Shown: piece after piece, positions 1 to 64,000 of the stretch
Numbering within the stretch: position 1 is the first letter of the stretch
How the letters are laid out: the number at the start of each line of letters is the position of its first letter
Assembly (NCBI GenBank): GCA_033791445.1
Contig: JASJGS010000121.1
Span: forward strand, 7,938 to 71,937
Origin: Bacteroidales bacterium
GTDB lineage: Bacteria; Bacteroidota; Bacteroidia; Bacteroidales; VadinHA17
Direction: 5' to 3'
Length of the DNA: 64,000 nucleotides
Notes under the pieces: model-generated
The model's database searches: none
What the model was told of the DNA's origin: nothing
The model's input: only the letters and a program-made list of their open reading frames with translations
Position numbers and translations under genes: made by a program

Positions 1-301
1 CAAGAATTCCATCCTCCTTGGTACGCAATTTTCCAATCTTCTTAAAAATATCGAGTATGAATTTCGCGGAAATAGAATTAAAGTATTCAAAATTGAAATT
101 AAACTCAAGTTGATCCTTATTGTCCAAATATTTATCCGTGGAAAGCTCCCTATCGAATGTATCAAACCATTCCAGGATTGGCATATATAATTCATTTACA
201 TTCTCTGGCCTTGATTCACCTGATATTTCAAACTTTCTGTTTTCAGGATCAAGAATCACCTTTGGTGAATTGGAGGTTTGTTCAATAATTAGCTTGTTCA
301 T
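1..301 (-). CDS. DUF1987 / SiaC-like regulatory phosphoprotein (3' end cut by window edge)
   Basis: Own minus-strand translation from ATG at 301 gives MNKLIIEQTSNSPKVILDPENRKFEISGESRPENVNELYMPILEWFDTF..., open to position 1. This matches the remembered N-terminal pattern of DUF1987 proteins. It lies directly upstream of the SiaB-like ORF. It is absent from the ORF track because it runs off the edge. Confidence 0.7.
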   Translation of the reverse strand, partial: MNKLIIEQTSNSPKVILDPENRKFEISGESRPENVNELYMPILEWFDTFDRELSTDKYLDNKDQLEFNFNFEYFNSISAKFILDIFKKIGKLRTKEDGIL

Positions 302-308
302 AATGATT

Positions 309-818
309 CTAATAAATTTCAACTTCTAATTCAAAAAAAGAATAATTTTCATCTAAGCGGGTAATCTTATATATAATTTTGCTACTTGCTTTTGAAGCAA
401 TAGTCACTAATCCCAGACCCGCTCCGTTTTTTTCCATAGTGAATTCCTTGTTGATTATATTCTCATATAATTTATTCAAGCCTTCTTTATTCAGCTTATT
501 CACTTTTTCAAGTCGGCATTTCAAATCATTTACATTCTGATTTAAAATTGGATTGCCCGCGCTAACAATAAAATTATTGCCCTGCTTTTTCAATGATATA
601 TGAGGAGAACCAGTTTGGCCAGGGATAGATTGAAGTTTATCAATTGAATACTTTTTAATATTCTCTGTACATTCCACTAAAATACTATAGATTCTTTTTT
701 GGAGGGATTTATTCAATATTTGAAATGCATGCGTATCTTTTAATTTCATTAATATCAATTCTATGGACTGAAATGTGACCCTGTCATTGAAAGTCAATAT
801 TGTTTCCATTTTCTCCAT
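309..818 (-). CDS. SiaB-like / histidine-kinase-like ATPase fold protein (DUF6272-type)
   Basis: 169-aa ORF with a G-box-like NGAGLGL motif near the C-terminus. Its size and its pairing with a DUF1987 gene fit the family. Confidence 0.5.
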   Translation of the reverse strand: MEKMETILTFNDRVTFQSIELILMKLKDTHAFQILNKSLQKRIYSILVECTENIKKYSIDKLQSIPGQTGSPHISLKKQGNNFIVSAGNPILNQNVNDLKCRLEKVNKLNKEGLNKLYENIINKEFTMEKNGAGLGLVTIASKASSKIIYKITRLDENYSFFELEVEIY

Positions 819-1015
819 AAATCGAATTGCACAAATAGTTTTTTCTATTTCTCAGGAAATGCAAATTGAGCCAACTTTTATTCTCAATCTATTTTTTTTA
901 GTTCTTTTTTAGTGTTAACTTTATTTGATTTGGCTTATGCGTAATTATGTATGCCAGAAAAAGTTCACTCTCTAAATGCTATCTATGATTAAGGAATGAA
1001 TCAATTAACCAGGTT

Positions 1016-4000
1016 ATGAGCGAACCTCTTTTAAATGCCTTAATGAAGCTATTTGCATTAATCATTGATATCAATGAAGATAGTAAAATCTCTATAAAGA
1101 AAAAAAAAATTATCCGCTCATTCCTTTCTTACCAGTTAAATTCTGAATTGGTCGAAAAGTATTTGAAAATATTTGATGAATACATTACTATATTTAATCA
1201 GGATAGTATTTTAGGTGATAGTATTCAGGCAAAGAAAAAAACCTCCTTGGCAGCCACAAGGATATTGGGGATTTGCGAAAAAATTAATGCAGAATTAGAA
1301 CAAAAACAGAAAATATTTTTAATCATTCAATTAATTGAATTTGTTTCCTATAAAAAGAAGGTCTCTGATCGGGAACTTGATTTCCTATTAACTGTTGCTA
1401 CCGCTTTTAATATTTCTAAAATTGAATATCAAAATATTCTAAACCTAATTATTCATCCAATTGAGGAAATCCCATCGAAACCAAATGTCCTTGTTATAAA
1501 TAGTAATAAACATAACAGTTATCAAAAAATCAAACATGTATACATTGAAAGATTTGATGGTGAACTTATATTTCTAAATATTCTCAGCACCAATACATTT
1601 ATTTTCAGATACCTGGGCGTTGAAGATGTTCAGTTAAACGGACAAAGCATTATCCCGGGACGGACATACATCTTCGACTACGGTTCCACTATCCGAAGTG
1701 CCAGGATTAAACCGATCTATTACAGTGATGTGATCAGGAAATTCTCAGAAGCCACATTTAAAGATAAAATTTCCATAACCGCTGATAAGGTGGAATTCAG
1801 GTTTAAGAATAGTGAAAATGGAGTTCAAGAATTGAACCTTCACGAAGAATCAGGAGAATTAATAGGAATTATTGGGGGAAGTGGCGTAGGAAAATCAACC
1901 CTGTTGAATGTATTAAATGGAAATTTGAAACCTAAAAAGGGGGAGGTTTTAATCAATGGATATGACCTGAATAATGATAAGGAAAAAAATAAACTGCAGG
2001 GAGTCATTGGATATGTGCCCCAGGAGGATTTACTAATTGAGGACCTCTCTGTATATAAAAATCTCTTTTTTAATGCCAAACTCTGTTTGAATCAGTTTGG
2101 AAAAGATAAAATTGAGAAGACTATAAATAAAACATTAGCAGATTTAGACCTGCAGGATATCAAAGATCTCAAGGTAGGTAATCCGCTAAATAAAGTTATT
2201 AGTGGTGGGCAGCGTAAAAGACTAAATATTGGTCTTGAGTTGATTCGGGAACCCTCTATTCTATTCGTAGACGAACCGACATCTGGATTATCATCTATTG
2301 ATTCAGAAATGGTACTAAATCTGCTTAAAGAACAGACGTATAAAGGGAAATTGGTGATTGTAAATATTCATCAACCCTCCTCCGATTTATACAAGATGTT
2401 TGATAAGATCATAATTTTGGACAAAGGGGGCTACCAGATATACAACGGGAATCCGGCTGAAGCACTGGTATATTTTAAATCCATCAGCAAATATGCGAAT
2501 GCAACCGAGGACCAATGCACAAAATGCGGGAATTCAAAACCCGAAGAAATTTTACAAATTGTTGAAGCAAAGATTGTTAATGAATATGGGAAATCAACAC
2601 GTTTCCGAAAAGTTTCGCCAAAAGAGTGGTTTGTTTTATTTCAAAAGCATCTAGAACAAAAAAGTCCCGAAGAATTAATAAAAGAAAAAATTCCAGAGAA
2701 TTATTATAGTATTCCGGGCTTAATTAAACAATCCGGATTATTCTTTGTAAGGGATTTACTATCAAAATTAGCCAACCGGCAATACATATTAATCAGCCTT
2801 TTAGAAGCGCCCCTGCTAGCCTTAATACTGGGGTATTTCACCAAATATATCCATGGGACGAGTGGGAATCCAAATGCTTATATATTTATGAACAATGAAA
2901 ACCTCCCTGCTTTTCTCTTCATTAGTGTTATCGTAGCATTGTTTCTAGGTTTAATTATTAGTTCTGATGAAATAATAAAAGACAGGAAAATTCTAAAAAG
3001 GGAATCATTTCTTAATCTTAGCCGATTTAGTTATTTAAATTCAAAGATCTTAATGTTGTTTATACTATCAGCCATTCAAACCATATCGTATGTGCTTATT
3101 GGCAATGCAATATTAGATATAAAGGGAATGACCATGAGTTATTGGTTAATTTTATTTACAACCTCCTGTTTCGCCAATATGCTGGGTTTAAATATCTCAT
3201 CAGGTTTTAATTCAATAATTATCATTTATATCCTGATTCCCTTCCTTCTAATACCCCAACTTTTATTTAGCGGTGTTATTGTAAAATTCGACAAACTACA
3301 TAAGAACCTCACATCCCAGGAATATGTTCCAATAATTGGCGATATGATGACGTCCAGGTGGGCCTATGAAGCTCTTGCTGTGGAGCAATTTAAAGGCAAT
3401 AGATTTGAAAAATATTTCTTCGATTTTGATAAAGAAATAAGCGATGCACGATATGTTCAGCTTTTAATCCAGCAACTTGAGATTAAGGTAAATGATACTG
3501 AAAGGCTTATCAAATTAGGGAATAACGCGGACCAAATTCTATACAATCTAAATTTAATAAGGAATGAAGTACATTCCTCACAAATACAATATCATTGGCC
3601 CTATTTTAGGCAGATTGACAAAATTTCAATTGAGGAATTTGACACTTTGGTGGCTGATGATATTTTATATTACTTGGAAAAATTAAAAAGAAAGTCCATC
3701 GATAAAGATAAGGAAATGAACAAGCTTAGAGATGAACTATACATTAATATAAAAGAATTAGTAGGAGGTGATTATGAAATTAGAAAGCTGAAAACTGAAT
3801 ATACTAACAATAAACTTTCCGAGCAATTAGAGAATTTTGGACCTGGGAAAAAAATAATTGAATTTGATGGCCATTTTATTAGAAAATTCCAACCAGTATA
3901 TATGAATCCGACATCCAAGACAGGTAAGGCCCAGTTTTATTCTCCTGTGAAAATAATAGGTAAAACCGCCTTCCCTACATTCTGGTTCAATTTGACAATT

Positions 4001-4093
4001 ATCTGGATTACTTCTCTTCTATTATACCTTTTCCTTTATTTTGATCTTTTAAGGAAATTGGTATCCTATTTTGAAAATATCAGGTCAAAATAA
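1016..4093 (+). CDS. Fused ABC transporter ATPase/ABC-2 permease with N-terminal regulatory (FHA-like) region and long C-terminal extension
   Basis: Walker A GGSGVGKST, signature SGGQRKRLNIG and Walker B ILFVDEPTSGLS are present. Multiple hydrophobic helices follow the ATPase domain. 1025 aa. Confidence 0.8.
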   Translation: MSEPLLNALMKLFALIIDINEDSKISIKKKKIIRSFLSYQLNSELVEKYLKIFDEYITIFNQDSILGDSIQAKKKTSLAATRILGICEKINAELEQKQKIFLIIQLIEFVSYKKKVSDRELDFLLTVATAFNISKIEYQNILNLIIHPIEEIPSKPNVLVINSNKHNSYQKIKHVYIERFDGELIFLNILSTNTFIFRYLGVEDVQLNGQSIIPGRTYIFDYGSTIRSARIKPIYYSDVIRKFSEATFKDKISITADKVEFRFKNSENGVQELNLHEESGELIGIIGGSGVGKSTLLNVLNGNLKPKKGEVLINGYDLNNDKEKNKLQGVIGYVPQEDLLIEDLSVYKNLFFNAKLCLNQFGKDKIEKTINKTLADLDLQDIKDLKVGNPLNKVISGGQRKRLNIGLELIREPSILFVDEPTSGLSSIDSEMVLNLLKEQTYKGKLVIVNIHQPSSDLYKMFDKIIILDKGGYQIYNGNPAEALVYFKSISKYANATEDQCTKCGNSKPEEILQIVEAKIVNEYGKSTRFRKVSPKEWFVLFQKHLEQKSPEELIKEKIPENYYSIPGLIKQSGLFFVRDLLSKLANRQYILISLLEAPLLALILGYFTKYIHGTSGNPNAYIFMNNENLPAFLFISVIVALFLGLIISSDEIIKDRKILKRESFLNLSRFSYLNSKILMLFILSAIQTISYVLIGNAILDIKGMTMSYWLILFTTSCFANMLGLNISSGFNSIIIIYILIPFLLIPQLLFSGVIVKFDKLHKNLTSQEYVPIIGDMMTSRWAYEALAVEQFKGNRFEKYFFDFDKEISDARYVQLLIQQLEIKVNDTERLIKLGNNADQILYNLNLIRNEVHSSQIQYHWPYFRQIDKISIEEFDTLVADDILYYLEKLKRKSIDKDKEMNKLRDELYINIKELVGGDYEIRKLKTEYTNNKLSEQLENFGPGKKIIEFDGHFIRKFQPVYMNPTSKTGKAQFYSPVKIIGKTAFPTFWFNLTIIWITSLLLYLFLYFDLLRKLVSYFENIRSK

Positions 4094-4121
4094 AAAACAT
4101 GTAGGCCCATTCATATATTCA

Positions 4122-5660
4122 CTATCCTGCCCAGCTCTCCCTATCCAGGCTGCGATATTGAATGGCTTCTGCTAAATGGTGATTTTGAATTTTCTCACTT
4201 TCTTCCAGATCTGCAATGGTCCGCGAGACTTTAAGGATCCTATCATAGGCCCTGGCAGACAAACCCAGCTTGTCCATTGCTATTTTTAAGAGTTCCGTTC
4301 CCTGTTTATCGATCTCGCAATATTTCCTCAGCATTTTCGATGACATTTGTGCATTGCAGAACAAGGATTTGTAATCACTAAACCTATTTACCTGGATTTG
4401 TCTGGCATCATTCACTCTCTTTCGAATGGCAGCACTGTTTTCTGATTGCCTCGAATCAGACAATTTTTCAAAGGGAACAGGTACCACCTCAATATGGATA
4501 TCAATACGATCGAGTAAAGGCCCGGAAATTTTATTCAGGTATTTTTGTACTATTCCTGGGGAGCAGACACAATCTTTTTCAGGATGATTGTAAAATCCAC
4601 AGGGACATGGATTCATAGAGGCAACAAGCATAAAGCTTGCTGGATATTCAACAGTAAATTTGGCTCTGGAAATGGAAATAACCCTGTCTTCAAGAGGTTG
4701 ACGTAACACCTCCAATACGGTACGTTTAAACTCGGGAAGTTCATCTAAAAATAAAACACCATTGTTGGCAAGGGAGATTTCTCCTGGTTGTGGCCAGGTA
4801 CCTCCTCCGACTAAAGCAACATCTGAGATTGTGTGGTGCGGAGAACGAAATGGTCTTTTTGTTATCAAGGAATTTTCTCTTTCAATTTTACCAGCCACAG
4901 AATGTATCTTAGTAGTTTCTAAAGCTTCTTCCAAATTCAAGGTAGGGATTATCGTTGATAATCGCTTGGCCAACATTGTCTTACCTGCACCTGGAGGGCC
5001 TATCATAATAACATTATGTCCTCCTGCTGCAGCAATTTCCAGGGCACGATTTACATTTTCCTGGCCTTTTACATCTTCAAAATCAAACAAATAATTATCT
5101 GCCTGTGTTTCAAAAATCTCCTGTACATTAACCCGGGTTTGTTCAATGGAAGTTTTTCCATTCAAAAAGTCGACCACCTCACGGATGTTATTTGCTCCCA
5201 ACACCTCCAATCCGTTTACAACGGCTGCCTCTCTGGCATTTTTCTCTGGTAAGATTATCCCTTTGAAACCTTCCTCTTTCGCTTGAAGAGCAATGGGCAA
5301 AACACCCTTAATCGGTTGCAATCCTCCATCAAGCGACAATTCACCCATAATGATATATTCATTTAGCAAATCAGATTTTACCTGCTCTGATGCAGCCAAT
5401 ATACCAATAGCCAGGGTTAAATCATACGCTGATCCTTCCTTACGAATATCAGCCGGAGCCATATTGATAACAATCTGTTTTCCGGGCCATTTTAAATCCT
5501 GGCTGCCAAATGCAGAGACCATCCGGTGTTGGCTTTCCCTGACTGCATTATCAGGCAGTCCAACCAGGAGAAATCGAATACCTCTGGAAACATTTACTTC
5601 AACAGTAACAGTTGATGCATTGATTCCAAAAACAGCACTTCCAAATGTTTTAACGAGCAT
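4122..5660 (-). CDS. YifB/ComM family Mg-chelatase-like AAA+ ATPase
   Basis: 512 aa with Walker [18 protein letters not shown], and a CPCG zinc-like motif. The N-terminal region is Lon-protease-like. Confidence 0.85.
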
Positions 5661-5787
5661 GAAACTGATATAAAAAGTAAAGTAATTATTGATTATAATT
5701 TACGATGATCAATTCTAAAAGTTTTAAAATTTTGCAATTCTTATTTCTTATTATCTTTATTGTTCCATTGTAAAATGTTTTTTGCAG

Positions 5788-6600
5788 ATGAAAAAAGCCC
5801 AGTTAAAAGAAAAAATCTATAGAATAATTTTTGGTGCAGATACAAAGGCAGGGAAAGATTTCGACATTTTTTTACTCTTTCTAATTATCTTTAGTATAAT
5901 AGCGGTGATACTGGATAGTATTCCGGAAATTCACCTAAAATATGGCAAAGCCCTGTATATTACTGAATGGGTGATTACATTCTTTTTTACGGTAGAGTAT
6001 ATTCTCAGGATCTGGGTGGTAAAGCACCCAGCAAAATATATTTTTAGCTTTTACGGGATAATTGACTTGTTGGCCATCTTGCCTAGTTTTTTAGGCCTTT
6101 TCCTATCCGGGGCACATGGACTTATCATTATCAGAGCCTTGCGTCTGCTCAGGATATTTAGATTATTTAAATTAACCCGATATACAAGTGAAGCCAATTC
6201 ATTAATTCTGGCATTAAAAGCAAGCTGGACCAAAATAAGTGTCTTCTTATTTGCTGTAATGACTATTGTGATTGTAATAGGCACCCTGATGTACTTAATA
6301 GAAGGAGAAGAACATGGTTTTACCAGTATACCCAGAGGCATTTACTGGGCTATTGTAACTCTTACTACGGTTGGATATGGGGATATTGCCCCTCAAACCA
6401 ACTTTGGTCAGTTTGTAGCCAGTTTTGTAATGATTATCGGTTATGGAATCATTGCAGTACCCACCGGTATTGTGACTTCGGAGCTGGCAAAAGCTAAAAA
6501 ACGAACTGTTGTACTAAAACCCTGTCCAAATTGTTTGAAAGAGGAACATGATTCGGATGCTGAATATTGCAAGCACTGTGGAGAAACCTTGAAGACTTAA
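5788..6600 (+). CDS. Voltage-gated-type K+ channel (ion transport protein) with C-terminal zinc-ribbon
   Basis: Selectivity filter TTVGYGD. S4-like RALRLLRIFRLFKLTR segment. C-terminal CPNC...CKHC. The ATG at 5788 is preferred over the TTG at 5782. Confidence 0.8.
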   Translation: MKKAQLKEKIYRIIFGADTKAGKDFDIFLLFLIIFSIIAVILDSIPEIHLKYGKALYITEWVITFFFTVEYILRIWVVKHPAKYIFSFYGIIDLLAILPSFLGLFLSGAHGLIIIRALRLLRIFRLFKLTRYTSEANSLILALKASWTKISVFLFAVMTIVIVIGTLMYLIEGEEHGFTSIPRGIYWAIVTLTTVGYGDIAPQTNFGQFVASFVMIIGYGIIAVPTGIVTSELAKAKKRTVVLKPCPNCLKEEHDSDAEYCKHCGETLKT

Positions 6601-6659
6601 TATATGCTGTATTTTAAATAGCGTCAGTCCACCATAAAAGAATTATTAATATTATTCGG

Positions 6660-6667
6660 TAACTTTG
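6660..6667 (+). promoter_or_regulatory. Bacteroidota -7 promoter box TAACTTTG
   Basis: Exact TAnnTTTG match 19 nt upstream of the ATG at 6686. Confidence 0.5.
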
Positions 6668-6685
6668 CCCTATATTCATTGTATC

Positions 6686-6970
6686 ATGTCACATTTACCA
6701 TCATTTTTTAAGACTGGAGAGCCCAAGCGGTTCAATTTTACTCCAAGATATTACGACGAACAAAAAGAAGATCTGGACCAAAGGATCAGACAAATTGAAT
6801 CTGACATGGGTATAGAACATGGGGAAGCCTATGTGCCTCAAATTAGGAAAGGGCAAATGGGAAATTATATGAGGAAAAAAAGAAGGGTCCAGAATAAACG
6901 AGCTAATATCAGATTGGTGGTAATAATTCTTTTGCTATTGGTAGCAGCCTGGTTCTTTTTTTACAGATAA
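6686..6970 (+). CDS. Small membrane-anchored hypothetical protein
   Basis: ORF with a single C-terminal TM segment (LVVIILLLLVAAWFFF). I moved the start to ATG 6686 because the TTG at 6665 overlaps the -7 box. Confidence 0.5.
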   Translation: MSHLPSFFKTGEPKRFNFTPRYYDEQKEDLDQRIRQIESDMGIEHGEAYVPQIRKGQMGNYMRKKRRVQNKRANIRLVVIILLLLVAAWFFFYR

Positions 6971-7054
6971 TACAATTTTGGTATAACATATTCAACACCA
7001 AAGAATTACTTAATATATTATTTCACCTGAAATTTCAACTTCAATAAAGTTTTT

Positions 7055-8884
7055 ATGGCCGACATTATCCGTTTATTACCCGATTCAGTTGCAAATCAGA
7101 TTGCTGCCGGAGAGGTAATTCAACGTCCTGCCTCACTCCTGAAGGAGCTTGTTGAAAATTCAGTTGATTCTGGTAGCACAGACATCCGGATTATTATTAA
7201 AGATGCTGGAAAATCAATGATACAGGTTATTGACAATGGATGTGGCATGTCAGATACCGATGCCCGGATGGCATTTGAAAGACATGCTACTTCAAAAATT
7301 AAAAAAGCCGATGATCTGTTTTCAATTCGCACAATGGGTTTCAGGGGAGAGGCACTGGCCTCTATTGCTGCTGTAGCCCAAGTAGATGTGCGAACCAGGA
7401 GAAAAGAAGATGATCTGGGAACACGATTAAGGATTAATGGTTCAAAAGTTGAAAGCCAGGAGCCTGATTCCTGCCCGGCTGGAACAAATATTGCTGTCAA
7501 AAACTTATTTTTTAATATTCCGGCCCGACGAAGATTCTTAAAAACAAATACAACAGAACTACGCCATCTGATTATTGAATTCCAAAGAATTGTATTGACT
7601 TTACCCCAGGTTTCATTTTCACTCTATCATAACGATTCCGAAATCTATAACCTGCCTGTTGTAAATTCATTACCGCAAAGGATTTCAGGGATTTATGGAA
7701 AAGGTATTGTGCCAAATCTAATACCTGTAAAAACTGAAACCACCATTGTGAAGATCACAGGTTACATTGGAAAACCAGAGTTTGCAAGAAAAACTTATGG
7801 GGAACAATTTTTTTTTGTGAACAATCGCTATATGCGGCATCCGTATTTTCACAAAGCAATAACCGAAGCCTATGAAGAAATACTTCCTCCGGAAACCATT
7901 CCTTCTTATTTTATTTATTTTGAGATTGATCCAGCTAATATTGATATAAATATCCATCCCACCAAGGCTGAAATTAAATTTGAAGATGAAAGGTCGGTTT
8001 GGCAAATTTTACATGCCAGCATAAGAGAGGCTCTTGGGAAATTTAATATTGTACCATCACTTGATTTTAATACTGAGGGGGCCATAGATATACCGGTTTT
8101 GAGAAAAGACACAACTGCTAATACGCCTGAAATAGAGCTAAACAACGAGTATAACCCATTTGAAGAATCATCATCAAATGCATTCCCAAAAGAGCAATAT
8201 TCTGACAGGCAGAATCTGAAAAACTGGGAGTTGCTTTACCATGATATGGAATCCTCTAAATCAGAGAGCTCATCTCCCGGTGAAGAGGAAGGCCCTCAAG
8301 GATCTCTTTCTCTGGATAAAACATACCGCAAGTTATTTCAGTTTAAAAATAAGTACATTCTTACATCAGTTAAGTCAGGTTTAATGGTCATTGACCAGAA
8401 AAGGGCTCATGAAAGAATTTTATACGAGGATTATATAAAATTGCAGCTTTCAGAGGGAGGCATTACGCAGCAAAGATTATTTTCTCCCACTATTCAACTT
8501 GATCAGGCTGATTATATATTGCTTACTGAAATACTTGATGACTTGAATCTTTTGGGTTTTGACATCCTGGATAAGGGAAATGGAGTAATTGAAATTAATG
8601 CTTTCCCAGCTAGCACGAAAATAAAGGAGCCTCAGGAAATGGTTGATTCCATCCTGCAAACATATAAGGACACTCAAACTGATATTAAAAAATCCCAATC
8701 TGAGAAATTAACCATCTCCCTGGCAATGGCCTCGGCTATTCCCTACGGGAAAGAGCTCACTCCAGATGAGATGAGGAACCTTGTAGACCGTCTCTTTGCC
8801 TGTACTTCCCCCAACTATTCTCCATCAGGTAAAATTATTCTTACAATAATTGAAATGGATGAGTTTGAGCAAAAACTTAAGTAA
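7055..8884 (+). CDS. mutL: DNA mismatch repair protein MutL
   Basis: N-terminal GHKL motifs are present (IAAGEVIQRPASLLKELVENSVD, DNGCGM, GFRGEAL). 609 aa. Confidence 0.95.
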   Translation: MADIIRLLPDSVANQIAAGEVIQRPASLLKELVENSVDSGSTDIRIIIKDAGKSMIQVIDNGCGMSDTDARMAFERHATSKIKKADDLFSIRTMGFRGEALASIAAVAQVDVRTRRKEDDLGTRLRINGSKVESQEPDSCPAGTNIAVKNLFFNIPARRRFLKTNTTELRHLIIEFQRIVLTLPQVSFSLYHNDSEIYNLPVVNSLPQRISGIYGKGIVPNLIPVKTETTIVKITGYIGKPEFARKTYGEQFFFVNNRYMRHPYFHKAITEAYEEILPPETIPSYFIYFEIDPANIDINIHPTKAEIKFEDERSVWQILHASIREALGKFNIVPSLDFNTEGAIDIPVLRKDTTANTPEIELNNEYNPFEESSSNAFPKEQYSDRQNLKNWELLYHDMESSKSESSSPGEEEGPQGSLSLDKTYRKLFQFKNKYILTSVKSGLMVIDQKRAHERILYEDYIKLQLSEGGITQQRLFSPTIQLDQADYILLTEILDDLNLLGFDILDKGNGVIEINAFPASTKIKEPQEMVDSILQTYKDTQTDIKKSQSEKLTISLAMASAIPYGKELTPDEMRNLVDRLFACTSPNYSPSGKIILTIIEMDEFEQKLK

Positions 8885-9029
8885 GTAAACCTATGCCATT
8901 TTGTCCTGATTATAGTTTTTTAGCATAATATTATTAGTTTGGCGCAAGTATTGTGTTATTTTGTATTGACTTATATTTAGTAAATCTGCCTCTTTACGGT
9001 AGTGCATTTTCTAACTAATATCTTTTTAA

Positions 9030-9773
9030 GTGAATAATTTCGTTTCAACATTCAAAAGTACTCCTCCGGTTGTTAAAAATCTGATTATTTTAAATGTTCT
9101 ATTATACCTTGCAACTTTTGTCCTAGGTCGTACATTTGGAATCGACCTGACTCAAAAGCTTGCCTTGTATTATCCGGCTTCAGAACTGTTCAAACCATAC
9201 CAGTTTATTAGCCATATGTTTATGCATGGTAGTACATGGCATCTCTTATTTAATATGTATGCCCTGTGGATGTTCGGTAGGATGCTTGAAACCACATGGG
9301 GAAGTAAACGTTTTTTTATCTATTATTTCTTTACGGGCCTTGGAGCAGCTGCCTTGCATACATTTGTACAATGGATTGAGGTAAGCTCCCTAAAATCTCA
9401 ATTAACACCAGAGCAAATTCAAATGGTATATCAGCAGGGGTATGAAGCTTTAAGCCAGGGCAGGAACTTTGTTGATCCAATAATGGGTAAATTAAATTAT
9501 ATTTTCAATATCCCAACCATTGGTGCTTCAGGTGCTGTATTTGGCGTATTATTGGGATTTGGAATGCTATTTCCAAATACACAACTGATGCTGCTTTTCC
9601 CTCCTATTCCTATTAAAGCAAAATATTTTGTAATTATTTACGGTATTCTTGAATTAGTCCTTGCTTTTACACAACCAGGCAGTAATATTGCTCATTTTGC
9701 CCATTTGGGTGGTATGATTTTTGGTTTTATCCTAATTAAATTCTGGCAAAAAGACAGGAAAAACTTTTATTAG
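9030..9773 (+). CDS. Rhomboid family intramembrane serine protease
   Basis: GASGAVFG catalytic Ser motif and HLGGMIFG His motif. GTG start. Confidence 0.85.
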   Translation: MNNFVSTFKSTPPVVKNLIILNVLLYLATFVLGRTFGIDLTQKLALYYPASELFKPYQFISHMFMHGSTWHLLFNMYALWMFGRMLETTWGSKRFFIYYFFTGLGAAALHTFVQWIEVSSLKSQLTPEQIQMVYQQGYEALSQGRNFVDPIMGKLNYIFNIPTIGASGAVFGVLLGFGMLFPNTQLMLLFPPIPIKAKYFVIIYGILELVLAFTQPGSNIAHFAHLGGMIFGFILIKFWQKDRKNFY

Positions 9774-9776
9774 AAA

Positions 9777-10667
9777 ATGAATTTAGTTGAAGAAATAAAA
9801 GCATCATTTAAAAAGGGGAGTTCGCTCACAAAGCTCATATACATAAACCTTGGAGTATTTTTAGGTATAAAAATCCTGGAGGTTTTATTATTCCTGCTAA
9901 ACCTGACCTCAACGAATTTTATTCTGATAAGCTGGTTGGCAGTACCTGCTTATCTTCCTGATCTGGCCACACATTTCTGGACCCCCATTACCTATATGTT
10001 TCTTCATGAAGGATTTATTCATGTATTATTTAACATGTTATGGTTGTATTGGTTTGGAACCATTTTTCTTGAATATTTTGATCAGAAAAAACTAGTTACT
10101 GTTTACCTGTTGGGTGGGCTTGCAGGAGCTTTTTTATATATAGTATCGTTTAATGTGTTTCCTGTATTCGCCGACGTATTACCCCGGTCAATAGCATTGG
10201 GAGCCTCAGCTTCTGTTATGGCCATAGTTATTGGTGTTGCAGCGTATGTACCCAACTATGTGGCTAGATTAATCCTCATTGGACCTGTTAAGATTAAATA
10301 CATTGCTATTGCGGCATTGGTATTCACTTCAATACTCGATTTTTCAACAAATACAGGTGGTAAGATTGCTCATCTTGGAGGGGCTGCTTTTGGGTTTCTT
10401 TATGTGACACAATATAAAAAAGGGAAAGACATCGGAAAATGGTTTGATCAAATTATGGACAGCATCTTCAGCTTTTTCAAGCCAAGGAAGAAAATGAAAG
10501 TAAGCTATAAAAAACCTCCAAAAGATGATAAAGAGTACAATAAGCATAAAGCCCATCAGCAGGAGGATGTGAATAGAATTTTAGACAAAATCTCTAAAGC
10601 TGGGTATGATAGCCTCAGTAAGAAAGAAAAAGAAATTCTTTTTAAGATGAGTGATAAAAACAAATGA
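9777..10667 (+). CDS. Rhomboid family protein with charged C-terminal tail domain
   Basis: GASASVMA and HLGGAAFG motifs, with 6-7 TM segments. The start lies 4 nt after the previous stop. Confidence 0.8.
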   Translation: MNLVEEIKASFKKGSSLTKLIYINLGVFLGIKILEVLLFLLNLTSTNFILISWLAVPAYLPDLATHFWTPITYMFLHEGFIHVLFNMLWLYWFGTIFLEYFDQKKLVTVYLLGGLAGAFLYIVSFNVFPVFADVLPRSIALGASASVMAIVIGVAAYVPNYVARLILIGPVKIKYIAIAALVFTSILDFSTNTGGKIAHLGGAAFGFLYVTQYKKGKDIGKWFDQIMDSIFSFFKPRKKMKVSYKKPPKDDKEYNKHKAHQQEDVNRILDKISKAGYDSLSKKEKEILFKMSDKNK

Positions 10668-10715
10668 TGATAATTCACGTAAGATCTAGTTAAGTATATT
10701 TTACAAACCTTTCAT

Positions 10716-11843
10716 TTGAAAAAAGCATTTAATATCCTTGCCATTGGCATTACTTTTCTTCTCATTACAGGATTGCTTTTTTCTTATTTATCAGTTTCTA
10801 TAAGTCCAGAAAAAGTGTGGGTGCTTGCATTTTTTGGTTTAATCTATCCCTACTTACTCTTTGCGAATCTTTTGTCATTTTTGTATTGGTCAATAAAGAA
10901 AAAGAGGCTTGCCATCCTTGTTCTTTTTGTTATCCTGCTGGGATGGAATCATTTAAACAACTATGTTCGAATTTCCAGGAAAAACAGTAAAGAAATAAGC
11001 AATATTGTTATTGTTCAGGAGAATAAAAATCAATCAGCCACCAGTGTTCTTTCATATAATGTACGATTATTTGATCTCTATAATAAGGACAATAAGAATA
11101 AATCAGTTGATGAGTTTTTCAACTTTATGAATGGTGAAGACTTTGATATAATTTGCTTGCAGGAAGTTTTAATAACTGACATGTTTGGTCTATCGGTTTC
11201 TGATATCAAAAAGAAATTAAATAAAACTAAAAATTCATATGTAATTTTTACTGGTGGGAAGGAGTCGAGACATAAATATGGGATTGCTGTTTTTACAAAG
11301 TATCCTATTATTAATAAGGGGGAAATATCATTTAAGAATACCAGTAACCTAAGTATCTTTATTGATATATTGATAGCGGGAGATACTGTAAGAGTGTATA
11401 ATAACCACCTGCAATCTTTTCGCCTTGGTTCTGATAATTTTAGATTTCTTACTGAGCTGGAGGGCACTATAGAAGATCCGCCCATGCAGGAAATGAGAGA
11501 TATTACTTCAAGAATGAAACATGCTTATATTAAACGTGCCGGACAGGCCAAGCAACTATCAGCACATATTCATTCATCTCCTTACCCAGTAATTGTATGC
11601 GGTGACTTTAATGATACGCCTGTATCATTTACATATCATACTATTCGCAAAGATCTGAAGGATGCCTTTGTAGAATCGGGCTTAGGCATGGGAAAAACCT
11701 ATTCACAAATTTTCCCATCATACAGAATAGATTACATCCTGCATAGTCCTGATTTAGAATCTTATGAGTTTAAAACAGTGAGAAAGAATTATTCAGATCA
11801 CTACCCGGTTAAGTCCCTGCTCTTACCGGCAGAGAAAAGATAA
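10716..11843 (+). CDS. Endonuclease/exonuclease/phosphatase (EEP) family membrane protein
   Basis: N-terminal TM helices. EEP motifs are present (CLQEV, GDFND, SDHYP). TTG start. Confidence 0.75.
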   Translation: MKKAFNILAIGITFLLITGLLFSYLSVSISPEKVWVLAFFGLIYPYLLFANLLSFLYWSIKKKRLAILVLFVILLGWNHLNNYVRISRKNSKEISNIVIVQENKNQSATSVLSYNVRLFDLYNKDNKNKSVDEFFNFMNGEDFDIICLQEVLITDMFGLSVSDIKKKLNKTKNSYVIFTGGKESRHKYGIAVFTKYPIINKGEISFKNTSNLSIFIDILIAGDTVRVYNNHLQSFRLGSDNFRFLTELEGTIEDPPMQEMRDITSRMKHAYIKRAGQAKQLSAHIHSSPYPVIVCGDFNDTPVSFTYHTIRKDLKDAFVESGLGMGKTYSQIFPSYRIDYILHSPDLESYEFKTVRKNYSDHYPVKSLLLPAEKR

Positions 11844-12787
11844 TTTAGATTATCCAGATCAACATTTCCACCAGACAATATAATTCCAATCTTTTTGTTC
11901 TTAAACCTCTTACCATGTTGCAAAAGAATGGCCAAAGGTAATGCTGAGGAGGGTTCAATTATTATCTTCATACGCTCCCATACCATTCTCATAGCCAAGG
12001 CTATGGATTCCTCCGAAGCAGTAATAAGTTCATCTACATTCTGTCTGATTATTTTAAAAGTAAATTCACTCAACGAGGTAAGAAGACCATCTGCAATTGT
12101 TTGTGGACTCACAGAAGGATAAAGTGTACCATTTCTGAATGACCTGAAGGCATCATCTGCATTCTCTGGTTCTGCTCCAATAATAGTAATCTCCGGATTT
12201 AAGGCCCTTGCCGTAACCGAACTTCCACTCAGTAATCCACCCCCTCCTACCGGAGTAATAAGGACATCTAATCCTGCTTCAGTTTCCAATAACTCCTTTG
12301 CAGCCGTTCCCTGTCCGCAGACGACATTAAAATTATCATAAGGATGAATAAAGGTAGCTCCTGTGTGTTTCACAATTTCTTCAATGGTTGATTCTCTGGC
12401 CTCAAGTGTTGGTTTACAAAAAGTAATGTTGGCACCATAGCCTTCGACAGCTTGCTTTTTAATATCAGGAGCAGTTTCAGGCATAACAATATAGGCAGGC
12501 ACTCCCTGCGTACGAGCAGCAAGGGCCAGTGCTGCAGAGTGATTTCCTGAAGAATGAGTAGCCACACCTGCATTCAGATCAGCACTATTAAGTGAAAGAA
12601 CAGCATTCGTTGCACCTCTAAACTTGAAAGCACCTACTTTTTGTAGGTTTTCACATTTAAAAAACAACTCATTATGAACAATAGAGTTTATTGCAGAAGA
12701 AGTCAACACGGGTGTATGGTGTACGAAGGACACTATCCTCTTATGAGCTGATACAATGTTGTCATATGTAGGAATCGGTTTATTCAT
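11801..12787 (-). CDS. PLP-dependent serine/threonine dehydratase family enzyme
   Basis: PLP lysine context FKFRGA, a GGGGL glycine loop, and SSGNH. 328 aa. Confidence 0.8.
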   Translation of the reverse strand: MNKPIPTYDNIVSAHKRIVSFVHHTPVLTSSAINSIVHNELFFKCENLQKVGAFKFRGATNAVLSLNSADLNAGVATHSSGNHSAALALAARTQGVPAYIVMPETAPDIKKQAVEGYGANITFCKPTLEARESTIEEIVKHTGATFIHPYDNFNVVCGQGTAAKELLETEAGLDVLITPVGGGGLLSGSSVTARALNPEITIIGAEPENADDAFRSFRNGTLYPSVSPQTIADGLLTSLSEFTFKIIRQNVDELITASEESIALAMRMVWERMKIIIEPSSALPLAILLQHGKRFKNKKIGIILSGGNVDLDNLNYLFSAGKSRDLTG

Positions 12788-12919
12788 GAAGTTGAAATGT
12801 TAACTTAGAAACAAACTGGAACTTTATTTCGATTCTTTTCTCTTATAGTAGGCTCTATACATTCGTTTCACCGTATCAAGTATATCATATTCAGAAGCAT
12901 CTAGAAGGAATTCTTCTGG

Positions 12920-13588
12920 TTAATTGCAATAATCCATAAACTCAACTAGTTCTTCCCCTTTTAAACCAGTTAATTCACCCACATTTCTCTTATTAAATTT
13001 CGAATTAATGATTTCTATCTTTTCTTGTTCATCAAGAATTAGCTCTAGCTTCTTCAAACTTTTTTCTTCTTTGGACTTCATCGAGAAATTGATCCCTACT
13101 CTAACACTGCTCCACTCAACAGCCTCCTGTGTAGCAGCTCTATTAATATACTCGGTGGTCTGTTCAGCTGGAGATTTGGGGGGACGTGCATTCAGGATTT
13201 TTTGTTTGAATTGCTGATAGCTTCCCAGGCTCTGCACTGACACTCCTTCAATTAAATACATTTGTTTCCTAATTCGAATTGGATCTGAAAACAGATTGGA
13301 AGGCCAGAAAGTTGGTAAAGTAAAATGCGTATCGATATATCCTATAGCCGAGATAAGAAGAGAATCATTTCTTTTCATGTATATAGTAAAAAATCCCAGG
13401 CTGTCACTGGTAGTTCCAATACCCAGCCCGGGATTCAATATATGAGCATATCTTAATGGGGTACCATCATCGGTGTCTTTCAATTGAGATTTAACTGTGA
13501 CCAGTGTATCTATATCTGAAGATTCCTGTCCAGCTATTTTTAGTGTTATAACACAGATTAAAGCACTTATAAATATAATTTTCCTCAA
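12920..13588 (-). CDS. Hypothetical secreted protein with carboxypeptidase-regulatory-like N-domain
   Basis: Signal peptide, and a pattern resembling CarboxypepD_reg (GTTSDSLGFFTIYMKRNDSLLISAIGY). See the finding on the in-frame TAA. Confidence 0.5.
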   Translation of the reverse strand: MRKIIFISALICVITLKIAGQESSDIDTLVTVKSQLKDTDDGTPLRYAHILNPGLGIGTTSDSLGFFTIYMKRNDSLLISAIGYIDTHFTLPTFWPSNLFSDPIRIRKQMYLIEGVSVQSLGSYQQFKQKILNARPPKSPAEQTTEYINRAATQEAVEWSSVRVGINFSMKSKEEKSLKKLELILDEQEKIEIINSKFNKRNVGELTGLKGEELVEFMDYCN

Positions 13589-13665
13589 CGAAGGCCTATC
13601 CTAAATTATTTTTAATATTTGAGCATTACCATAAAAATCTCTTTTAGACTCAACGATTACAATCC

Positions 13666-16101
13666 TTATTTCTTGTTCTTAACATATTTTTCAAACCAGG
13701 TATTCATCTCCCAGAGCATATGTAAGAGGGATTCCTGTGCCCTATAACCATGGCTCTCATTTGGTAACATTACCAGACGTGCCGTTCCTCCATTCCCCTT
13801 GAGAGCACTATAGAAACGTTCACTTTGTATGGGGAATGTACCTGAATTATTATCTGCCATTCCATGAATTAGTAAAATAGGTTCCTTAAGCTCATCTGCA
13901 TGCATAAATGGAGACATGACATAGTATATTTCAGGGGCTTCCCAATATGTACGGGGTTCAGCTTGAAATCCAAATGGTGTTAAAGTTCTATTATAAGCTC
14001 CTGATCTGGCAATACCGGCAGCAAATAGATCTGTATGAGCCAACAAATTAGCGGTCATAAAAGCTCCATACGAATGTCCTCCCACACCAACCCTCTTAGG
14101 ATCTGTCACACCCATTTCTGATGCCTTGTCGATGGCAGCTTCAGCATTGGCTACCAGCTGCTTAACAAAACTATCATTGGGCTCCTCATCTCCTTCACCA
14201 ATAATCGGGAAACTTGTATTATTCAATACCGCATACCCTTGTGTTGCCATTACCAGGGCCGACATGGCACTAAGTCGTGTAAACGTATAAGGAGAACCAC
14301 TCACCTGGCCGGCTGCAGTCGCACTTTTGTATTCCCTGGGATATGCCCATAAAACGGAAGGAAGTGGTCCATCCTCTTTTTTATATCCGGCAGGCAGATA
14401 CAGGTCAAAACTCAATTGAACGCCATCTTCCCTTTCATATTTAACTACCTCTTTCTTTATATCTTTAAATTGCGGATAAGGGTGATGAAATTCTGTTATT
14501 TGAATAAGTTTATCTGATTTCAGATTCCTTATAAAATAATTTGGTGGCTCAGATGCTGATTGACGAGAGGTTAGCAACAAGTTCTTTTTTAAATCTATAA
14601 TTTCATAGGGACTCTCATAATATGGCGCTTCAGACCTAAATAGTCGTTTCACCTTAAAGGTTTTAATATCAAATTCGTCCACAAAAGGCCTGTTTCCTTC
14701 TGGCGAAGCTCCCTGTCCAAATAAATAAAGTGATTTCCCTTTGTTCCCAAATTGCAAGACGTATTTTCCTGCCTCGTTTTGTACACTGGCAAAGTACCCT
14801 GGATTTTTGTAGCGATCTTCAGAAGAATACTCAAATAACTTCTTCAGACCCTTGCTGGAATTATCCGGATCCATCATGCTGACAAGGGTCTTTCTTGTCT
14901 TTCTCCACCCCTCATTCAAAATGGCGATATCATCATTGCCCCAGGAAATTCCTCGATACCGATACTGAGTTGCAGGACCTTCATTGGCTTCATTTGTAAA
15001 AGGAGCCTCCAGATAATAAATTCGGTCACGAAACTCAACTTCTTTCTTAGGATTACCTTCATCAAGTGCTTCAACCCAATATACACTGGCAGGTGCATCG
15101 CTGCGCCAGGTAAAACTTCTGGGACCGGGTTGAGCTGCATCAAATCCTTGTGGAATACTCTCCATAAGAGGAATTTTTGCCAGTATCTTTACAGGTGTGC
15201 CGTCTTTACTCCAAATTTCAACAGACTTTGGAAACCGGTAATAAGGAACCAGATATGAGAAGGGAGGAGTAATTGTTTGAACCATTAAATAGTTTCCATC
15301 GGGAGAAGGATTTACTGAAACAATGATTCCAGCCTTTCCAAATTTCTCCACTTCCCCATTAATTTCATATTTATACAGCTGGGATGTTCCGAAAAAGCTA
15401 AAAAGTTGTTCATCATAAGGAGTCTTCAACAGGTCCTGGTAAGTTCTAATTACTGATACCTCCCCCATTGTTTCCTGAACAACAGGGCCAGATGGGGCTT
15501 CAGATATTTCAGGAGCCTTGGCTCTTTTGGTAGGGAATCCACTAAAAACAATAGCTTTACTATCTGGCATCCAGGTGCAAACACTACCTCTGAAAATACC
15601 ATTTATATTAGTTTTAGAAACTACTTTTGCCTGAAGTGTGGCAACATCAATAATCCATAGTGAAATTCCAGCTGTTTCTGTGCTTAAAAACGATATGTAA
15701 TTCCCGTCAGGTGACCAGCGTACACTTGTTGCTTTAAGGTTTGCAGGCAAACCCTGAACAGCAGATTCTTTTAAAGTTTCAACATCTTTTACAACAATAC
15801 CAGTAAAATATGAAAATCGACTGGGACCATTGGTTTTAGGATCGATTCGAAGACCGCCAATCCGAAGCTCCTTCCTTGAAACATCTTCTATTGAAGGATT
15901 ACTAGGACGACTCAATATAACTAATCGATCATTTTGTGGAGACATAGTAATAGTTGGCATCACAGGTGCATTCACAATGTCTATCATTTCCTGCGGAGGA
16001 GTCTGATATTTAAAATCAGACTGAGCGGCCCCAAACAAAGGGATTAGACAAAAAATGACTCCAGCAAAAAGTGCAGATTTCATAAACATAGATTTTTTCA
16101 T
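13666..16101 (-). CDS. S9 family (prolyl oligopeptidase-type) serine peptidase
   Basis: 811 aa with a signal peptide and a beta-propeller-like N-region. GGHSYGAFM nucleophile elbow. C-terminal D...H (GMADNN, ESHGY). Confidence 0.85.
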   Translation of the reverse strand: MKKSMFMKSALFAGVIFCLIPLFGAAQSDFKYQTPPQEMIDIVNAPVMPTITMSPQNDRLVILSRPSNPSIEDVSRKELRIGGLRIDPKTNGPSRFSYFTGIVVKDVETLKESAVQGLPANLKATSVRWSPDGNYISFLSTETAGISLWIIDVATLQAKVVSKTNINGIFRGSVCTWMPDSKAIVFSGFPTKRAKAPEISEAPSGPVVQETMGEVSVIRTYQDLLKTPYDEQLFSFFGTSQLYKYEINGEVEKFGKAGIIVSVNPSPDGNYLMVQTITPPFSYLVPYYRFPKSVEIWSKDGTPVKILAKIPLMESIPQGFDAAQPGPRSFTWRSDAPASVYWVEALDEGNPKKEVEFRDRIYYLEAPFTNEANEGPATQYRYRGISWGNDDIAILNEGWRKTRKTLVSMMDPDNSSKGLKKLFEYSSEDRYKNPGYFASVQNEAGKYVLQFGNKGKSLYLFGQGASPEGNRPFVDEFDIKTFKVKRLFRSEAPYYESPYEIIDLKKNLLLTSRQSASEPPNYFIRNLKSDKLIQITEFHHPYPQFKDIKKEVVKYEREDGVQLSFDLYLPAGYKKEDGPLPSVLWAYPREYKSATAAGQVSGSPYTFTRLSAMSALVMATQGYAVLNNTSFPIIGEGDEEPNDSFVKQLVANAEAAIDKASEMGVTDPKRVGVGGHSYGAFMTANLLAHTDLFAAGIARSGAYNRTLTPFGFQAEPRTYWEAPEIYYVMSPFMHADELKEPILLIHGMADNNSGTFPIQSERFYSALKGNGGTARLVMLPNESHGYRAQESLLHMLWEMNTWFEKYVKNKK

Positions 16102-16220
16102 TGCGATAGGTTTAATTGAAACTAGATTAATAAAATACCAAAAAATACCGTGCTTAAAGATAATAAAACAAAGATATCTTCTTTTATTTCAGAAATTGTT
16201 AATAATATATAAATTCCATA

Positions 16221-16228
16221 TAACTTTG
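16221..16228 (+). promoter_or_regulatory. Bacteroidota -7 promoter box TAACTTTG
   Basis: Exact TAnnTTTG match 21 nt upstream of the ATG at 16249. Confidence 0.5.
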
Positions 16229-16248
16229 CTCGTAATAATTTGAAACAA

Positions 16249-17067
16249 ATGTACAAGAAACTACAAAAAGTAATTGAAGAAGCCTGGAACAATCAGGACT
16301 TATTAAAGGAATCAGACAGCAGGGAAGCAATTGATGAGGTTATTGAACTGATTGATAAAGGTGAAGTTAGAGTAGCTCAGAAAGTAGAGGGGAGATGGAT
16401 TGTAAACGAATGGGTTAAAAAAGCTGTGTTGTTATATTTTCCTATACAAAGGACTACTGTGATGAAAGTTGGTCCTCTTGAATTTCATGACAAAATAAAA
16501 CTAAAAACCGGTTTTAAAGAAAAAGGAATCCGTGTTGTTCCTCTTGCTCATGCCAGGTATGGAGCATATATAGCCCCAGGTGTCGTAATGATGCCTTCCT
16601 ATATTAACATTGGTGCCTATGTTGATGAAAGGACAATGGTTGATACCTGGGCAACTGTTGGTTCCTGCGCTCAGGTTGGGAAGAATGTTCATTTAAGTGG
16701 AGGTGTTGGTATTGGAGGTGTATTAGAACCAATTCAGGCTGCTCCAGTAATAATTGAAGATGACTGTTTTATAGGCTCACGGTGCATTATTGTGGAAGGT
16801 GCAAGGATTGAAAAAGAGGCAGTACTCGGAGCAAATGTAGTTATTACAAACTCTACCAGAGTTATTGATGTTTCAGAGGATGAACCTAAGGAATATAGAG
16901 GTTTGGTTCCTGCACGATCTGTTGTTATTCCCGGTTCATATTCCAAAAAATTCAAGGCTGGAGAATATCAGGTCCCTTGTGCTTTGATAATTGGTAAAAG
17001 AAAAGCCTCCACAGATTTGAAAACCTCCTTAAATGAGGCTTTAAGGGAATACAATGTAACCGTTTAA
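16249..17067 (+). CDS. dapD: 2,3,4,5-tetrahydropyridine-2,6-dicarboxylate N-succinyltransferase
   Basis: Hexapeptide-repeat region (GAYVDERTMVDTWATVGSCAQVGKNVHLSGGVGIGGVLEP) and the typical DapD N-terminus. The ATG at 16249 is preferred over the TTG at 16240. Confidence 0.85.
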   Translation: MYKKLQKVIEEAWNNQDLLKESDSREAIDEVIELIDKGEVRVAQKVEGRWIVNEWVKKAVLLYFPIQRTTVMKVGPLEFHDKIKLKTGFKEKGIRVVPLAHARYGAYIAPGVVMMPSYINIGAYVDERTMVDTWATVGSCAQVGKNVHLSGGVGIGGVLEPIQAAPVIIEDDCFIGSRCIIVEGARIEKEAVLGANVVITNSTRVIDVSEDEPKEYRGLVPARSVVIPGSYSKKFKAGEYQVPCALIIGKRKASTDLKTSLNEALREYNVTV

Positions 17068-17089
17068 TGGAACTTCGAAAACTTTGTTA

Positions 17090-17848
17090 ATGCAAAAAAT
17101 AAACCTTACAGCAATTATTACCACTTTCAATGAAGAACATAATATTGAAGATGTAATAAAATCTGTTGAATTTGCCAATGAAATTCTAGTGGTTGATTCT
17201 TTTAGTACAGATAATACCACCCAGATTGCAAAGTCAATGGGTGCAACGGTGATTGAACATGAGTATATAAATGGAGCAACACAAAAAAACTGGATTATTC
17301 CCCAGGCTAGAAATCCATGGATAATATTACTCGATGCAGATGAAAGAATTACTGACAAGCTTAGAACTGAAATAACCGAAATTCTAAAAACTGATCCTAA
17401 AGATTCTGGATTCTGGATTTATCGGACATTTCACTTCATGGGTAAACTAATAAAGCATAGTGGATGGCAAAACGATAAGGTTATTCGACTTTTCAAAAGA
17501 GATTTGTGCCGTTATAACAATTTAAATGTACATGAGGAAATCGTAACTGAAGGACCGGTTGGTTTTCTAAAAAACAAAATTGAACACAACTCATACCGGT
17601 CAATGGATGAGTATATTTCTAAAATTAATAGGTATGCAAGCCTACAGGCCATTGATTATGACTCCAGAGTAAAAAGAATTACCATTTATCATTTAGTCTT
17701 AAAACCATTTTATCGCTTTCTAAAACATTATCTTATCCAGGCTGGTTTTATGGATGGATTTCCCGGTTTTACTATTTCAGTAGTTTCTGCCTATGCTGTA
17801 AGAATGCGCTATATAAAATTGTGGATGCGAAGAAAAGGAGTCAATTAA
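17090..17848 (+). CDS. Family 2 glycosyltransferase
   Basis: The N-terminal block (AIITTFNEE...VVDSFSTDNT...LDADE) is typical of GT2. Confidence 0.75.
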   Translation: MQKINLTAIITTFNEEHNIEDVIKSVEFANEILVVDSFSTDNTTQIAKSMGATVIEHEYINGATQKNWIIPQARNPWIILLDADERITDKLRTEITEILKTDPKDSGFWIYRTFHFMGKLIKHSGWQNDKVIRLFKRDLCRYNNLNVHEEIVTEGPVGFLKNKIEHNSYRSMDEYISKINRYASLQAIDYDSRVKRITIYHLVLKPFYRFLKHYLIQAGFMDGFPGFTISVVSAYAVRMRYIKLWMRRKGVN

Positions 17849-17849
17849 A

Positions 17850-18413
17850 ATGCAAAATGAAATTGACAAGGCACTTTTAAATTTACGCGAAGGCAAAATT
17901 ATCCTCTACCCGACCGATACAATATGGGGTATCGGCTGTGATGCTACAAACCCAGAGGCAGTTGATAAAGTTTATAGTATAAAGCAACGAGCAGATCAAA
18001 AAAGCATGCTTGTTCTAGTGGATAGTCCATACATGATGAGCAGTTATGTGAAAATAGTTCCATCCATCGCCTGGGAACTATTAGAGTCGTCAGATGAGCC
18101 TTTAACCATTATCTATCCTGGGGCAAAGAATCTTGCTCATAACCTTATAAATCAAGATGGGTCAATTGGAATCAGGATTTGCAATACTGCCTTTTGTCAA
18201 AAGTTAATTTCCAGATTCCGAAAGCCAATCGTTTCTACATCGGCCAACATTTCTGGCAAACCTCATCCAAAATCATTTAGTGATATTGAAGAAACTATTC
18301 ACGATGAAGTTGATTATGTTGTAGATTGGGAACAGAATATTTACGAAATAAAAAAGCCTTCACCCATTATTAAGTTGGGTGTAAATAATGAAATTCAAAT
18401 AATAAGATCGTAA
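17850..18413 (+). CDS. tsaC: L-threonylcarbamoyladenylate synthase (YrdC/TsaC family)
   Basis: YPTDTIWGIGCDA, KQRADQKSM and STSANISG motifs. Confidence 0.85.
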   Translation: MQNEIDKALLNLREGKIILYPTDTIWGIGCDATNPEAVDKVYSIKQRADQKSMLVLVDSPYMMSSYVKIVPSIAWELLESSDEPLTIIYPGAKNLAHNLINQDGSIGIRICNTAFCQKLISRFRKPIVSTSANISGKPHPKSFSDIEETIHDEVDYVVDWEQNIYEIKKPSPIIKLGVNNEIQIIRS

Positions 18414-18476
18414 AAAAAGTTGCACCTAAATGATATTATGATGCAACTTCATGGGAATATTTTATAAATATTAATC

Positions 18477-19190
18477 CTAATCTACATTGCGGACTTTGCC
18501 TGAGCCGCTTACTCTAGCATCAATCTGAGCATTGCCTTTATAATATACATCTCCACTTCCTGAAACACTGGCATTAAGCTTTGATTCTGCCCAAACTTTA
18601 GCCCCACCTGAACCACTAATTCTGATACTAGCTTCATCAACTGCTAAACCAATTCCATCATAATCACCGGAACCACTAATGGAAATTTCCAAAGAGTTTG
18701 CCTTCTTTGAACCAGCAATTTGAATATTTCCAGAACCAGAAATTCTTGCTTCCAATTCAGTAGCTGATAGATCACTTAGCTTAATATTTCCACTTCCACT
18801 TACGGCCATTGAAAATTCAGATCCTTCAATGGCTGAGTTCCCAGCCACATTTCCAGAACCTGAAACACTTATACCATCCCAATCGGGTGAGGTAACATAA
18901 ACCTTCACCTTCTTAGTCTTCGACCAGGATGACCATTTTGAATCATATTTGATCTTCAAATTACCATTAGAAACTTCCGTTTCAATATTGTCCAGTGTAT
19001 TTGCATCTCCCTCCAGTATAACTTCCGTTTTACTTCCCTGGGTTATATACACATCTGCTGAAATTGACAGACTTAATGAACTAAAAGAACTAACTTTTCG
19101 GTTTTCTTTCTTTTCTGAAGCAGCAAATGAACTGATGCTTACTAAAGAAAAAGCAATGAGCATTGATGCAAGAATAATTTTTGATTTCAT
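18477..19190 (-). CDS. DUF2807 / head GIN domain-containing secreted protein
   Basis: Signal peptide and reiterated SGSGN/SGSGD beta-helix-like repeats. Confidence 0.65.
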   Translation of the reverse strand: MKSKIILASMLIAFSLVSISSFAASEKKENRKVSSFSSLSLSISADVYITQGSKTEVILEGDANTLDNIETEVSNGNLKIKYDSKWSSWSKTKKVKVYVTSPDWDGISVSGSGNVAGNSAIEGSEFSMAVSGSGNIKLSDLSATELEARISGSGNIQIAGSKKANSLEISISGSGDYDGIGLAVDEASIRISGSGGAKVWAESKLNASVSGSGDVYYKGNAQIDARVSGSGKVRNVD

Positions 19191-19317
19191 TTCTAGTTAT
19201 GTTATAAGTTTTTCAATAGAAAATCACCTTCCAGAGATGAAAGGTTTATATAAGGACGAAAGAATTTGCCCATTGTTGCATGGATCAAAAACTATTATAA
19301 AATATTTAATTCGGAAA

Positions 19318-19836
19318 TTAAAGTGGTAATAGACCATCAGGAATTGTCATAGATATTATTTTGGCCTCATGGTTAATGTCAAGGATAAGCTCATCATTTG
19401 CTGGAATCATTATTTCACTTTCCATATAGCTTATAATGAAAAGAGGATTGCCAGGAATCTCACGAATTTCTTTAACATATCCCAGACTCAAATTATCCTC
19501 CGATCTGAGTTGATATCCAATTAGTGAAACACTACTTTGACTGGAATGATTCTCTTTCTCTAGCTCAGCAACTGGCAGAAATACATCCTTACCGATAAAA
19601 CCAACAGCTTCATTCTTTGAATTTATTTCATCAATTTTTAATAGGAAAGAGGAGATATTGTACTCTTCCATTTCTTCAATAAAAAAAGGAACCAGTATCC
19701 CATCCATTAATAAGAATACTGATTCCAATATTTCTAATTTCTCTTGATACTGGAGATTGACCTTTAGTACAATCTGCCCACCATAGCCATGAGTTTTGAC
19801 TAAAGTACCCAAGAGAAAACAATCCTCTATGGTCAT
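19318..19836 (-). CDS. rimM: Ribosome maturation factor RimM
   Basis: G(T)LVKTHGYGGQIVLK N-terminus and a PRC-barrel-like C-terminus. It lies immediately downstream of rpsP. Confidence 0.8.
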   Translation of the reverse strand: MTIEDCFLLGTLVKTHGYGGQIVLKVNLQYQEKLEILESVFLLMDGILVPFFIEEMEEYNISSFLLKIDEINSKNEAVGFIGKDVFLPVAELEKENHSSQSSVSLIGYQLRSEDNLSLGYVKEIREIPGNPLFIISYMESEIMIPANDELILDINHEAKIISMTIPDGLLPL

Positions 19837-19887
19837 AAAAAAAGAAAATATGATTATGCCTTATGACTGAAAAAATAAAGGGAAAAA

Positions 19888-20736
19888 TTACTTTTTCTCT
19901 TCAGCTTTCTTGTCTTCCTTTTTCTCTTCAGCTTTTTTGTCTTCCTTTTTCTCCTCAACCTTTTCCTCAGCAACTTCTGCTTTTACCTCTTCTACCACTT
20001 CAGCCTCCTCGGTTACTTCAGGTTTTTCAACCTCTGTTTCTACTAAAGTTTCTTCAACAGCTGTTTCGGCTGCAGCTTCAGTTACAGCTTCAACTACTTC
20101 AGCCTCCACTTTAACTTCCTCAGTTACTTCAGGTTTCTCAACCTCTGTCTCTACTACAGTTTCTTCAACAGTTGTTTCGGCTGCTGGTTCAGTTGCAGCT
20201 TCAACGGCAACTTCCTCTTCTACAACTTCCTCTGGTTCAGAAGCTTTCTTTTCAGCTAATTCTGCTTCTTCAGCAAGTGCAGACTGCCTCTTGGCTATTT
20301 CTTCAGCTCTTGCTTCATTGATCTTGGTTTCAGCTTCAAAGATTTCTTTTTCAGCATCCTTCTGAGCTGATAGGAGTTGATCTATTTTGGCCTGAACCTT
20401 TCCTTCTTTCTCCTTAAGCCATGTCTGAAACCGATTTTCAGCCTCCTCCTCAGAGAAGGCTCCTTTTTTTACACCATTTAATAGGTGATTCTTAAATATA
20501 ACTCCTTTAAATGAAAGGATAGCTCTACAGGTATCTGTAGGTTGAGCGCCATTTTGTAGCCAATTTAGTGCACTATCAAAATCCAATTCAATAGTGGCAG
20601 GATTTGTATTTGGATCATATATTCCAATCCTTTCAATAAATCTGCCATCCCGTGGCGCCCTGCTATCAGCAATCACAATATGATAGAAAGGTTTTCTTTT
20701 CCTACCCTGTCTTGTTAGTCTGATTTTTGCTGGCAT
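19888..20736 (-). CDS. rpsP: 30S ribosomal protein S16 with ~190-aa acidic repeat-containing C-terminal extension
   Basis: N-terminus [42 protein letters not shown] is canonical bS16. The remainder is an E/A/V/K/T-rich low-complexity region. Confidence 0.9.
19891..20205. repeat. In-frame tandem repeats inside the rpsP tail
   Basis: A 27-nt unit (ctttttctcttcagctttcttgtcttc) occurs about 2.6 times at 19891-19960. Segments 20008-20094 and 20119-20205 are ~87 nt each, with 79/87 identical by hand alignment. Their period is 111 nt, which is 37 codons. Confidence 0.85.
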
Positions 20737-20781
20737 TTTTTACGCTTTAAATTTAACCTGTGTTTTTTAAAATTTGGTCTG

Positions 20782-20789
20782 CAAAGGTA
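20782..20789 (-). promoter_or_regulatory. Bacteroidota -7 promoter box TACCTTTG (rpsP)
   Basis: The reverse complement of caaaggta, 45 nt upstream of the rpsP ATG. Confidence 0.5.
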
Positions 20790-21030
20790 CAATTAAATTG
20801 CTTTATTAAAAATATTTTTAAATTAATAATCTAAATACAACCAATTTGAAATGACAAGATCCATTCTTGCTTATTAAATATTGATAGTCAGTATGCTTGG
20901 AATTCACAATTTTAAATTTTACATAACTTATTAACATAAGACTATTTTACCTAGCTTTTAATTAACTTTAAAACCTGATTAATTCAATCAGTAATTATTA
21001 TACTAAATTCATTATCTGCATATTAAAATC

Positions 21031-24000
21031 GTGAATCCATTTACTCATTTACATGTTCATACCCAGTATTCAATTTTGGACGGTGCTTCAAGCGTTCCCC
21101 TCTTATTAAAGAAGGCTAAAGAAAATAACATGACTGCAGTTGCCATAACAGACCATGGTAACCTTTTTGGAGCAAAACATTTTTATGATACCGCCCGAGC
21201 AAACGGAATAAAACCAATTATCGGATGTGAAGTCTATGTTTCAAGGAACAGTCGATTAGCAAAAGCTGAAAAATCAGACCGAGGAGGAAACCATCTTATA
21301 TTGCTGGCAAAAAATAAATTAGGATATCAAAACTTATCCAAACTGGTTAGCATGGCCTGGATTGAAGGCCATTATTACAAACCCAGAATTGATAAAGCTC
21401 TTCTTGAAAAATACTCTGAAGGAATCATTGCATCTTCAGCCTGTTTAGGTGGAGAAGTTCCTCAGGCTTTCTTAAATAATGATGAAGCTGCTGCTGAAGA
21501 GTCTGTTTTATGGTTCAAACAACTCTTTGGAGAAGATTATTACCTGGAGCTTCAACGTCATAAAACGGGAGATCCTGAAATTGATAGTGATACATTCACC
21601 AAGCAAGAGAAGGTAAACAATAAGCTCATCCAAATTGCAAAAAAACATAATATCAAAATCATTGCTACCAACGATGTTCATTTTATAAATGAAGAAGACG
21701 CAGAGGCACATGACAGGCTTATATGTTTGAATACGGGGAAAGATCTTGATGACCCCAACCGATTAAGATATACACAACAGGAATGGTTTAAATCCCAGGA
21801 AGAGATGAATGAACTTTTCTCAGACATTCCCGTAGCTCTTGAAAATACAATGGAGGTGGCCGCAAAAGTATCAGATTACGAATTGGACAGGACACCTATA
21901 ATGCCTGATTTTCCGATTCCTGATAATTTTAAAGATGCAGATGAATATCTCCGTCATATATCATTTGAGGGGGCAAAAGAAAGATACGAAACTATAACCG
22001 ATGAAATCAAAGAAAGAATCGAATTCGAATTATCGGTTATAAAAAATATGGGTTACCCCGGATACTTTCTTATCGTACATGAAGTATTGAAAGCTGCGAG
22101 GGAAATGGGTGTATCTGTAGGTCCGGGACGTGGTTCTGCTGCTGGATCTGTGGTTGCCTACAGCCTGCGAATAATTGATATTGATCCTTTGAAATATGGA
22201 CTCCTGTTTGAAAGGTTTTTAAATCCTGATCGAATTAGTCTTCCTGATATTGATATTGATTTTGATGAAGATGGCCGTGACGATGTATTAAAATGGGTAG
22301 TTAACAGGTATGGGAAGGAAAGAGTAGCCCATATAATTACCTTTGGAACTATGGCTGCAAAAATGGCCATCAGAGATATTGCAAGAGTTCAAAAGCTCCC
22401 TTTACCTGAAGCAGACAGGCTTGCCAAACTTGTTCCCGAAAGACCCAAGGTCACTCTTGCTGATGCCTACAAAGAGGTAAAAGAGCTCAGAGAAGCAAAA
22501 GATTCTGATAACCCTCTGATTTCCCAAACCTTAAAATATGCCCAGATATTGGAGGGCTCAAAACGACATACCGGCGTGCATGCCTGTGGTATAATTATTG
22601 GGAAATCTGATCTAATAGACCATATTCCATTATGCACATCAAAGGATTCAGACTTAATGGTAACCCAATTTGATGGAGATTATGTGGAAAGCGTAGGAAT
22701 GTTAAAGATGGACTTCCTCGGCCTAAAGACATTGTCAAAAATCAGGGATGCTGTGGAAAATATAAAAGAGTCAAAAGGCATTGACCTGGACATTGAATCC
22801 ATTCCATTAGACGATCCTAAGACTTTTGAATTATTTAGTAATGGGGAAACGACGGCATTGTTCCAGTTTGAGTCTGATGGAATGAAAAAGCACTTGAAGG
22901 AGCTTAAGCCAAACAGGTTTGAAGACCTGATTGCCATGAATGCTCTTTATCGCCCCGGACCTATGGATTATATTCCAAAATTCATCAGCCGCAAGCATGG
23001 TAAATCAAAAATCCAGTATGACTTGCCTGTAATGGAAGAGTACCTGAAGGACACTTACGGTATTACAGTTTACCAGGAACAGGTGATGCAGCTTTCAATG
23101 GCTATGGCTGATTTTACCAGAGGTGAGGCAGATTCCCTGAGGAAGGCCATGGGAAAGAAAAAGAAGAAAGAGATGGATAAACTCAAGGAGAAATTCCTTG
23201 AAGGATCAGCTAAAAATAATATAGATAAAAAAATAGCAGAGCAGGTTTGGCATGATTGGGAAGCATTTGCCCAATATGCTTTCAATAAATCCCATTCCAC
23301 CTCCTATGCATATGTTGCATATCGTACTGCCTATTTGAAAGCTCATTATCCATCAGAATATATGGCAGCTGTATTAAGCAGGGAGATAAAAGACATCAAA
23401 AAAATCACCCAATATATGGATGAGTCGAAGCGGATGGGCATATCTGTACTCGGACCTGATGTAAACGAAAGTAATATCAAATTTACTGTGAATAAAGAGG
23501 GAAACATCCGGTTTGGACTTGGTGCTATAAAAGGAGTAGGGAAAAATGCTGCTGCAGAGATAGTAAAAGAAAGAAAACAAAATGGGCCATTCACAGACAT
23601 TTTTGATTTTGTTGAACGGGTTGATCTGTACTCGGTAAACAAGAAAAACCTTGAAGCATTAGCTATTTCAGGATCTTTCGACAACTTCGAAAACATAAAA
23701 AGAGAACAATATTTTGCAGAAACCAACTCTGGTTCAACCTTTACTGAAGATCTAATACGATATGGCAATCGAGTAAGTCAGGAAAAAAATACTACCCAAC
23801 AATCTCTTTTTGGTGAAGCTGAAAATTTTGAATTTGCCAAACCTGCAGCACCCATAGTACAAGAATGGTCAAAAGTTGATAAGCTTAAAAAAGAAAAGGA
23901 ATTGGTGGGCGTATATATTTCTGCGCACCCATTGGATGATTTCAAATTTGAAATAAACTCATTTAGTAATGTTACTCTGAATGAACTGGATGATCTGAAA

Positions 24001-24513
24001 TCTCAGTTAGGCAAAGATCTCTCGATATGCGGAATTGTTTCAGAATTCAAAACAGGCATGTCAAAGAATGGGAAGCCCTACGGATTTTTAACAATACAGG
24101 ATTATAGAGAGTCTTTTAGAATTGCTCTATTTAATTCAGATTTCTTAAAATATCAACAATATTTTAAGGAGGGATTGTCATTGCTCATTAAAGGAAAGGT
24201 TGAGGCTTCCTATTACAGGGAAGGTGAACATGAATTTAAAGTAAAAAGTGTTCATCTATTGACGGAAGCTCGTGATGAGTTTGTGAAGTCTGTTCAACTT
24301 AGCCTTCCTGTTTCAATTATCACACCTGAATTCGTTAATGAACTGGAAAAAGTTTCATCTACCAAGGGGAATATTTTATTCAAATTTAATATCTTTGACC
24401 CGGGTGAAAAACTTAGTATTAATTTATTCTCCCGAACAAAGAGGATAAAAATCTCTGATCGGTTTTTAGATTTTATTGATCATCAACCCGGAGTTGAAAT
24501 TTCAGTAAAGTAG
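21031..24513 (+). CDS. dnaE: DNA polymerase III alpha subunit
   Basis: PHP-domain start FTHLHVHTQYSILDGA. 1160 aa. GTG is the first canonical in-frame start after a TAA. Confidence 0.95.
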   Translation: MNPFTHLHVHTQYSILDGASSVPLLLKKAKENNMTAVAITDHGNLFGAKHFYDTARANGIKPIIGCEVYVSRNSRLAKAEKSDRGGNHLILLAKNKLGYQNLSKLVSMAWIEGHYYKPRIDKALLEKYSEGIIASSACLGGEVPQAFLNNDEAAAEESVLWFKQLFGEDYYLELQRHKTGDPEIDSDTFTKQEKVNNKLIQIAKKHNIKIIATNDVHFINEEDAEAHDRLICLNTGKDLDDPNRLRYTQQEWFKSQEEMNELFSDIPVALENTMEVAAKVSDYELDRTPIMPDFPIPDNFKDADEYLRHISFEGAKERYETITDEIKERIEFELSVIKNMGYPGYFLIVHEVLKAAREMGVSVGPGRGSAAGSVVAYSLRIIDIDPLKYGLLFERFLNPDRISLPDIDIDFDEDGRDDVLKWVVNRYGKERVAHIITFGTMAAKMAIRDIARVQKLPLPEADRLAKLVPERPKVTLADAYKEVKELREAKDSDNPLISQTLKYAQILEGSKRHTGVHACGIIIGKSDLIDHIPLCTSKDSDLMVTQFDGDYVESVGMLKMDFLGLKTLSKIRDAVENIKESKGIDLDIESIPLDDPKTFELFSNGETTALFQFESDGMKKHLKELKPNRFEDLIAMNALYRPGPMDYIPKFISRKHGKSKIQYDLPVMEEYLKDTYGITVYQEQVMQLSMAMADFTRGEADSLRKAMGKKKKKEMDKLKEKFLEGSAKNNIDKKIAEQVWHDWEAFAQYAFNKSHSTSYAYVAYRTAYLKAHYPSEYMAAVLSREIKDIKKITQYMDESKRMGISVLGPDVNESNIKFTVNKEGNIRFGLGAIKGVGKNAAAEIVKERKQNGPFTDIFDFVERVDLYSVNKKNLEALAISGSFDNFENIKREQYFAETNSGSTFTEDLIRYGNRVSQEKNTTQQSLFGEAENFEFAKPAAPIVQEWSKVDKLKKEKELVGVYISAHPLDDFKFEINSFSNVTLNELDDLKSQLGKDLSICGIVSEFKTGMSKNGKPYGFLTIQDYRESFRIALFNSDFLKYQQYFKEGLSLLIKGKVEASYYREGEHEFKVKSVHLLTEARDEFVKSVQLSLPVSIITPEFVNELEKVSSTKGNILFKFNIFDPGEKLSINLFSRTKRIKISDRFLDFIDHQPGVEISVK

Positions 24514-24560
24514 TCGAAAAGGGTTTAAAAAATAGTATTTATCTTAAATTATTAATTATT

Positions 24561-24878
24561 ATGAGTGTAGAAGCTACCGATGCCAATTTTGAGGAGTTAG
24601 TTCTCAAGTCTGATAAGCCTGTAATAGTAGATTTCTGGGCAGAATGGTGCGGACCATGTAGAATGGTTGGCCCCCTCCTTTCTGAATTGTCTGATGATTT
24701 TGAAGGTAAGGCAGTTATTGCCAAATTAGATGTTGACAGTAACCCCAACGTTACTATGAAATATGGAATCAGGAATATTCCAACAGTTTTGTATTTTAAA
24801 GATGGGGAAGTAGTTGACAAGCAGGTTGGAGCAGTACCAAAAACACAATTTCAATCAAAACTTGAAGCAATACTTTAA
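24561..24878 (+). CDS. trxA: Thioredoxin
   Basis: 105 aa with a WCGPC active site. Confidence 0.95.
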   Translation: MSVEATDANFEELVLKSDKPVIVDFWAEWCGPCRMVGPLLSELSDDFEGKAVIAKLDVDSNPNVTMKYGIRNIPTVLYFKDGEVVDKQVGAVPKTQFQSKLEAIL

Positions 24879-24898
24879 TTACTAGGAAAAAAGGAGTT

Positions 24899-24928
24899 AA
24901 AGGCATGGGGTTACCTATGCCTTTTTTT
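24899..24928 (+). terminator. Rho-independent terminator after trxA
   Basis: Stem aaaggcat/atgccttt with a 10-nt loop, followed by a T-run. Confidence 0.7.
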
Positions 24929-24955
24929 ATGAATAAAGAACTTAATACTATTAAT

Positions 24956-25543
24956 ATGTATCGCTTGAGAGTTTCTGTCTTCTGTAGTTCCAGCAGTTTG
25001 GTTTCACAAAAATTTATCGATGAAAGTGTTGAACTTGCTAAAAGCCTTGTTAATGAAAACCATTTGGTTCAATATGGTGGTGGAGCTGTTGGGTTAATGG
25101 GACATCTTTCAAAAACAGTTTTATTCTTAAATGGCAACATACGTGGTTTTATACCACAGTTTATGATTGATGAAGGATGGAATAATGTCGATGTAAAAGA
25201 CATGGTTGTTGTCAAAGACATGCAAGATCGTAAAAGAGAAATCATGATGGAAACCGATGCTATTGTTTCGCTTGCCGGAGGTTATGGGACATTAGAGGAA
25301 CTTACCGAGGCCATAACCTTAAAGCAACTTGGTTTAATAGATATCCCAATTATTATTGTTAATACCGATGGGTTTTACAATCCTTTATTGAAGATGTTTG
25401 AAAAGATGAAACAGGAGAACTTCATAAGGCCAGCCCATTGCGATATATGGCAAACTGTCAATAGAGCTATAGATGTTGTCCCTGCTCTACTTAACGCTCC
25501 AGCCTGGGATGCGGAGAATGCAAGAAATTCTGCAGCTATTTAA
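24956..25543 (+). CDS. LOG family (TIGR00730) Rossmann-fold protein
   Basis: GGGxxGLMG and GGYGTLEE motifs. I moved the start to ATG 24956 because the upstream part of the ORF overlaps the trxA terminator. Confidence 0.8.
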   Translation: MYRLRVSVFCSSSSLVSQKFIDESVELAKSLVNENHLVQYGGGAVGLMGHLSKTVLFLNGNIRGFIPQFMIDEGWNNVDVKDMVVVKDMQDRKREIMMETDAIVSLAGGYGTLEELTEAITLKQLGLIDIPIIIVNTDGFYNPLLKMFEKMKQENFIRPAHCDIWQTVNRAIDVVPALLNAPAWDAENARNSAAI

Positions 25544-25555
25544 TCGACCATATAA

Positions 25556-25732
25556 ATAATCCAGGAATACTTAAATGGATCTGCAGATGATTCTTTTGTG
25601 GATATTTATTCTGGTATGATTGACTATAATGTATTGCCAAGGAAAGAACTTTTTATCCAGGATGGATTGCATATGTCCGGTGAAGGATATAGCCTTTTGC
25701 CCAAGGTTTTAAAACCCCACCTGGAGGAATGA
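25556..25732 (+). pseudogene. C-terminal remnant of an SGNH/GDSL hydrolase gene
   Basis: Own translation: IIQEYLNGSADDSFVDIYSGMIDYNVLPRKELFIQDGLHMSGEGYSLLPKVLKPHLEE*. It contains the block V DGxH motif. There is no start codon and no N-terminal GDS block, and a stop lies immediately upstream. Confidence 0.6.
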
Positions 25733-25734
25733 AA

Positions 25735-26790
25735 TTATTTATTATAAATTTTTAAATCAGATTGCCATGTGCGGTACATTTGATTGGATTCCATTTCCAA
25801 GCTGGGAGCCACAATCCCCTTTGTAATCTCCTGTTCTCCAGTAAACACCCTTGCCTCATCCCATAAATCAGATTTGATAAGGCTGTTTAGAGTTTTTGCA
25901 CCCCCCTCCACAAAAACAGAAACAATCTCCTGCTCAAATAAGTAGTTCATAATCTGAGGCCAGATGGATACATTAAAATCAATCACTTTTGTTCCAATAG
26001 CACTGGCCTTATTCCCCAGTTGAGCAGTAAACAATATTACCCGTGATGGATCTTTAAACACTTTGTATTCTGGTTTTAATCTCAATGTACGGTCAATTAT
26101 CAAACGTATGGGTGATGTACCTGCCCAATTCCTTACATCCAAAGCTGGATCATCAACTTCAACAGTATTTGTTCCCACAAGAATTGAATGTTCTTCTGAG
26201 CGCCACTTATGAACCAGCATACGTTCGTTAGGTCCGGTAATCCAATTTGGGCCCGTTTTATCATTTTTATCTCTGGAAATATCTATGAATCCATCAGAAG
26301 ATTGCGCCCACTTAAGAATTATATAGGGCCTCTTTTTTTCATGGAAGGTAAAAAACCTTTTGTTTAGCAATCTGCTCTCTTCTTCCAAAACACCAACCTC
26401 TACCTTACATCCCTCTTTTTTTAATTTCTCAATTCCTTTTCCGGCAGATTTGGAGCTGGTATCAATGGCAGCAATAACTATCCTTCGAATACCTGAGCGA
26501 ATTATCAAGTCTGTACATGGTGGTGTTTTCCCACTGTGAGAACAGGGTTCCAGGTTAACATATAAGGTGCTTTTTCTAAGAAAATCCTTCTCCTTTACCG
26601 AACGAATAGCGTTTACCTCTGCATGATTCTCCCCAAATTTTTGATGGTAACCCTCTCCAATTATTCTATCATTGTAGGTAACAACCGAACCCACCAAAGG
26701 GTTTGAGAGCGTATTTCCCAGACCTTTTCCGGCAAGGTGTAAACACCTTTTCATAAAATGTGTATGATTTAAAATCAGGGAACGTTCCAT
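25735..26790 (-). CDS. ribD: Bifunctional riboflavin biosynthesis protein RibD (deaminase/reductase)
   Basis: Deaminase zinc motifs HAE...PCSH...C, and a C-terminal reductase domain. 351 aa. Confidence 0.9.
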   Translation of the reverse strand: MERSLILNHTHFMKRCLHLAGKGLGNTLSNPLVGSVVTYNDRIIGEGYHQKFGENHAEVNAIRSVKEKDFLRKSTLYVNLEPCSHSGKTPPCTDLIIRSGIRRIVIAAIDTSSKSAGKGIEKLKKEGCKVEVGVLEEESRLLNKRFFTFHEKKRPYIILKWAQSSDGFIDISRDKNDKTGPNWITGPNERMLVHKWRSEEHSILVGTNTVEVDDPALDVRNWAGTSPIRLIIDRTLRLKPEYKVFKDPSRVILFTAQLGNKASAIGTKVIDFNVSIWPQIMNYLFEQEIVSVFVEGGAKTLNSLIKSDLWDEARVFTGEQEITKGIVAPSLEMESNQMYRTWQSDLKIYNK

Positions 26791-26814
26791 CTTAAAAAAG
26801 CAAACAATAATTAG

Positions 26815-26822
26815 TAAATTTG
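26815..26822 (+). promoter_or_regulatory. Bacteroidota -7 promoter box TAAATTTG
   Basis: TAnnTTTG match 27 nt upstream of the prmC ATG. Confidence 0.45.
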
Positions 26823-26848
26823 ACTACCAAAGAATTAATATCATTTGG

Positions 26849-27700
26849 ATGACAATAAAAGACATTCATCAGCAAATCCTATCAAGTTTAAATAACTTAT
26901 ACCCTGAAAAGGAAGTCAAAAACTTCTCATACTTGATACTAAATTCCATTTTTAATTATTCCAGGTATCAAATACATGAGAATTTTGAGAAGCCAGTCAA
27001 TGAAAGTCAATATGCCAAAATTAAGAATATTGTTGAGGAGTTAAAAATATATAAGCCAATCCAATACATATTTAAGAAAACAGAATTTTACAATTGTATG
27101 CTAAGTGTCACAGAGGATGTTCTTATCCCTCGTCCTGAAACGGAAGAACTTGTTGATTGGATTATTCAGGATCAACCCAAAGAAGGAAGTTATATACTTG
27201 ATATAGGTACCGGAAGTGGATGTATTGCCATTTCCCTGGCAAAAAACCTTCCACATTCAAGAGTATCGGCTATGGATATTTCTCAGAAAGCAATAAAAAT
27301 AGCCAGTTCCAATGCTGTTGAAAATAGCACAGAAATCAATCTTTTTCAAGGCGATATATTTAATTTGCCTAAAGAAATTAAAACCAATCAGTTCGATATC
27401 ATTGTTAGCAACCCTCCCTATGTCAGAGAAAGTGAGAAAGCATTGATGAAGCCTAATGTATTAGACTGGGAACCTGAAATTTCCCTATTTGTGCCGGATG
27501 AAGACCCACTGATTTTTTATAAAGAAATAATAAGGATGGCTTCTAAATCCCTAATCAGCAATGGCCAAATATTCCTTGAGATAAATGAAGTTTTCCCTGA
27601 GGAAATAAAGAATATTTTAGCCAAGTATAAATTTGCATCCATTGAAATCAGAAAAGATATTTCAGGGAAATCCAGGATGGTAAAAGCAGTTAAAAAATAA
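26849..27700 (+). CDS. prmC: Release factor glutamine N5-methyltransferase
   Basis: SAM motif DIGTGSGCI and catalytic NPPY. Confidence 0.9.
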   Translation: MTIKDIHQQILSSLNNLYPEKEVKNFSYLILNSIFNYSRYQIHENFEKPVNESQYAKIKNIVEELKIYKPIQYIFKKTEFYNCMLSVTEDVLIPRPETEELVDWIIQDQPKEGSYILDIGTGSGCIAISLAKNLPHSRVSAMDISQKAIKIASSNAVENSTEINLFQGDIFNLPKEIKTNQFDIIVSNPPYVRESEKALMKPNVLDWEPEISLFVPDEDPLIFYKEIIRMASKSLISNGQIFLEINEVFPEEIKNILAKYKFASIEIRKDISGKSRMVKAVKK

Positions 27701-27717
27701 AATCATTCGTTTGTTCA

Positions 27718-28206
27718 ATGGGAAAAAATAAAAACAAGCAGCCAAAAAAACTAGAGCAATATTTGAATAAAGCAAAGAATCTTTGTTCAAAACAAGAGAA
27801 ATGCAGATCGGAGATATTAAAGAAGCTTGATGAATGGGATGCTTCTGAGGAATATCATGAAAGAATAATCGAAATCCTTTTAGATGAGAAATACATCGAT
27901 GAGGTAAGATATTCATCAAGTTTTGTAAGGTCAAAATTCAGACAGAATAAATGGGGAAGAATTAAGCTAAAGTACGCCTTACAACAAAAGAACATACCCC
28001 AGGAAATAATTCAGGAAGTAATTTATAATGAAATTCCAGAAGAAGCATATGAAGAATGTCTTCACCAATTGCTTGTTAATAAAAACCTGGGCCTAAAAGG
28101 GGACCACAAAATGAAGAAGCTTTCAAAAATGATTTCTTTTGGCACCAATAAAGGCTTTGAATATGAAATTGTTAAGAGTTTCTCAGAAAACATCCTTTCT
28201 AAATAG
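27718..28206 (+). CDS. recX: RecX family regulatory protein
   Basis: 162 aa of helical repeats, with a C..QE.C....KL N-terminal pattern typical of RecX. Confidence 0.7.
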   Translation: MGKNKNKQPKKLEQYLNKAKNLCSKQEKCRSEILKKLDEWDASEEYHERIIEILLDEKYIDEVRYSSSFVRSKFRQNKWGRIKLKYALQQKNIPQEIIQEVIYNEIPEEAYEECLHQLLVNKNLGLKGDHKMKKLSKMISFGTNKGFEYEIVKSFSENILSK

Positions 28207-28281
28207 GAGAAATAAGAATTCACGACCATTTAACATTGAAAACTTTACTTGTAAGAGTCTGTAAATTCGTGGCATATTCTG

Positions 28282-28289
28282 TACTTTTG
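28282..28289 (+). promoter_or_regulatory. Bacteroidota -7 promoter box TACTTTTG (prfB)
   Basis: TAnnTTTG match 29 nt upstream of the ATG at 28318. Confidence 0.5.
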
Positions 28290-28317
28290 TATGAATTACT
28301 AAAATAGAATTGAATAT

Positions 28318-29410
28318 ATGGTATCACAGGAACAATTAAAAGATATTGAAAAGCGTCGGGATGCGCTGAGGAGGTATCTTTGACATCGAACAAAAAGAAT
28401 TATTTGTAAAAGGAGAAGAAATCAAAACTCAGGCTGAAGATTTTTGGAATGACCCAAAAGCTGCCGAAGAACAACTTAAGGTAGTCTCAAAAACTAAAGT
28501 CTGGCTAAATGCATATAACAATATACAAACTGCCCTGGACGACCTGGGAGTAATATATGATTTTGTAAAAGAGGGAGAGGCTACAGAAGAGGAATTAGAC
28601 CAACAATTTAATACAACCCTTAAATTAATCGAAAACCTCGAGCTTAAAAACATGCTTAGAATGGAGGAAGACTCCTTCGGCGCAATTGTGAAAATAAATT
28701 CGGGAGCAGGTGGCACTGAAAGCCTGGATTGGGCTGAAATGCTTATGAGAATGTACATTCGGTGGGGAGAAAGAAACAATTATAAGGTGCGGGAAATTGA
28801 TTACCAGCCAGGGGATGAAGCAGGCGTTAAATCCGTCACAATAGAATTAACGGGTGAGTTCGCCTACGGCTATTTAAAAAGTGAGAACGGGGTCCATCGT
28901 CTGGTTCGAATTTCGCCATTTAATGCTCAGGGAAAACGTCAAACAACATTTGCATCGGTTTTTGTATCGCCTGTCGTAGATGAAACAATTAATATAGAGA
29001 TCAACCCTGCTGACATTAGTTGGGAAACATATAGATCAAGTGGTGCGGGCGGGCAAAATGTAAATAAAGTTGAAACCGCTGTGCGACTCCGCCATGCTCC
29101 TACCGGGATTGTAATTGAAAACCAGGAAACACGTTCACAGCATAAAAATAAAGACAACGCTATGCGCTTGCTCAGGTCTCATCTTTATGAACTTGAATTA
29201 CGAAAGAAACTTGATGAGCAAGCAAAATTAGAAGGGGAAAAGTTGAAAATTGAGTGGGGCTCTCAAATCCGATCTTATGTTCTTCACCCCTATAAAATGG
29301 TTAAAGATTTACGAACAAATCACGAAACATCAAATACCCAGGCAGTACTTGATGGAGATTTGAATGATTTTATAAAATCATACCTGATGGAATTCGGTGG
29401 AAAACTCTAA
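28318..29410 (+). CDS. prfB: Peptide chain release factor 2, join(28318..28380,28382..29410) via programmed +1 frameshift
   Basis: Frame 0 gives [21 protein letters not shown], then TGA at 28381. The +1 frame continues [28 protein letters not shown]... into the tracked ORF 28652..29410, which contains SPF and GGQ ([11 protein letters not shown]). The total is about 363 aa. Confidence 0.93.
28369..28384 (+). promoter_or_regulatory. prfB +1 frameshift site: AGGAGG TAT CTT TGA C
   Basis: An SD-like AGGAGG lies 3 nt upstream of the slippery CTT followed by TGA C. This is the same architecture as the classical E. coli prfB site. Confidence 0.9.
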
Positions 29411-29434
29411 TTCTTAATTCAAGTTATATCAATA

Positions 29435-29776
29435 ATGTATAAAATTTATCACAATCCTAGATGCAGGAAAAGCCGGGAGGGGCTTGCTTATTTACAGGGG
29501 AAAACCAATGATTTTCAAGTCCGTGAATATTTGAAAGAACCTTTTACTGTTGATGAATTAAATCAAATCATATTAAAAACCGGAATGAAACCCTTCGATT
29601 TTGTACGGAAACAAGAAGATCTATACAAAAAAGAATTCAAAGGGAAGGACTTTTCCGATGCACAATGGATCGATATTTTGGTAGCAAACCCAAAACTAAT
29701 TGAGAGACCCATTGTAGAGAGCGCCAAATTAGCCGTATTGGCCCAGCCACCTGAAAATATTAATGAAATCATATAA
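29435..29776 (+). CDS. ArsC/Spx-family reductase-like protein (YffB-type)
   Basis: 113 aa. N-terminal [11 protein letters not shown] carries a single Cys, and the C-terminus has ERPIV. Confidence 0.75.
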
Positions 29777-29813
29777 TCAAGCCAATAATAACCACAATTT
29801 AAAATTTACTGAA

Positions 29814-31205
29814 ATGAAAGTACGTATTGAACATGACACTATGGGAGATGTAGAGGTGCCCGCTGATAAATATTGGGGAGCACAAACTCAAAGATCAAAA
29901 GACAACTTTAAGATTGGCAATGGTACTATGCCCATTGAAATTATCAAAGCTTTTGGAGTTCTTAAGAAAGCTGCGGCAATGGCCAATATGGAACTGGGGG
30001 TTTTAGCAGGAGATAAGGCGAAAATTATAATGCAAGTTTGTGATGAAGTTATTGATGGAAAGTTGGATGACAATTTTCCACTTGTTATTTGGCAAACTGG
30101 TTCTGGAACTCAAAGCAACATGAATGTAAATGAAGTAGTTTCAAACAGAGCTCATGTTGTACTTGGTGGAAAATTAGGAGAGGGCCAAAATTTCATTCAT
30201 CCAAATGACGATGTGAATAAATCACAATCATCAAACGACACCTTTCCAACTGCGATGCATATTGCCGGTTATGAAATGCTTACAAAAGTTACTATTCCGG
30301 GAGTAGAAAAATTAAGAAACACATTAGCTAAAAAAGCCGAGGAATATAAAAATATTGTAAAAACGGGTCGTACTCACTTAATGGATGCAACTCCTTTGAC
30401 ACTTGGGCAGGAGTTTTCTGCTTATGTATCGCAATTGGATCACGGTTTAAAGGCCCTCATAGCTACCCTTGATCATCTGTTGGAACTTGCTTTAGGAGGA
30501 ACTGCTGTTGGAACAGGATTAAATACCCCAAAAGGATATGATGTATTGGTTGCAGAAAAAATTGCCGAGATTACCGGAAATCCTTTTATTACTGCTGAAA
30601 ACAAATTTGAATCTCTTGCCGCTCATGATGCAATAGTTGAAACTTCCGGGGCATTAAAAACCCTGGCTGTGAGCCTAATGAAAATTGGAAATGACACTCG
30701 TTTATTGGGATCCGGACCTAGATGTGGAATTGGAGAAATAAACCTACCGGCCAATGAGCCTGGTTCTTCAATTATGCCCGGCAAAGTAAATCCTACACAA
30801 AATGAAGCACTAACCATGGTCTGTGCTCAGGTAATTGGAAACGACACAGCTATTTCTATTGGTGGCATGCAGGGGCATTTTCAGTTAAATGTATTTAAAC
30901 CTGTTATGATTTCTAATCTGCTTGAGTCAGCTAGGTTATTGGGAGATGCATGCGTATCGTTCAATGACAATTGCGCTGTGGGTATAGAACCAAACTTAGT
31001 AAACATCAAGAAGAATCTTGAGAATTCATTGATGCTTGTAACGGCACTAAATACCCATATCGGATATGAAAATGCAGCAAAAATTGCAAAGAAAGCACAT
31101 GCCGAAGGCACCACTTTAAAGGAAACAGCGCTTGCTCTTGACCTGGTAACTGAAGAGCAGTTTGATGAATGGGTCGATCCATCAAAAATGATTGGTTCAT
31201 TGTAA
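29814..31205 (+). CDS. fumC: Class II fumarate hydratase
   Basis: [13 protein letters not shown] signature. The N-terminus [16 protein letters not shown] is typical, so the start is set at ATG 29814. Confidence 0.93.
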
Positions 31206-31224
31206 TTACGCACAACAAAACACT

Positions 31225-31268
31225 TTCCTCCCCTGTTTTATTATAGTATGGGGAGGGATTTTCATTTT
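31225..31268 (+). terminator. Rho-independent terminator after fumC
   Basis: 9-bp stem ttcctcccc/ggggaggga with a 16-nt loop, followed by ttttcatttt. Confidence 0.6.
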
Positions 31269-31333
31269 ACCAGCTTATAAGATGAATTGTAACCCCAGTA
31301 TTGAATTATTGGCTTCATTCATTTAATTTTTTC

Positions 31334-31341
31334 TACTTTTG
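31334..31341 (+). promoter_or_regulatory. Bacteroidota -7 promoter box TACTTTTG
   Basis: TAnnTTTG match 21 nt upstream of the ATG at 31362. Confidence 0.45.
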
Positions 31342-31361
31342 ACTTTATAATTTACCTAGAA

Positions 31362-32096
31362 ATGACCAATATGAAGAAAATAATTTTCTTTTTAGCCTTA
31401 TTGCTGACGTCTATTTTCGCGAATGCTCAAAGCAATTATTTAAATCTGTCAATGGGTGCAACAATTCCATTAGGCGATTTTAAAAGTACTGAAGATGCAT
31501 CCACCACAGGATATGCTGGTACTGGCTTTGCCCTTAACGTTGAAGGAAAGTATTTTTTCATTGATTATCTTGGTGTAGCTGGTACAATAAATTACGGAAC
31601 CAATTCTACGGATGAAGATGCGCTGGAGGCAAGTTGGCTTGAATATGTTAAGAATTTATATCCTGATTATATTATTCCCCCAGATGCAAATGTCCAATTT
31701 AATACCTCCTTATGGAATACTGTCAGCATTCTGGTAGGACCTGTACTCTCCTTCCCATTCTCACGAATAAGTTTTGAGCTAAAGGCTCAAGCGGGTGTCA
31801 GTTTTATTACTCCGCCTAAAAGGGAATTATATATTACCTATACCAATAATGAGATTTACAACAATTCTGGAGGACACAACACTGCCTTTGGGTACACTCT
31901 TGGGGCTGCTTTTGTTTTCCAGGCCAATGAGAATTATGGCCTTAGAATAGCTGCTGACTATTTTGGAAGTAAAGCTAAATTAGACCTTGAATCAAGTGTT
32001 GATGATGGGATGGGTGGATCTGAAATAGTTTCTGAAGTTTGGGAAGTTCCAGTAACTACTATAAACGCAACCGTGGGTATTGTCTACTTTTTTTAG
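31362..32096 (+). CDS. Outer-membrane beta-barrel (porin-family) protein
   Basis: Signal peptide, alternating beta-strand pattern, and a C-terminal aromatic residue (VYFF). Confidence 0.6.
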   Translation: MTNMKKIIFFLALLLTSIFANAQSNYLNLSMGATIPLGDFKSTEDASTTGYAGTGFALNVEGKYFFIDYLGVAGTINYGTNSTDEDALEASWLEYVKNLYPDYIIPPDANVQFNTSLWNTVSILVGPVLSFPFSRISFELKAQAGVSFITPPKRELYITYTNNEIYNNSGGHNTAFGYTLGAAFVFQANENYGLRIAADYFGSKAKLDLESSVDDGMGGSEIVSEVWEVPVTTINATVGIVYFF

Positions 32097-34168
32097 AAAC
32101 CTATCCGGTAAGAAGCTTTCAGGAATATAACATCGTTATTACTTCGAGTTCCCAACACAGGATCGTCAAAGTTGTCACTGTTGTAAATTAGGTATAAGGC
32201 ACCAAATGGGGGCTGAAATCGCCATCCAAACATTCCATAGAAGTAAATCATATCATTACTGGTATTGTTCTGTGCAAAAACCCTGATCCACAAATCGTTT
32301 GTAAAATTGTAATCAATAGATACTATATTTATTAGGGTTGAACTTGAAGTTGGATCCGGGTAGTATTTCAATAAATTAAGTGAGTAGGTCAATGACAATT
32401 TCTTGAATAACTTTACGCTGGCATCTGCCTGAAACCAATCGAAATCCCTATCAAAATTAACTCCCCGATTGTAAGCAACACTGGCCGAAGTCCACTCATC
32501 AGTATTGTACCCTACAACAGCTCCATACCTATGATTATAGTACTTCTTCTCATACAGCTTATATTCATTGTTGTAGGAAAAGTCAAAACTAAATCGGTTT
32601 TTAAGATACAACCTGACTCTTTGTGTAAGATACCAGCTTCTTAAAACATTCTCGGTACTCCAAAAGATATTGTTATACGCACCCACATTAAGGTATTTCA
32701 GTGCACCATCAAACCACCATCTATATGTTATATCACTATCCAGTTCTTTCATATCATCGTCTCTTAGAAAGCCGGTTTGATTTACATTATCTTTAAAATT
32801 CTTTCCAGTGTATGAATATCGGACATGATAGTGATAGATATTGCTTTCTTTGGCTACGCGAATAAAATAGGAGCTTGAAGGAATAGTATTCCCGGGAAAA
32901 CTTGTAACCCATTGTCCTGTAACCTTCCAGGTTTTGGCAAGGTTAAGCATAAAGTCCAAACTGGCTGAGGAAGTATAATTCCCTTCCCATTTTTTATCAA
33001 CATAGGTAAATCCAATACTTGATGAATTCAAAATATCTTTCTTTACTCTTATGGCCGTGTAATTGGCAGAGGGAATATGGATGGTTGTATCGGCTTCTAC
33101 AATAGAATCAGGTTTTGTTTGTGAATCCATTGCATAAAAGCTGATGTCTTTAATCTTTCCATTAATCTTACCTCCATAATGAACATCACCTATACGTCTT
33201 GAGTAAAATGTTTTTATTCGGGTTTTAAACAACTCATTACCTTCCATAAAAAACAATCTTTTTTCCGGGAAACTCAGCTCCCACCGTGTCATGTTGATTT
33301 GCTCCTGATCTCCCTCTACCGTAGCAAAATCAGGATTATAGGTAAGGTGAGAAACCACATTTGATGATATATTCACATGAGCATCAATTCCCGCTTGCGG
33401 AACAAATTTACCATGAATACCGGTTTCATCACTATCTTCATATCGAAGTGTCAGATATGGGGTAAATTCAACAATTTTCTTTTTAGATGGAAGCTTGAGG
33501 CCGGTTAATACACCCCCCTGGGAAATTCGGAAATCATCACTAAGTTCTCCCGACCAATACGATGTTTCAAAGTTTGAGCGAATGACCCTGCCAAAATTAA
33601 TCCCCCAGTCTGAAATTTTCTTATTATAAGTAATAGATTGAAATGGAATTGCAAACTCGGCCGACCAGCCTTCAGGGGTCTTTACAGCTGCTGACTCCCA
33701 AACAGCATCCCAATTCAAATCCAGGTTTCTGCCATCATCAGCTACTCTCATATCAATTTGCACTCCAAGGGGATTTACAAAAAAGCCAAAAGCACTACGT
33801 TTATCACGATAGGTATCTAATAGTATTACCACCAGGTCATCATCTTTTGAAAGCAAATCCCTCGTTTGAACCTTCCCCACAATTTGGGAAGGATCTCGTG
33901 TGTAACATTTTACTCCAAAATAAACTTTCTCTGTATCATAAGTAATATATACCACTGTTTTCTCACTGGCCTTTGCACCCTTTGTCGGCTCCATTTGAAT
34001 AAAATTAACTGCCGAGTCAGCTACCTGCCAGGAATCTTCAATTACAAAACCATCAATTTTGGGAGGAGTTGGTACCAGGAAAGATTCAACCGCCTTTTGA
34101 GAGAAGGTTTTAAAACTGAGAGAGAATAGTATAAATACAATTGAAAAATAACTACCGGCTTTTTTCAA
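32093..34168 (-). CDS. DUF5916 / carbohydrate-binding-family-9-like outer membrane protein
   Basis: 691 aa with a signal peptide. The N-terminal region (IDG...W..A..F.Q.EP..G) resembles the CBM9/DOMON-like domain, followed by a long beta-rich C-terminus ending in F. Confidence 0.55.
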   Translation of the reverse strand: MKKAGSYFSIVFILFSLSFKTFSQKAVESFLVPTPPKIDGFVIEDSWQVADSAVNFIQMEPTKGAKASEKTVVYITYDTEKVYFGVKCYTRDPSQIVGKVQTRDLLSKDDDLVVILLDTYRDKRSAFGFFVNPLGVQIDMRVADDGRNLDLNWDAVWESAAVKTPEGWSAEFAIPFQSITYNKKISDWGINFGRVIRSNFETSYWSGELSDDFRISQGGVLTGLKLPSKKKIVEFTPYLTLRYEDSDETGIHGKFVPQAGIDAHVNISSNVVSHLTYNPDFATVEGDQEQINMTRWELSFPEKRLFFMEGNELFKTRIKTFYSRRIGDVHYGGKINGKIKDISFYAMDSQTKPDSIVEADTTIHIPSANYTAIRVKKDILNSSSIGFTYVDKKWEGNYTSSASLDFMLNLAKTWKVTGQWVTSFPGNTIPSSSYFIRVAKESNIYHYHVRYSYTGKNFKDNVNQTGFLRDDDMKELDSDITYRWWFDGALKYLNVGAYNNIFWSTENVLRSWYLTQRVRLYLKNRFSFDFSYNNEYKLYEKKYYNHRYGAVVGYNTDEWTSASVAYNRGVNFDRDFDWFQADASVKLFKKLSLTYSLNLLKYYPDPTSSSTLINIVSIDYNFTNDLWIRVFAQNNTSNDMIYFYGMFGWRFQPPFGALYLIYNSDNFDDPVLGTRSNNDVIFLKASYRIGF

Positions 34169-34244
34169 TAGGACAAATTTTCAAGTGATGAGTGAAATGA
34201 GCTATAATGATATTTATCATAGTTAGCAGTAGCACAAAATGATT

Positions 34245-34252
34245 TACCTTTG
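34245..34252 (+). promoter_or_regulatory. Bacteroidota -7 promoter box TACCTTTG (mutAB operon)
   Basis: It lies inside the 5' end of the tracked ORF. This supports the real start at ATG 34275. Confidence 0.5.
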
Positions 34253-34274
34253 CTTATCAAATATAACATCTTTT

Positions 34275-36116
34275 ATGGCTGACAATCAAATAAAATCCGA
34301 TTTTTATACCAACTTCCCTCCTATCACCAAACAAGAATGGGAAGAAAAAGTAAAGGCTGACCTTAAAGGGAAAAGCCCAGAGAAATTAACCTGGAAAAGT
34401 TTTGAAGGTATAGATGTTCCTCCCTTCTATACCAGTGAGGATTTGAAAGGGATGGACTATATCCATTCTCATCCCGGTGATTTTCCTTTTAGAAGAGGCA
34501 CGAAGGTTGCTAATAATAATTGGTTTATCAGGCAGGATTTCAATGTTGCACCAATTCTCAAGTCGAATAAAAATCTTAAGTTAGCTATTAATTCAGGAAT
34601 CACCGAACTTGGATTTATTACATCTCAAACAAAAACTTTACCTAATCGAGATATTAAGAATCTGCTGGATGAAGTTGACCTGGAAAGAATCAGGATTAAC
34701 TTTGATGCAGATATAAACAGCCTGGATATATTGAAGCAGTTGGTAGAAGTATTAAAATCTAAAGACATTAAACTTAATAAAGTTAGTGGTGCCATTGAAT
34801 ACAATCCTCTTGGAAATTTTCTCAAGAACAATCAATTTTATTTTTCTGAGGAAAATGACTTTGAGCTTGCCGGCAGTATGTTGCAATTTTGTGATGAGAA
34901 CCTCCCTGAATTTAAGGTTTTATCAATTGGAGGTAATACATTCAGCAACTCAGGAGCATCCTTATCTCAGGAATTAGGTTTTGCACTGGCAATGGGAGCT
35001 GAAAATCTGGTAAAACTTTCTGAACTCGGATTCAGTATTGAGAAAATTGCCAGCCGAATCCAGATGTCTCTTGGAGTAGGGTCAAACTACTTTATGGAAA
35101 TTGCTAAGATCAGGGCAGCCAGGCAACTTTGGGCATCAATTGTATCTGCCTTTAATCCAGAACAGAAAAATTTGGGTGAAATATTTATTCATTCTGCTCC
35201 GACTTTTTGGAATAAAACAAAGCTCGACCCCTACGTAAATATGTTGCGCTTTTCTACCGAATCACTGTCAGCAGCAATTGGCGGCTCAGATTCAATTAGC
35301 ACCTTCCCATTTAATATGATTTCAAAGGAGCCAGGTACCTTTTCAGAGAGGATTGCCAGAAACACTCAAATAATTTTGAAGGAGGAGTCATATATTGATA
35401 AAATTGTTGATCCGTCTGCCGGCTCCTATTATATCGAAAATTTAACAGACAAGATTGCAAGTCAGGCATGGGAAATATTCAAAGAGATTGAAAATATGGG
35501 TGGATTTGTTTCAGCCTGTAAAAAAGGATTTATCCAGGATAAAATTGTAGAATCTCAACAAAAAAGAGAGAACAATTATTCTACTCGAAAAGAGGTTCTT
35601 GTTGGAACAAATAATTATCCGAATTTAAATGAGGTGGAAGAAAATACAACAAATCCTTTGATTGATCCAACTCAAATCGAAACCAGAGCTGCCTTTGAGT
35701 TTGAAGAACTAAGAAAGAGTATTGAAAATCTGGGAAATAAAAAACCCACCGCAGTACTTTTTCCTTATGGAGATCCGGTAATGCGAACAGCAAGAACTAT
35801 TTTTGCCACAAATTTCATAGGTGTGGGTGGTTTTGAGATTAAAGATCTAACCGGAATTAAAACCATTGATGAAGGTATTGAGATCTGCAAAGCAGAGAAT
35901 CCTCAAGTAGTTGTTTGTTGTAGCTCTGATCCGGAATACCCCCAATTTATTTCCCAGTTAAGCAAAAATCTTAATAAAAATACTTTATTGGTGGTGGCTG
36001 GGTATCCAAGTGAGTCTATTGAACAGCTAAAATCAATGGGTGCAAAGCACTTCATACATATCAAATCAAATATCTTTGAGACTTTATCAGACATTCTGAA
36101 TAATTTGGAAAAATAA
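34275..36116 (+). CDS. mutA: Methylmalonyl-CoA mutase small (beta) subunit
   Basis: MCM-like TIM-barrel region and a C-terminal Rossmann-like domain. It lies directly upstream of the large subunit. Confidence 0.8.
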   Translation: MADNQIKSDFYTNFPPITKQEWEEKVKADLKGKSPEKLTWKSFEGIDVPPFYTSEDLKGMDYIHSHPGDFPFRRGTKVANNNWFIRQDFNVAPILKSNKNLKLAINSGITELGFITSQTKTLPNRDIKNLLDEVDLERIRINFDADINSLDILKQLVEVLKSKDIKLNKVSGAIEYNPLGNFLKNNQFYFSEENDFELAGSMLQFCDENLPEFKVLSIGGNTFSNSGASLSQELGFALAMGAENLVKLSELGFSIEKIASRIQMSLGVGSNYFMEIAKIRAARQLWASIVSAFNPEQKNLGEIFIHSAPTFWNKTKLDPYVNMLRFSTESLSAAIGGSDSISTFPFNMISKEPGTFSERIARNTQIILKEESYIDKIVDPSAGSYYIENLTDKIASQAWEIFKEIENMGGFVSACKKGFIQDKIVESQQKRENNYSTRKEVLVGTNNYPNLNEVEENTTNPLIDPTQIETRAAFEFEELRKSIENLGNKKPTAVLFPYGDPVMRTARTIFATNFIGVGGFEIKDLTGIKTIDEGIEICKAENPQVVVCCSSDPEYPQFISQLSKNLNKNTLLVVAGYPSESIEQLKSMGAKHFIHIKSNIFETLSDILNNLEK

Positions 36117-36126
36117 TATTTAGCAT

Positions 36127-38280
36127 ATGAGACCCGATTTTACCCATATAAATATCAAGAAATATAAAACCTCATCTGAATCAGATTCAGCCTGGGAATC
36201 AAAAAATAAAGTTGAGAAAAACTGGTTTACACCAGAGAAAATTAACTTAAAGAGTGTATTTACACAATCCGATCTGGAGAAGATGGAGCATTTGGATTAT
36301 ATTGCCGGAATTCCCCCATTTTTAAGAGGTCCATACTCAAGCATGTATGTTACACGTCCCTGGACCATTCGGCAATATGCAGGATTTTCCACCGCTAAAG
36401 AATCAAACGCTTTTTACCGTAGAAACCTGGCCTCTGGCCAAAAAGGCCTATCTGTTGCCTTTGACCTGGCTACACATCGTGGCTACGATTCTGACCATGA
36501 AAGAGTAGTTGGAGATGTTGGGAAGGCTGGAGTAGCCATTGATTCAGTGTTAGACATGAAGATGCTTTTTGATCAGATTCCGCTAAATGAAATGTCGGTT
36601 TCAATGACAATGAATGGAGCAGTTCTACCAATAATGGCATTTTATATTGTTGCCGCCCTTGAGCAGGGGGTCGACCCAAAACAGTTAAGTGGCACAATCC
36701 AGAATGACATCTTGAAAGAATTTATGGTGCGCAATACCTACATTTATCCTCCAAAGATGTCTATGAGAATTATTGCTGACATTTTTAAATACACCTCTGA
36801 AAATATGCCCAGGTTTAATTCCATTTCTGTCTCGGGCTATCATATACAAGAAGCTGGTGCTACTGCTGATATTGAGTTAGCATATACTCTAGCGGATGGA
36901 TTGGAATACTTAAGAACTGGTATTAATTCTGGGCTGGAAATTGACTCTTTCGCACCCCGGATTTCTTTCTTTTTCGGAATTGGGATGAATCATTTTATGG
37001 AAATTGCAAAACTCAGGGCCGCAAGATTATTATGGGCAAAAATAGTAAAGCAATTCAATCCAAAGAATCCAAAGTCTCTTGCAATGAGAACCCATTGCCA
37101 AACTTCAGGATGGAGCTTGACTGAACAAGACCCTTTCAATAATGTGACCCGAACAGCTGTTGAAGCTCTGGCTGCCGTACTTGGGCATACTCAGTCATTG
37201 CATACCAATGCTCTTGATGAAGCCATTGCCCTGCCAACCGATTTTTCTGCACGTATTGCTCGTAATACTCAAATATATTTACAGGAAGAAACACAAGTAA
37301 CCAGGTCTGTTGATCCCTGGGGCGGCTCATATTATGTTGAGACTTTAACCCATGAATTAGTAGAAAAAGCCTGGAAGCTTATTGAAGAAATTGAGAAGTT
37401 GGGAGGAATGGCCAAAGCCATTGAAACAGGAGTACCTAAAATGAGGATTGAAGAAGCAGCTGCACGGAAACAGGCTCGAATCGATTCAGGGAAAGACACC
37501 ATTGTAGGTGTTAACAAATATCAACTAAAAACAGAGGACCCTCTTGATATTCTTGAAGTTGACAATTCAGCTGTTCGGGAATCGCAGATAAACAGGTTAA
37601 ATGAACTGAAAGCAAAAAGAGACAATAAGGCCGTTCAAAAAGCTCTCGATGAAATCACAAAAGCAGCTGAAAGTGGAGTTGGGAACCTCCTGGAATTATC
37701 TGTAATAGCTGCCCAGGCTTTTGCAACTCTTGGTGAAATTTCAGATGCCATAGAAAAAGTTTCAGGTAGGTATAAGGCAGTTATTCGTACTGTGTCTGGA
37801 GTCTATTCCCACGAATCAGGTAAAGATCCAGTTTTTGAAAAAGCAAGAAAACTAACCCGGGAATTTGCAGTGATGGAAGGTCGCCAGCCAAGGATTATGA
37901 TTGCAAAAATGGGCCAGGATGGACATGACAGGGGAGCAAAAGTAGTTTCCACAGGATACGCAGATATAGGATTTGATGTGGACATTGGACCACTGTTCCA
38001 AACACCTTCTGAAGCGGCCCGTCAAGCAGCTGAAAACGATGTACATGTTCTGGGTGTTTCAAGTTTAGCCGGAGGACATAAGACCCTTATACCACAGGTC
38101 ATAGATGAATTGAAAAAGATTGGCCGGGAAGATATTATGGTGGTGGCAGGTGGTGTTATTCCTACCCAGGATTATGAGTACTTATACCGTTCAGGGGTGG
38201 TCGCAATTTTTGGACCAGGCACATCCGTGGCTGGGGCAGCAACAAAAATACTCGAGCTATTAATTCATAGTATCAATTAA
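36127..38280 (+). CDS. mutB: Methylmalonyl-CoA mutase large (alpha) subunit
   Basis: 717 aa. [14 protein letters not shown] motif and the B12-binding DGHDRGAKV motif. Confidence 0.95.
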
Positions 38281-38290
38281 AAATAAAACC

Positions 38291-38806
38291 ATGAAAAAGC
38301 TATTAATCATTGCTTTAACCTTCGTTTCAATTATCATGCCTTCAAACAGTCAGGAATTTAATCAAACTATTAACTCTGAAAGAACTAATTCTGCTATACT
38401 TATAGGATATGGTAACCGGGATGCATTTTCTCTTCCTGAATTCCAGGGTTGGTTTGATCAGACTTACGAAGTTTACCTTCCTTTAGAGGATGTTATAGAA
38501 AGTCTATCTCAAAAAGATTTGGATAAAGTTACTATTACCATTGTTATGGCAACCTGGTGCCCCGATAGCCGAAGAGAAGTTCCAGGTTTCTACAGGATAT
38601 TGGACGAACTAAGCATTCCGGATGAATCAGTTACTCTTATAAATGTAAATACTGACAAGCTAGTTCCGGGAGAAGACCTGACCTCACTTAATGTGGCATA
38701 TGTTCCAACTTTTATTATTTACCGAAATGGAGAAGAAGTAGGCAGGATTATAGAAAGCCCAGATGACAGCCTGGAAGAGGATATGCTTGAAATCCTTAGT
38801 GATTGA
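38291..38806 (+). CDS. Secreted thioredoxin-fold protein (CxxS variant)
   Basis: Signal peptide. WCPDS replaces CxxC. The C-terminus is thioredoxin-like (VPTFIIY). Confidence 0.65.
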   Translation: MKKLLIIALTFVSIIMPSNSQEFNQTINSERTNSAILIGYGNRDAFSLPEFQGWFDQTYEVYLPLEDVIESLSQKDLDKVTITIVMATWCPDSRREVPGFYRILDELSIPDESVTLINVNTDKLVPGEDLTSLNVAYVPTFIIYRNGEEVGRIIESPDDSLEEDMLEILSD

Positions 38807-38844
38807 TTTTATACACTAACCTTTCAAAAGTGCCTTAATTTTTG

Positions 38845-38852
38845 TAACTTTG
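38845..38852 (+). promoter_or_regulatory. Bacteroidota -7 promoter box TAACTTTG
   Basis: TAnnTTTG match 29 nt upstream of the ATG at 38881. Confidence 0.5.
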
Positions 38853-38880
38853 AGCAAATCAAAGCGTAAAATAATTAATC

Positions 38881-39432
38881 ATGGAAGAACCAGCTAAGTC
38901 TACAGCAGGACAGGGATTTGGAATTGCATCGCTCATCTTAGGTATTTTAGCTCTGTTAATAGCTTTTATTCCTTGCATTGGCATTTTTGCGCTTATTCCC
39001 GGGATCATAGCCATTGTTTTAGCTATAGTTGGACTATCCCAGGCCAGTAGTGCAAATGGGTCAAAAGGGGTAATAATTTCAGGCTTAATCATTTCGATTC
39101 TTGGAACTACTCTAGCCGCTATATGGTTGGTATTGCTCTCTTCCAGTGGTCTGTTTTTTGAAAAATTTGGCAGGGAGTTTGCCAATGATGAAAGAATTGA
39201 GAGTATAATTGAAGAGTTTGTTGGAGAGTTTGAAAATGAATATGGAAAAGATATTGATGAGGCTATGGATGAAACAGACGAGAATCTGGAAAATACACTC
39301 GATGCTCTTGAAAAGGGAGAATCTTTTGACACGCTGACCAATGAAGACAAAGCTGGAAAAGTTGGAAAGGCTGCCGGAAAAGCACTTAAAGAATTTAATG
39401 AGACCCTCAAAGACTCAACCAACATAGAATAG
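38881..39432 (+). CDS. DUF4190-like membrane protein with acidic C-terminal tail
   Basis: GIASLILGILALLIAFIPCIG...IIAIVLAIVGL pattern, with three TM helices. Confidence 0.6.
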   Translation: MEEPAKSTAGQGFGIASLILGILALLIAFIPCIGIFALIPGIIAIVLAIVGLSQASSANGSKGVIISGLIISILGTTLAAIWLVLLSSSGLFFEKFGREFANDERIESIIEEFVGEFENEYGKDIDEAMDETDENLENTLDALEKGESFDTLTNEDKAGKVGKAAGKALKEFNETLKDSTNIE

Positions 39433-39448
39433 TTTTTACTCTTTACTC

Positions 39449-39859
39449 TTGTTAAATACCCTCAGGCAAAATCCTTACATTACCTTAAACCTATTTTTTA
39501 TTGGTTTAATATTAATGATATTCATTTATTCCGCGATTTTCTCTACTAAAAAAGTCAACCATCCCATCCCCTCATTTTATGAAGAATTTTCTGGCAAAGA
39601 ATCTCCAACCAGTGGACTCTCAAGAAGCTTTTCTGAAATTATGCGTTTGCATTTTAAGGAGGCAAAGAAATGGAATGTCAATGGATTGCCAATATTTCTA
39701 TTTTTTCTGGTTCAATTAGTTATGAGAACTACTATGAGTATAATTTTAGTCAAGAAAACTGTGAATTTAAAAACATTGATTTGGATTGATAGCATAGCAT
39801 CCATCTTGCTTTTTCTACTATGCTTCAAAAACCTTCTTGCCTTCTGGAAATTTTTTTAG
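39449..39859 (+). CDS. DUF2752-like membrane protein (cysteine-less variant)
   Basis: SGKESPTSGLSRSF aligns by eye to the DUF2752 TGxPCPGCGMTRAF motif. TTG start, with 3-4 TM helices. Confidence 0.45.
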   Translation: MLNTLRQNPYITLNLFFIGLILMIFIYSAIFSTKKVNHPIPSFYEEFSGKESPTSGLSRSFSEIMRLHFKEAKKWNVNGLPIFLFFLVQLVMRTTMSIILVKKTVNLKTLIWIDSIASILLFLLCFKNLLAFWKFF

Positions 39860-39889
39860 GGATTGTAAAATTTATCAATTTCAATATTA

Positions 39890-40738
39890 CTATAACTCCT
39901 CAATTGTGAGCGTTTTCCCAGCCCTGATTCCCCTTTTACTTAGTTCCAGCATACAACATTCATGGTATAGATCATGTTCAAAAAATAGAATGTAGCCATT
40001 TTCATAAGCCTCCTGCATAAACATTTCCTTCTCTTTCATACTAACCAATGGTCGTACATCAAATGACATATTGTAATGGGCAGGAATATGTACCGTGGAT
40101 GGCACCAGATCAGCAGAATACACTAATTTCTTTCCCTTGTAGGAAACAATTGGAATAACCTGACCCTCGGTATGACCATTGAAGATTCTAACCTCGAATC
40201 CAGGGAACAAATCTCCTTCCTCTTCGATAAATTTCAACCTTCCACTATCCATCATGGGTAAAATATTTTCATCAAGATATGAGTCCTTCTCCCTTTTATT
40301 AGGATTCATAGCCCACTCCCATTGCCGGCGACTAACCCAATAGGTAGCATTGGGGAAAGTGAGTTCAAATCCCGAACCATCCGCTTTGTTTTTTACGCCA
40401 CCGCCACAATGATCAAAATGAAGATGGGTAAGAACCATATCCGTAATTTCCTCGGGCGCATAGCCATGTTTTTCAAGTCCTCCCAAAAGTCCATCACCCC
40501 CATTCATATGCAGGAAACTAAAAAACTTTTCCCCTTGCTTATCGCCACAGCCATTATCAATTAAAATACGCTGCGCCCCATTGTCTACAAGTAGGGAGCG
40601 CAAAGCCCAATTGCATAGGTTATTATCATCTGCGGGGTAATACCTTTGCCATATTGTTTTTGGAACGACTCCAAACATAGCACCTCCATCTAATTTAAAA
40701 TTTGATATATGAATTGGGAATACTTTTGTTTCGTTCAT
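39890..40738 (-). CDS. MBL-fold metallo-hydrolase
   Basis: HLHFDHCGG metal-binding motif. Confidence 0.85.
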   Translation of the reverse strand: MNETKVFPIHISNFKLDGGAMFGVVPKTIWQRYYPADDNNLCNWALRSLLVDNGAQRILIDNGCGDKQGEKFFSFLHMNGGDGLLGGLEKHGYAPEEITDMVLTHLHFDHCGGGVKNKADGSGFELTFPNATYWVSRRQWEWAMNPNKREKDSYLDENILPMMDSGRLKFIEEEGDLFPGFEVRIFNGHTEGQVIPIVSYKGKKLVYSADLVPSTVHIPAHYNMSFDVRPLVSMKEKEMFMQEAYENGYILFFEHDLYHECCMLELSKRGIRAGKTLTIEEL

Positions 40739-40801
40739 AATGATTTAAGTTATATTTTTAAAGCAAATATAATTATCTAAAATCAATCCAACTCAGCAAA
40801 C

Positions 40802-42151
40802 ATGAAAATACACTTGATAGCCATCGGTGGAAGTATTATGCATAACCTGGCCATAGCTCTTCATATGAAGGGATACGAGCTAAGTGGTTCAGACGATGAA
40901 ATATTCAATCCGGCCCGTGAAATGTTAGAAAAGCACGCTTTATTACCTGAAAAAGAAGGCTGGGATACCAATCGTATTCATCCCGATCTTGATGCAGTAA
41001 TTGTAGGGATGCATGCACGGGAAAATAACCCGGAACTTAAGAGAGCAAAACAGTTAAACCTAAAAGTTTATTCATTTCCTGAATATGTTTTTGAACAAAC
41101 AAAAGATAAAAAGCGGGTAGTTATTGGTGGCAGTCATGGAAAAACTACTATAACATCTATGATAATGCATGTCTTGAAATTCAATAAATTGGATTTCGAC
41201 TATCTTGTAGGTTCAAGGCTTGAAGGATTTGAAACCATGGTTAAGCTTACTGAAAGTGCTCCAGTTGCTATTTTCGAGGGTGATGAATACTTATCTTCTC
41301 CTATTGATAGCAGACCAAAATTTCATGTCTATGAGCCAAATATTGGCTTAATAAGTGGCATTGCATGGGATCATATTAATGTATTCCCATCATATGAAAA
41401 CTATCTCGATCAATTCCGGATATTTATAACCAAAATACAACCCGGGGGTTCCATAATTTATCAGGGAGATGATCCTGAGCTGAAGAAACTTATTCAGACA
41501 GACACATCGGGAAATACGCGTATCCCATACTACACTCATCCTTATGAGATTGTTGATAACAAAACATACCTTCATAATGGTGAAAAGAGGATACCGGTGA
41601 TAATCTTCGGAAAGCACAATATGCAAAACCTTCAAGGTGCTAAAACTGTTTGCAGTGAATTGGGCCTTACCGATGAGCAATTTTACGAAGCTATAAAAAG
41701 CTTTAAGGGAGCAGCCCGCCGATTGCAAATTCTAAATGAAAATGAAAATACCTGTGTATATTTTGATTTTGCTCATTCGCCCTCAAAAGTAAAAGCCACA
41801 ATAGATGCGGTAAAAGAACAATATCCTGAACGAGAGTTGATTTCCATTTTTGAACTTCATACTTTTAGTAGCCTGAAAGAAGACTTTCTTCCCGAATATA
41901 AGGATACACTGCAAAGTGCGGATAAGGCATTTGTATACTATAGTCCTGATACATTGATCCATAAAAAGCTAAAAGAAATAAAACCAGGCCAAGTAAGAGA
42001 CGCATTTGGAACCGATAATATTAGGGTATTTACTAATCCTGAAGAATTAAAACTGGTTCTGCAAAAAATGGACACCAGAAATAGAAACTTCCTTATTATG
42101 ACTTCGGGCAATTTCTCTGGAATCGATTTTTCCCAAACTTTAGACATCTGA
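40802..42151 (+). CDS. mpl: Mur ligase family protein (Mpl-like UDP-N-acetylmuramate:tripeptide ligase)
   Basis: N-terminus IHLIAIGGSIMHNLA. P-loop GGSHGKTTITSM. 449 aa. Confidence 0.75.
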   Translation: MKIHLIAIGGSIMHNLAIALHMKGYELSGSDDEIFNPAREMLEKHALLPEKEGWDTNRIHPDLDAVIVGMHARENNPELKRAKQLNLKVYSFPEYVFEQTKDKKRVVIGGSHGKTTITSMIMHVLKFNKLDFDYLVGSRLEGFETMVKLTESAPVAIFEGDEYLSSPIDSRPKFHVYEPNIGLISGIAWDHINVFPSYENYLDQFRIFITKIQPGGSIIYQGDDPELKKLIQTDTSGNTRIPYYTHPYEIVDNKTYLHNGEKRIPVIIFGKHNMQNLQGAKTVCSELGLTDEQFYEAIKSFKGAARRLQILNENENTCVYFDFAHSPSKVKATIDAVKEQYPERELISIFELHTFSSLKEDFLPEYKDTLQSADKAFVYYSPDTLIHKKLKEIKPGQVRDAFGTDNIRVFTNPEELKLVLQKMDTRNRNFLIMTSGNFSGIDFSQTLDI

Positions 42152-42178
42152 TTTTGTTGAAAAAGATTACTTTTGAAT

Positions 42179-43000
42179 ATGGGAATTAATGATGTAGAAT
42201 TTAACCAGGTCCTGTTTGCATTTAGCCTGACATTGTTTGCCGGTTTATCAACAGGCATTGGCAGTGCTATTGCTTTCTTTGCGAAACGAACAAATACGAA
42301 ATTTCTATCTATAGCACTTGGTTTTTCTGCCGGAGTTATGATTTATGTGTCATTTGTTGAGATAATTCAAAAAGCAAATGATTCTCTGGTTGCATCTCTT
42401 GGGGTAACTACTGGTTGGTGGTGGACTATTGCCTCCTTTTTTGGAGGAATTCTGCTTATTGGACTTATTGACAAACTCATTCCATCCGTCGAAAATCCTC
42501 ATGAATTAAGGGGAGTTGAAGAAATGCATGCTGAACCGGAAAAAAACCAGAAACTCATGCGCATGGGAATGTTTACTGCCTTAGCTATAGCTATACACAA
42601 CTTTCCTGAAGGTCTCGCTACTTTTACTGCAGCCCTGACAGATCCAAGCCTGGGTATAGCTATCGCTGTTGCCATTGCAATTCATAATATCCCTGAAGGG
42701 ATAGCAGTTTCGGTACCAATATATTATGCCACAAATAATAAAAAGAAAGCATTTACTCTTTCATTTCTATCAGGGCTGGCCGAACCTGTTGGAGCTTTAA
42801 TTGGTTACCTTATTTTAATGCCCTTTTTGAATGACATGGTTTTTGGAGTTTTGTTTGCTGGCGTGGCAGGGATAATGGTATTTATATCTTTGGATGAATT
42901 GCTCCCTGCAGCACAAAAATACGGAGAACATCACTTATCCATTTATGGCTTAATTGCCGGAATGATGGTGATGGCAGTTAGTCTTATCTTATTCCTATAA
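42179..43000 (+). CDS. zupT: ZIP family zinc transporter ZupT
   Basis: HNFPEGLA and HNIPEGIAV motifs. The ATG at 42179 is preferred over the TTG at 42173. Confidence 0.85.
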
Positions 43001-43013
43001 TCTGAAATTCTAT

Positions 43014-43021
43014 TATATTTG
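43014..43021 (+). promoter_or_regulatory. Bacteroidota -7 promoter box TATATTTG
   Basis: TAnnTTTG match 33 nt upstream of the ATG at 43054. Confidence 0.4.
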
Positions 43022-43053
43022 CAATTCTTACACCTTGTGAGGAGATATAGAAA

Positions 43054-43524
43054 ATGTTTAGAAAGATTATAGTTGGTTGTATTTTTATTTTTTTTGCGTA
43101 TTCCAGTGCTTATTCCCAGGAATATTCAAATGTCATTGGAATTCGTGCTGGCTTACCTACCGGATTAACCTACAAACGCTTTTTTGACGAAAACTCTGCC
43201 ATTGAAGGAATATTAGGAACCCGCTGGCGTGGAGTTTCTATGTCATTACTTTATGAATATCATAAGGAAACAAATCTGTATCCGGGTTTGCGATGGTACT
43301 TTGGAGGGGGAGCAGCTCTCGGATTTTACGATAATCAAAGTCCCTGGGTTGTTGGGGATGATTATAAGGCCATCTTTGGCGTGGAAGTGGTTGTTGGTAT
43401 AGATTACAACTTTGCAGAGGTACCTATAAATCTAAGTTTTGATTGGACTCCTCTATATAATATAATTGGCTATACTGATTTCGATTTACTGCAGTTTGCT
43501 ATTTCCGTACGATATATGTTTTAA
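43054..43524 (+). CDS. Small outer-membrane beta-barrel hypothetical protein
   Basis: Signal peptide, alternating strands, and a C-terminal RYMF. Confidence 0.5.
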   Translation: MFRKIIVGCIFIFFAYSSAYSQEYSNVIGIRAGLPTGLTYKRFFDENSAIEGILGTRWRGVSMSLLYEYHKETNLYPGLRWYFGGGAALGFYDNQSPWVVGDDYKAIFGVEVVVGIDYNFAEVPINLSFDWTPLYNIIGYTDFDLLQFAISVRYMF

Positions 43525-43607
43525 CCTCGTTCTAATCAAACTATAAAGAAAAGAATTATCCCTACTAAAAATTTTATGAAATTTATTTGGAAGATAAAAA
43601 AATATTT

Positions 43608-43615
43608 TACCTTTG
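43608..43615 (+). promoter_or_regulatory. Bacteroidota promoter for tRNA-Glu (-7 box TACCTTTG; TTTG at 43586-43589)
   Basis: The -7 box lies 30 nt upstream of the tRNA 5' end. A TTTG lies about 19 nt upstream of the -7 box. Confidence 0.55.
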
Positions 43616-43644
43616 CAGTCCAAACTAAAAATGCGTTTGAAAAC

Positions 43645-43716
43645 GGTCCGTTCGTCTAGGGGTTAGGACGCCAGGTTTTCATCCTGGTAACAGGGGTTCG
43701 ATTCCCCTACGGACTA
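43645..43716 (+). tRNA. tRNA-Glu (anticodon UUC)
   Basis: Hand-folded cloverleaf: acceptor GGTCCGT/ACGGACT, D stem GTCT/GGAC, anticodon stem CCAGG/CCTGG with loop TTTTCAT, T arm AGGGG-TTCGATT-CCCCT. 72 nt, with no encoded CCA. Confidence 0.9.
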
Positions 43717-43740
43717 CAAAAATTATTTTAAATAAGAATA

Positions 43741-43992
43741 ATGGCAAATCATCAATCATCCCTAAAAAGGATAAGACAAAGCGAAAAAAAGAAAAATCAT
43801 AATAGGTATTATGCAAAAACAACACGTAATGCTATTAAAAAGTTACGTGAAATTGACGATAAAAAAACCGCTGAGGAGTTTTTGCCTGAAGTAGCTGCTA
43901 TGCTTGATAAGCTTTCTAAGAAAAATATCATTCATAACAACAAAGCCTCCAATTTAAAGTCCAAATTAACGAAGCACGTTAATCAATTATAA
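43741..43992 (+). CDS. rpsT: 30S ribosomal protein S20
   Basis: MANHQSSLKRIRQSEKKK... is the typical bS20 N-terminus. 83 aa. Confidence 0.92.
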   Translation: MANHQSSLKRIRQSEKKKNHNRYYAKTTRNAIKKLREIDDKKTAEEFLPEVAAMLDKLSKKNIIHNNKASNLKSKLTKHVNQL

Positions 43993-44015
43993 GATATTAT
44001 ATATATAATTTTGAA

Positions 44016-44045
44016 AAGCCTTCCAACCTTGGGAGGCTTTTTTTA
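44016..44045 (+). terminator. Rho-independent terminator after rpsT
   Basis: 9-bp stem aagccttcc/gggaggctt with a 6-nt loop, followed by a T-run. Confidence 0.75.
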
Positions 44046-44120
44046 TTTCGTCCCCTGTATTCCGAATAGCCTTTACTAAATAATGACTAATTTTATCACT
44101 CTTCAAAACCATGAATAAAT

Positions 44121-44816
44121 ATGGGCGATTATAAAAATCTTCGAATTAAGGATTGGGCACTGGAAGACAGGCCCAGGGAGAAATTGCTTTCGAAAGGATT
44201 AAAAAGTCTCACAGATGCTGAACTTCTTGCCATTTTAATAGGATCCGGACAAAAAAATGAATCAGCTGTTGAAGTAGCCAAAAAGGTTCTTAACCTGGCA
44301 CAAAACAATCTAAATGAACTGGGGAAATTATCCATAAATGAATTTGAAACAGTTAAGGGCATAGGTGAAACCAAAGCAATCACCCTGATCTCAGCCCTTG
44401 AGTTAGGACGTAGGAGAAAATTATCAGAATCAAAAGAAAAATACAAAATTGGTGGTAGCAAGGATGCGTTTAACTACATGCAACCATTCCTGGAAGATCT
44501 CTCCTATGAAGAATTTTGGGTTATATATATGAACAGGTCCAACCGGGTTATTGACCAGGTAAAAATAAGCCAGGGAGGAATCTCAGGGACTGTTATTGAC
44601 GTTCGTATAATTCTAAAACATGCGATTGAGAAACTGGCCTCTACAATCATTATTTGCCATAACCACCCTTCTGGAAATCTCCAGCCAAGTAAATCAGACA
44701 TTCAAATAACCAGTAAGTTAAAGGAGGCTGCAAAATTTCATGATGTAGAGCTTCTTGATCATTTGATAATAAGCGATAGCAGTTACTATAGTTTTGCTGA
44801 TGAAGGAATTATTTAA
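44121..44816 (+). CDS. radC: RadC-family JAB-domain protein
   Basis: HhH-like N-domain (ELLAILIGSG), and JAMM motif HNHPSG...S..D. Confidence 0.9.
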   Translation: MGDYKNLRIKDWALEDRPREKLLSKGLKSLTDAELLAILIGSGQKNESAVEVAKKVLNLAQNNLNELGKLSINEFETVKGIGETKAITLISALELGRRRKLSESKEKYKIGGSKDAFNYMQPFLEDLSYEEFWVIYMNRSNRVIDQVKISQGGISGTVIDVRIILKHAIEKLASTIIICHNHPSGNLQPSKSDIQITSKLKEAAKFHDVELLDHLIISDSSYYSFADEGII

Positions 44817-44913
44817 TAATTAGAATAACATAAGACATATAATAATCGGAATTAGACATTTAAAATACAATCAGATTGATCTGGGAAAATGGGATCAGTT
44901 TATTCATAATTCA

Positions 44914-45807
44914 ATGAATGGGACATTTTATGCCTGGTCCTGGTACCTTGATTCTGTTTGTGATGACTGGGAAATCTTACTGGAGGGTGACTATGAATCT
45001 GCAATGATCTTACCCATCAAAAAAAAGTATGGGATTGCGTATTTATCACAACCTATTCTTGCAAAACAGCTTGGAGTCTTTTCAGTAAATAATTTAAGTG
45101 GAAAAAAGACACTTGAGTTTCTTCAAAAAATTCCAGGTAAAATTCAGTGGTCCAGGCTTAGTATGAATAAATTTAATCAAATTCAATCCACTGACTGGAA
45201 GGAAACTAAACAAAAGATTTTTGAGTTAGATTTAATTTTAAAAGCGAATCAGCTAACTCAAAAATTTTCGCAGAAAATTCTCCGACTTGTAGAGGAAGGC
45301 AATCATGACGGATTCTCCTTGGTTAAAGACCTTTCACCAAATGACTATATTAAGTTATGGAAAAAAGTGAATGACCAAACCGGCAATGCACCCACTTCTG
45401 AAGAAAATACACTAAGGCGCATTATTGCCAAAGGAATTCAGCATAGGGTGTGTAAAATATTTGGTGTTTTTTCTAAATTTAATACCCTCGTTGGTTGTGG
45501 CATATTTTTTAGTTTTCAACAGAAAATTACTCTTTTGTCTTTTATCCAGGAACCTGATGAAAAAGACCTCCTACCGGCAACCTGGATGATTTATACTTTT
45601 ATTCAGGAGCATGCCGGAAAGAATTTAACTCTCCGTTTTGAATTACCTGAATTCCAAAATGCAAATTATCTAAGAAAAAGACAGGAAATAAGAAGCCGTG
45701 AGCTATCTGAAATATTTACGGGTTTTGGAGCACAGACTTTCTATTATCCAATAATAGAATCTAAAAAACCCTCTATCTGGGTTAAGCTAATGAAACCTTT
45801 CTTATAA
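44914..45807 (+). CDS. Hypothetical protein (conserved Bacteroidota family, possibly FemAB/GNAT-like); true start probably upstream at a non-ATG codon
   Basis: 297-aa ORF. The frame stays open back to 44824, and the upstream peptide looks like part of the protein. Confidence 0.5.
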   Translation: MNGTFYAWSWYLDSVCDDWEILLEGDYESAMILPIKKKYGIAYLSQPILAKQLGVFSVNNLSGKKTLEFLQKIPGKIQWSRLSMNKFNQIQSTDWKETKQKIFELDLILKANQLTQKFSQKILRLVEEGNHDGFSLVKDLSPNDYIKLWKKVNDQTGNAPTSEENTLRRIIAKGIQHRVCKIFGVFSKFNTLVGCGIFFSFQQKITLLSFIQEPDEKDLLPATWMIYTFIQEHAGKNLTLRFELPEFQNANYLRKRQEIRSRELSEIFTGFGAQTFYYPIIESKKPSIWVKLMKPFL

Positions 45808-45822
45808 TATATAAGTAAAGAC

Positions 45823-46299
45823 CTACAACTTCTTAACTATAAGTTTATCCTGACAATCATTTAGAAGTTCATTAACCGTTCTTCCTAGGACCGGGTGAAT
45901 AAAGTCAGGCAGTAACTCATTTAAGGGCTCTAATGTAAACCTACGCTCATGTAACCTGGGGTGAGGAATCTTTAACTTATCATCAGAAACGATCAAATCA
46001 TTATATAGTAGAATATCAAGGTCTATAACTCTTGACTGGTAGCCTGATCTTGATCGCATTCTTCCCATTTCTTTTTCAATAGCCAATAATTCCTCTAGTA
46101 GATCATGCGGAGGGAGCTTAGTTTCCACGCAAATCACCTGGTTTAGAAAGTTAATCTCATCTTGAAATCCCCAGGGCTCTGACTCAAAGACAGAGGATTC
46201 AATTATCTGATTATTAACTCTTTCACGAATGAGCAACTTCGCTTTTTCCAGCGCTAAAAATCGATCGCCAATATTACTCCCTAAAAGAATTGCTATCAT
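45823..46299 (-). CDS. folK: 2-amino-4-hydroxy-6-hydroxymethyldihydropteridine diphosphokinase
   Basis: IAILLGSNIGDR N-terminus, RVIDLDILLY, and HPRLHERRFTLEPL. Confidence 0.9.
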   Translation of the reverse strand: MIAILLGSNIGDRFLALEKAKLLIRERVNNQIIESSVFESEPWGFQDEINFLNQVICVETKLPPHDLLEELLAIEKEMGRMRSRSGYQSRVIDLDILLYNDLIVSDDKLKIPHPRLHERRFTLEPLNELLPDFIHPVLGRTVNELLNDCQDKLIVKKL

Positions 46300-46401
46300 T
46301 AATATGATATTAGATTTAAAAATATAAATTGAATCATTAAATCAGATATTTCAAAAAAAAACAAAACTAAATAATAAGTTTTTATTTATTGTCTAAGCTT
46401 A

Positions 46402-46409
46402 TAACTTTG
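46402..46409 (+). promoter_or_regulatory. Bacteroidota -7 promoter box TAACTTTG (sppA)
   Basis: TAnnTTTG match 25 nt upstream of the ATG at 46434. Confidence 0.5.
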
Positions 46410-46433
46410 TAGAACAATAAAAAACAAGAATTT

Positions 46434-48206
46434 ATGAAAAGTTTCCTAAAGTACACACTTGCAACCATAACAGGAATTATAATTTCAACCATTATTTTAA
46501 CAATCGTGTTATTTGGAATCCTTGGCGTGATGGTTTCCACAGCAGATAAGCCTGTTAGCATTCGTTCAAATTCAATATTACACCTGAAAATCAACCAGGA
46601 TATTCAGGATAGAAGTTCTGTTAATCCATATGAATTTGACTTCCTAAGTTATAGTCTAAGTCCAAAAGTTGGACTGAATGATATATTGAAAAACCTGGAG
46701 AAAGCGAAAACAGATAAAGACATTAAAGGTATCTACCTGGATATTGGCTTTGCCACTCCCGGAATATCCACACAGCAGGAAATACGTGAGGCACTGGAAG
46801 ATTTTAAATCATCAGGAAAATTTATTATCGCCTATGCAAATACCGTTATACCACAATCTTCCTACTATTTGGCGACTGCAGCTGATGAAATTTATGTCAA
46901 CCCGGTCGCAATTTTTGATTTTAAGGGACTTCGTTCAGAAAAAAGGTATTATAAAAATGCTCTTGAAAAGATTGGCATAGAAATTCAGGTTCTCAGGCAT
47001 GGGAAATTTAAAAGTGCTGTTGAACCTTATCTCAGGGAAGATATGAGTGATGAAAGTAGGGAGCAGACTATGGTTTATATGGGATCAATTTGGAATCATA
47101 TTCTGGAGAAGATTTCTAATTCACGCAATATTTCAATAGAAGACCTGAACAACCTGGCTGATAATCTACATATCAAGAATCCAGAGGATGCTTTTGAAGC
47201 TGGCCTTATTGATGGTGTAATTTATCAAGATGAGCTAATTGATATTCTCAAAGAAAGATCAGAGATTGATGATAAAAATAAATTAAGGCTTGTTAATGCT
47301 TTAAAATATTCTAAGGTTTCGATTTCAAAAACTGAGAAAAAAGGAATTTCAAAAGATAAAATTGCTATTGTTTATGCCACCGGTGTAATTGGCTTGGGAG
47401 ATGGGTCGGAATACAGCATTGGTGGTCCTCAATTTGTTAATGCAATCAGAACAGTTCGTAAGGATTCATCTATTAAGGCTATTGTGTTGAGGGTTAATTC
47501 ACCTGGAGGTAGTGCTTTAATTTCAGAACACATCTGGCGAGAAGTTTACCTGGCTCAAAAAGAAAAACCATTAATAGGTTCTATGGGGAACCTGGCTGCC
47601 TCCGGAGGCTATTACATTCTGGCACCTGCTGATACCCTGGTAGCTCATGCAACTACCCTGACCGGGTCAATAGGTGTATTTGGTACCATACCGAACGCTG
47701 AGGAACTATTAAATAATAAGTTAGGAATTACTTTTGATGTTGCTAAAACAAATACTTATGCTGATTTTGGATCTTTATACCGGCCATTGAAACCTGCTGA
47801 AAAAGAATATTTACAGTCAGGAATTGAAAATACATATGAAACTTTTCTTAACAATGTTAGTGAGGGGAGAGATATGGCAACTTCCAGAGTTGACTCTTTA
47901 GGACAGGGACGGGTCTGGAGTGGAATAAATGCATTGGAAAATGGACTTGTAGATGTATTGGGAGGTTTAAATACCGCTATAGATATTGCTGCTGAAAAAG
48001 CTAATCTGGAAAATTACAAAATAGTTGAATATCCGAAGTTTGAAGATCCAATTGAAAAACTTTTAAGAAGCCTTACTATGGAAGTAAGAACCAGGCATAT
48101 TAAAAAAGAGTTGGGCGAATACTATAAGTACCTTAAGGATTTGAAAGAGCTGGCAACATCACAGAATATTCAAATGCGACTTCCTTATAGCCTTGACATT
48201 TATTAA
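46434..48206 (+). CDS. sppA: Signal peptide peptidase SppA, 67K type
   Basis: N-terminal TM helix and duplicated S49 domains. The catalytic context is AASGGYYI. 590 aa. Confidence 0.88.
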   Translation: MKSFLKYTLATITGIIISTIILTIVLFGILGVMVSTADKPVSIRSNSILHLKINQDIQDRSSVNPYEFDFLSYSLSPKVGLNDILKNLEKAKTDKDIKGIYLDIGFATPGISTQQEIREALEDFKSSGKFIIAYANTVIPQSSYYLATAADEIYVNPVAIFDFKGLRSEKRYYKNALEKIGIEIQVLRHGKFKSAVEPYLREDMSDESREQTMVYMGSIWNHILEKISNSRNISIEDLNNLADNLHIKNPEDAFEAGLIDGVIYQDELIDILKERSEIDDKNKLRLVNALKYSKVSISKTEKKGISKDKIAIVYATGVIGLGDGSEYSIGGPQFVNAIRTVRKDSSIKAIVLRVNSPGGSALISEHIWREVYLAQKEKPLIGSMGNLAASGGYYILAPADTLVAHATTLTGSIGVFGTIPNAEELLNNKLGITFDVAKTNTYADFGSLYRPLKPAEKEYLQSGIENTYETFLNNVSEGRDMATSRVDSLGQGRVWSGINALENGLVDVLGGLNTAIDIAAEKANLENYKIVEYPKFEDPIEKLLRSLTMEVRTRHIKKELGEYYKYLKDLKELATSQNIQMRLPYSLDIY

Positions 48207-48245
48207 TTGCATTGTATTCAGGAATCTATGTGAATTTCAATATAT

Positions 48246-49364
48246 ATGGCAAGAAAACCAGAGAATAACACCCTGAAAATATTATTATGGTTTCCTTCAG
48301 TAATATATGGGTTTATTGTCGGAGTGAGAAATAAACTGTTCGACCTGAACATTCTTCATTCAGCAGAATTTGATATCCCAATTATCTCAGTTGGAAATAT
48401 CTCAGTTGGAGGAACCGGTAAAACACCTTTCGTAGAATTCCTGGTTTCTATACTTTCTGATGATTATAAAGTTGCTATTTTAAGTCGTGGTTATAAAAGA
48501 AAAACCAAAGAATTTGTTCTTTCCGATGAAAATTCAACCGTGGAAGAAATTGGAGATGAACCATTGCAAATGAAACGGAAATTTCCCAACATCACTGTGG
48601 CAGTTGATAGGGAAAGAGTCCGTGGAATAAATAAGCTTAAAGATGATTTTAAAGACCTGGATGTAATATTGTTGGACGACGCATTTCAACACAGGTATGT
48701 AAAACCAGGACTTTCAATTTTATTGGTAGACTACAATCAACCTATTTCATCAGATCACTATTTGCCATTAGGACGACTCAGAGAACACCCGTCTGAGAAA
48801 AGTCGGGCCAATATTGTTGTGGTAACTAAGTGTCCGGAGAATATTAAGCCCATGGAGCAGAGGATAATTGTAAATGACCTAATGTTATTTCCTTACCAGC
48901 AGCTTTTCTTTACTACAGTAAAGTACGGCGATCTAAAGCCAGTTTTTACAGGAAAATTCAAACTATTATCCAGAAGAATCTGTAAAGAAGGGAAATATAA
49001 TATTTTGCTTGTAACAGGAATTGCAAACTCACGGCCCTTGCGAAAACAGACCCGGAGTATTTCTCCAAAAATTAGTGAAATAAAATTTCACGATCACCAT
49101 CAATATACCCAAAAAGATTTTAAAAAAATAAATCGCAATTTTAAACGGATACCTGGCCCAAATAAAATTATTTTAACCACTGAAAAAGACGCCATGCGTT
49201 TACGGAATTTACAAGATTTTATTCAACCAGGAATAAAGAATTGGTACTATATTCCAATTGAGGTGAGCTTTCACAATAACAAAAAAGAATCCTTTCAAAC
49301 TCATATTAGAGATTATGTTACAACGAATACAAGAAACGGCATCCTTTCTTCAGACAAAGATTGA
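48246..49364 (+). CDS. lpxK: Tetraacyldisaccharide 4'-kinase
   Basis: P-loop VGNISVGGTGKTP, followed by ILSRGYKRK. Confidence 0.9.
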   Translation: MARKPENNTLKILLWFPSVIYGFIVGVRNKLFDLNILHSAEFDIPIISVGNISVGGTGKTPFVEFLVSILSDDYKVAILSRGYKRKTKEFVLSDENSTVEEIGDEPLQMKRKFPNITVAVDRERVRGINKLKDDFKDLDVILLDDAFQHRYVKPGLSILLVDYNQPISSDHYLPLGRLREHPSEKSRANIVVVTKCPENIKPMEQRIIVNDLMLFPYQQLFFTTVKYGDLKPVFTGKFKLLSRRICKEGKYNILLVTGIANSRPLRKQTRSISPKISEIKFHDHHQYTQKDFKKINRNFKRIPGPNKIILTTEKDAMRLRNLQDFIQPGIKNWYYIPIEVSFHNNKKESFQTHIRDYVTTNTRNGILSSDKD

Positions 49365-50124
49365 TTTTAAGCCTCAGGTAGGCATTGTTCTTGGAACAGG
49401 CCTGGGTGGACTTGTAAAAGAAATTGACATTCATACAGAGTTTGATTATGAGGATATTCCAAATTTCCCAGTGTCAACAGTTGATGGGCATCATGGGAAA
49501 TTAATATTCGGTGTACTTGGAAACAAGAAAGTGATAGCCATGCAGGGAAGATTTCATTTCTATGAGGGTTATCCAATGGAAGATATTGTTTTTCCTATTC
49601 GGCTTATGAAGTGGTTGGGAATTGAATTTCTTTTCTTATCAAATGCCAGTGGAGGTGTAAACCCAGAATATGAGATTGGAGATTTAATGATTTTGAAAGA
49701 CCATATTAACTTAATTCCAAACCCACTTATTGGTAAACACTATCCTGAATTCGGCACCAGATTTCCGGACATGGGAGAAGTGTACTCAAAGGACCTGATT
49801 AAAAAGGCTGAAGAGATTGCCGAAAAGCATGGAATCGCCGTTCAAAAGGGAGTTTATACAGCCACCACTGGCCCAACCTACGAAACTCCTGCTGAGTATA
49901 AATATTTTCGGATAATAGGCTCAGACACAGTTGGCATGTCAACTGTTCCTGAAACCATTGCTGCACACCAAATGGATTTACCCTGTTTTGCTATATCCAT
50001 AATTACTGACCTGGGTGTACCGGGTAAAATTGTAACCATTACCCATGAGTCCGTTCAGGAAGTAGCCATGAAAGCCGAACAAAAGATGACCCTGATCATG
50101 CAAAATTTAATTTCCATGCTCTAA
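49315..50124 (+). CDS. Purine nucleoside phosphorylase (trimeric PNP family)
   Basis: GIVLGTGLG, MQGRFHFYEG and TVGMSTVPE motifs. The start overlaps the lpxK 3' end by 50 nt. Confidence 0.88.
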   Translation: MLQRIQETASFLQTKIDFKPQVGIVLGTGLGGLVKEIDIHTEFDYEDIPNFPVSTVDGHHGKLIFGVLGNKKVIAMQGRFHFYEGYPMEDIVFPIRLMKWLGIEFLFLSNASGGVNPEYEIGDLMILKDHINLIPNPLIGKHYPEFGTRFPDMGEVYSKDLIKKAEEIAEKHGIAVQKGVYTATTGPTYETPAEYKYFRIIGSDTVGMSTVPETIAAHQMDLPCFAISIITDLGVPGKIVTITHESVQEVAMKAEQKMTLIMQNLISML

Positions 50125-50139
50125 TCCTTTAAAAAAATA

Positions 50140-51324
50140 ATGAGTTCTGAAATCTCAGGGAATAAACAAAAGTTTAGAACGGGCGATGTTATTTCCATCA
50201 GCCTGGCTCACTTGGCTCACGATATATATTCCTCATTTCTTGCACCTATTCTTCCTCTACTTATTGAAAAGTTGGGAATTAGTTTATCTATGGCAGGCAT
50301 GTTATCTGTCATCCAAAGGATCCCGACTTTATTGAATCCATTTGTAGGGATACTTGCAGACAATATGAAAGTGAGATATTTTGTAATCCTGGCTCCTGCA
50401 ATTACCACCATTGCAATGAGTCTTATCGGAATTGCATCAAGTTATTGGATGTTAGCCATAATTCTATTTATTGCAGGAATAAGTTCCACCATGTTTCATG
50501 TTCCTTCTCCAGTTATGATTAAACATATTTCCGGAAATAAACTCGGAAAGGGAATGAGTTATTATATGGTAGGCGGAGAATTGGCAAGATCACTCGGCCC
50601 ACTTATAATCGTGGCAGCTGTAACTCATTGGGGTCTGGAGGGAACCTACAGGCTAATTCCGTTTGGATTGGTTGCTTCTATTGTCTTATACTTCAGACTT
50701 AGGAATATTGATCTCAGGGAAGACTTTAAGAAAGAGAAGGAACCGATTGGTTATTACTCCACTTTTAAAAAGTTTCTTTCCACTTTTATGAAGCTCGGAA
50801 TGATCATCTTTTTCAGAGGAGCTATGAAATCTGCCCTGACCCTATATCTGGCAGTTTACCTCACAGATAAGGGGCATTCACTATGGTTTGCTGGCATCTC
50901 CCTGTCGGTTATCCAGCTTGCTGGAGTAGCAGGCACCTTCATGGCCGGAACAATTTCAGATAAGATTGGACGGAGAACAGCGATGCTTATTATAACCTTA
51001 GTTTCTCCATTTTTAATGCTGCTGTTTCTCAATTCAGGGGGATGGTTAACATTTCCAATTCTTATATTAACCGGGTTCTTTCTGGTATCTCCTGGTCCTG
51101 TCATGCTCGCCATAGTCCAGGAATTAGACACAAAACACCTGGCGTTTGTGAATGGTATTTTTATGACTATAAGTTTTGGACTGAGTTCAATTATGTTGCT
51201 TCTTGTAGGTGTTATGGCAGACAACTTTGGCTTAGACAATGCATATACAATCTCTGCATTTTTGGCGATGTTAGCTATACCCTTTGCTTTTCTTTTACCA
51301 AAAAAGAAATCACATAATATTTAA
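50140..51324 (+). CDS. MFS transporter
   Basis: About 12 hydrophobic helices, and a D-K-x-G-R-R loop (SDKIGRR). Confidence 0.8.
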   Translation: MSSEISGNKQKFRTGDVISISLAHLAHDIYSSFLAPILPLLIEKLGISLSMAGMLSVIQRIPTLLNPFVGILADNMKVRYFVILAPAITTIAMSLIGIASSYWMLAIILFIAGISSTMFHVPSPVMIKHISGNKLGKGMSYYMVGGELARSLGPLIIVAAVTHWGLEGTYRLIPFGLVASIVLYFRLRNIDLREDFKKEKEPIGYYSTFKKFLSTFMKLGMIIFFRGAMKSALTLYLAVYLTDKGHSLWFAGISLSVIQLAGVAGTFMAGTISDKIGRRTAMLIITLVSPFLMLLFLNSGGWLTFPILILTGFFLVSPGPVMLAIVQELDTKHLAFVNGIFMTISFGLSSIMLLLVGVMADNFGLDNAYTISAFLAMLAIPFAFLLPKKKSHNI

Positions 51325-53978
51325 TTTAGTTTCCTTGCCAGCACACAAGACTGTTTGTAAGCCTTTACTTCTCCTCTTGTATTAAAAACCTCAATGAAAA
51401 ATACATAGATACCAATACTGGCTTTTTCGCCTGAATCGTTTTCACCATCCCACAGAAAACTTCCAGATGTACCTAACAGCTCATTATTTTTAAGGTACCT
51501 GACTTTGCGACCCTGCGAATCAAAAACCACTACGCTGGCAATGTAACCTGGTTCACCAAAATCATAAAAAACCTGTGCAAAGTCGTTGTAGCCATCGTTA
51601 TCCGGAGAAAAAACTTCTGGTTCAACCCAAACATCAGCTGTAGATTCAGAATCAGATGTGTATTGAGAATTTCTAATCCCCGGCGTAGCATATCCAACAG
51701 TCTCAGCTGCAGAATGCCAGTTGGATGCATCCATAGTTGTCATATCATAATTTAATCTCTCCAGGGATACACCCTCTACATCATGTAGGAGTGAAAAATG
51801 CATTTGTTCATTATATGTAAACTCATCTATTATTGTAAACCATTTGTCTAATAAGACAACATTACCCTCCACGTTAGAGTATGCCGGTATATCATTTAGC
51901 TTAATAAAACTGTAAGGATCTGATGCAGGATATTGATCAATTACAATTTGCGGTTCCAGGGTAAGTACCAAATAGCCATTTGGCATTATCAATTGAGGGG
52001 AACTACTTACTTCACATAATGACTTAAGCTCCCATGAATTATCATCACGGGTAGCGATTTTCAATTCTCCAGCATCTAATATCTTATCAGACCTGTTGTA
52101 TATCTCTACAAAATCAACACCCACGTCTCTAGGATTAAACAAGACCTCATTTATAACAAGATCAAGGCTGTCAATTATTTCAGGTATGCCAAACTCAAGA
52201 TAGTCTTTCTCTCCTATCCTATTACCAGCGCAATCAAGAAATTCATTTTCAATAAGCAGTGTATATATAATCCCTTTTTTAAAAGCTTTGGTATAAACCA
52301 GTTGCAATTTTGTAAAACCCGGCCCTAACAACCTTATATACAAAGGATTATCAAATGCATGATCGACACTAAATAGTTCCTTCTGTATAGCTACATCACG
52401 GTTGTAGGGTTCATTAAAATGTACCTCAACAATCGTATCATCTACCACATAGGCTTTCCATGCTTCTGGTGGCAGGAAATCCGGATTAGACTTAGTAATA
52501 GAATTTATTTGGCCCGGGGTTCCTCCATTTCTATCCGTTGAAGCTTTCCAGTTTTCAAAACCTATACATGGATAAGCTGGATCAATTTGCTCTATTGACC
52601 AGCCTCCATCCTTCTTAAAATCATCATGATACCAATCTGAATTATAAGAGATAAAAGAGATTACCCGGTCTAAAGAATCAGACAATATGATATCCTGTCC
52701 GAGATTTGTCAGAACAGGCATACCGATAATACCTGTAACCTGGCCATATGGACTGAATTTCAAGGTGTCCATGCTTGAGCACAAAATCAAATGCTCATTT
52801 GCTGGTATACATATTTCAGGAATTTCTTTTTCCTGGGTGCCTATAGTAATTGTCCATTTATCAAGGCAAACTTCATAACCGTTGTTGTTTAATAGTTCTA
52901 AATATTCAGCTCCGGGCAAGCCCACCGATGGATCGGGATCAGCCATGATTTCGTTTATTAAAACGCTATTTGGCTTTACTTCATAATAAAAGAATTCTCT
53001 TCTTAAAGGCTCTGATTGTTGATTTCCTGAGAGATCAATTATGTTAGATACTTCAAGATTATAGTTGGTTTCATTTATAAATTCAAGTCTGAATTTTATT
53101 CGTACAGACTTATTACTTGTTTTGGATAAAGAATAAGGGTGTAAACTTTCATTTACCAGGTAGAAATTAAGTGTATCCAGAAGGGATGGATCTAAAATAG
53201 GCTCATTAAAGAAAATTTCTACTTCATTTTTTGATTTAATCTTCAAATCTTCTACCTGGGGAGCAATAGTGTCCTTAATAAATACACCTGAAATTGAAAG
53301 TTCATCCAACCAAAATTTTTGATCCTGGCTTGATGAATACTCATAATAGACTCCAAAGTTCCCAGGGTAAATAACGCCTTCACTTTGAATATTACCTACC
53401 TCGACCATTTCATTATAACTATTACTAGCGTAAAAAAATACTGTCCACAGGCCACTTTCGGTGCGGGTTACTTTAATAGCTGAGGTTGAATCAACTGGAA
53501 CCTCATTCTGCCAATTAATACTGGTTTCCAACAGAGTCGTGATGGTCCCATCTACAAACTTCCAAAGTTTGAGAATATCATCTGAGCCTGTATAATTTAC
53601 CCCAACTGCGTATCCATTATTACTCGCCCCAGGAAACATTTCCTGTGCCTTTGAATCAGAGATAAGATGTATAGCCCAATTATTTGAAGAGGACGGTTGA
53701 TAGCTGTGTCGGACTTTAAACTGCCAGGTAGTTAAACCTTGATCCAATCGTAAATCAACAATTGGAATAGATATCTGATCATGATCTGAAATCGAATTAT
53801 CGAAAGTGTGATGGAGAGAATATGATCCGGAAATAGGCAACTGACTTCCAGCCTCCCACCGCCCGGCGGTACTTTGCTCCCACTCAGTCAGACTGTTGCT
53901 TTCAAAATCCCAGGTAACCTGGCCAAATAATGAAGATGAAACAAACCAAAGTAGGAGGAAAAGTTTTCTCATAAGCAA
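51321..53978 (-). CDS. Large secreted lamin-tail-domain (LTD) protein with T9SS type-B-like C-terminal domain
   Basis: Signal peptide. Two LTD-like blocks are present (LINEIMADPDP...EYLELLN and VINEVLFNP...DFVEIYN). The C-terminus FSPDNDGYND...WDGENDSG...GIYVFFIE resembles the gliding/T9SS C-terminal sorting domain. Confidence 0.65.
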   Translation of the reverse strand: MLMRKLFLLLWFVSSSLFGQVTWDFESNSLTEWEQSTAGRWEAGSQLPISGSYSLHHTFDNSISDHDQISIPIVDLRLDQGLTTWQFKVRHSYQPSSSNNWAIHLISDSKAQEMFPGASNNGYAVGVNYTGSDDILKLWKFVDGTITTLLETSINWQNEVPVDSTSAIKVTRTESGLWTVFFYASNSYNEMVEVGNIQSEGVIYPGNFGVYYEYSSSQDQKFWLDELSISGVFIKDTIAPQVEDLKIKSKNEVEIFFNEPILDPSLLDTLNFYLVNESLHPYSLSKTSNKSVRIKFRLEFINETNYNLEVSNIIDLSGNQQSEPLRREFFYYEVKPNSVLINEIMADPDPSVGLPGAEYLELLNNNGYEVCLDKWTITIGTQEKEIPEICIPANEHLILCSSMDTLKFSPYGQVTGIIGMPVLTNLGQDIILSDSLDRVISFISYNSDWYHDDFKKDGGWSIEQIDPAYPCIGFENWKASTDRNGGTPGQINSITKSNPDFLPPEAWKAYVVDDTIVEVHFNEPYNRDVAIQKELFSVDHAFDNPLYIRLLGPGFTKLQLVYTKAFKKGIIYTLLIENEFLDCAGNRIGEKDYLEFGIPEIIDSLDLVINEVLFNPRDVGVDFVEIYNRSDKILDAGELKIATRDDNSWELKSLCEVSSSPQLIMPNGYLVLTLEPQIVIDQYPASDPYSFIKLNDIPAYSNVEGNVVLLDKWFTIIDEFTYNEQMHFSLLHDVEGVSLERLNYDMTTMDASNWHSAAETVGYATPGIRNSQYTSDSESTADVWVEPEVFSPDNDGYNDFAQVFYDFGEPGYIASVVVFDSQGRKVRYLKNNELLGTSGSFLWDGENDSGEKASIGIYVFFIEVFNTRGEVKAYKQSCVLARKLN

Positions 53979-54003
53979 AAAGCTGAAATACTTTAATTTA
54001 ATC

Positions 54004-54011
54004 TAACTTTG
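54004..54011 (+). promoter_or_regulatory. Bacteroidota -7 promoter box TAACTTTG, 113 nt upstream of asd
   Basis: Exact TAnnTTTG match. The implied leader is unusually long for this window. Confidence 0.35.
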
Positions 54012-54123
54012 CAGTATCAAAATATGGCTGCAAAACTTAATTAACCTGTTTGATGAAATTCTTTTTACGGAAAAAGGCAAATTGGGTTTTCAAAAAGGAT
54101 GAAAAAATATTAACAATTAACAT

Positions 54124-55113
54124 ATGAAAGTTGCTGTTGTAGGTGCTACCGGATTAGTAGGAAAAACAATGATTCAATTGCTTGAGGAAAGGAATTTCCC
54201 CCTTACTGATTTTATGCCTGTTGCATCAGATAAGCCTGGCAAGAGATTTGTTTCATTCTGGAACCAATCGTATCCCATACAATCTATTAAGGATGCACTT
54301 GAATTTAAGCCAGATATTGCTCTTTTCTCAGCTGGTTCAGAATTATCACTTCAAATAGCTCCTGAATTTGCATCCATTGGTACTGTTGTAATTGATAATT
54401 CCTCAGCATGGCGGATGGATTCTACGAAAAAACTTGTAATTCCTGAAATAAATGAAGAAGTACTAACATCAAAGGATAAAATTATTGCAAATCCTAACTG
54501 TTCAACTATTCAGATGCTAATGGTTATAGCACCCCTTCATATGGCATTCAGCATTGATAGAATAGTTGTTTCTACATACCAGTCTGTTAGTGGATCGGGA
54601 ATCAAAGCCATTAACCAGTTAAATTCAGAGCGTCTTGGCAAAACTGATTCTAAATTCTACCCTCATCAGATCGACAGGAATTGTCTACCTCATATAGATG
54701 TTTTTGAAGAAAACGGTTATACGAGGGAAGAAATAAAAATGGTAAAAGAATCATTAAAGATATTGAACGATCCTAATATTGGAATTACTGTCACAGCTGT
54801 GCGGGTTCCGGTAATAGGAGGACATTCTGAGTCAGTAAACCTGGAATTTAAACAAGCCTTTGACCTGAAGGATATTTATGCCATTTTGAATAATACACCT
54901 GGTGTTAATGTAGTTGATGATCCAAGCCAAAATAAGTACCCAATGCCCATAGATGCAGAAGGAAAAGATGAGGTATTGGTTGGCCGGATAAGGATTGATG
55001 AGTCGAGGAAAAACAGTTTAAACCTATGGATTGTTGCGGATAATCTACGAAAAGGAGCAGCCACAAATACTATTCAAATTGCAGAATCACTTATTAAGAA
55101 AGGCTTAGTATAA
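54124..55113 (+). CDS. asd: Aspartate-semialdehyde dehydrogenase
   Basis: VAVVGATGLVG N-terminus and active-site NPNCSTI. Confidence 0.92.
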   Translation: MKVAVVGATGLVGKTMIQLLEERNFPLTDFMPVASDKPGKRFVSFWNQSYPIQSIKDALEFKPDIALFSAGSELSLQIAPEFASIGTVVIDNSSAWRMDSTKKLVIPEINEEVLTSKDKIIANPNCSTIQMLMVIAPLHMAFSIDRIVVSTYQSVSGSGIKAINQLNSERLGKTDSKFYPHQIDRNCLPHIDVFEENGYTREEIKMVKESLKILNDPNIGITVTAVRVPVIGGHSESVNLEFKQAFDLKDIYAILNNTPGVNVVDDPSQNKYPMPIDAEGKDEVLVGRIRIDESRKNSLNLWIVADNLRKGAATNTIQIAESLIKKGLV

Positions 55114-56361
55114 AAGGTCATTATAAGGATACCTTTTCACATGGATTTCTTTTATCCTACTGTAGATATCTTCCTTAAAATTCTCAATATTCTTTTTTTC
55201 CTTCGCTGAAATAAAAATGCATGGATGATTCTCCCTTGCCATCCAGGTATTTGTAAGTTCCTCAAGAGTCAGGTTTTCTTTTGTCCTGGGAGTCAGGTCA
55301 TCATCATCTTTCGAAATATGTGAATATGCATCAATCTTATTAAAAACCAAATAAGTAGGCTTATCCGTTGCCCCTAATTCGTTCAAAGTATTCCTTACAA
55401 TGCTAATCTGATCTTCAAACCCAGAATGTGAAATATCAGCAACATGTATCAACATATCTGCTTCACGGACCTCATCTAATGTTGATTTAAAAGACTCCAC
55501 CAAGTGATGTGGTAGCTTCCTGATAAATCCTACTGTATCAGACAATAAAAAAGGAAGATTATTGATAACCACTTTTCTTACAGTGGTATCCAGTGTAGCA
55601 AAAAGTTTGTTTTCAGCAAAAATATCTGATTTACTGAGGAGGTTCATTATAGTAGATTTACCCACATTGGTATATCCTACCAAGGCAACGCGGACCATCT
55701 TCCCCCGGTTTTTTCTTTGCGTTGCTTTCTGTTTATCTATTTTCTTAAGCTGATCTTTTAGCTTAGCAATTTTATCCCGAATAATCCTTCTATCGGTTTC
55801 AATTTCCGTTTCACCTGGCCCTCTGAGCCCTATACCTCCTCGCTGTCTTTCCAGGTGAGTCCACATTCGGGTTAACCTCGGTAGAAGATACTGATATTGA
55901 GCAAGCTCAACCTGCACTTTGGCATGGGCAGTCTTGGCTCTTCCGGCAAAAATATCAAGGATTAGGTTGGTACGATCAAGCACCCTGCGATCTAGTTTCT
56001 TTTCAATGTTCCTTAACTGACTAGCTGTAAGCTCATCATCAAATATTACCAGATCAATTTTTTCTTCATGAATAAACTTTTCTATTTCCTCCAGTTTACC
56101 TTTTCCTACAAAATACTTAGGATTTGGAAATTCCAGATTCTGAACAAATGTTTTTATAGGTTGTGCTCCGGCTGTTTCGGCAAGAAATGCCAATTCCTTC
56201 AGGTATTCCTGAACCTCCTGCCCCCCCCTATCACTTGTTGTAATACCTACTAATACAGTTCGGGTATGTTGATCTTCATTTTTAGCCTTTTCTATCATTA
56301 TAGTTCCTCTCTCAAAATCTGCTTGCAATTTTAAGAAATCAGAATGATAAAACCTAGGCAA
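55105..56361 (-). CDS. hflX: GTPase HflX
   Basis: G1 motif GYTNVGKST, DTVGFI and NKID. The alternative start at ATG 56298 (MIEKAKNED...) is at least as likely. Confidence 0.88.
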   Translation of the reverse strand: MPRFYHSDFLKLQADFERGTIMIEKAKNEDQHTRTVLVGITTSDRGGQEVQEYLKELAFLAETAGAQPIKTFVQNLEFPNPKYFVGKGKLEEIEKFIHEEKIDLVIFDDELTASQLRNIEKKLDRRVLDRTNLILDIFAGRAKTAHAKVQVELAQYQYLLPRLTRMWTHLERQRGGIGLRGPGETEIETDRRIIRDKIAKLKDQLKKIDKQKATQRKNRGKMVRVALVGYTNVGKSTIMNLLSKSDIFAENKLFATLDTTVRKVVINNLPFLLSDTVGFIRKLPHHLVESFKSTLDEVREADMLIHVADISHSGFEDQISIVRNTLNELGATDKPTYLVFNKIDAYSHISKDDDDLTPRTKENLTLEELTNTWMARENHPCIFISAKEKKNIENFKEDIYSRIKEIHVKRYPYNDLLY

Positions 56362-56404
56362 TTTAAAGTTACAGCCTTAGAGAAGGCAAAAAAAACAAAA
56401 ATGT

Positions 56405-57574
56405 TTAATTGATATATCTTCTATTACTTTGCATTATACCCCGTATAGCCATTTTTAATGATTCGCTACATCGCATTATCATCTCGCTATCCATTGGAAA
56501 TGGAACAGGTTCAGATTCTACCATTATTAAAGACTCAGGTGAAAGAGCATCTAAATCACCTACAGCCCTGGCAGAATAATGTTCAAAATGACTATCAGCA
56601 CCAATAGGATCTTTTCTTAAAAGTTTTATAGGCGTCATCTGGTAAATTTCCACGGTACCCTCGATATGAGAGGATTTTTTCATGCCAGTTTCAATTACAG
56701 TACATGTAATATCCTTGTATTTCATAATTTTAATATCATTGCCCACAGTATCTTTCATAACGTTCCCATTCTGATCCAGGGCATATTGAAAACCATCATC
56801 GATGGTTGCTTTTTCGATCCTGTCAGTCTCTTTAACCTGATCCGGGCTAACATCCATTAAGCGAAGTATTACTTTTACCTGGTAATCATATTGAATCTCA
56901 TCATCAAGTGCACGTGTATAATACTCAACCCAATCAGAATTTAGGTCCTGGGGATTTATTGCTAGAAGATCGTCCTCAAATTCCTTTGACAAGCGAAGCG
57001 GAGTCATGTTCTCTATATAGACCAATGCCCGACTCATCCCCATATATCTTGTTTCCGATAAAAGATTATCAATATTTTCATAGTCACCCCAGTATTCTTT
57101 CACTTTTGAAAACTCATAATATGCTTGCCTGTATGATTCTTTATCATTGCTATTCATAAGCTTCTGCCCATGGGCGAAAAAGAATTCTGCAGCTCTATGT
57201 TTAGCTTCCACCAAATCACTATTGTAATCAACATAATCAAGTTTAACCTCATGGCCATTTAATTCTAATGGCATAACAGGCCGAATCATTTCCTGCCTCC
57301 ATTTTAGACGTTCATAACTCTGAGCTATTGCTTCCCAACTTTCAGCTTTTCCTTCCATTTTCAGGTACTTAATTCTTTCCTGATCCTGTGTATTGGCTAG
57401 TTTAAATGAACGAGTTAAGATTTCAATGTCATCTGAACTATCAGGATTACGCATCAACTTTTTCACAGATTTCTGGATTGCTGCATCATAATTCCCCTGT
57501 TGAAGTTGTTTCTTTGAGGATCCACACCCTGTTAAAATAAGGGTAGCAATAATTACATAAACTATTTTTCTCAT
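56405..57574 (-). CDS. Hypothetical lipoprotein
   Basis: Signal peptide with lipobox LTGC. 389 aa, with no recognised domain. Confidence 0.55.
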   Translation of the reverse strand: MRKIVYVIIATLILTGCGSSKKQLQQGNYDAAIQKSVKKLMRNPDSSDDIEILTRSFKLANTQDQERIKYLKMEGKAESWEAIAQSYERLKWRQEMIRPVMPLELNGHEVKLDYVDYNSDLVEAKHRAAEFFFAHGQKLMNSNDKESYRQAYYEFSKVKEYWGDYENIDNLLSETRYMGMSRALVYIENMTPLRLSKEFEDDLLAINPQDLNSDWVEYYTRALDDEIQYDYQVKVILRLMDVSPDQVKETDRIEKATIDDGFQYALDQNGNVMKDTVGNDIKIMKYKDITCTVIETGMKKSSHIEGTVEIYQMTPIKLLRKDPIGADSHFEHYSARAVGDLDALSPESLIMVESEPVPFPMDSEMIMRCSESLKMAIRGIMQSNRRYIN

Positions 57575-57645
57575 GATAAAAACCTTTCCAAGTTATTTAG
57601 TACTAAGAATTACGAAATAACTGTAATAAGGTTACTTAAGAGCAC

Positions 57646-57670
57646 AAAAAAACCCCGGATTACTCCGGGG
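57646..57670 (-). terminator. Rho-independent terminator after the tonB-like gene
   Basis: On the minus strand: ccccgga-gtaa-tccgggg followed by seven T. Confidence 0.75.
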
Positions 57671-57691
57671 TCCATTTTGTGTATGCTATAT

Positions 57692-58378
57692 TTATTGTAA
57701 AACAAAGTTTATTGGGAATGTAAAGGAAACCCTTACTGGTTTTCCTCTCTGTTTTCCTGGAGCCCATTTTGGTGATGATTTAACAACCCTGATAGCTTCT
57801 TTATCAAGGGCTGGATCAACTCCACGAACGATACCTACATTTGAAATAGATCCATCAGGTTCAATAACAAATTTTACAAATACTCGGCCACTAATACCAT
57901 TCTCAGCAGCAATTTCTGGATATTGTAAGTTGTTACCTATATAGGTTCTGAAACCGTCCTGACCTTTACCCTGGAAACTGGGCATATCCTCAACAATGAA
58001 GAAAATCTCAGCTTCTTCTTCCTCTTCTTCCTCTTCTGAAAACTCCATGATTTCAATTTCACTTTCCTGGTCTACTTCAAAGTCTTCCAGTTGCAATTCA
58101 TCTTCCAATACTACATCATCTTCAACAATTTGAAGAACTTCAGTAACCTTGGGAGGTTCTGGTGGCTTCGGAGGCTCAGGTTGTTCTTGACGGGTGATTG
58201 GAATAATTTCTTCTTCAATCTGCTCTGAATCTCCAGTATCGAATTCATTTGCAGATAGACCGCCGCTTGTCCACTCAAAAGCGATCAGCATTAGAGATAG
58301 GGCTATTACAAGGCCCAACTGAAAGAAAACACCTTTTCTTTTTTCAAGGTTTACCCGATCATTTTTCTTTAGTTCCAT
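57692..58378 (-). CDS. tonB: Energy transducer TonB
   Basis: N-terminal TM helix, a Pro-rich PEPPKPPEPPK segment, an acidic EEEEEEEE stretch, and a C-terminal TonB_C pattern (GRVFVKFVIEPDGSISNV). Confidence 0.85.
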   Translation of the reverse strand: MELKKNDRVNLEKRKGVFFQLGLVIALSLMLIAFEWTSGGLSANEFDTGDSEQIEEEIIPITRQEQPEPPKPPEPPKVTEVLQIVEDDVVLEDELQLEDFEVDQESEIEIMEFSEEEEEEEEAEIFFIVEDMPSFQGKGQDGFRTYIGNNLQYPEIAAENGISGRVFVKFVIEPDGSISNVGIVRGVDPALDKEAIRVVKSSPKWAPGKQRGKPVRVSFTFPINFVLQ

Positions 58379-58588
58379 TTTGATAAAATTTAGTGGCTAA
58401 AAATAGTTATTTCTTGATTTAAAATCAAATGATTCCAAATTTGTTTTTGAAAATCTGCAATAAAAACTATATTTTTTACTCACTATATAGGCCACAAAAA
58501 TCAGTCCAAAATTCAGGTTTTCAGAATAAAAATTACTGATTAATGAAATAAATTCATTACTATTTTTTCTGTAGAATTTGTTTTTTGT

Positions 58589-58596
58589 TATTTTTG
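58589..58596 (+). promoter_or_regulatory. Bacteroidota -7 promoter box TATTTTTG upstream of the truncated tRNA-Ala 5' copy
   Basis: TAnnTTTG match 23 nt upstream of position 58619. It is 197 nt upstream of the intact tRNA. Confidence 0.4.
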
Positions 58597-58609
58597 CATC
58601 CTGTTTTCA

Positions 58610-58634
58610 TTGAAATATGGGGCATTAGCTCAGT
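58610..58634 (+). repeat. 25-nt direct repeat, copy 1 (9 nt of upstream flank plus first 16 nt of tRNA-Ala)
   Basis: ttgaaatatggggcattagctcagt is identical to 58784-58808. Confidence 0.9.
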
Positions 58635-58669
58635 CCCGATAAAATTGAAATCTTTGATTTCTTAATTTA

Positions 58670-58700
58670 TCGAGGATCCTCGAAACATCATGATGTTTCG
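58670..58700. repeat. Two overlapping perfect palindromes
   Basis: tcgaggatcctcga (58670-58683) and cgaaacatcatgatgtttcg (58681-58700). Both are self-complementary by hand check. Confidence 0.9.
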
Positions 58701-58783
58701 GGATTGGAAAGTATAATTGAGCAAAGCTTTGTGAATTTACGGAACTAGAGCAGGCGGAAATTCTTTGAGATTAATGATGTTAT

Positions 58784-58808
58784 TTGAAATATGGGGCATT
58801 AGCTCAGT
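58784..58808 (+). repeat. 25-nt direct repeat, copy 2 (overlaps the 5' end of the intact tRNA-Ala)
   Basis: Identical to 58610-58634. Confidence 0.9.
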
Positions 58809-58866
58809 TGGCTAGAGCGTTTGACTGGCAGTCAAGAGGTCATCGGTTCGATTCCGATATGCTCCA
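58793..58866 (+). tRNA. tRNA-Ala (anticodon GGC)
   Basis: Hand-folded: acceptor GGGGCAT/ATGCTCC with G3:U70, D stem GCTC/GAGC, anticodon stem TTTGA/TCAAG with loop CTGGCAG, T arm ATCGG-TTCGATT-CCGAT, discriminator A. 74 nt, with no encoded CCA. Confidence 0.9.
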
Positions 58867-58957
58867 CACAGATAATCAAAGGGTTACAGTCGTTCAGATT
58901 TGTAACCCTTTCTTTTTTGCCAGAAATTTGCCAGACAGCTGATGAGAAGGGCGATTA
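58825..58957 (+). repeat. Left copy of the ~133-nt direct repeat (tRNA-Ala 3' 42 nt plus terminator plus TTGCCAG pair)
   Basis: It aligns with 62623-62755. The tRNA part is 40/42 identical. The downstream part is roughly 85% identical by hand alignment. Confidence 0.85.
58878..58918 (+). terminator. Rho-independent terminator after tRNA-Ala
   Basis: Perfect 11-bp stem aaagggttaca/tgtaacccttt with a 12-nt loop, followed by ctttttt. Confidence 0.75.
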
Positions 58958-59129
58958 CGCTCATCATTTTATCTCCTTTTTTAACTCAACGAACTGAAAA
59001 TCCCCATAGTAGTATAGTACAATTTAAGCTACATAATCTGTATATTTACTCATATACCGCTATTGGCGGTAGAATATAAGTCTTACTCATAAGTCTATGA
59101 ATTAGTATTAACAAAAAGGATGTTGAGCA

Positions 59130-61286
59130 ATGAGAATTACAATTGCATATAATCTTCGCATGGATGATACGGAAGCTACAGCTGAACTCCTCACGAAGGC
59201 GGACATAAGTCGGATATCCGATGCCATTAATAGTCTTCAACATAAAGTTACGGAAGTTGAGGTTTCGGGTAAACCAAATGATGTGATTGATCGCCTTATC
59301 GAAAGTGAACCTGATCTCATATTCAATCTGGCAGAGGGGACGATCGGCAGTTCCCGTGAGGCTTTCTATCCCGGTTTGTACGAGCAAATGGGCATTCCGT
59401 TCACTGGCGGAAACGCATCACTGCTTCATCTCAATCTTGATAAACATCTTGCTAAAACCGTCTTGGCATCGCACGGAATCAACATCCCCAAAGGTGTTTT
59501 GATTACCGAGAAGGAACGAAATCTACCCGATAATTTACAATATCCCCTAATAATTAAGCCGAATTCTGAGGGATCAAGCAAAGGTATTACACAGGATTCA
59601 GTTGTTGAATCACATGATCAGGCCCAGGAAAGAATAAGCAAATTATTAAGACATTATCCCGCAGGTCTTGTTGTTGAGGAATTTATAGGAGGCCGAGAAC
59701 TCAGTATTCCCTTGCTTGAAAGCTTTCCGGGTAAATTGCTTGACATCGTTGAACACACTTTTGACATGGACAAGATCGATGGCAAATACAATGTATATGA
59801 TTACGACATGAAACAAGGAGGAGAAGCAGCAAAATCAGTTAATGTTGTTTGTCCTGCCAATCTTAACTCCCAGGAGAATAAAGCTGTTGTAAAAATGGCC
59901 CGTGCGGTTTTCGATATCATGTCTTGCCCTGATTTTGGCCGGGTAGATATTCGATTACATACAAACGGGCAACCTTATTTTATTGAACTTAATCCGCTAC
60001 CAAGTCTTCATCCAAATGCTTCCCTTATAACGGCAGCCAAATCGCGCGGACTCGAATCAAGGGATGTTATGCGGTTGATCATTCGCTCTGCCGCTCGCCG
60101 ATACGGCTTGGCAATCAGATCGATGAAGCAGCCCAAAAACGGTAAAATTACATCAGGTGCCTCACGACCTACCGCCAGAGAACTGGGGATCCAAATTGGC
60201 CGGATGCGCCCGGGAATTTATAATGCAATCACAGATATTAAGGGCGTTCGTGTTGGCCATTTTTCTCGGATAGAAGATGGTGTTCCAATTCCCGGAGGGA
60301 CAGGGGTCAGTTGCATACGTACTGGTATTACAGCAATTATGCCCGCTGGACAGGCTTATGCCAATCGGATTGTAGCCGGTGGCTTTATCCTCAACGGTGT
60401 TGGAGAGATGGCTGGACTTACCCAAGTTATGGAAACAGGTTGGCTGGAAACACCAATTCTTCTCACAAATTCGCATTCAGTTGGTCGGGTACATGATGGC
60501 GTTGTCAACCAAATGATTAAAAAGTACCCTCTTCTTGGAACCGAAACCGATGTGATTCTACCTGTAGTTGGCGAAGCCGACGATTCTTTTCTGAACGATA
60601 TAAGAGTTGGATCCTGTTCAGCACAAGACACCGTTAAGGCCATAAAGGCGGCATCATCCGGACCGGTAATGCAAGGCTCGATTGGGGCTGGCACAGGAAT
60701 GACAACTTTTGACTTTGCCGGAGGAATAGGTACTTCTTCCCGAATATTAGACCTTTCTGGAAACGATACATTTACAGTTGGAGTGCTTGTACTTTCAAAC
60801 TTTGGAAAGATGCATAACCTTACCGTAGATGGAGCCGTTGTTGGCAGACAACTGAACGAGGAATTCGATGTGACAGGACGTCGGGAGGTGTCAGAGGGAT
60901 CAATCATCGTTGTGGTTGCCACCGATCTCCCACTCATTACCAGTCAACTTAATCGTGTAGCCAAACGGGCTGCTCTTGGTCTTGGCCGAACAGGTTCTTA
61001 TGCTGCCTCAACCAGTGGTGAAATTATAATTGCTTTCAGTACTGGTAACCGTAAGCCTCGGCAACCCAACACAAGCAGTAATTTTTTAACTTTAAAATGT
61101 ATTTCCGATTCTCATATAAATTTGGTTTATGAAGCGGTAATCGAAGCAACCGAAGAGGCCGTATTAAATGCAATTTGCTGCTCTAATGGAATGAGTGGAC
61201 GTAAGCAACGCTGGTGTCCGCCAGTTCCACACGAACGCATTATCGAACTATTGAAAAATGGAAGAACAATTCATGAAAGTAATTGA
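59130..61286 (+). CDS. Fusion protein: D-Ala-D-Ala-ligase-like ATP-grasp domain (N) plus DmpA/peptidase S58 (P1) domain (C)
   Basis: The N-terminal half has Ddl-type ATP-grasp features (PLIIKPNSEGSSKGI, VVEEFIGGRELS, GRVDIRL...YFIELNPLPSL). The C-terminal half has S58-like blocks (ITDIKGVRVGH, TGITAI, NG.GE, GSIGAGTGMTTFDFAGGIGTSS, ATDLPL). 718 aa. AAGGA lies 9 nt upstream of the ATG. Confidence 0.7.
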   Translation: MRITIAYNLRMDDTEATAELLTKADISRISDAINSLQHKVTEVEVSGKPNDVIDRLIESEPDLIFNLAEGTIGSSREAFYPGLYEQMGIPFTGGNASLLHLNLDKHLAKTVLASHGINIPKGVLITEKERNLPDNLQYPLIIKPNSEGSSKGITQDSVVESHDQAQERISKLLRHYPAGLVVEEFIGGRELSIPLLESFPGKLLDIVEHTFDMDKIDGKYNVYDYDMKQGGEAAKSVNVVCPANLNSQENKAVVKMARAVFDIMSCPDFGRVDIRLHTNGQPYFIELNPLPSLHPNASLITAAKSRGLESRDVMRLIIRSAARRYGLAIRSMKQPKNGKITSGASRPTARELGIQIGRMRPGIYNAITDIKGVRVGHFSRIEDGVPIPGGTGVSCIRTGITAIMPAGQAYANRIVAGGFILNGVGEMAGLTQVMETGWLETPILLTNSHSVGRVHDGVVNQMIKKYPLLGTETDVILPVVGEADDSFLNDIRVGSCSAQDTVKAIKAASSGPVMQGSIGAGTGMTTFDFAGGIGTSSRILDLSGNDTFTVGVLVLSNFGKMHNLTVDGAVVGRQLNEEFDVTGRREVSEGSIIVVVATDLPLITSQLNRVAKRAALGLGRTGSYAASTSGEIIIAFSTGNRKPRQPNTSSNFLTLKCISDSHINLVYEAVIEATEEAVLNAICCSNGMSGRKQRWCPPVPHERIIELLKNGRTIHESN

Positions 61287-62283
61287 GAAATATAACGACA
61301 GTCAGCACAATCCATATTGGAAGTATCAACTTGGACCGGGTACGTACGAAGTAAAAGATACGCCCCAACGCGTTGAAGCCATTAAGAAATCCCTTCACGC
61401 CGATGAACGATTTGAATTTCTTACAGCAAAGCCCTTTCCGGAAAGACTAATCACCCGACTACACCCCTATCACGATTATATCAGGAACACAGCATTAAGT
61501 TTACAAAACGATGAGGAGGAGTTTTATCCCGATCTATTCCCTGGCGAGGGTGCCCATCGCAGAAAAAGATCTGATTCACCACTCTGGGGAGGGATATGGT
61601 GTACCGATGCAGTTACACCCATTAAAAGAAAAACCTATGAAGTTGCACGTGCCTCTGCTGAAACTGCATTGACCGGCGCTGAATTAATCCGCAATGGCCA
61701 TGAAAAGACAGTATATGCCCTGTGCCGACCCTCCGGACATCATGCAGGACCCCGTGTATTTGGCGGCTATTGCTACTTTAATAATGTAGCTACTGCTGCC
61801 GAGTATTTATTACCTGAAGGTAGAGTAGCGATTGTAGATATAGATTATCATCATGGAAACGGAACACAGGAGTTTTTTGATGATATAAAGTCTGTATTTA
61901 CTGCATCCATTCATGGTGATCCTGATGATGAATACCCCTACTTTTGGGGCTATGCCGACGAAAAAGGCAAAGGTCAGGCTATTGGTACAAATCATAATGA
62001 ACCTTTTCCCAGGGGTACGCAATTGGAACAATACAGCAAAGCTTTAGATCGCATACTTAATAAAATTCGTGAGTTTAATCCTGCATACCTTATTATTGCC
62101 GCAGGTTTCGATACGCATGAGGCTGACCCTATTGGTGGCTTTAAGCTTCGCACGGAAGATTACTTTGCAATGGGTAAACAGTTTCAGTCTCTGGGAATAC
62201 CCACATTAGTATGCCAGGAAGGTGGATACAACATTGATGTTTTAGGAGAATGTGTGAAGAATTTCCTTCTTGGGCTGAGATAA
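61258..62283 (+). CDS. Histone-deacetylase-family (arginase-fold) amidohydrolase, acetylpolyamine-amidohydrolase-like
   Basis: The full catalytic set is visible: PSGHHA, DIDYHHGNGTQ, GFDTHEADP and EGGY. An alternative ATG exists at 61273. Either start overlaps the upstream stop at 61284-61286. Confidence 0.8.
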   Translation: MEEQFMKVIEKYNDSQHNPYWKYQLGPGTYEVKDTPQRVEAIKKSLHADERFEFLTAKPFPERLITRLHPYHDYIRNTALSLQNDEEEFYPDLFPGEGAHRRKRSDSPLWGGIWCTDAVTPIKRKTYEVARASAETALTGAELIRNGHEKTVYALCRPSGHHAGPRVFGGYCYFNNVATAAEYLLPEGRVAIVDIDYHHGNGTQEFFDDIKSVFTASIHGDPDDEYPYFWGYADEKGKGQAIGTNHNEPFPRGTQLEQYSKALDRILNKIREFNPAYLIIAAGFDTHEADPIGGFKLRTEDYFAMGKQFQSLGIPTLVCQEGGYNIDVLGECVKNFLLGLR

Positions 62284-62498
62284 AACAAGTGCTACTGATG
62301 AAAGAAAAAACAGAGCGCCAAAGGGTCCACTTCAGAGGTAACATCTCATCGTTCTTTAGATGAGTGAAAATTAAGCATAACAAATCACTGCACTGGATTT
62401 TTACTCCGCTGCGATCCGTAAAAACCAGTGAGCTCAATCGTTCTACAAACCACAATAATCAAAGGAAATTGAAGCATTAAAAATTGTTCCCCAGAATA

Positions 62499-62517
62499 TT
62501 GCCAGCTAAATTGCCAG
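62499..62517 (+). repeat. Paired TTGCCAG motif (12-nt spacing) inside the right end of the islet
   Basis: ttgccagctaaattgccag. Related pairs with 11-nt spacing lie at 58917-58934, 62715-62732 and 62881-62898. Confidence 0.8.
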
Positions 62518-62622
62518 CCAAGTGGAAAATGGGTGGAGTATATAGGAAAAAGAAATCTAATTATAATTGTAATGTAGTGTATGAGAGTATAATGGAGTCA
62601 GGTGGGAAATCCCGTATTGTCT

Positions 62623-62755
62623 CTGGCAGTCAAGAGGTCATCGCATCGATTCCGATATGCTCCACTCTAATAATCAAAGGGTTACAGATTTCAGAATTTG
62701 TGACCCTTTCTTTTTTGCCAGTTTTTTGCCAGCCAGCTGATCAGATTAGCGATTA
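62623..62755 (+). repeat. Right copy of the direct repeat; 62623-62664 is a displaced, decayed tRNA-Ala 3' half
   Basis: ctggcagtcaagaggtcatcgCAtcgattccgatatgctcca, with two substitutions hitting the T-stem/T-loop junction. It is followed by a near-copy of the terminator hairpin and a TTGCCAG pair. Sequence 5' of 62623 does not align with the tRNA 5' half. Confidence 0.85.
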
Positions 62756-62852
62756 TGTACACTATGTAAAGAACGATTTACTAGTACACATCAAATATAA
62801 AACTAATATCTTAGTTAATCAACTAATTCTTTAGTTTTATTGAAGGATTGCT

Positions 62853-62905
62853 GTCGTTCAGATTTGTAGCTTTTTCCTTTTTGCCAGCATTTTGCCAGCA
62901 AGTTG
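62853..62905 (+). repeat. Third, partial copy of the post-tRNA repeat (terminator loop/3' arm plus TTGCCAG pair)
   Basis: gtcgttcagatttgtagctttttcctttttgccagcattttgccagcaagttg resembles 58889-58940. It is closer to copy 1 than to copy 2 in the loop segment. Confidence 0.7.
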
Positions 62906-63085
62906 TTCGGAATAGGTGGAAACCCCTATAATATAATAGGGGTTCAATCACTAAAATGCTATACTAAGCATATTTCAACAACACATTTTCAAACCCAGGA
63001 TTGCCTGAAAATTCAGCTAATTATGTGCAAACTCACCAAACGATAGCAATTTCATTTTCTGCTATGGGTGCTGTTGTTTAAGTAG

Positions 63086-63131
63086 CTGCTTTGTGAGCAG
63101 GGAGTCGTAAGTTCAAACCTTACAACTCCAA
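63086..63131 (+). other. tRNA-like 3' fragment (hairpin plus T-arm plus acceptor 3' strand), not a complete tRNA
   Basis: Hairpin ctgct-ttgtg-agcag, then T arm gtaag-ttcaaac-cttac, then aactcca-a. No matching 5' acceptor strand, D arm or anticodon arm could be folded upstream. Confidence 0.45.
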
Positions 63132-63554
63132 CGGTTGATAATAAGGGTGTTAGACATGATTTGACTTCCTTTTGTATTTTGTATAGGTGAAACATGGGGG
63201 AACCAATTCTCTTTTTTTCGTTATACAGCCAGGTGTAACAATTTTTCAGAATTTTCGTTAGAGTTAAAAGTGCCATCAGTCCCAACAATCTAATGAGTTA
63301 TTTTTTTCACATCTACTACGAAGAACTAAGCCGAATAGTTCCTGGTTTGGTGATTCTCCGATGTTTGGTTGGATTAGGAGGAATTTATTGCCTGATGCTG
63401 GATATAACCTCATCCCGGGGTAGTTAAGTTGTACTTCTTAAAAACAAGTGGAATGGTTGGAGAAAATAGCTTACTTATTGTAAGAATGAAGAATCTGCGG
63501 AAGAGGGTGCTACTTGGATACAACTCAAGTTATGTTTAGAAAACTCCATTAGAT

Positions 63555-64000
63555 TTGAATAAGATTTTTAGTAAGTTATTAGTTATAATTTTAATTTCAT
63601 TCCTGTACTCGATTGTTTCATGCAATAGGGAACAGGTATCAGAATTTCCACTTATTCAGACTGGTGAAGTGGTGGATATCGACAGCACCGGTGCCACTCT
63701 ATATGCTAATATTCTGGCCCTTGGAGAAGAGCCCATTCTGGATTATGGTTTTACCTGGAGCAAGACCCCCAAACCTTCAGTAGCTAACGCAAATGTTATT
63801 TCTGTTCCAGGCTCGCCAGAGACCAGAATAATCAGCCACAGGCTATCATCAGCTTTAAGAGAAGGGGGAGATTATTTTGCCAGGTCATTTATCCGGAACG
63901 CTCAATATACTACCTATGGCCGAGAAGTGCATTTCATCAGCCATGGTGGAGCAATCCCTGTAATTACCGACATCTTTCCTTTGCGGGGAAACCTGAATGA
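63555..64000 (+). CDS. Hypothetical lipoprotein, 3' end cut by window edge (possible IPT/TIG-like repeats)
   Basis: Own translation from TTG: (M)NKIFSKLLVIILISFLYSIVSCNREQVSEF... The signal peptide has an IVSC lipobox, and the frame is open to the window end. It is not in the ORF track. Confidence 0.55.
   Translation, partial: MNKIFSKLLVIILISFLYSIVSCNREQVSEFPLIQTGEVVDIDSTGATLYANILALGEEPILDYGFTWSKTPKPSVANANVISVPGSPETRIISHRLSSALREGGDYFARSFIRNAQYTTYGREVHFISHGGAIPVITDIFPLRGNLN

Follow-up and report, generated by a model that had tools for sequence, protein, structure and literature searches.

A 64-kb stretch of DNA from a Bacteroidales bacterium, called the window here, raises the question of how foreign DNA without a recognizable integrase came to lie at a tRNA gene. 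The islet comprises 3.8 kb of foreign DNA with two enzyme genes, lies directly 3' of tRNA-Ala(GGC) and is enclosed by two copies of the tRNA 3' half. Our analysis suggests that it is probably an integrase-less cassette that was inserted site-specifically in the anticodon loop of tRNA-Ala, has kept both att arms, would depend on an integrase acting in trans and belongs to a family of tRNA-anchored cassette arrays.

A repeat search of the window aligns 58825-58957 with 62623-62755 as an ungapped direct repeat of 133 nt at 84% identity. Within it, the last 42 nt of the tRNA return at 62623-62664 with 40 identical positions. Both figures agree with an earlier note on this DNA, which had put the similarity beyond these 42 nt at about 90 nt and roughly 85% identity. 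The homology sets in at C32, precisely where the anticodon loop CTGGCAG begins, and no homology to the tRNA 5' part upstream of C32 precedes the 62623 fragment in the alignment; the break that the note had seen 5' of the anticodon loop is therefore real. The two differences in the first 42 nt (GGTTCG to GCATCG) lie at the T-stem/T-loop junction, as described before; GGTTCG is unmutated in all other modules of the family and GCATCG occurs in the window fragment only. These substitutions, although counted against the cassette reading, fall outside the anticodon-loop junction. The tonB-tRNA-Ala synteny is shared with many Bacteroidales and Marinilabiliales relatives.

Features of the islet and its flanks in the window, named according to the reading favored in the text (L numbers are our handles for contigs and loci)
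Feature	Position	Strand	Basis or details
Intact tRNA-Ala(GGC), acting as attL	58793-58867	+	5' part resident, identity (core) segment formed by the 3' part (from 58825); called by both ARAGORN and Rfam (Rfam tRNA, 67.2 bits)
Core copy 1, anticodon loop to discriminator	58825-58867	+	Shared with 62623-62665; matches module HMM positions 136-178
P' arm of cassette	58868-58977	+	Terminator hairpin at about 58880-58910, TTGCCAG-N4-TTGCCAG at 58917-58934, then CAGCTGATGAGAAGGGCGATTACGCTCATCA
Horizontally acquired cargo segment	59090-62321	+	Nucleotide identity to L082 and L083-L086; composition
Gene 1, 718-aa ATP-grasp/peptidase S58 fusion	59130-61286	+	Pfam: PF07478 (D-Ala-D-Ala-ligase-like ATP-grasp), 7e-29; PF03576 (peptidase S58, DmpA/P1), 8e-105
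Gene 2, 341-aa histone-deacetylase-family enzyme	61258-62283	+	Pfam: PF00850, 1.4e-66; HDAC/acetylpolyamine amidohydrolase-like; 29-nt overlap with gene 1
Third gene, truncated start (MKEKTERQ...)	62298-62363	+	Boundary alignment with L083
P block (P arm)	62491-62622	+	TTGCCAG-N5-TTGCCAG at 62499-62517, then about 105 conserved nt abutting the tRNA fragment
tRNA-Ala 3' fragment, core copy 2, attR	62623-62665	+	Two substitutions at T-stem/T-loop junction
Second hairpin and TTGCCAG-N4-TTGCCAG (62715-62732)	62666-62755	+	Terminator-like site 62676-62709; repeat families
X block with two palindromes (AACTAATATCTTAGTT, AACTAATTCTTTAGTT)	62757-62842	+	Inverted repeat; matches after fragments in other arrays
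Third hairpin and TTGCCAG-N4-TTGCCAG (62881-62898), without tRNA part	62843-62912	+	Repeat family, 79% to reference copy

Several of these features were absent from the earlier note, namely the P block, the fourth TTGCCAG pair at its head, the hairpin-pair copy at 62843-62912 and a stretch of 25 nt at 58610-58634 that matches the tRNA 5' end perfectly. A scan for TTGCCAG pairs gave five matches against 0.36 expected, and in the islet region and eight array loci the pairs are confined to the plus strand. The segment 62666-62755 could be native flanking sequence or else a P' arm that belongs to a neighboring, older cassette. The X block is an optional module that recurs behind fragments in L025, L091, L092, L093, L099, L101, L105 and L106 (81-98% matches), and the composite of P block, fragment, X block and hairpin-pair matches L092 (11968-12398) at 77% identity across 451 nt. 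The array may run on past the end of the window.

Related Bacteroidales stack integrase-less cassettes with differing loads at tRNA-Ala, each ending in a conserved junction module of about 175 nt. The junction itself (CCGTATTnTCT followed directly by CTGGCAGTCAAGAGG) is also present in the related metagenome-assembled genome L025 and in 21 metagenome loci, with a different cargo upstream every time. The P block is 82% identical to that of L025, where the same site holds different cargo, and this exceeds the amino acid identity of the backbone proteins (TonB 52%, lipoprotein 47%, HflX 70%); its nhmmer E value is 3.8e-51. Conservation breaks sharply at the TTGCCAG pair, 5' of which the sequence differs in all cases. 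Such pairs (TTGCCAG-N4/5-TTGCCAG) stand at the head of almost all full-length P blocks, and most modules have another pair about 50 nt past the fragment. All modules share one orientation and at some of the 21 loci they stand in tandem (2-4): L092 has four, to which L097 adds another from the same contig; L105, L101, L093 and L106 have two each; and L090 has an intact tRNA followed by three modules (three cassettes). What occupies the syntenic tonB-tRNA-Ala site varies too. L109 has an integrase there and L025 a PQQ/ABC cargo of 7.1 kb; in L090 a two-component system comes first and a HepT/MNT pair follows.

The cargo is foreign in origin. Its GC content at 3.2-kb scale is 44.0% against 36.8 +/- 1.4% (maximum 40.0%), and its tetranucleotide distance is the largest in the window (z = 8.2). 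The earlier note was thus right that the cargo is richer in GC, although its hand counts (43-50% against 27-37%) overstate the difference. The two genes have 44.6% and 43.0% GC against 37.3 +/- 2.6% in 46 backbone open reading frames (ORFs; maximum 41.6%), the rise being mostly at codon positions 1 and 2 (GC3 of 0.359 and 0.342 versus 0.315 +/- 0.028 in the backbone). They overlap and are co-oriented, as had been noted, and the AAGGA motif lies 9 nt upstream of the gene 1 ATG; in the backbone, only 4 of the 46 ORFs have a Shine-Dalgarno-like motif. Homologues of gene 1 reach 94% amino acid identity and bear names from several phyla, and the two genes are also neighbors at each of the nine further loci with cargo homologues that we examined (L082-L087, L115-L117). 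At the nucleotide level the cargo closely matches contigs whose genomic backgrounds are unrelated: it is 93.6% identical to L082, a contig of 49.8% GC, over 59090-62284, and 91.4% identical to L083-L086, contigs of 38% GC, over 59091-62321; these near-identical copies in other contigs have no tRNA or att sequences. The third gene loses its homology to the donor-like contigs after codon 8, and in L083 its ORF goes on to a 58-aa product with WKWQMKHRI. The homology limits, 59090 and 62284/62321, fall within the cassette, where unrelated filler of about 110 nt and 170 nt flanks the homologous segment. Since its similarity to other contigs stops short of the cassette ends, the cargo was apparently a separate and recent acquisition from a distant donor, and the sequences point to a history of the two genes separate from that of the cassette.

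The earlier note had found no integrase in the islet, and our searches of the islet and of the whole window, including a profile of the cognate family against the six-frame translation, were equally blank; activity therefore cannot be tied to the source genome. A candidate is found elsewhere. A divergent tyrosine recombinase is encoded directly 3' of tRNA-Ala at the syntenic L109 locus and 3' of fragments in other contigs, and members of this family abut tRNA-Ala, tRNA-Val and a tRNA-Met-like fragment. PF00589 is the top Pfam match for 4/4 members, below threshold (E 0.0016-0.08), the family matches XerD at E of about 1e-5, and the motifs TGRRNAEL, KHLRQT and HSNYRTTxKHY are conserved. A sequence search of the PDB gave no match for the integrase, and its AlphaFold model (pLDDT 36.5) is too low in confidence to use. 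The L109-type integrase may act on the modules described here. However, the integrase-bearing copies have GGAGTG-type direct repeats after the hairpin and no TTGCCAG pairs, so that modules of the TTGCCAG type may rely on another protein. Both the TTGCCAG and the GGAGT repeats are putative protein-binding arm sites.

In the favored reading, a circular or otherwise recombining DNA would have brought in an attP-like module with the order TTGCCAG pair, P block of about 105 nt, 43-nt copy of the tRNA 3' half, terminator hairpin and TTGCCAG pair. Recombination between this module and the chromosomal tRNA-Ala in the anticodon loop would restore an intact tRNA with the 3' half brought in (attL and P' arm, 58825-58977) and displace the previous 3' half downstream, where it would now lie behind the P block (attR, 62491-62665). 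Both halves of the attP-like site appear to be kept, since a conserved P arm precedes the fragment in addition to the core and P' arm. The most likely enzyme would be the divergent tyrosine recombinase family found 3' of tRNA-Ala, acting in trans as the integrases of ICEs and IMEs do on CIMEs. The cassette may still be able to excise. Neither an empty site in a near-identical genome nor a circular junction was found. The proposal of the earlier note that the element is immobilized or mobilized in trans is supported, and can be refined to membership in a tandem cassette-array family.

Other explanations account for parts of this evidence. The 133 nt that the copies share reach past the tRNA into downstream sequence, as would also be expected if the tRNA 3' region had been locally duplicated in tandem and foreign DNA later inserted between the copies. 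Such a duplication was already disfavored in the note, which had argued for site-specific recombination, and it is now hardly credible: the arm beside the intact tRNA shares about 92% identity with one that follows module 3 in L092, an unrelated contig where different cargo comes next, but only 84% with the second copy in the window itself. The arm was therefore imported and not duplicated locally. In addition, the block preceding the second copy occurs in more than 20 other contigs, all with the identical boundary at the anticodon loop, and the syntenic site has other occupants in L025, L090 and L109. We also regard it as very improbable that P block and tRNA 3' half form an expressed tRNA-like small RNA gene family or a regulatory element and not a recombination site. 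The module is highly conserved over its whole length, a terminator follows each copy and AGAGTAT in the block could pair with the acceptor 3' strand, but RNAalifold on 22 modules gave a covariation term of -0.05 kcal/mol with compensatory changes in 0/35 pairs, there is no Rfam match beyond the tRNA fragment and no ARAGORN call, and the restriction of the modules to the tRNA-Ala locus in one orientation is left unexplained.

Modules of about 250 nt could, together with the tRNA, serve as portable homology arms, with a RecA-dependent double crossover swapping in array DNA of a relative without any site-specific recombinase. Between contigs the modules share 80-92% identity, each cargo lies between modules in direct orientation, the deletions in L098 and L104 end in modules, and L089 and L090 share cargo and right-hand module but not the left flank, the homology beginning at the gene end. 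The window likewise shares cargo but no left arm with L082/L083, and whole cassettes moving as units were not seen, which counts against the favored reading. Such exchange is nevertheless a rather improbable explanation of the islet, because 80-92% identity over about 200 nt is a poor RecA substrate, and neither the origin of the first module, with its junction exactly at the anticodon loop, nor the presence of an integrase family at precisely that tRNA end is explained. Alternatively, the islet may be a dead scar, in which an integrase-bearing element lost its integrase and most genes by deletion, the cargo came later by illegitimate recombination and nothing is mobilized any longer, whether in cis or in trans. 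Decay of this kind is the classical origin of CIMEs (PMC5704250), and the missing integrase, the cargo limits and filler inside the cassette, the truncated third gene and the two substitutions in the fragment fit this history. We consider it unlikely, since about 30 modules in many contigs keep the full P block of about 130 nt with high identity while the upstream sequence differs, which independent random decay would not produce; also, the P block is better conserved than the neighboring housekeeping proteins, and the P' arm type of the integrase-less cassettes (the TTGCCAG pair) differs from that of integrase-bearing copies.

The integrase-less cassette favored here resembles several known systems. 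As in tRNA-integrating islands with anticodon-loop crossover and Bacteroides mobilizable elements of the NBU1/NBU2 type, the tRNA 3' part forms the direct repeat, the intact tRNA would be regenerated from the element and a tyrosine recombinase with arm-type repeats would act. Those elements carry their own integrase beside one att site, NBU elements also have mobilization functions, and Dehalococcoides ssrA-specific islands encode their own integrase, all unlike the cassette here; with 43 nt and a further 90 nt or so of similar flank, the identity segment is also longer here than the NBU cores. The Dehalococcoides islands are likewise in tandem at a single small-RNA gene and split by direct repeats of its 3' end (PMC3146451). 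Integron cassette arrays also consist of short integrase-less cassettes that each end in a conserved recombination module, with toxin-antitoxin cassettes common and a single fixed insertion point heading the array. In contrast to integrons, the module here is not an attC-type imperfect palindrome, there is no IntI-type integrase, cassette genes occur in both orientations and insertion is at a tRNA anticodon loop, not attI.

Accretion is shared with two further systems. Streptococcus CIMEs have attL/attR flanks at a tRNA 3' end, lack integration and transfer genes, accrete in tandem with ICEs and IMEs at one site and would need the integrase of a related element for mobilization; they are described as decayed ICEs or IMEs (PMC5704250). 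The cassettes here are instead 1-4 kb long with 1-3 unrelated cargo genes and no conjugation-related remnants, many keep a complete and highly conserved P block and P' arm, and host phylum and integrase family differ. Prochlorococcus tycheposons are tRNA-targeted, use tyrosine recombinases, push older arrivals further in and leave partial tRNAs across cargo-rich islands, much of whose material lacks an integrase, but they are defined by an integrase and a replication module, neither of which is present here (bioRxiv 10.1101/2020.12.28.424599). The conserved arm of about 130 nt beside every tRNA fragment is not a described tycheposon feature, and the hosts here are Bacteroidales from sediment-type metagenomes. 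The general kind of island is already known, as CIMEs or tycheposon-like islands, and a cassette hotspot anchored at tRNA-Ala(GGC) is present in Bacteroidales and Marinilabiliales-like bacteria.

The insert at tRNA-Ala(GGC) lies between direct repeats of the tRNA 3' part, whose positions are listed with the other features of the locus in the table. The two copies agree at 40 of the first 42 nt, where the sole differences change GGTTCG to GCATCG, and the gapless similarity extends over 133 nt at 84% identity (58825-58957 recurring at 62623-62755). A four-way alignment places the start of the tRNA similarity exactly on the opening base of the anticodon loop (CTGGCAG), with none on its 5' side. 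The earlier note had described both the repeat and its abrupt 5' limit, and had read them as the product of site-specific recombination and not of tandem duplication. This reading is supported by the arm adjoining the intact tRNA: the core and P' arm (the hairpin and TTGCCAG pair behind the core) at 58825-58977 show about 92% identity to the arm that follows the third module in the array locus L092, where it stands before different cargo, and only 84% to the window's own second copy. Such a difference is predicted for the integration of attP-bearing DNA and counts against a local duplication; on this comparison, the arm adjoining the intact tRNA was imported.

Features of the tRNA-Ala(GGC) locus, in window positions
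Feature	Position	Description
25-nt perfect direct repeat	58610-58634 and 58784-58808	First 17 nt of tRNA-Ala together with the 8 nt preceding them
Insert within 25-nt repeat	58635-58783	149 nt
tRNA-Ala(GGC)	58793-58867	Intact, at one end of the insert (ARAGORN and Rfam)
Core copy 1	58825-58867	tRNA 3' part
Gene 1	59130-61286	718-aa protein in which a Ddl-like ATP-grasp domain is fused to a peptidase S58 domain
Gene 2	61258-62283	341-aa histone-deacetylase-family protein
P block	62491-62622	Opens with TTGCCAG-N5-TTGCCAG
Core copy 2	62623-62665	tRNA 3' part (displaced fragment)
Region downstream of the cassette (58825-62665)	62666-62912	Second hairpin and TTGCCAG pair, X block, third hairpin and pair
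X block	62757-62842	About 85 nt; two palindromes of AACTAATATnTTAGTT type
tRNA-like sequence	63072-63131	Anticodon arm with UGU-like loop, T arm and acceptor 3' strand, without D arm

The P block, the tRNA fragment and the downstream region together form a composite with 77% identity to L092 over 451 nt; the downstream region may represent an older cassette's arm, with the array possibly extending beyond position 64000. The tRNA-like sequence that follows (Rfam tRNA 25.6 bits, under the gathering score of 29) may be a further att remnant. On the other side of the cassette, the 149-nt insert bracketed by the 25-nt repeat contains the perfect palindrome CGAAACATCATGATGTTTCG and a second palindrome, TCGAGGATCCTCGA; it has no match among all fetched loci, and has the look of a scar left on the 5' side (D-loop) of tRNA-Ala by a separate insertion. 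The CTGGCAG on the crossover side (58825-58831) is itself a near-palindrome (CTG-N-CAG), and its complement CTGCCAG, which is present in some modules (L025, L006 and L097), is one base off the arm motif TTGCCAG. This likeness may be due to chance, or to one DNA-binding domain reading both core and arm sites.

The only genes between the core copies are two co-oriented genes with a 29-nt overlap, the first of them preceded by the AAGGA motif noted earlier, 9 nt upstream of its ATG. SD-like motifs precede only 4 of the 46 backbone ORFs, and few of them are expected in Bacteroidota. The compositional step, previously estimated by hand, was recovered in the computed profile: the cargo has a GC content of 44.0% versus 36.8 ± 1.4% in 3.2-kb windows, and its tetranucleotide distance (z = 8.2) is the greatest of the whole 64-kb window. 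By gene, the GC content is 44.6% and 43.0% versus 37.3 ± 2.6% for the 46 backbone ORFs, and since GC3 is only modestly raised (0.359 and 0.342 versus 0.315 ± 0.028), the step is partly due to amino-acid content. As to function, PADLOC gave no match to a defence system; NCBIfam gave only sub-threshold Ddl-type matches and no equivalog for gene 1, and none for gene 2; and a limited literature search returned nothing relevant.

The cargo has close copies in distinct genomic backgrounds. Positions 59090-62284 are 93.6% identical in nucleotide sequence to a JGI contig of 49.8% GC (L082), whose copy of gene 1 is named Kiritimatiellae at NCBI, and 59091-62321 are 91.4% identical to four contigs of 38% GC (L083-L086), whereas the backbone HflX finds a best match of only 74% amino-acid identity in the genome collection. 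Protein homologues of gene 1 with 80-94% identity carry Kiritimatiellia, Psychromonas, Oceanispirochaeta, Electrothrix and Prolixibacteraceae names; such MAG labels may err, but the differing flank GC still marks the backgrounds as truly distinct. On these identities, the cargo is recently transferred DNA. Genes 1 and 2 are constant neighbours in each of the nine other loci examined (L082-L087 and L115-L117). The homology begins about 40 nt upstream of the gene 1 ATG and ends at the stop codon in L082 and 37 nt further on in L083, the latter within the opening eight codons of a third gene, which the window has in truncated form. Elsewhere the pair is surrounded by toxin-antitoxin or unrelated genes, and no tRNA, P block or flanking repeats were found around it in the other contigs. 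The cargo homology thus ends inside the cassette and the other copies lack att sequences, which indicates that the cargo has a history separate from that of the att sequences now surrounding it. A plasmid origin was also considered and rejected, as the cargo gave one 230-nt match at 70% identity and the module none. Downstream of the pair, L083 encodes a KamA-like N-terminal stub, a GNAT acetyltransferase and an ADP-ribosylglycohydrolase; these neighbours hint at a role for the cargo in beta-amino-acid or acetyl-amine metabolism.

The att sequences, in turn, recur with other cargo. The P block before the displaced fragment, a feature absent from the earlier note, is 82% identical to its counterpart in the related MAG locus L025. 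Searching metagenome contigs for the exact junction pattern CCGTATTnTCT/CTGGCAGTCAAGAGG yielded 21 loci, and the pattern was absent from the viral contigs scanned. In 15 of the 16 loci with sufficient upstream sequence, the P block remains highly conserved as far as the TTGCCAG pair, upstream of which the sequences are unrelated among all these loci; in the exception, L094, conservation is limited to the last 35 nt or so of the P block. A nucleotide HMM search further revealed tandem arrays with a single orientation throughout: L092 has four modules (and L097, another region of the same contig, a module match), L090 has an intact tRNA and three modules, and L105, L101, L093 and L106 have two each. 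In the islet region and in eight array loci, TTGCCAG pairs are restricted to the tRNA strand; almost all full-length P blocks there open with such a pair, and most modules have another about 50 nt past the fragment, behind the terminator hairpin. The pair pattern occurs five times in the window against 0.36 expected, with four of the five at this locus. The genes between modules lie in both orientations and include a LytTR two-component system, HepT/MNT and AbiE-like toxin-antitoxin pairs, PQQ-repeat proteins and IS fragments. When the window is compared with L025, the module proves better preserved than the housekeeping proteins beside it, a pattern that points either to functional selection or to frequent exchange.

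Other details of the modules vary between loci. The X block recurs after tRNA fragments in L025, L091, L092, L093, L099, L101, L105 and L106, and in the comparison of L088 with L101 it behaves as an indel between arms that are homologous apart from it; it may be an operator, a promoter or a miniature insertion. In two unrelated loci (L098, near position 209, and L104, near position 1153), the tRNA fragment is cut at the identical base (...TTCGATTCCGA/AA) and followed by unrelated sequence, which suggests that the T arm holds a second hotspot of recombination or deletion. The L098 fragment adjoins a radical-SAM gene, and the same gene is found 8 kb further on in L107. A split integrase of the SSV type, or another ORF running across the fragment, was rejected: read-through ORFs such as 62484-62834 have short variable ends and no integrase domain.

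The same chromosomal site has different content in relatives. L025 shares the asd-hflX-lipoprotein-tonB-tRNA synteny and a tRNA-Ala 100% identical to that of the window; its tRNA-to-fragment interval of 7.1 kb holds wholly different cargo (a PQQ/malectin protein, an FtsX permease and an ABC ATPase), with no integrase. The site is occupied by three other cassettes in L090 and by an integrase in L109, and more distant relatives show no second fragment within 6-9 kb. The comparison of relatives proposed in the earlier note thus brought out different cargo and integrases at the site; an empty site in a near-identical genome or strain was not found, the window's TonB being without an exact match on record and the sole identical public contig (L001, from SRR23135035) covering just 58916-62408. 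In L004, L020, L038, L054, L059, L075 and L077, the fetched sequence begins, in most cases at a contig end, within tRNA-Ala(GGC) or no more than about 0.9 kb past it, and L002 ends about 185 nt beyond tonB. Such MAG contig ends fit assembly breaks at repeated modules, and arrays may be commoner than the assemblies show.

No integrase is encoded in the islet, as the earlier note had it, and the cognate-family profile found no match in a six-frame translation of the window, in which twenty other mid-size ORFs are housekeeping genes. In one window ORF, 28652-29410, the match is confined to the PCRF domain's second half plus the RF-1 domain (profile positions 95-194), the pattern expected of a putative prfB with a programmed +1 frameshift.

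A candidate recombinase is found at related loci. In L108, an ORF with tyrosine-recombinase motifs lies directly 3' of a fragment and is oriented toward it. A small family of its homologues (P0121-P0137) conserves TGRRNAEL, KHLRQT and HSNYRTTxKHY. PF00589 is the top Pfam match in all four members tested, below threshold (E 0.0016-0.08, about 13-19 bits versus a cutoff of 27.1), and XerD is matched at E of about 1e-5. Tyrosine recombinases are defined by a catalytic R...HxxR...Y signature together with the Phage_integrase fold. The family is probably one of tyrosine recombinases, and only probably because structure prediction failed (AlphaFold2 model of P0124, a 368-aa member, from an 11-sequence alignment, pLDDT 36.5) and its profile had no match among PDB sequences. 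In L109 and L110, the integrase gene is directly 3' of tRNA-Ala(GGC) at the same tonB-hflX locus; other members adjoin tRNA-Val(GAC) or a tRNA-Met-like fragment. The earlier note had proposed a search of relatives for the cargo next to a tyrosine integrase: an integrase does occur at the same tRNA in L109 and L110, and the other cargo copies stand apart from att sequences. The integrase-bearing copies have GGAGTG-type direct repeats after the hairpin instead of TTGCCAG pairs, and TGGAGT motifs are present within the P block itself. Members in L109-L114 and L118-L119 have no precomputed Pfam domain and are always directly 3' of a tRNA (Ala-GGC, Val-GAC or Met-like fragment), reading toward it; many copies are short (191-262 aa), and in L118 a member is in tandem with a canonical integrase and satellite-like genes (DnaB, small terminase).

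The simplest account is that an attP-like module would recombine with tRNA-Ala in the anticodon loop, regenerating the tRNA and displacing the old 3' half, and that repeated rounds would stack cassettes. As the cassette has no recombinase, it would depend on one supplied in trans. We infer, and have not observed, the movement of whole cassettes, because the shared cargo does not bring the left arm with it between contigs. Two alternatives are also possible, homologous exchange via the modules and decay combined with illegitimate capture; the locus differs from simple decay in keeping a complete, highly conserved att module beside ever-changing cargo. An RNA-gene reading of the module was rejected, as it lacks covariation support: RNAalifold gave 0 compensatory pairs over 22 modules, and Rfam at E <= 1 returned only the tRNA and a weak tRNA-like match. 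Site-specific recombination in trans could also be extended to a broader proposal, which we consider rather unlikely: tRNA-Ala(GGC) would be the entry point of an integron-like capture platform, in which short integrase-less cassettes are inserted and excised in trans by a divergent tyrosine recombinase that is located at tRNA 3' ends and escapes Pfam. A conserved module of about 250 nt (TTGCCAG pair, P block, tRNA 3' half, hairpin, TTGCCAG pair) would define each cassette, and the platform would yield ordered arrays of adaptive, toxin-antitoxin and regulatory genes and also take up cross-phylum DNA such as the ATP-grasp/S58-HDAC operon.

Among known systems, CIMEs keep attL and attR and have lost integration and transfer genes; they arise from ICEs or IMEs by decay and can be mobilised when a related element integrates beside them in tandem (PMC5704250). 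The window cassette likewise keeps both cores and both arms without an integrase, and integrase-bearing elements occur at the same tRNA, in tandem with modules (L108, L109), although their P' arm differs; no ICE or IME remnants were seen. Islands integrated at tRNAs by tyrosine integrases share the flanking 3'-tRNA repeats and the variable site content, but the window's cassette lacks an integrase of its own. Unlike an integron array, the module consists of a P block and tRNA fragment and not an attC palindrome, the genes lie in both orientations and there is no IntI. With tycheposon islands, only partial tRNAs and tandem stacking are shared, the tRNA-specific tyrosine (or serine) recombinase and the replication module that define a tycheposon both being absent from the window's cassette (bioRxiv 10.1101/2020.12.28.424599). 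The islet itself belongs to an ordinary class of object, the integrase-less tRNA islet; a limited literature search found no description of a cassette-array family with a conserved att module and a divergent integrase.

Integrase-less islands linked to tRNAs are usually dismissed as decayed scars. At this site, many genomes conserve the non-coding junction module while the cargo differs entirely, and several modules can be stacked; this suggests that small cassettes without an integrase are maintained as exchangeable units by which genes move among environmental Bacteroidales, with the recombinase encoded elsewhere. Should this be confirmed, Bacteroidota would possess a system for cassette capture, similar in function to integrons or the pdif modules of Acinetobacter; it could explain why several MAG contigs end within about 0.6 kb of tRNA-Ala, and genetic tools could draw on its defined att module and on the candidate integrase. 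The locus also documents that an uncharacterised operon of two enzymes was transferred very recently between genomic backgrounds.

Follow-up and report, generated by a model that had tools for sequence, protein, structure and literature searches.

The window, by which we mean the whole 64,000-nucleotide stretch of DNA that was analyzed, carries a two-gene mobile operon with three amide-bond active sites that most likely act on N-epsilon-acetyl-beta-lysine (NeABL) and its parent, beta-lysine, a reading to which we assign a probability of about 0.4. The first gene fuses a Ddl-like ATP-grasp ligase to an S58 peptidase, and the second encodes an acetylpolyamine amidohydrolase (APAH)-type deacetylase. 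This cassette is best read as a make-and-break module for amides of beta-lysine or acetyl-beta-lysine rather than of polyamines. Its neighbors at other loci suggest an undescribed route for handling NeABL, a salt-protection solute. No description of a ligase-peptidase plus deacetylase cassette was found in the literature searched, which accords with an earlier note on this DNA that did not recognize the arrangement as a described pathway. The features discussed below are as follows.

58793..58867, + strand: tRNA-Ala(GGC), directly upstream of the insertion (ARAGORN; Rfam tRNA, 67 bits)
58825..58957, unstranded: left copy of a 133-nt direct repeat, comprising the tRNA-Ala 3' half and about 90 nt downstream with a hairpin
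59090..59129, + strand: short conserved leader 5' of the fusion gene, where DNA homology to cassettes of other phyla starts
59130..61286, + strand: ligase-peptidase fusion gene, 718 aa, stop codon TGA at 61284-61286
59130..60110, + strand: Ddl-like ATP-grasp ligase half, residues 1-327 (Pfam Dala_Dala_lig_C and ATP-grasp motifs)
60111..60164, + strand: inter-domain linker, about residues 328-345, poorly conserved in a 15-sequence alignment
60165..61286, + strand: Peptidase_S58 (DmpA/BapA-type Ntn hydrolase) half, residues 346-718 (Pfam and PDB matches)
60897..60902, + strand: codons for Gly590/Ser591, the predicted autoproteolytic site and beta-chain N-terminal nucleophile (alignment to DmpA)
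61273..62283, + strand: APAH-type (HDAC-fold) zinc deacetylase gene, 336 aa, conserved start (MKVIEKYND), Hist_deacetyl match
62623..62755, unstranded: right copy of the 133-nt direct repeat, with a pseudo-tRNA-Ala 3' half and a terminator-like hairpin at 62676-62709
62843..62912, unstranded: third, partial copy of the tRNA-downstream sequence, 79% identical (repeat search)

The C-terminal half of the fusion matches PF03576 (Peptidase_S58) over residues 365-694 (8e-105; 351 bits against a gathering score of 23.9) and covers the profile nearly end to end (positions 1-305 of 307). Its matches among solved structures include 2drh (1e-84), DmpA (1b65; 8e-73), and BapA (3n2w; 3e-62). With the scissile bond marked by a slash, the segment SEG/SIIVVVATD pairs with ERG/SIIVVLATD of DmpA, and residue counting equates Gly590/Ser591 with Gly249/Ser250. 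Likewise, Asn557 and Ser629-Gly630 pair with Asn218 and Ser288-Gly289 of DmpA, which we take from the DmpA/BapA structures to be auxiliary catalytic residues; an acidic residue presumably anchors the substrate amine. Gly590, Ser591, Asn557, Ser629-Gly630-Glu631, and Glu482 are all invariant in 15 homologues. By alignment, this half keeps the self-cleavage site and the catalytic residues compared. DmpA is a D-aminopeptidase, and the N-termini accepted by S58 enzymes include D-Ala and Gly; a beta-amino acid substrate is therefore not required.

The N-terminal half matches Dala_Dala_lig_C (residues 128-318; 7e-29), with Ddl and VanA as its top family and structure matches. In a structure-sequence alignment, KPNSEGSSKG, GRVDIRL, and IELNPLP match the nucleotide and Mg2+ segments of Ddl/VanA, and the corresponding motifs (KP..EGSS, R-x-D, and E-x-N) are invariant in the 15 homologues. 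The sole variable block of the fusion in that alignment is the junction linker at about residues 326-350. An AlphaFold model (pLDDT 51) was too poor to use.

Public annotations read 'D-alanine--D-alanine ligase' and 'P1 family peptidase'. What they imply is a cell-wall D-Ala-D-Ala (or D-Ala-X) ligase joined to a D-aminopeptidase, and both the top matches of the ligase half and the specificity of DmpA agree with this. Nevertheless, we consider a cell-wall role highly improbable, because the ligase half falls below every NCBIfam Ddl/Van cut-off: the best model, PRK01372, gives 149.8 bits against 243, TIGR01205 gives 131.5 bits against 245.65, and all Van models remain far under their curated cut-offs. 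Furthermore, the YDYDAKY of Ddl reads YDYDMKQ here, replacing the Tyr after the catalytic Lys with Gln229, and HSL reads NAS, replacing Ser with Ala297. We take the Tyr (omega loop) and the Ser (binding the D-Ala2 carboxylate) of Ddl to be substrate-site residues, and both replacements are invariant in the fusion family (15-homologue alignment). The gene is also accessory, horizontally mobile, and rare (98 matches among 185,579 species genomes), and no mur or fts genes were found near the cassette among the window ORFs or in flank clustering.

The product of the second gene matches Hist_deacetyl (1.4e-66), and the solved structures nearest to it, 6phr, 3q9b, and 9gkz (E 5e-66 to 1e-62), are all acetylpolyamine amidohydrolases. 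By sequence, it has the catalytic Tyr and His-His pair of the HDAC fold together with the Asp/His/Asp zinc ligands; the segments GHHAG, DIDYHHGNG, GFDTH..DP, and EGGY match APAH structures and are conserved in 89 family members. Two in-frame ATG codons, at 61258 and 61273, would give overlaps of 29 and 14 nt with the fusion gene. The start conserved in homologues is 61273, and the 14-nt overlap recurs in 60 of 100 loci; in 77 of the 100, the two genes overlap to some extent (-4 to -29).

These results largely bear out what the earlier note had read in the same open reading frames, namely a 718-aa fusion of Ddl-like ATP-grasp and DmpA/S58 domains with a junction near residue 330, a deacetylase with every catalytic motif, and translational coupling of the two genes. 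The note had also placed the deacetylase start 14-29 nt before the fusion stop codon; both ATG codons exist, and only the one at 14 nt is the conserved start.

Given its closest structural relatives, and given that EGGY and the catalytic residues are kept, the deacetylase could serve a polyamine conjugation cycle with a precedent in glutathionylspermidine synthetase/amidase. In such a cycle, the ligase would conjugate a polyamine with an amino acid that the S58 half later releases, and the partner would deacetylate the acetylpolyamines that feed the cycle. We regard this proposal as unlikely. Bacterial polyamine deacetylases (cluster 4) are defined by RPPGHH and by PIS, the latter corresponding in position to the PEG gatekeeper of HDAC10 (PMC11532494), whereas RPSGHH is found in 87 of 89 cassette deacetylases and DPIGG (PIG) replaces PIS in every common variant of that segment. 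The Ile of the segment is kept and the Glu gatekeeper is absent, and RPPGHH is present only in an unfused relative at locus L132. The N-terminal 100 residues, compared with a view to the L1 and L2 polyamine-specificity loops, have the length of 6phr and 9gkz without large gaps and share little sequence identity with them. Those loops drive head-to-head dimers in bacterial acetylpolyamine amidohydrolases (PMC11532494). Moreover, no genes for polyamine biosynthesis, transport, or acetylation are recurrent near the cassette in about 125 loci, whereas ablA and ablB are. The general idea of the earlier note, in which one protein combines a ligase with the hydrolase that undoes its reaction and has an APAH-like partner, is supported; its choice of a polyamine substrate is not.

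To survey the neighbors, the flanking ORFs of about 125 loci were clustered all against all. Only ablB (11 loci plus L142) and ablA (6 loci plus L142) turn up repeatedly in different lineages, and the cassette is linked to ablA/ablB in 12-13 loci with at least four gene orders. All seven products tested (five AblB and two AblA) score above the equivalog cut-offs of TIGR03827 (ablB) and TIGR03820 (ablA). AblA and AblB make NeABL in methanogens and some bacteria (cited in PMC3543383 and PMC2412884). Our own chance estimate, which assumes ablB in every genome, a genome of about 4 Mb, and random placement, gives about 0.6 loci in 125 with ablB within 10 kb on either side, compared with 12 observed. 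Counting against an NeABL role, ablA and ablB are absent within 8-10 kb at about 90% of loci, this window included.

The linked loci include the orders ablA-ablB-fusion-HDAC-SSF symporter (L010), fusion-HDAC-ablB (L005), fusion-HDAC-ablA-ABC transporter-ablB (L040), and ablA-MscS channel-ablB-fusion (L128). Osmoadaptation genes (MscS channel and solute transporters) accompany ablA/ablB at some loci. Because a Bacteroidota ablAB operon that lacks the cassette (L144) has the order MarR-ablA-ablB-MarC-SSF, the cassette of L010 sits inside such an operon. Unfused relatives show similar company. Clusters of the type ablA-ablB-HDAC/ATP-grasp (L132 and L137) contain the unfused ligase most like the ligase half in the window (P0125; 50% identity), another relative (46% identity) is followed by a PepV/Sapep-type dipeptidase, and L143 carries ATP-grasp and S58 as a split gene pair.

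At eight loci (L081 and L086 being near-duplicates), ablB lies immediately 5' of the fusion gene on the same strand. The intervening gaps are 36-49 nt in L010, L015, L081, L086, and L113, 144 nt in L011, and 349 nt in L128, and in L060 and L124 the end of ablB and the beginning of the fusion gene share 4 nt. This arrangement suggests that the acetyltransferase, the ligase, and the deacetylase are co-expressed. A deacetylase co-transcribed with the acetyltransferase AblB looks futile unless the activities are regulated post-translationally or the acetyl group is a transient protecting group. In the latter case, AblB would mask the epsilon-amine, the ATP-grasp half would ligate the protected beta-amino acid to a partner, the HDAC-type enzyme would deprotect the product, and the S58 half would trim or transfer the aminoacyl group, extending beta-lysine into a new beta-lysine solute or small peptide. 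Indeed, DmpA and BapA perform aminolysis besides hydrolysis (PMC9235088). Such a biosynthetic extension is nonetheless doubtful, because most cassettes stand alone with ablAB not nearby, the flank clustering of about 125 loci shows no conserved genes for export or additional tailoring beside them, and a linear biosynthesis offers no obvious place for a hydrolase fused to the ligase whose reaction it reverses.

The fusion and deacetylase genes are paired at about 120 loci in at least 15 phyla (61-94% identity); the confinement to this genome that the earlier note named as a refuting result is clearly not seen. The deacetylase gene follows the fusion in 100 of the 101 loci with room for it, and dN/dS is 0.06-0.14 for all three domains. 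The arrangement is far beyond chance; about 120 independent loci share it, and purifying selection acts on them. The carriers are sediment bacteria of many phyla, and many of the source names suggest saline habitats.

The cassette in the window occupies a 3.8-kb insertion that adjoins tRNA-Ala and is bracketed by the 133-nt direct repeat, whose copies are 84% identical and spaced by 3798 nt. The third, partial copy marks a place where insertions or rearrangements have recurred. The G+C content of the insertion is 42-48%, compared with 36-38% in the flanks. A blastn search matched a contig assigned to a Kiritimatiellae bin (loci L001/L053) with 93.6% DNA identity, a match that starts at 59090 and is confined to 59090-62284, that is, to the two genes. 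The two-gene unit is a horizontally moving module, as the earlier note had surmised in calling it isolated and horizontally acquired.

Because the cassette lands in variable islands, one might suspect an anti-phage defense or toxin-type module, and toxin-antitoxin pairs, DNA methylases, and an AAA_15/AAA_21 ATPase do lie beside it at two loci (L001 and L002). We find a defense function scarcely credible, however. Neither the fusion nor the deacetylase has a match in PADLOC-DB at E values up to 0.01, defense genes are not among the recurrent neighbors in the clustering of about 125 loci, the plasmids in PLSDB yielded no fused copy, and all three domains perform small-molecule amide chemistry.

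For the preferred action on NeABL and beta-lysine, we infer the substrates, the acceptor amine, the net direction of flux, and the regulation as follows. Like acetylputrescine or acetylcadaverine, NeABL is a slim N-acetyl-alkylamine that carries an ammonium group at its far end. In effect, it is an N-acetylated diamine with a carboxymethyl group, so an APAH-like enzyme should fit it equally well. The zinc deacetylase would remove the epsilon-acetyl group from NeABL or from an NeABL-containing amide. The ATP-grasp half would then convert the carboxylate of the beta-amino acid into an acyl phosphate and join it to an amine acceptor, yielding a beta-aminoacyl amide or dipeptide. The S58 half, after self-cleavage at Gly590/Ser591, might use Ser591 to remove the N-terminal beta-aminoacyl residue, reversing the ligation. 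In this manner, the cell could interconvert, store, or dispose of its solute pool, or salvage solute from outside.

A more specific version of this proposal, which we offer only tentatively, is that the cassette reversibly condenses a compatible solute of the beta-amino-acid type, with deacetylation as the way out of the pool. Perhaps the ATP-grasp half condenses NeABL (or beta-lysine) into a beta-peptide or dipeptide as osmotic pressure falls and the S58 half frees the monomers as it rises, with deacetylation by the APAH-type enzyme opening the only exit. We know of no established natural role for the DmpA/BapA beta-aminopeptidases. If true, reversible condensation would provide their first physiological substrate and would be the first NeABL turnover route found, carried on a two-gene unit that is spreading across phyla.

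Several known systems resemble the cassette in part. In vancomycin resistance, VanA/Ddl and VanX likewise pair a Ddl-family ligase with a hydrolase of a related dipeptide, but the cassette hydrolase is S58 rather than an M15 metallopeptidase, its ligase falls under the Ddl/Van thresholds, and van regulators are absent. In ectoine degradation by the Doe route, DoeB is an N-acetyl-diaminobutyrate deacetylase, and a GNAT/ATP-grasp enzyme makes the dipeptide solute NAGGN. The former sets a precedent for deacetylation in the turnover of a compatible solute, and the latter for ATP-grasp synthesis of an osmoprotective dipeptide, although both differ from the cassette in enzyme families and solutes and lack a fused hydrolase.

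Glutathionylspermidine synthetase/amidase (GspSA) holds a synthetase and an amidase in one polypeptide and cycles a small-molecule conjugate. As in the cassette, an ATP-dependent amide ligase is joined to the hydrolase that reverses it, permitting regulated conjugate cycling. GspSA, however, combines a CHAP-type cysteine amidase with a GspS-type synthetase, has no deacetylase partner, and acts on other substrates, whereas Pfam finds ATP-grasp/Ddl and Peptidase_S58 domains in the fusion and no CHAP or GspS domains. The resemblance is one of functional logic only.

The AblA/AblB pathway shares operons or neighborhoods with the cassette at the linked loci noted above. As described, it consists of AblA and AblB only, and a link to a deacetylase, ligase, or peptidase was not found in the literature searched. 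Compared with acetylpolyamine amidohydrolases (M. ramosa ApaH, P. aeruginosa PA1409/PA0321, and Pseudomonas sp. PsApaH; cluster 4, PMC11532494), the cassette deacetylase has the same fold and length, shares the GHH, D-x-H, D, and EGGY motifs, and shows about 50% core identity. Its similarity to these enzymes is about equal to that with the HDAC from the unfused ablAB cluster (40%), which counts against the NeABL reading. It differs in RPSGHH and PIG, in the family-specific signatures CTDAVTP and EYPYFWGY, and in its invariable coupling to a ligase-peptidase gene.

Finally, the beta-alanyl dipeptide carnosine is made by an ATP-grasp ligase and hydrolyzed by PepV, DmpA, and BapA (PMC9235088). 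Those enzymes are separate proteins of different organisms and have no linkage to deacetylase or beta-lysine genes. Nevertheless, the same enzyme families play opposed roles on a beta-aminoacyl dipeptide, and the ATP-grasp relatives of the cassette likewise pair with S58 or PepV/Sapep-type M20 dipeptidases.

The two genes of this cassette, a fusion gene and a deacetylase gene, probably encode a bifunctional ligase/hydrolase and its partner in compatible-solute metabolism. Both open reading frames proposed in the earlier note are present in the window.

59130-61286, plus strand: fusion gene, 718-aa product, Ddl-like ATP-grasp half joined to a Peptidase_S58 half
61273-62283, plus strand: deacetylase gene, 336-aa product, APAH-type zinc enzyme of the HDAC type

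The assignment of ATP-grasp and S58 domains to the fusion was upheld by Pfam, which places Dala_Dala_lig_C on residues 128-318 (7e-29) and, over almost its full profile, Peptidase_S58 on residues 365-694 (8e-105). Among solved structures, the C-terminal half matches the Pyrococcus 'D-aminopeptidase' (2drh, 1e-84), DmpA (1b65, 8e-73), and BapA (3n2w, 3e-62), and the N-terminal half resembles Ddl and VanA (1e-22 to 1e-17), where these fold assignments rest on 25-47% sequence identity. An AlphaFold2 model of the fusion, built from a 15-sequence alignment, was poor (pLDDT 51, pTM 0.38) and was set aside. By residue count in the DmpA alignment, Gly590/Ser591 (SEG/SIIVVVATD) falls at the position of DmpA Gly249/Ser250 (ERG/SIIVVLATD), the self-cleavage site of that enzyme. 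Likewise, Asn557 and Ser629-Gly630 align with DmpA Asn218 and Ser288-Gly289, and Glu482 lies where BapA has its amine-anchoring Glu; the roles given for these S58 residues are those established for DmpA and BapA. All of these fusion residues are invariant in 15 homologs of 66-94% identity.

The ATP-grasp motifs KPNSEGSS, GRVD, and ELN are all present in the ligase half. However, alignment to Ddl structures reveals that Gln229 replaces the Ddl Tyr that follows the catalytic Lys, and that Ala297 replaces the Ser that binds D-Ala2. These two substitutions point to a Ddl-family paralog with a different substrate site rather than to a Ddl. A cell-wall function as a Ddl is also unlikely given that the many NCBIfam Ddl/Van models matching this half all score far under their curated cut-offs (at best 149.8 versus 243 bits). 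NCBIfam has no equivalog model for the fusion or the deacetylase. Public annotations call the two genes 'D-alanine--D-alanine ligase', 'P1 family peptidase', or 'AcuC-like', which is misleading. The 718-aa start (MRITIAYNL) is invariant among homologs. The NCBI record of the window fusion (MDX2443913.1, 'P1 family peptidase') begins at Met87 and is 632 aa long, such that the conserved ATP-grasp N-terminus is missing.

The second product matches Hist_deacetyl in Pfam (1.4e-66), and its catalytic motifs align with those of its nearest solved relatives, the acetylpolyamine amidohydrolases 6phr, 3q9b, and 9gkz (5e-66 to 1e-62), in agreement with the earlier proposal of an HDAC-type partner with intact catalytic motifs. 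A set of 89 non-identical deacetylases from the cassettes shows conservation of GHHAG, D-x-D-x-HHGNG, GFDTH..DP, and EGGY. A polyamine substrate, as first suggested for this system, is less likely, as no genes of polyamine synthesis, transport, or acetylation recur around the cassette in ~125 loci. Moreover, the cassette enzymes depart from two signature motifs of bacterial polyamine deacetylases, RPPGHH and PIS (Graf et al., PMC11532494), carrying instead RPSGHH (87 of 89) and DPIGG as a family motif.

The deacetylase gene had been expected to start 14-29 nt before the fusion stop codon (TGA, 61284-61286). In-frame ATGs indeed exist at both 61258 and 61273, but across 100 loci only the latter is the conserved start (MKVIEKYND). 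The overlap is exactly 14 nt at 60 of these 100 loci and 4-29 nt at 77. Among the 101 loci with a complete fusion gene and downstream room, the deacetylase is the next gene in the same orientation at all but one, a contig binned as Bdellovibrionota (L062) in which the 3′ neighbor of the fusion is not a deacetylase. When the window is compared with five homologs, each of the three domains has a dN/dS of 0.06-0.14 at similar rates. These sequence data indicate that all three domains are functional and evolve as one unit.

Several loci have unusual structures. Directly upstream of the fusion in L062 is a gene (5797-7890) for a 697-aa tandem double ATP-grasp protein with ~32% identity per repeat to the ligase half. 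Such double proteins are common among distant relatives, and ~700-aa distant relatives considered as S58 fusions were rejected because they are of this type. In Psychromonas sp. MB-3u-54 (L005, 10157-10439), three tandem ~95-bp copies of the last 31 codons of the fusion lie between its stop and the deacetylase start, which break the usual 14-nt overlap and leave a 268-nt gap. A Holophagae MAG (L076) carries two inverted copies of the whole cassette (1863-4979 and 7714-10850), one of them frameshifted, that flank duplicated small ORFs. This arrangement could reflect duplication with decay or an assembly artifact.

The following features surround the cassette in the window.

58610-58634: exact 25-nt duplicate of the tRNA 5′ end (58784-58808), 174 nt upstream
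58793-58867: tRNA-Ala(GGC), with the cassette directly after it
58825-58957: left copy of a 133-nt direct repeat, 84% identical to the right copy
62623-62755: right copy of the repeat, a pseudo tRNA 3′ half after the cassette
62843-62912: third, partial copy of the downstream hairpin region
63072-63131: tRNA-like remnant, below the Rfam threshold (25.6 bits)

The repeat comprises the 3′ half of the tRNA and the sequence that follows the tRNA, and the 3.8 kb between its copies contains the two cassette genes and nothing else, with no integrase within the insertion. The third partial copy and the 25-nt duplicate imply that the site has been rearranged repeatedly, and it looks like a repeatedly used, decayed integration hotspot. 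Horizontal acquisition, inferred earlier from the sequence alone, is borne out by this bracketing repeat, by a G+C content of 42-48% against a background of 36-38%, and by DNA identity across phyla: 93.6% to a contig binned as Kiritimatiellae over exactly 59090-62284, and 86-88% to the Psychromonas isolate, reaching to 62442. The tRNA and the tRNA-like remnant were the sole matches in an Rfam scan of 58300-63600, with no riboswitch or leader among them, and predicted sigma-70 promoters are no more numerous than in shuffled sequence.

A tRNA-linked insertion was rejected as a general feature, as a tRNA lies directly upstream in only 1 of 60 other loci (L058). The tRNA-Ala insertion site is particular to the window genome. 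On PLSDB plasmids, searched with tblastn, S58 and Ddl occur only as separate genes of <60% identity, and no fused copy was found. In two other carriers, L001 (5247-6820) and L002 (1101-7159, 11312-11792), the cassette sits amid ParE, VapBC, and RelE/MqsA-type toxin-antitoxin pairs, DNA methylases, and an AAA_15/AAA_21 ATPase. These surroundings are variable genomic islands, which is consistent with an accessory, mobile gene pair. A role of the pair in anti-phage defense is unlikely, and this reading was dropped because there was no PADLOC match.

Protein searches recovered at least 120 full-length fusion clusters (66-94% identity). When a single genome was scanned for each of 185,579 species, 98 carriers emerged, which is a lower bound because exact peptide patterns were required; a metagenome scan added 47 loci. 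By record title, carriers span at least 15 phyla: Bacteroidota, Desulfobacterota (including cable bacteria), Gammaproteobacteria, Calditrichota, Spirochaetota, Kiritimatiellota, Lentisphaerota, Verrucomicrobiota, Planctomycetota, Acidobacteriota, Gemmatimonadota, Sumerlaeota, Eisenbacteria, Bdellovibrionota, Marinimicrobia/Fidelibacterota, and Myxococcota, where MAG taxonomy derives from binning and single contigs may be misassigned. Cultured carriers include Marinilabilia salmonicolor, Draconibacterium halophilum, Tangfeifania diversioriginum, and a Psychromonas strain. By our reading of the isolate labels, many come from marine, saline-lake, brine, or soda-lake sediments.

Flanking ORFs were called at all loci and clustered all-against-all. 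Besides the cassette genes, only two families are common across lineages, a 280-290-aa GNAT (11 loci) and a 440-aa radical-SAM protein (6 loci). All seven products tested exceed curated equivalog cut-offs: five GNATs score 269-332 bits against 205 for the beta-lysine N-acetyltransferase AblB (TIGR03827), and two radical-SAM proteins score 763-773 bits against 525 for the lysine 2,3-aminomutase AblA (TIGR03820). Together, ablA and ablB make N-epsilon-acetyl-beta-lysine (NeABL). The gene orders are as follows.

L010, L081/L086: ablA-ablB-fusion-HDAC-SSF symporter
L011, L015, L113, L124, L060: ablB-fusion-HDAC
L005 (Psychromonas): fusion-HDAC-ablB
L040: fusion-HDAC-ablA-amino-acid ABC transporter-ablB
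L039: fusion-HDAC-ablA
L128: ablA-MscS-type mechanosensitive channel-ablB-fusion
L142, 19371-22120: MarR-ablA-ablB, 7 kb downstream of the cassette
L144, 8110-13156: MarR-ablA-ablB-MarC-SSF, a cassette-free Bacteroidota operon

In L060 and L124, the ablB stop and the fusion start overlap by 4 nt. Given the order in L144, the L010 cassette lies inside an ablAB operon of that kind. By our estimate, even with ablB in every genome, random placement would put it within 10 kb on either side in well under 1 case per 125 loci. Bacteroidota-type ablAB operons start with a MarR-family regulator (L144, L142), and in L144 genes for MarC and a sodium:solute symporter follow. This layout points to a conserved, regulated acetyl-beta-lysine operon in Bacteroidota, of which we found no description in the literature consulted.

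The best-supported reading of the cassette is a module that acts on amides of beta-lysine or NeABL. Its anatomy, conservation, mobility, and ablAB association are observations, to which we add substrates, an acceptor, and regulation that we infer. The deacetylase would take off the N-epsilon-acetyl group, the ligase half would form a beta-aminoacyl amide via an acyl phosphate, and the S58 half would then split the beta-aminoacyl group off the N-terminus. The data agree with two variants, namely control or salvage of the solute pool, and a biosynthetic extension with acetyl as a protecting group. We slightly favor the former, given the fusion of the hydrolase to the ligase and the ~90% of cassettes that stand alone.

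Methanogens and some anaerobic bacteria use NeABL as a major compatible solute. The literature we searched describes only its synthesis (AblA, AblB) and no removal, recycling, or modification; the cassette is a candidate missing step in its metabolism. The S58 beta/D-aminopeptidases are known mostly for cleaving synthetic beta-peptides, and we know of no established natural substrate; a strongly conserved unit of S58, ligase, and deacetylase that recurs inside ablAB operons offers concrete candidates. It is also a minimal metabolic module, a mobile unit of unusually small size that has kept its translational coupling in moving between at least 15 phyla. The earlier note did not recognize the arrangement as a described pathway, and we likewise found no account of the fusion, its pairing with the deacetylase, or an acetyl-beta-lysine deacetylase in the literature searched, which covered few subscription journals; an earlier mention may exist.

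Unfused relatives bear on the organization of the system. The standalone ATP-grasp protein closest to the window ligase half (P0125, with 50% identity across the entire domain) is encoded in ablA-ablB-HDAC(-)/ATP-grasp(+) clusters without an S58 gene on two related contigs (L132, L137). There, the ATP-grasp gene is followed by one for a 434-aa protein of no assigned family (L132 8204-9508, L137 3608-4912; 91% identity between these closely related loci). It was rejected as a peptidase analog, having only weak ferritin-like matches or di-iron E..H motifs. Elsewhere, a standalone ligase relative (46% identity) precedes a PepV/Sapep-type M20 dipeptidase (L135), and in L143 a separate ATP-grasp gene from this ligase's subfamily precedes the gene for a standalone S58 protein with 61% identity to the window S58 half. 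The ligase therefore is the core of the system, pairing repeatedly with a peptidase that acts on beta- or D-aminoacyl residues at the N-terminus and, in the presence of ablAB, with an HDAC-type deacetylase. The pairing of this ligase with an S58 or PepV-type peptidase parallels the known chemistry of carnosine, a beta-alanyl dipeptide that is synthesized by an ATP-grasp ligase and hydrolyzed by PepV, DmpA, and BapA (PMC9235088).
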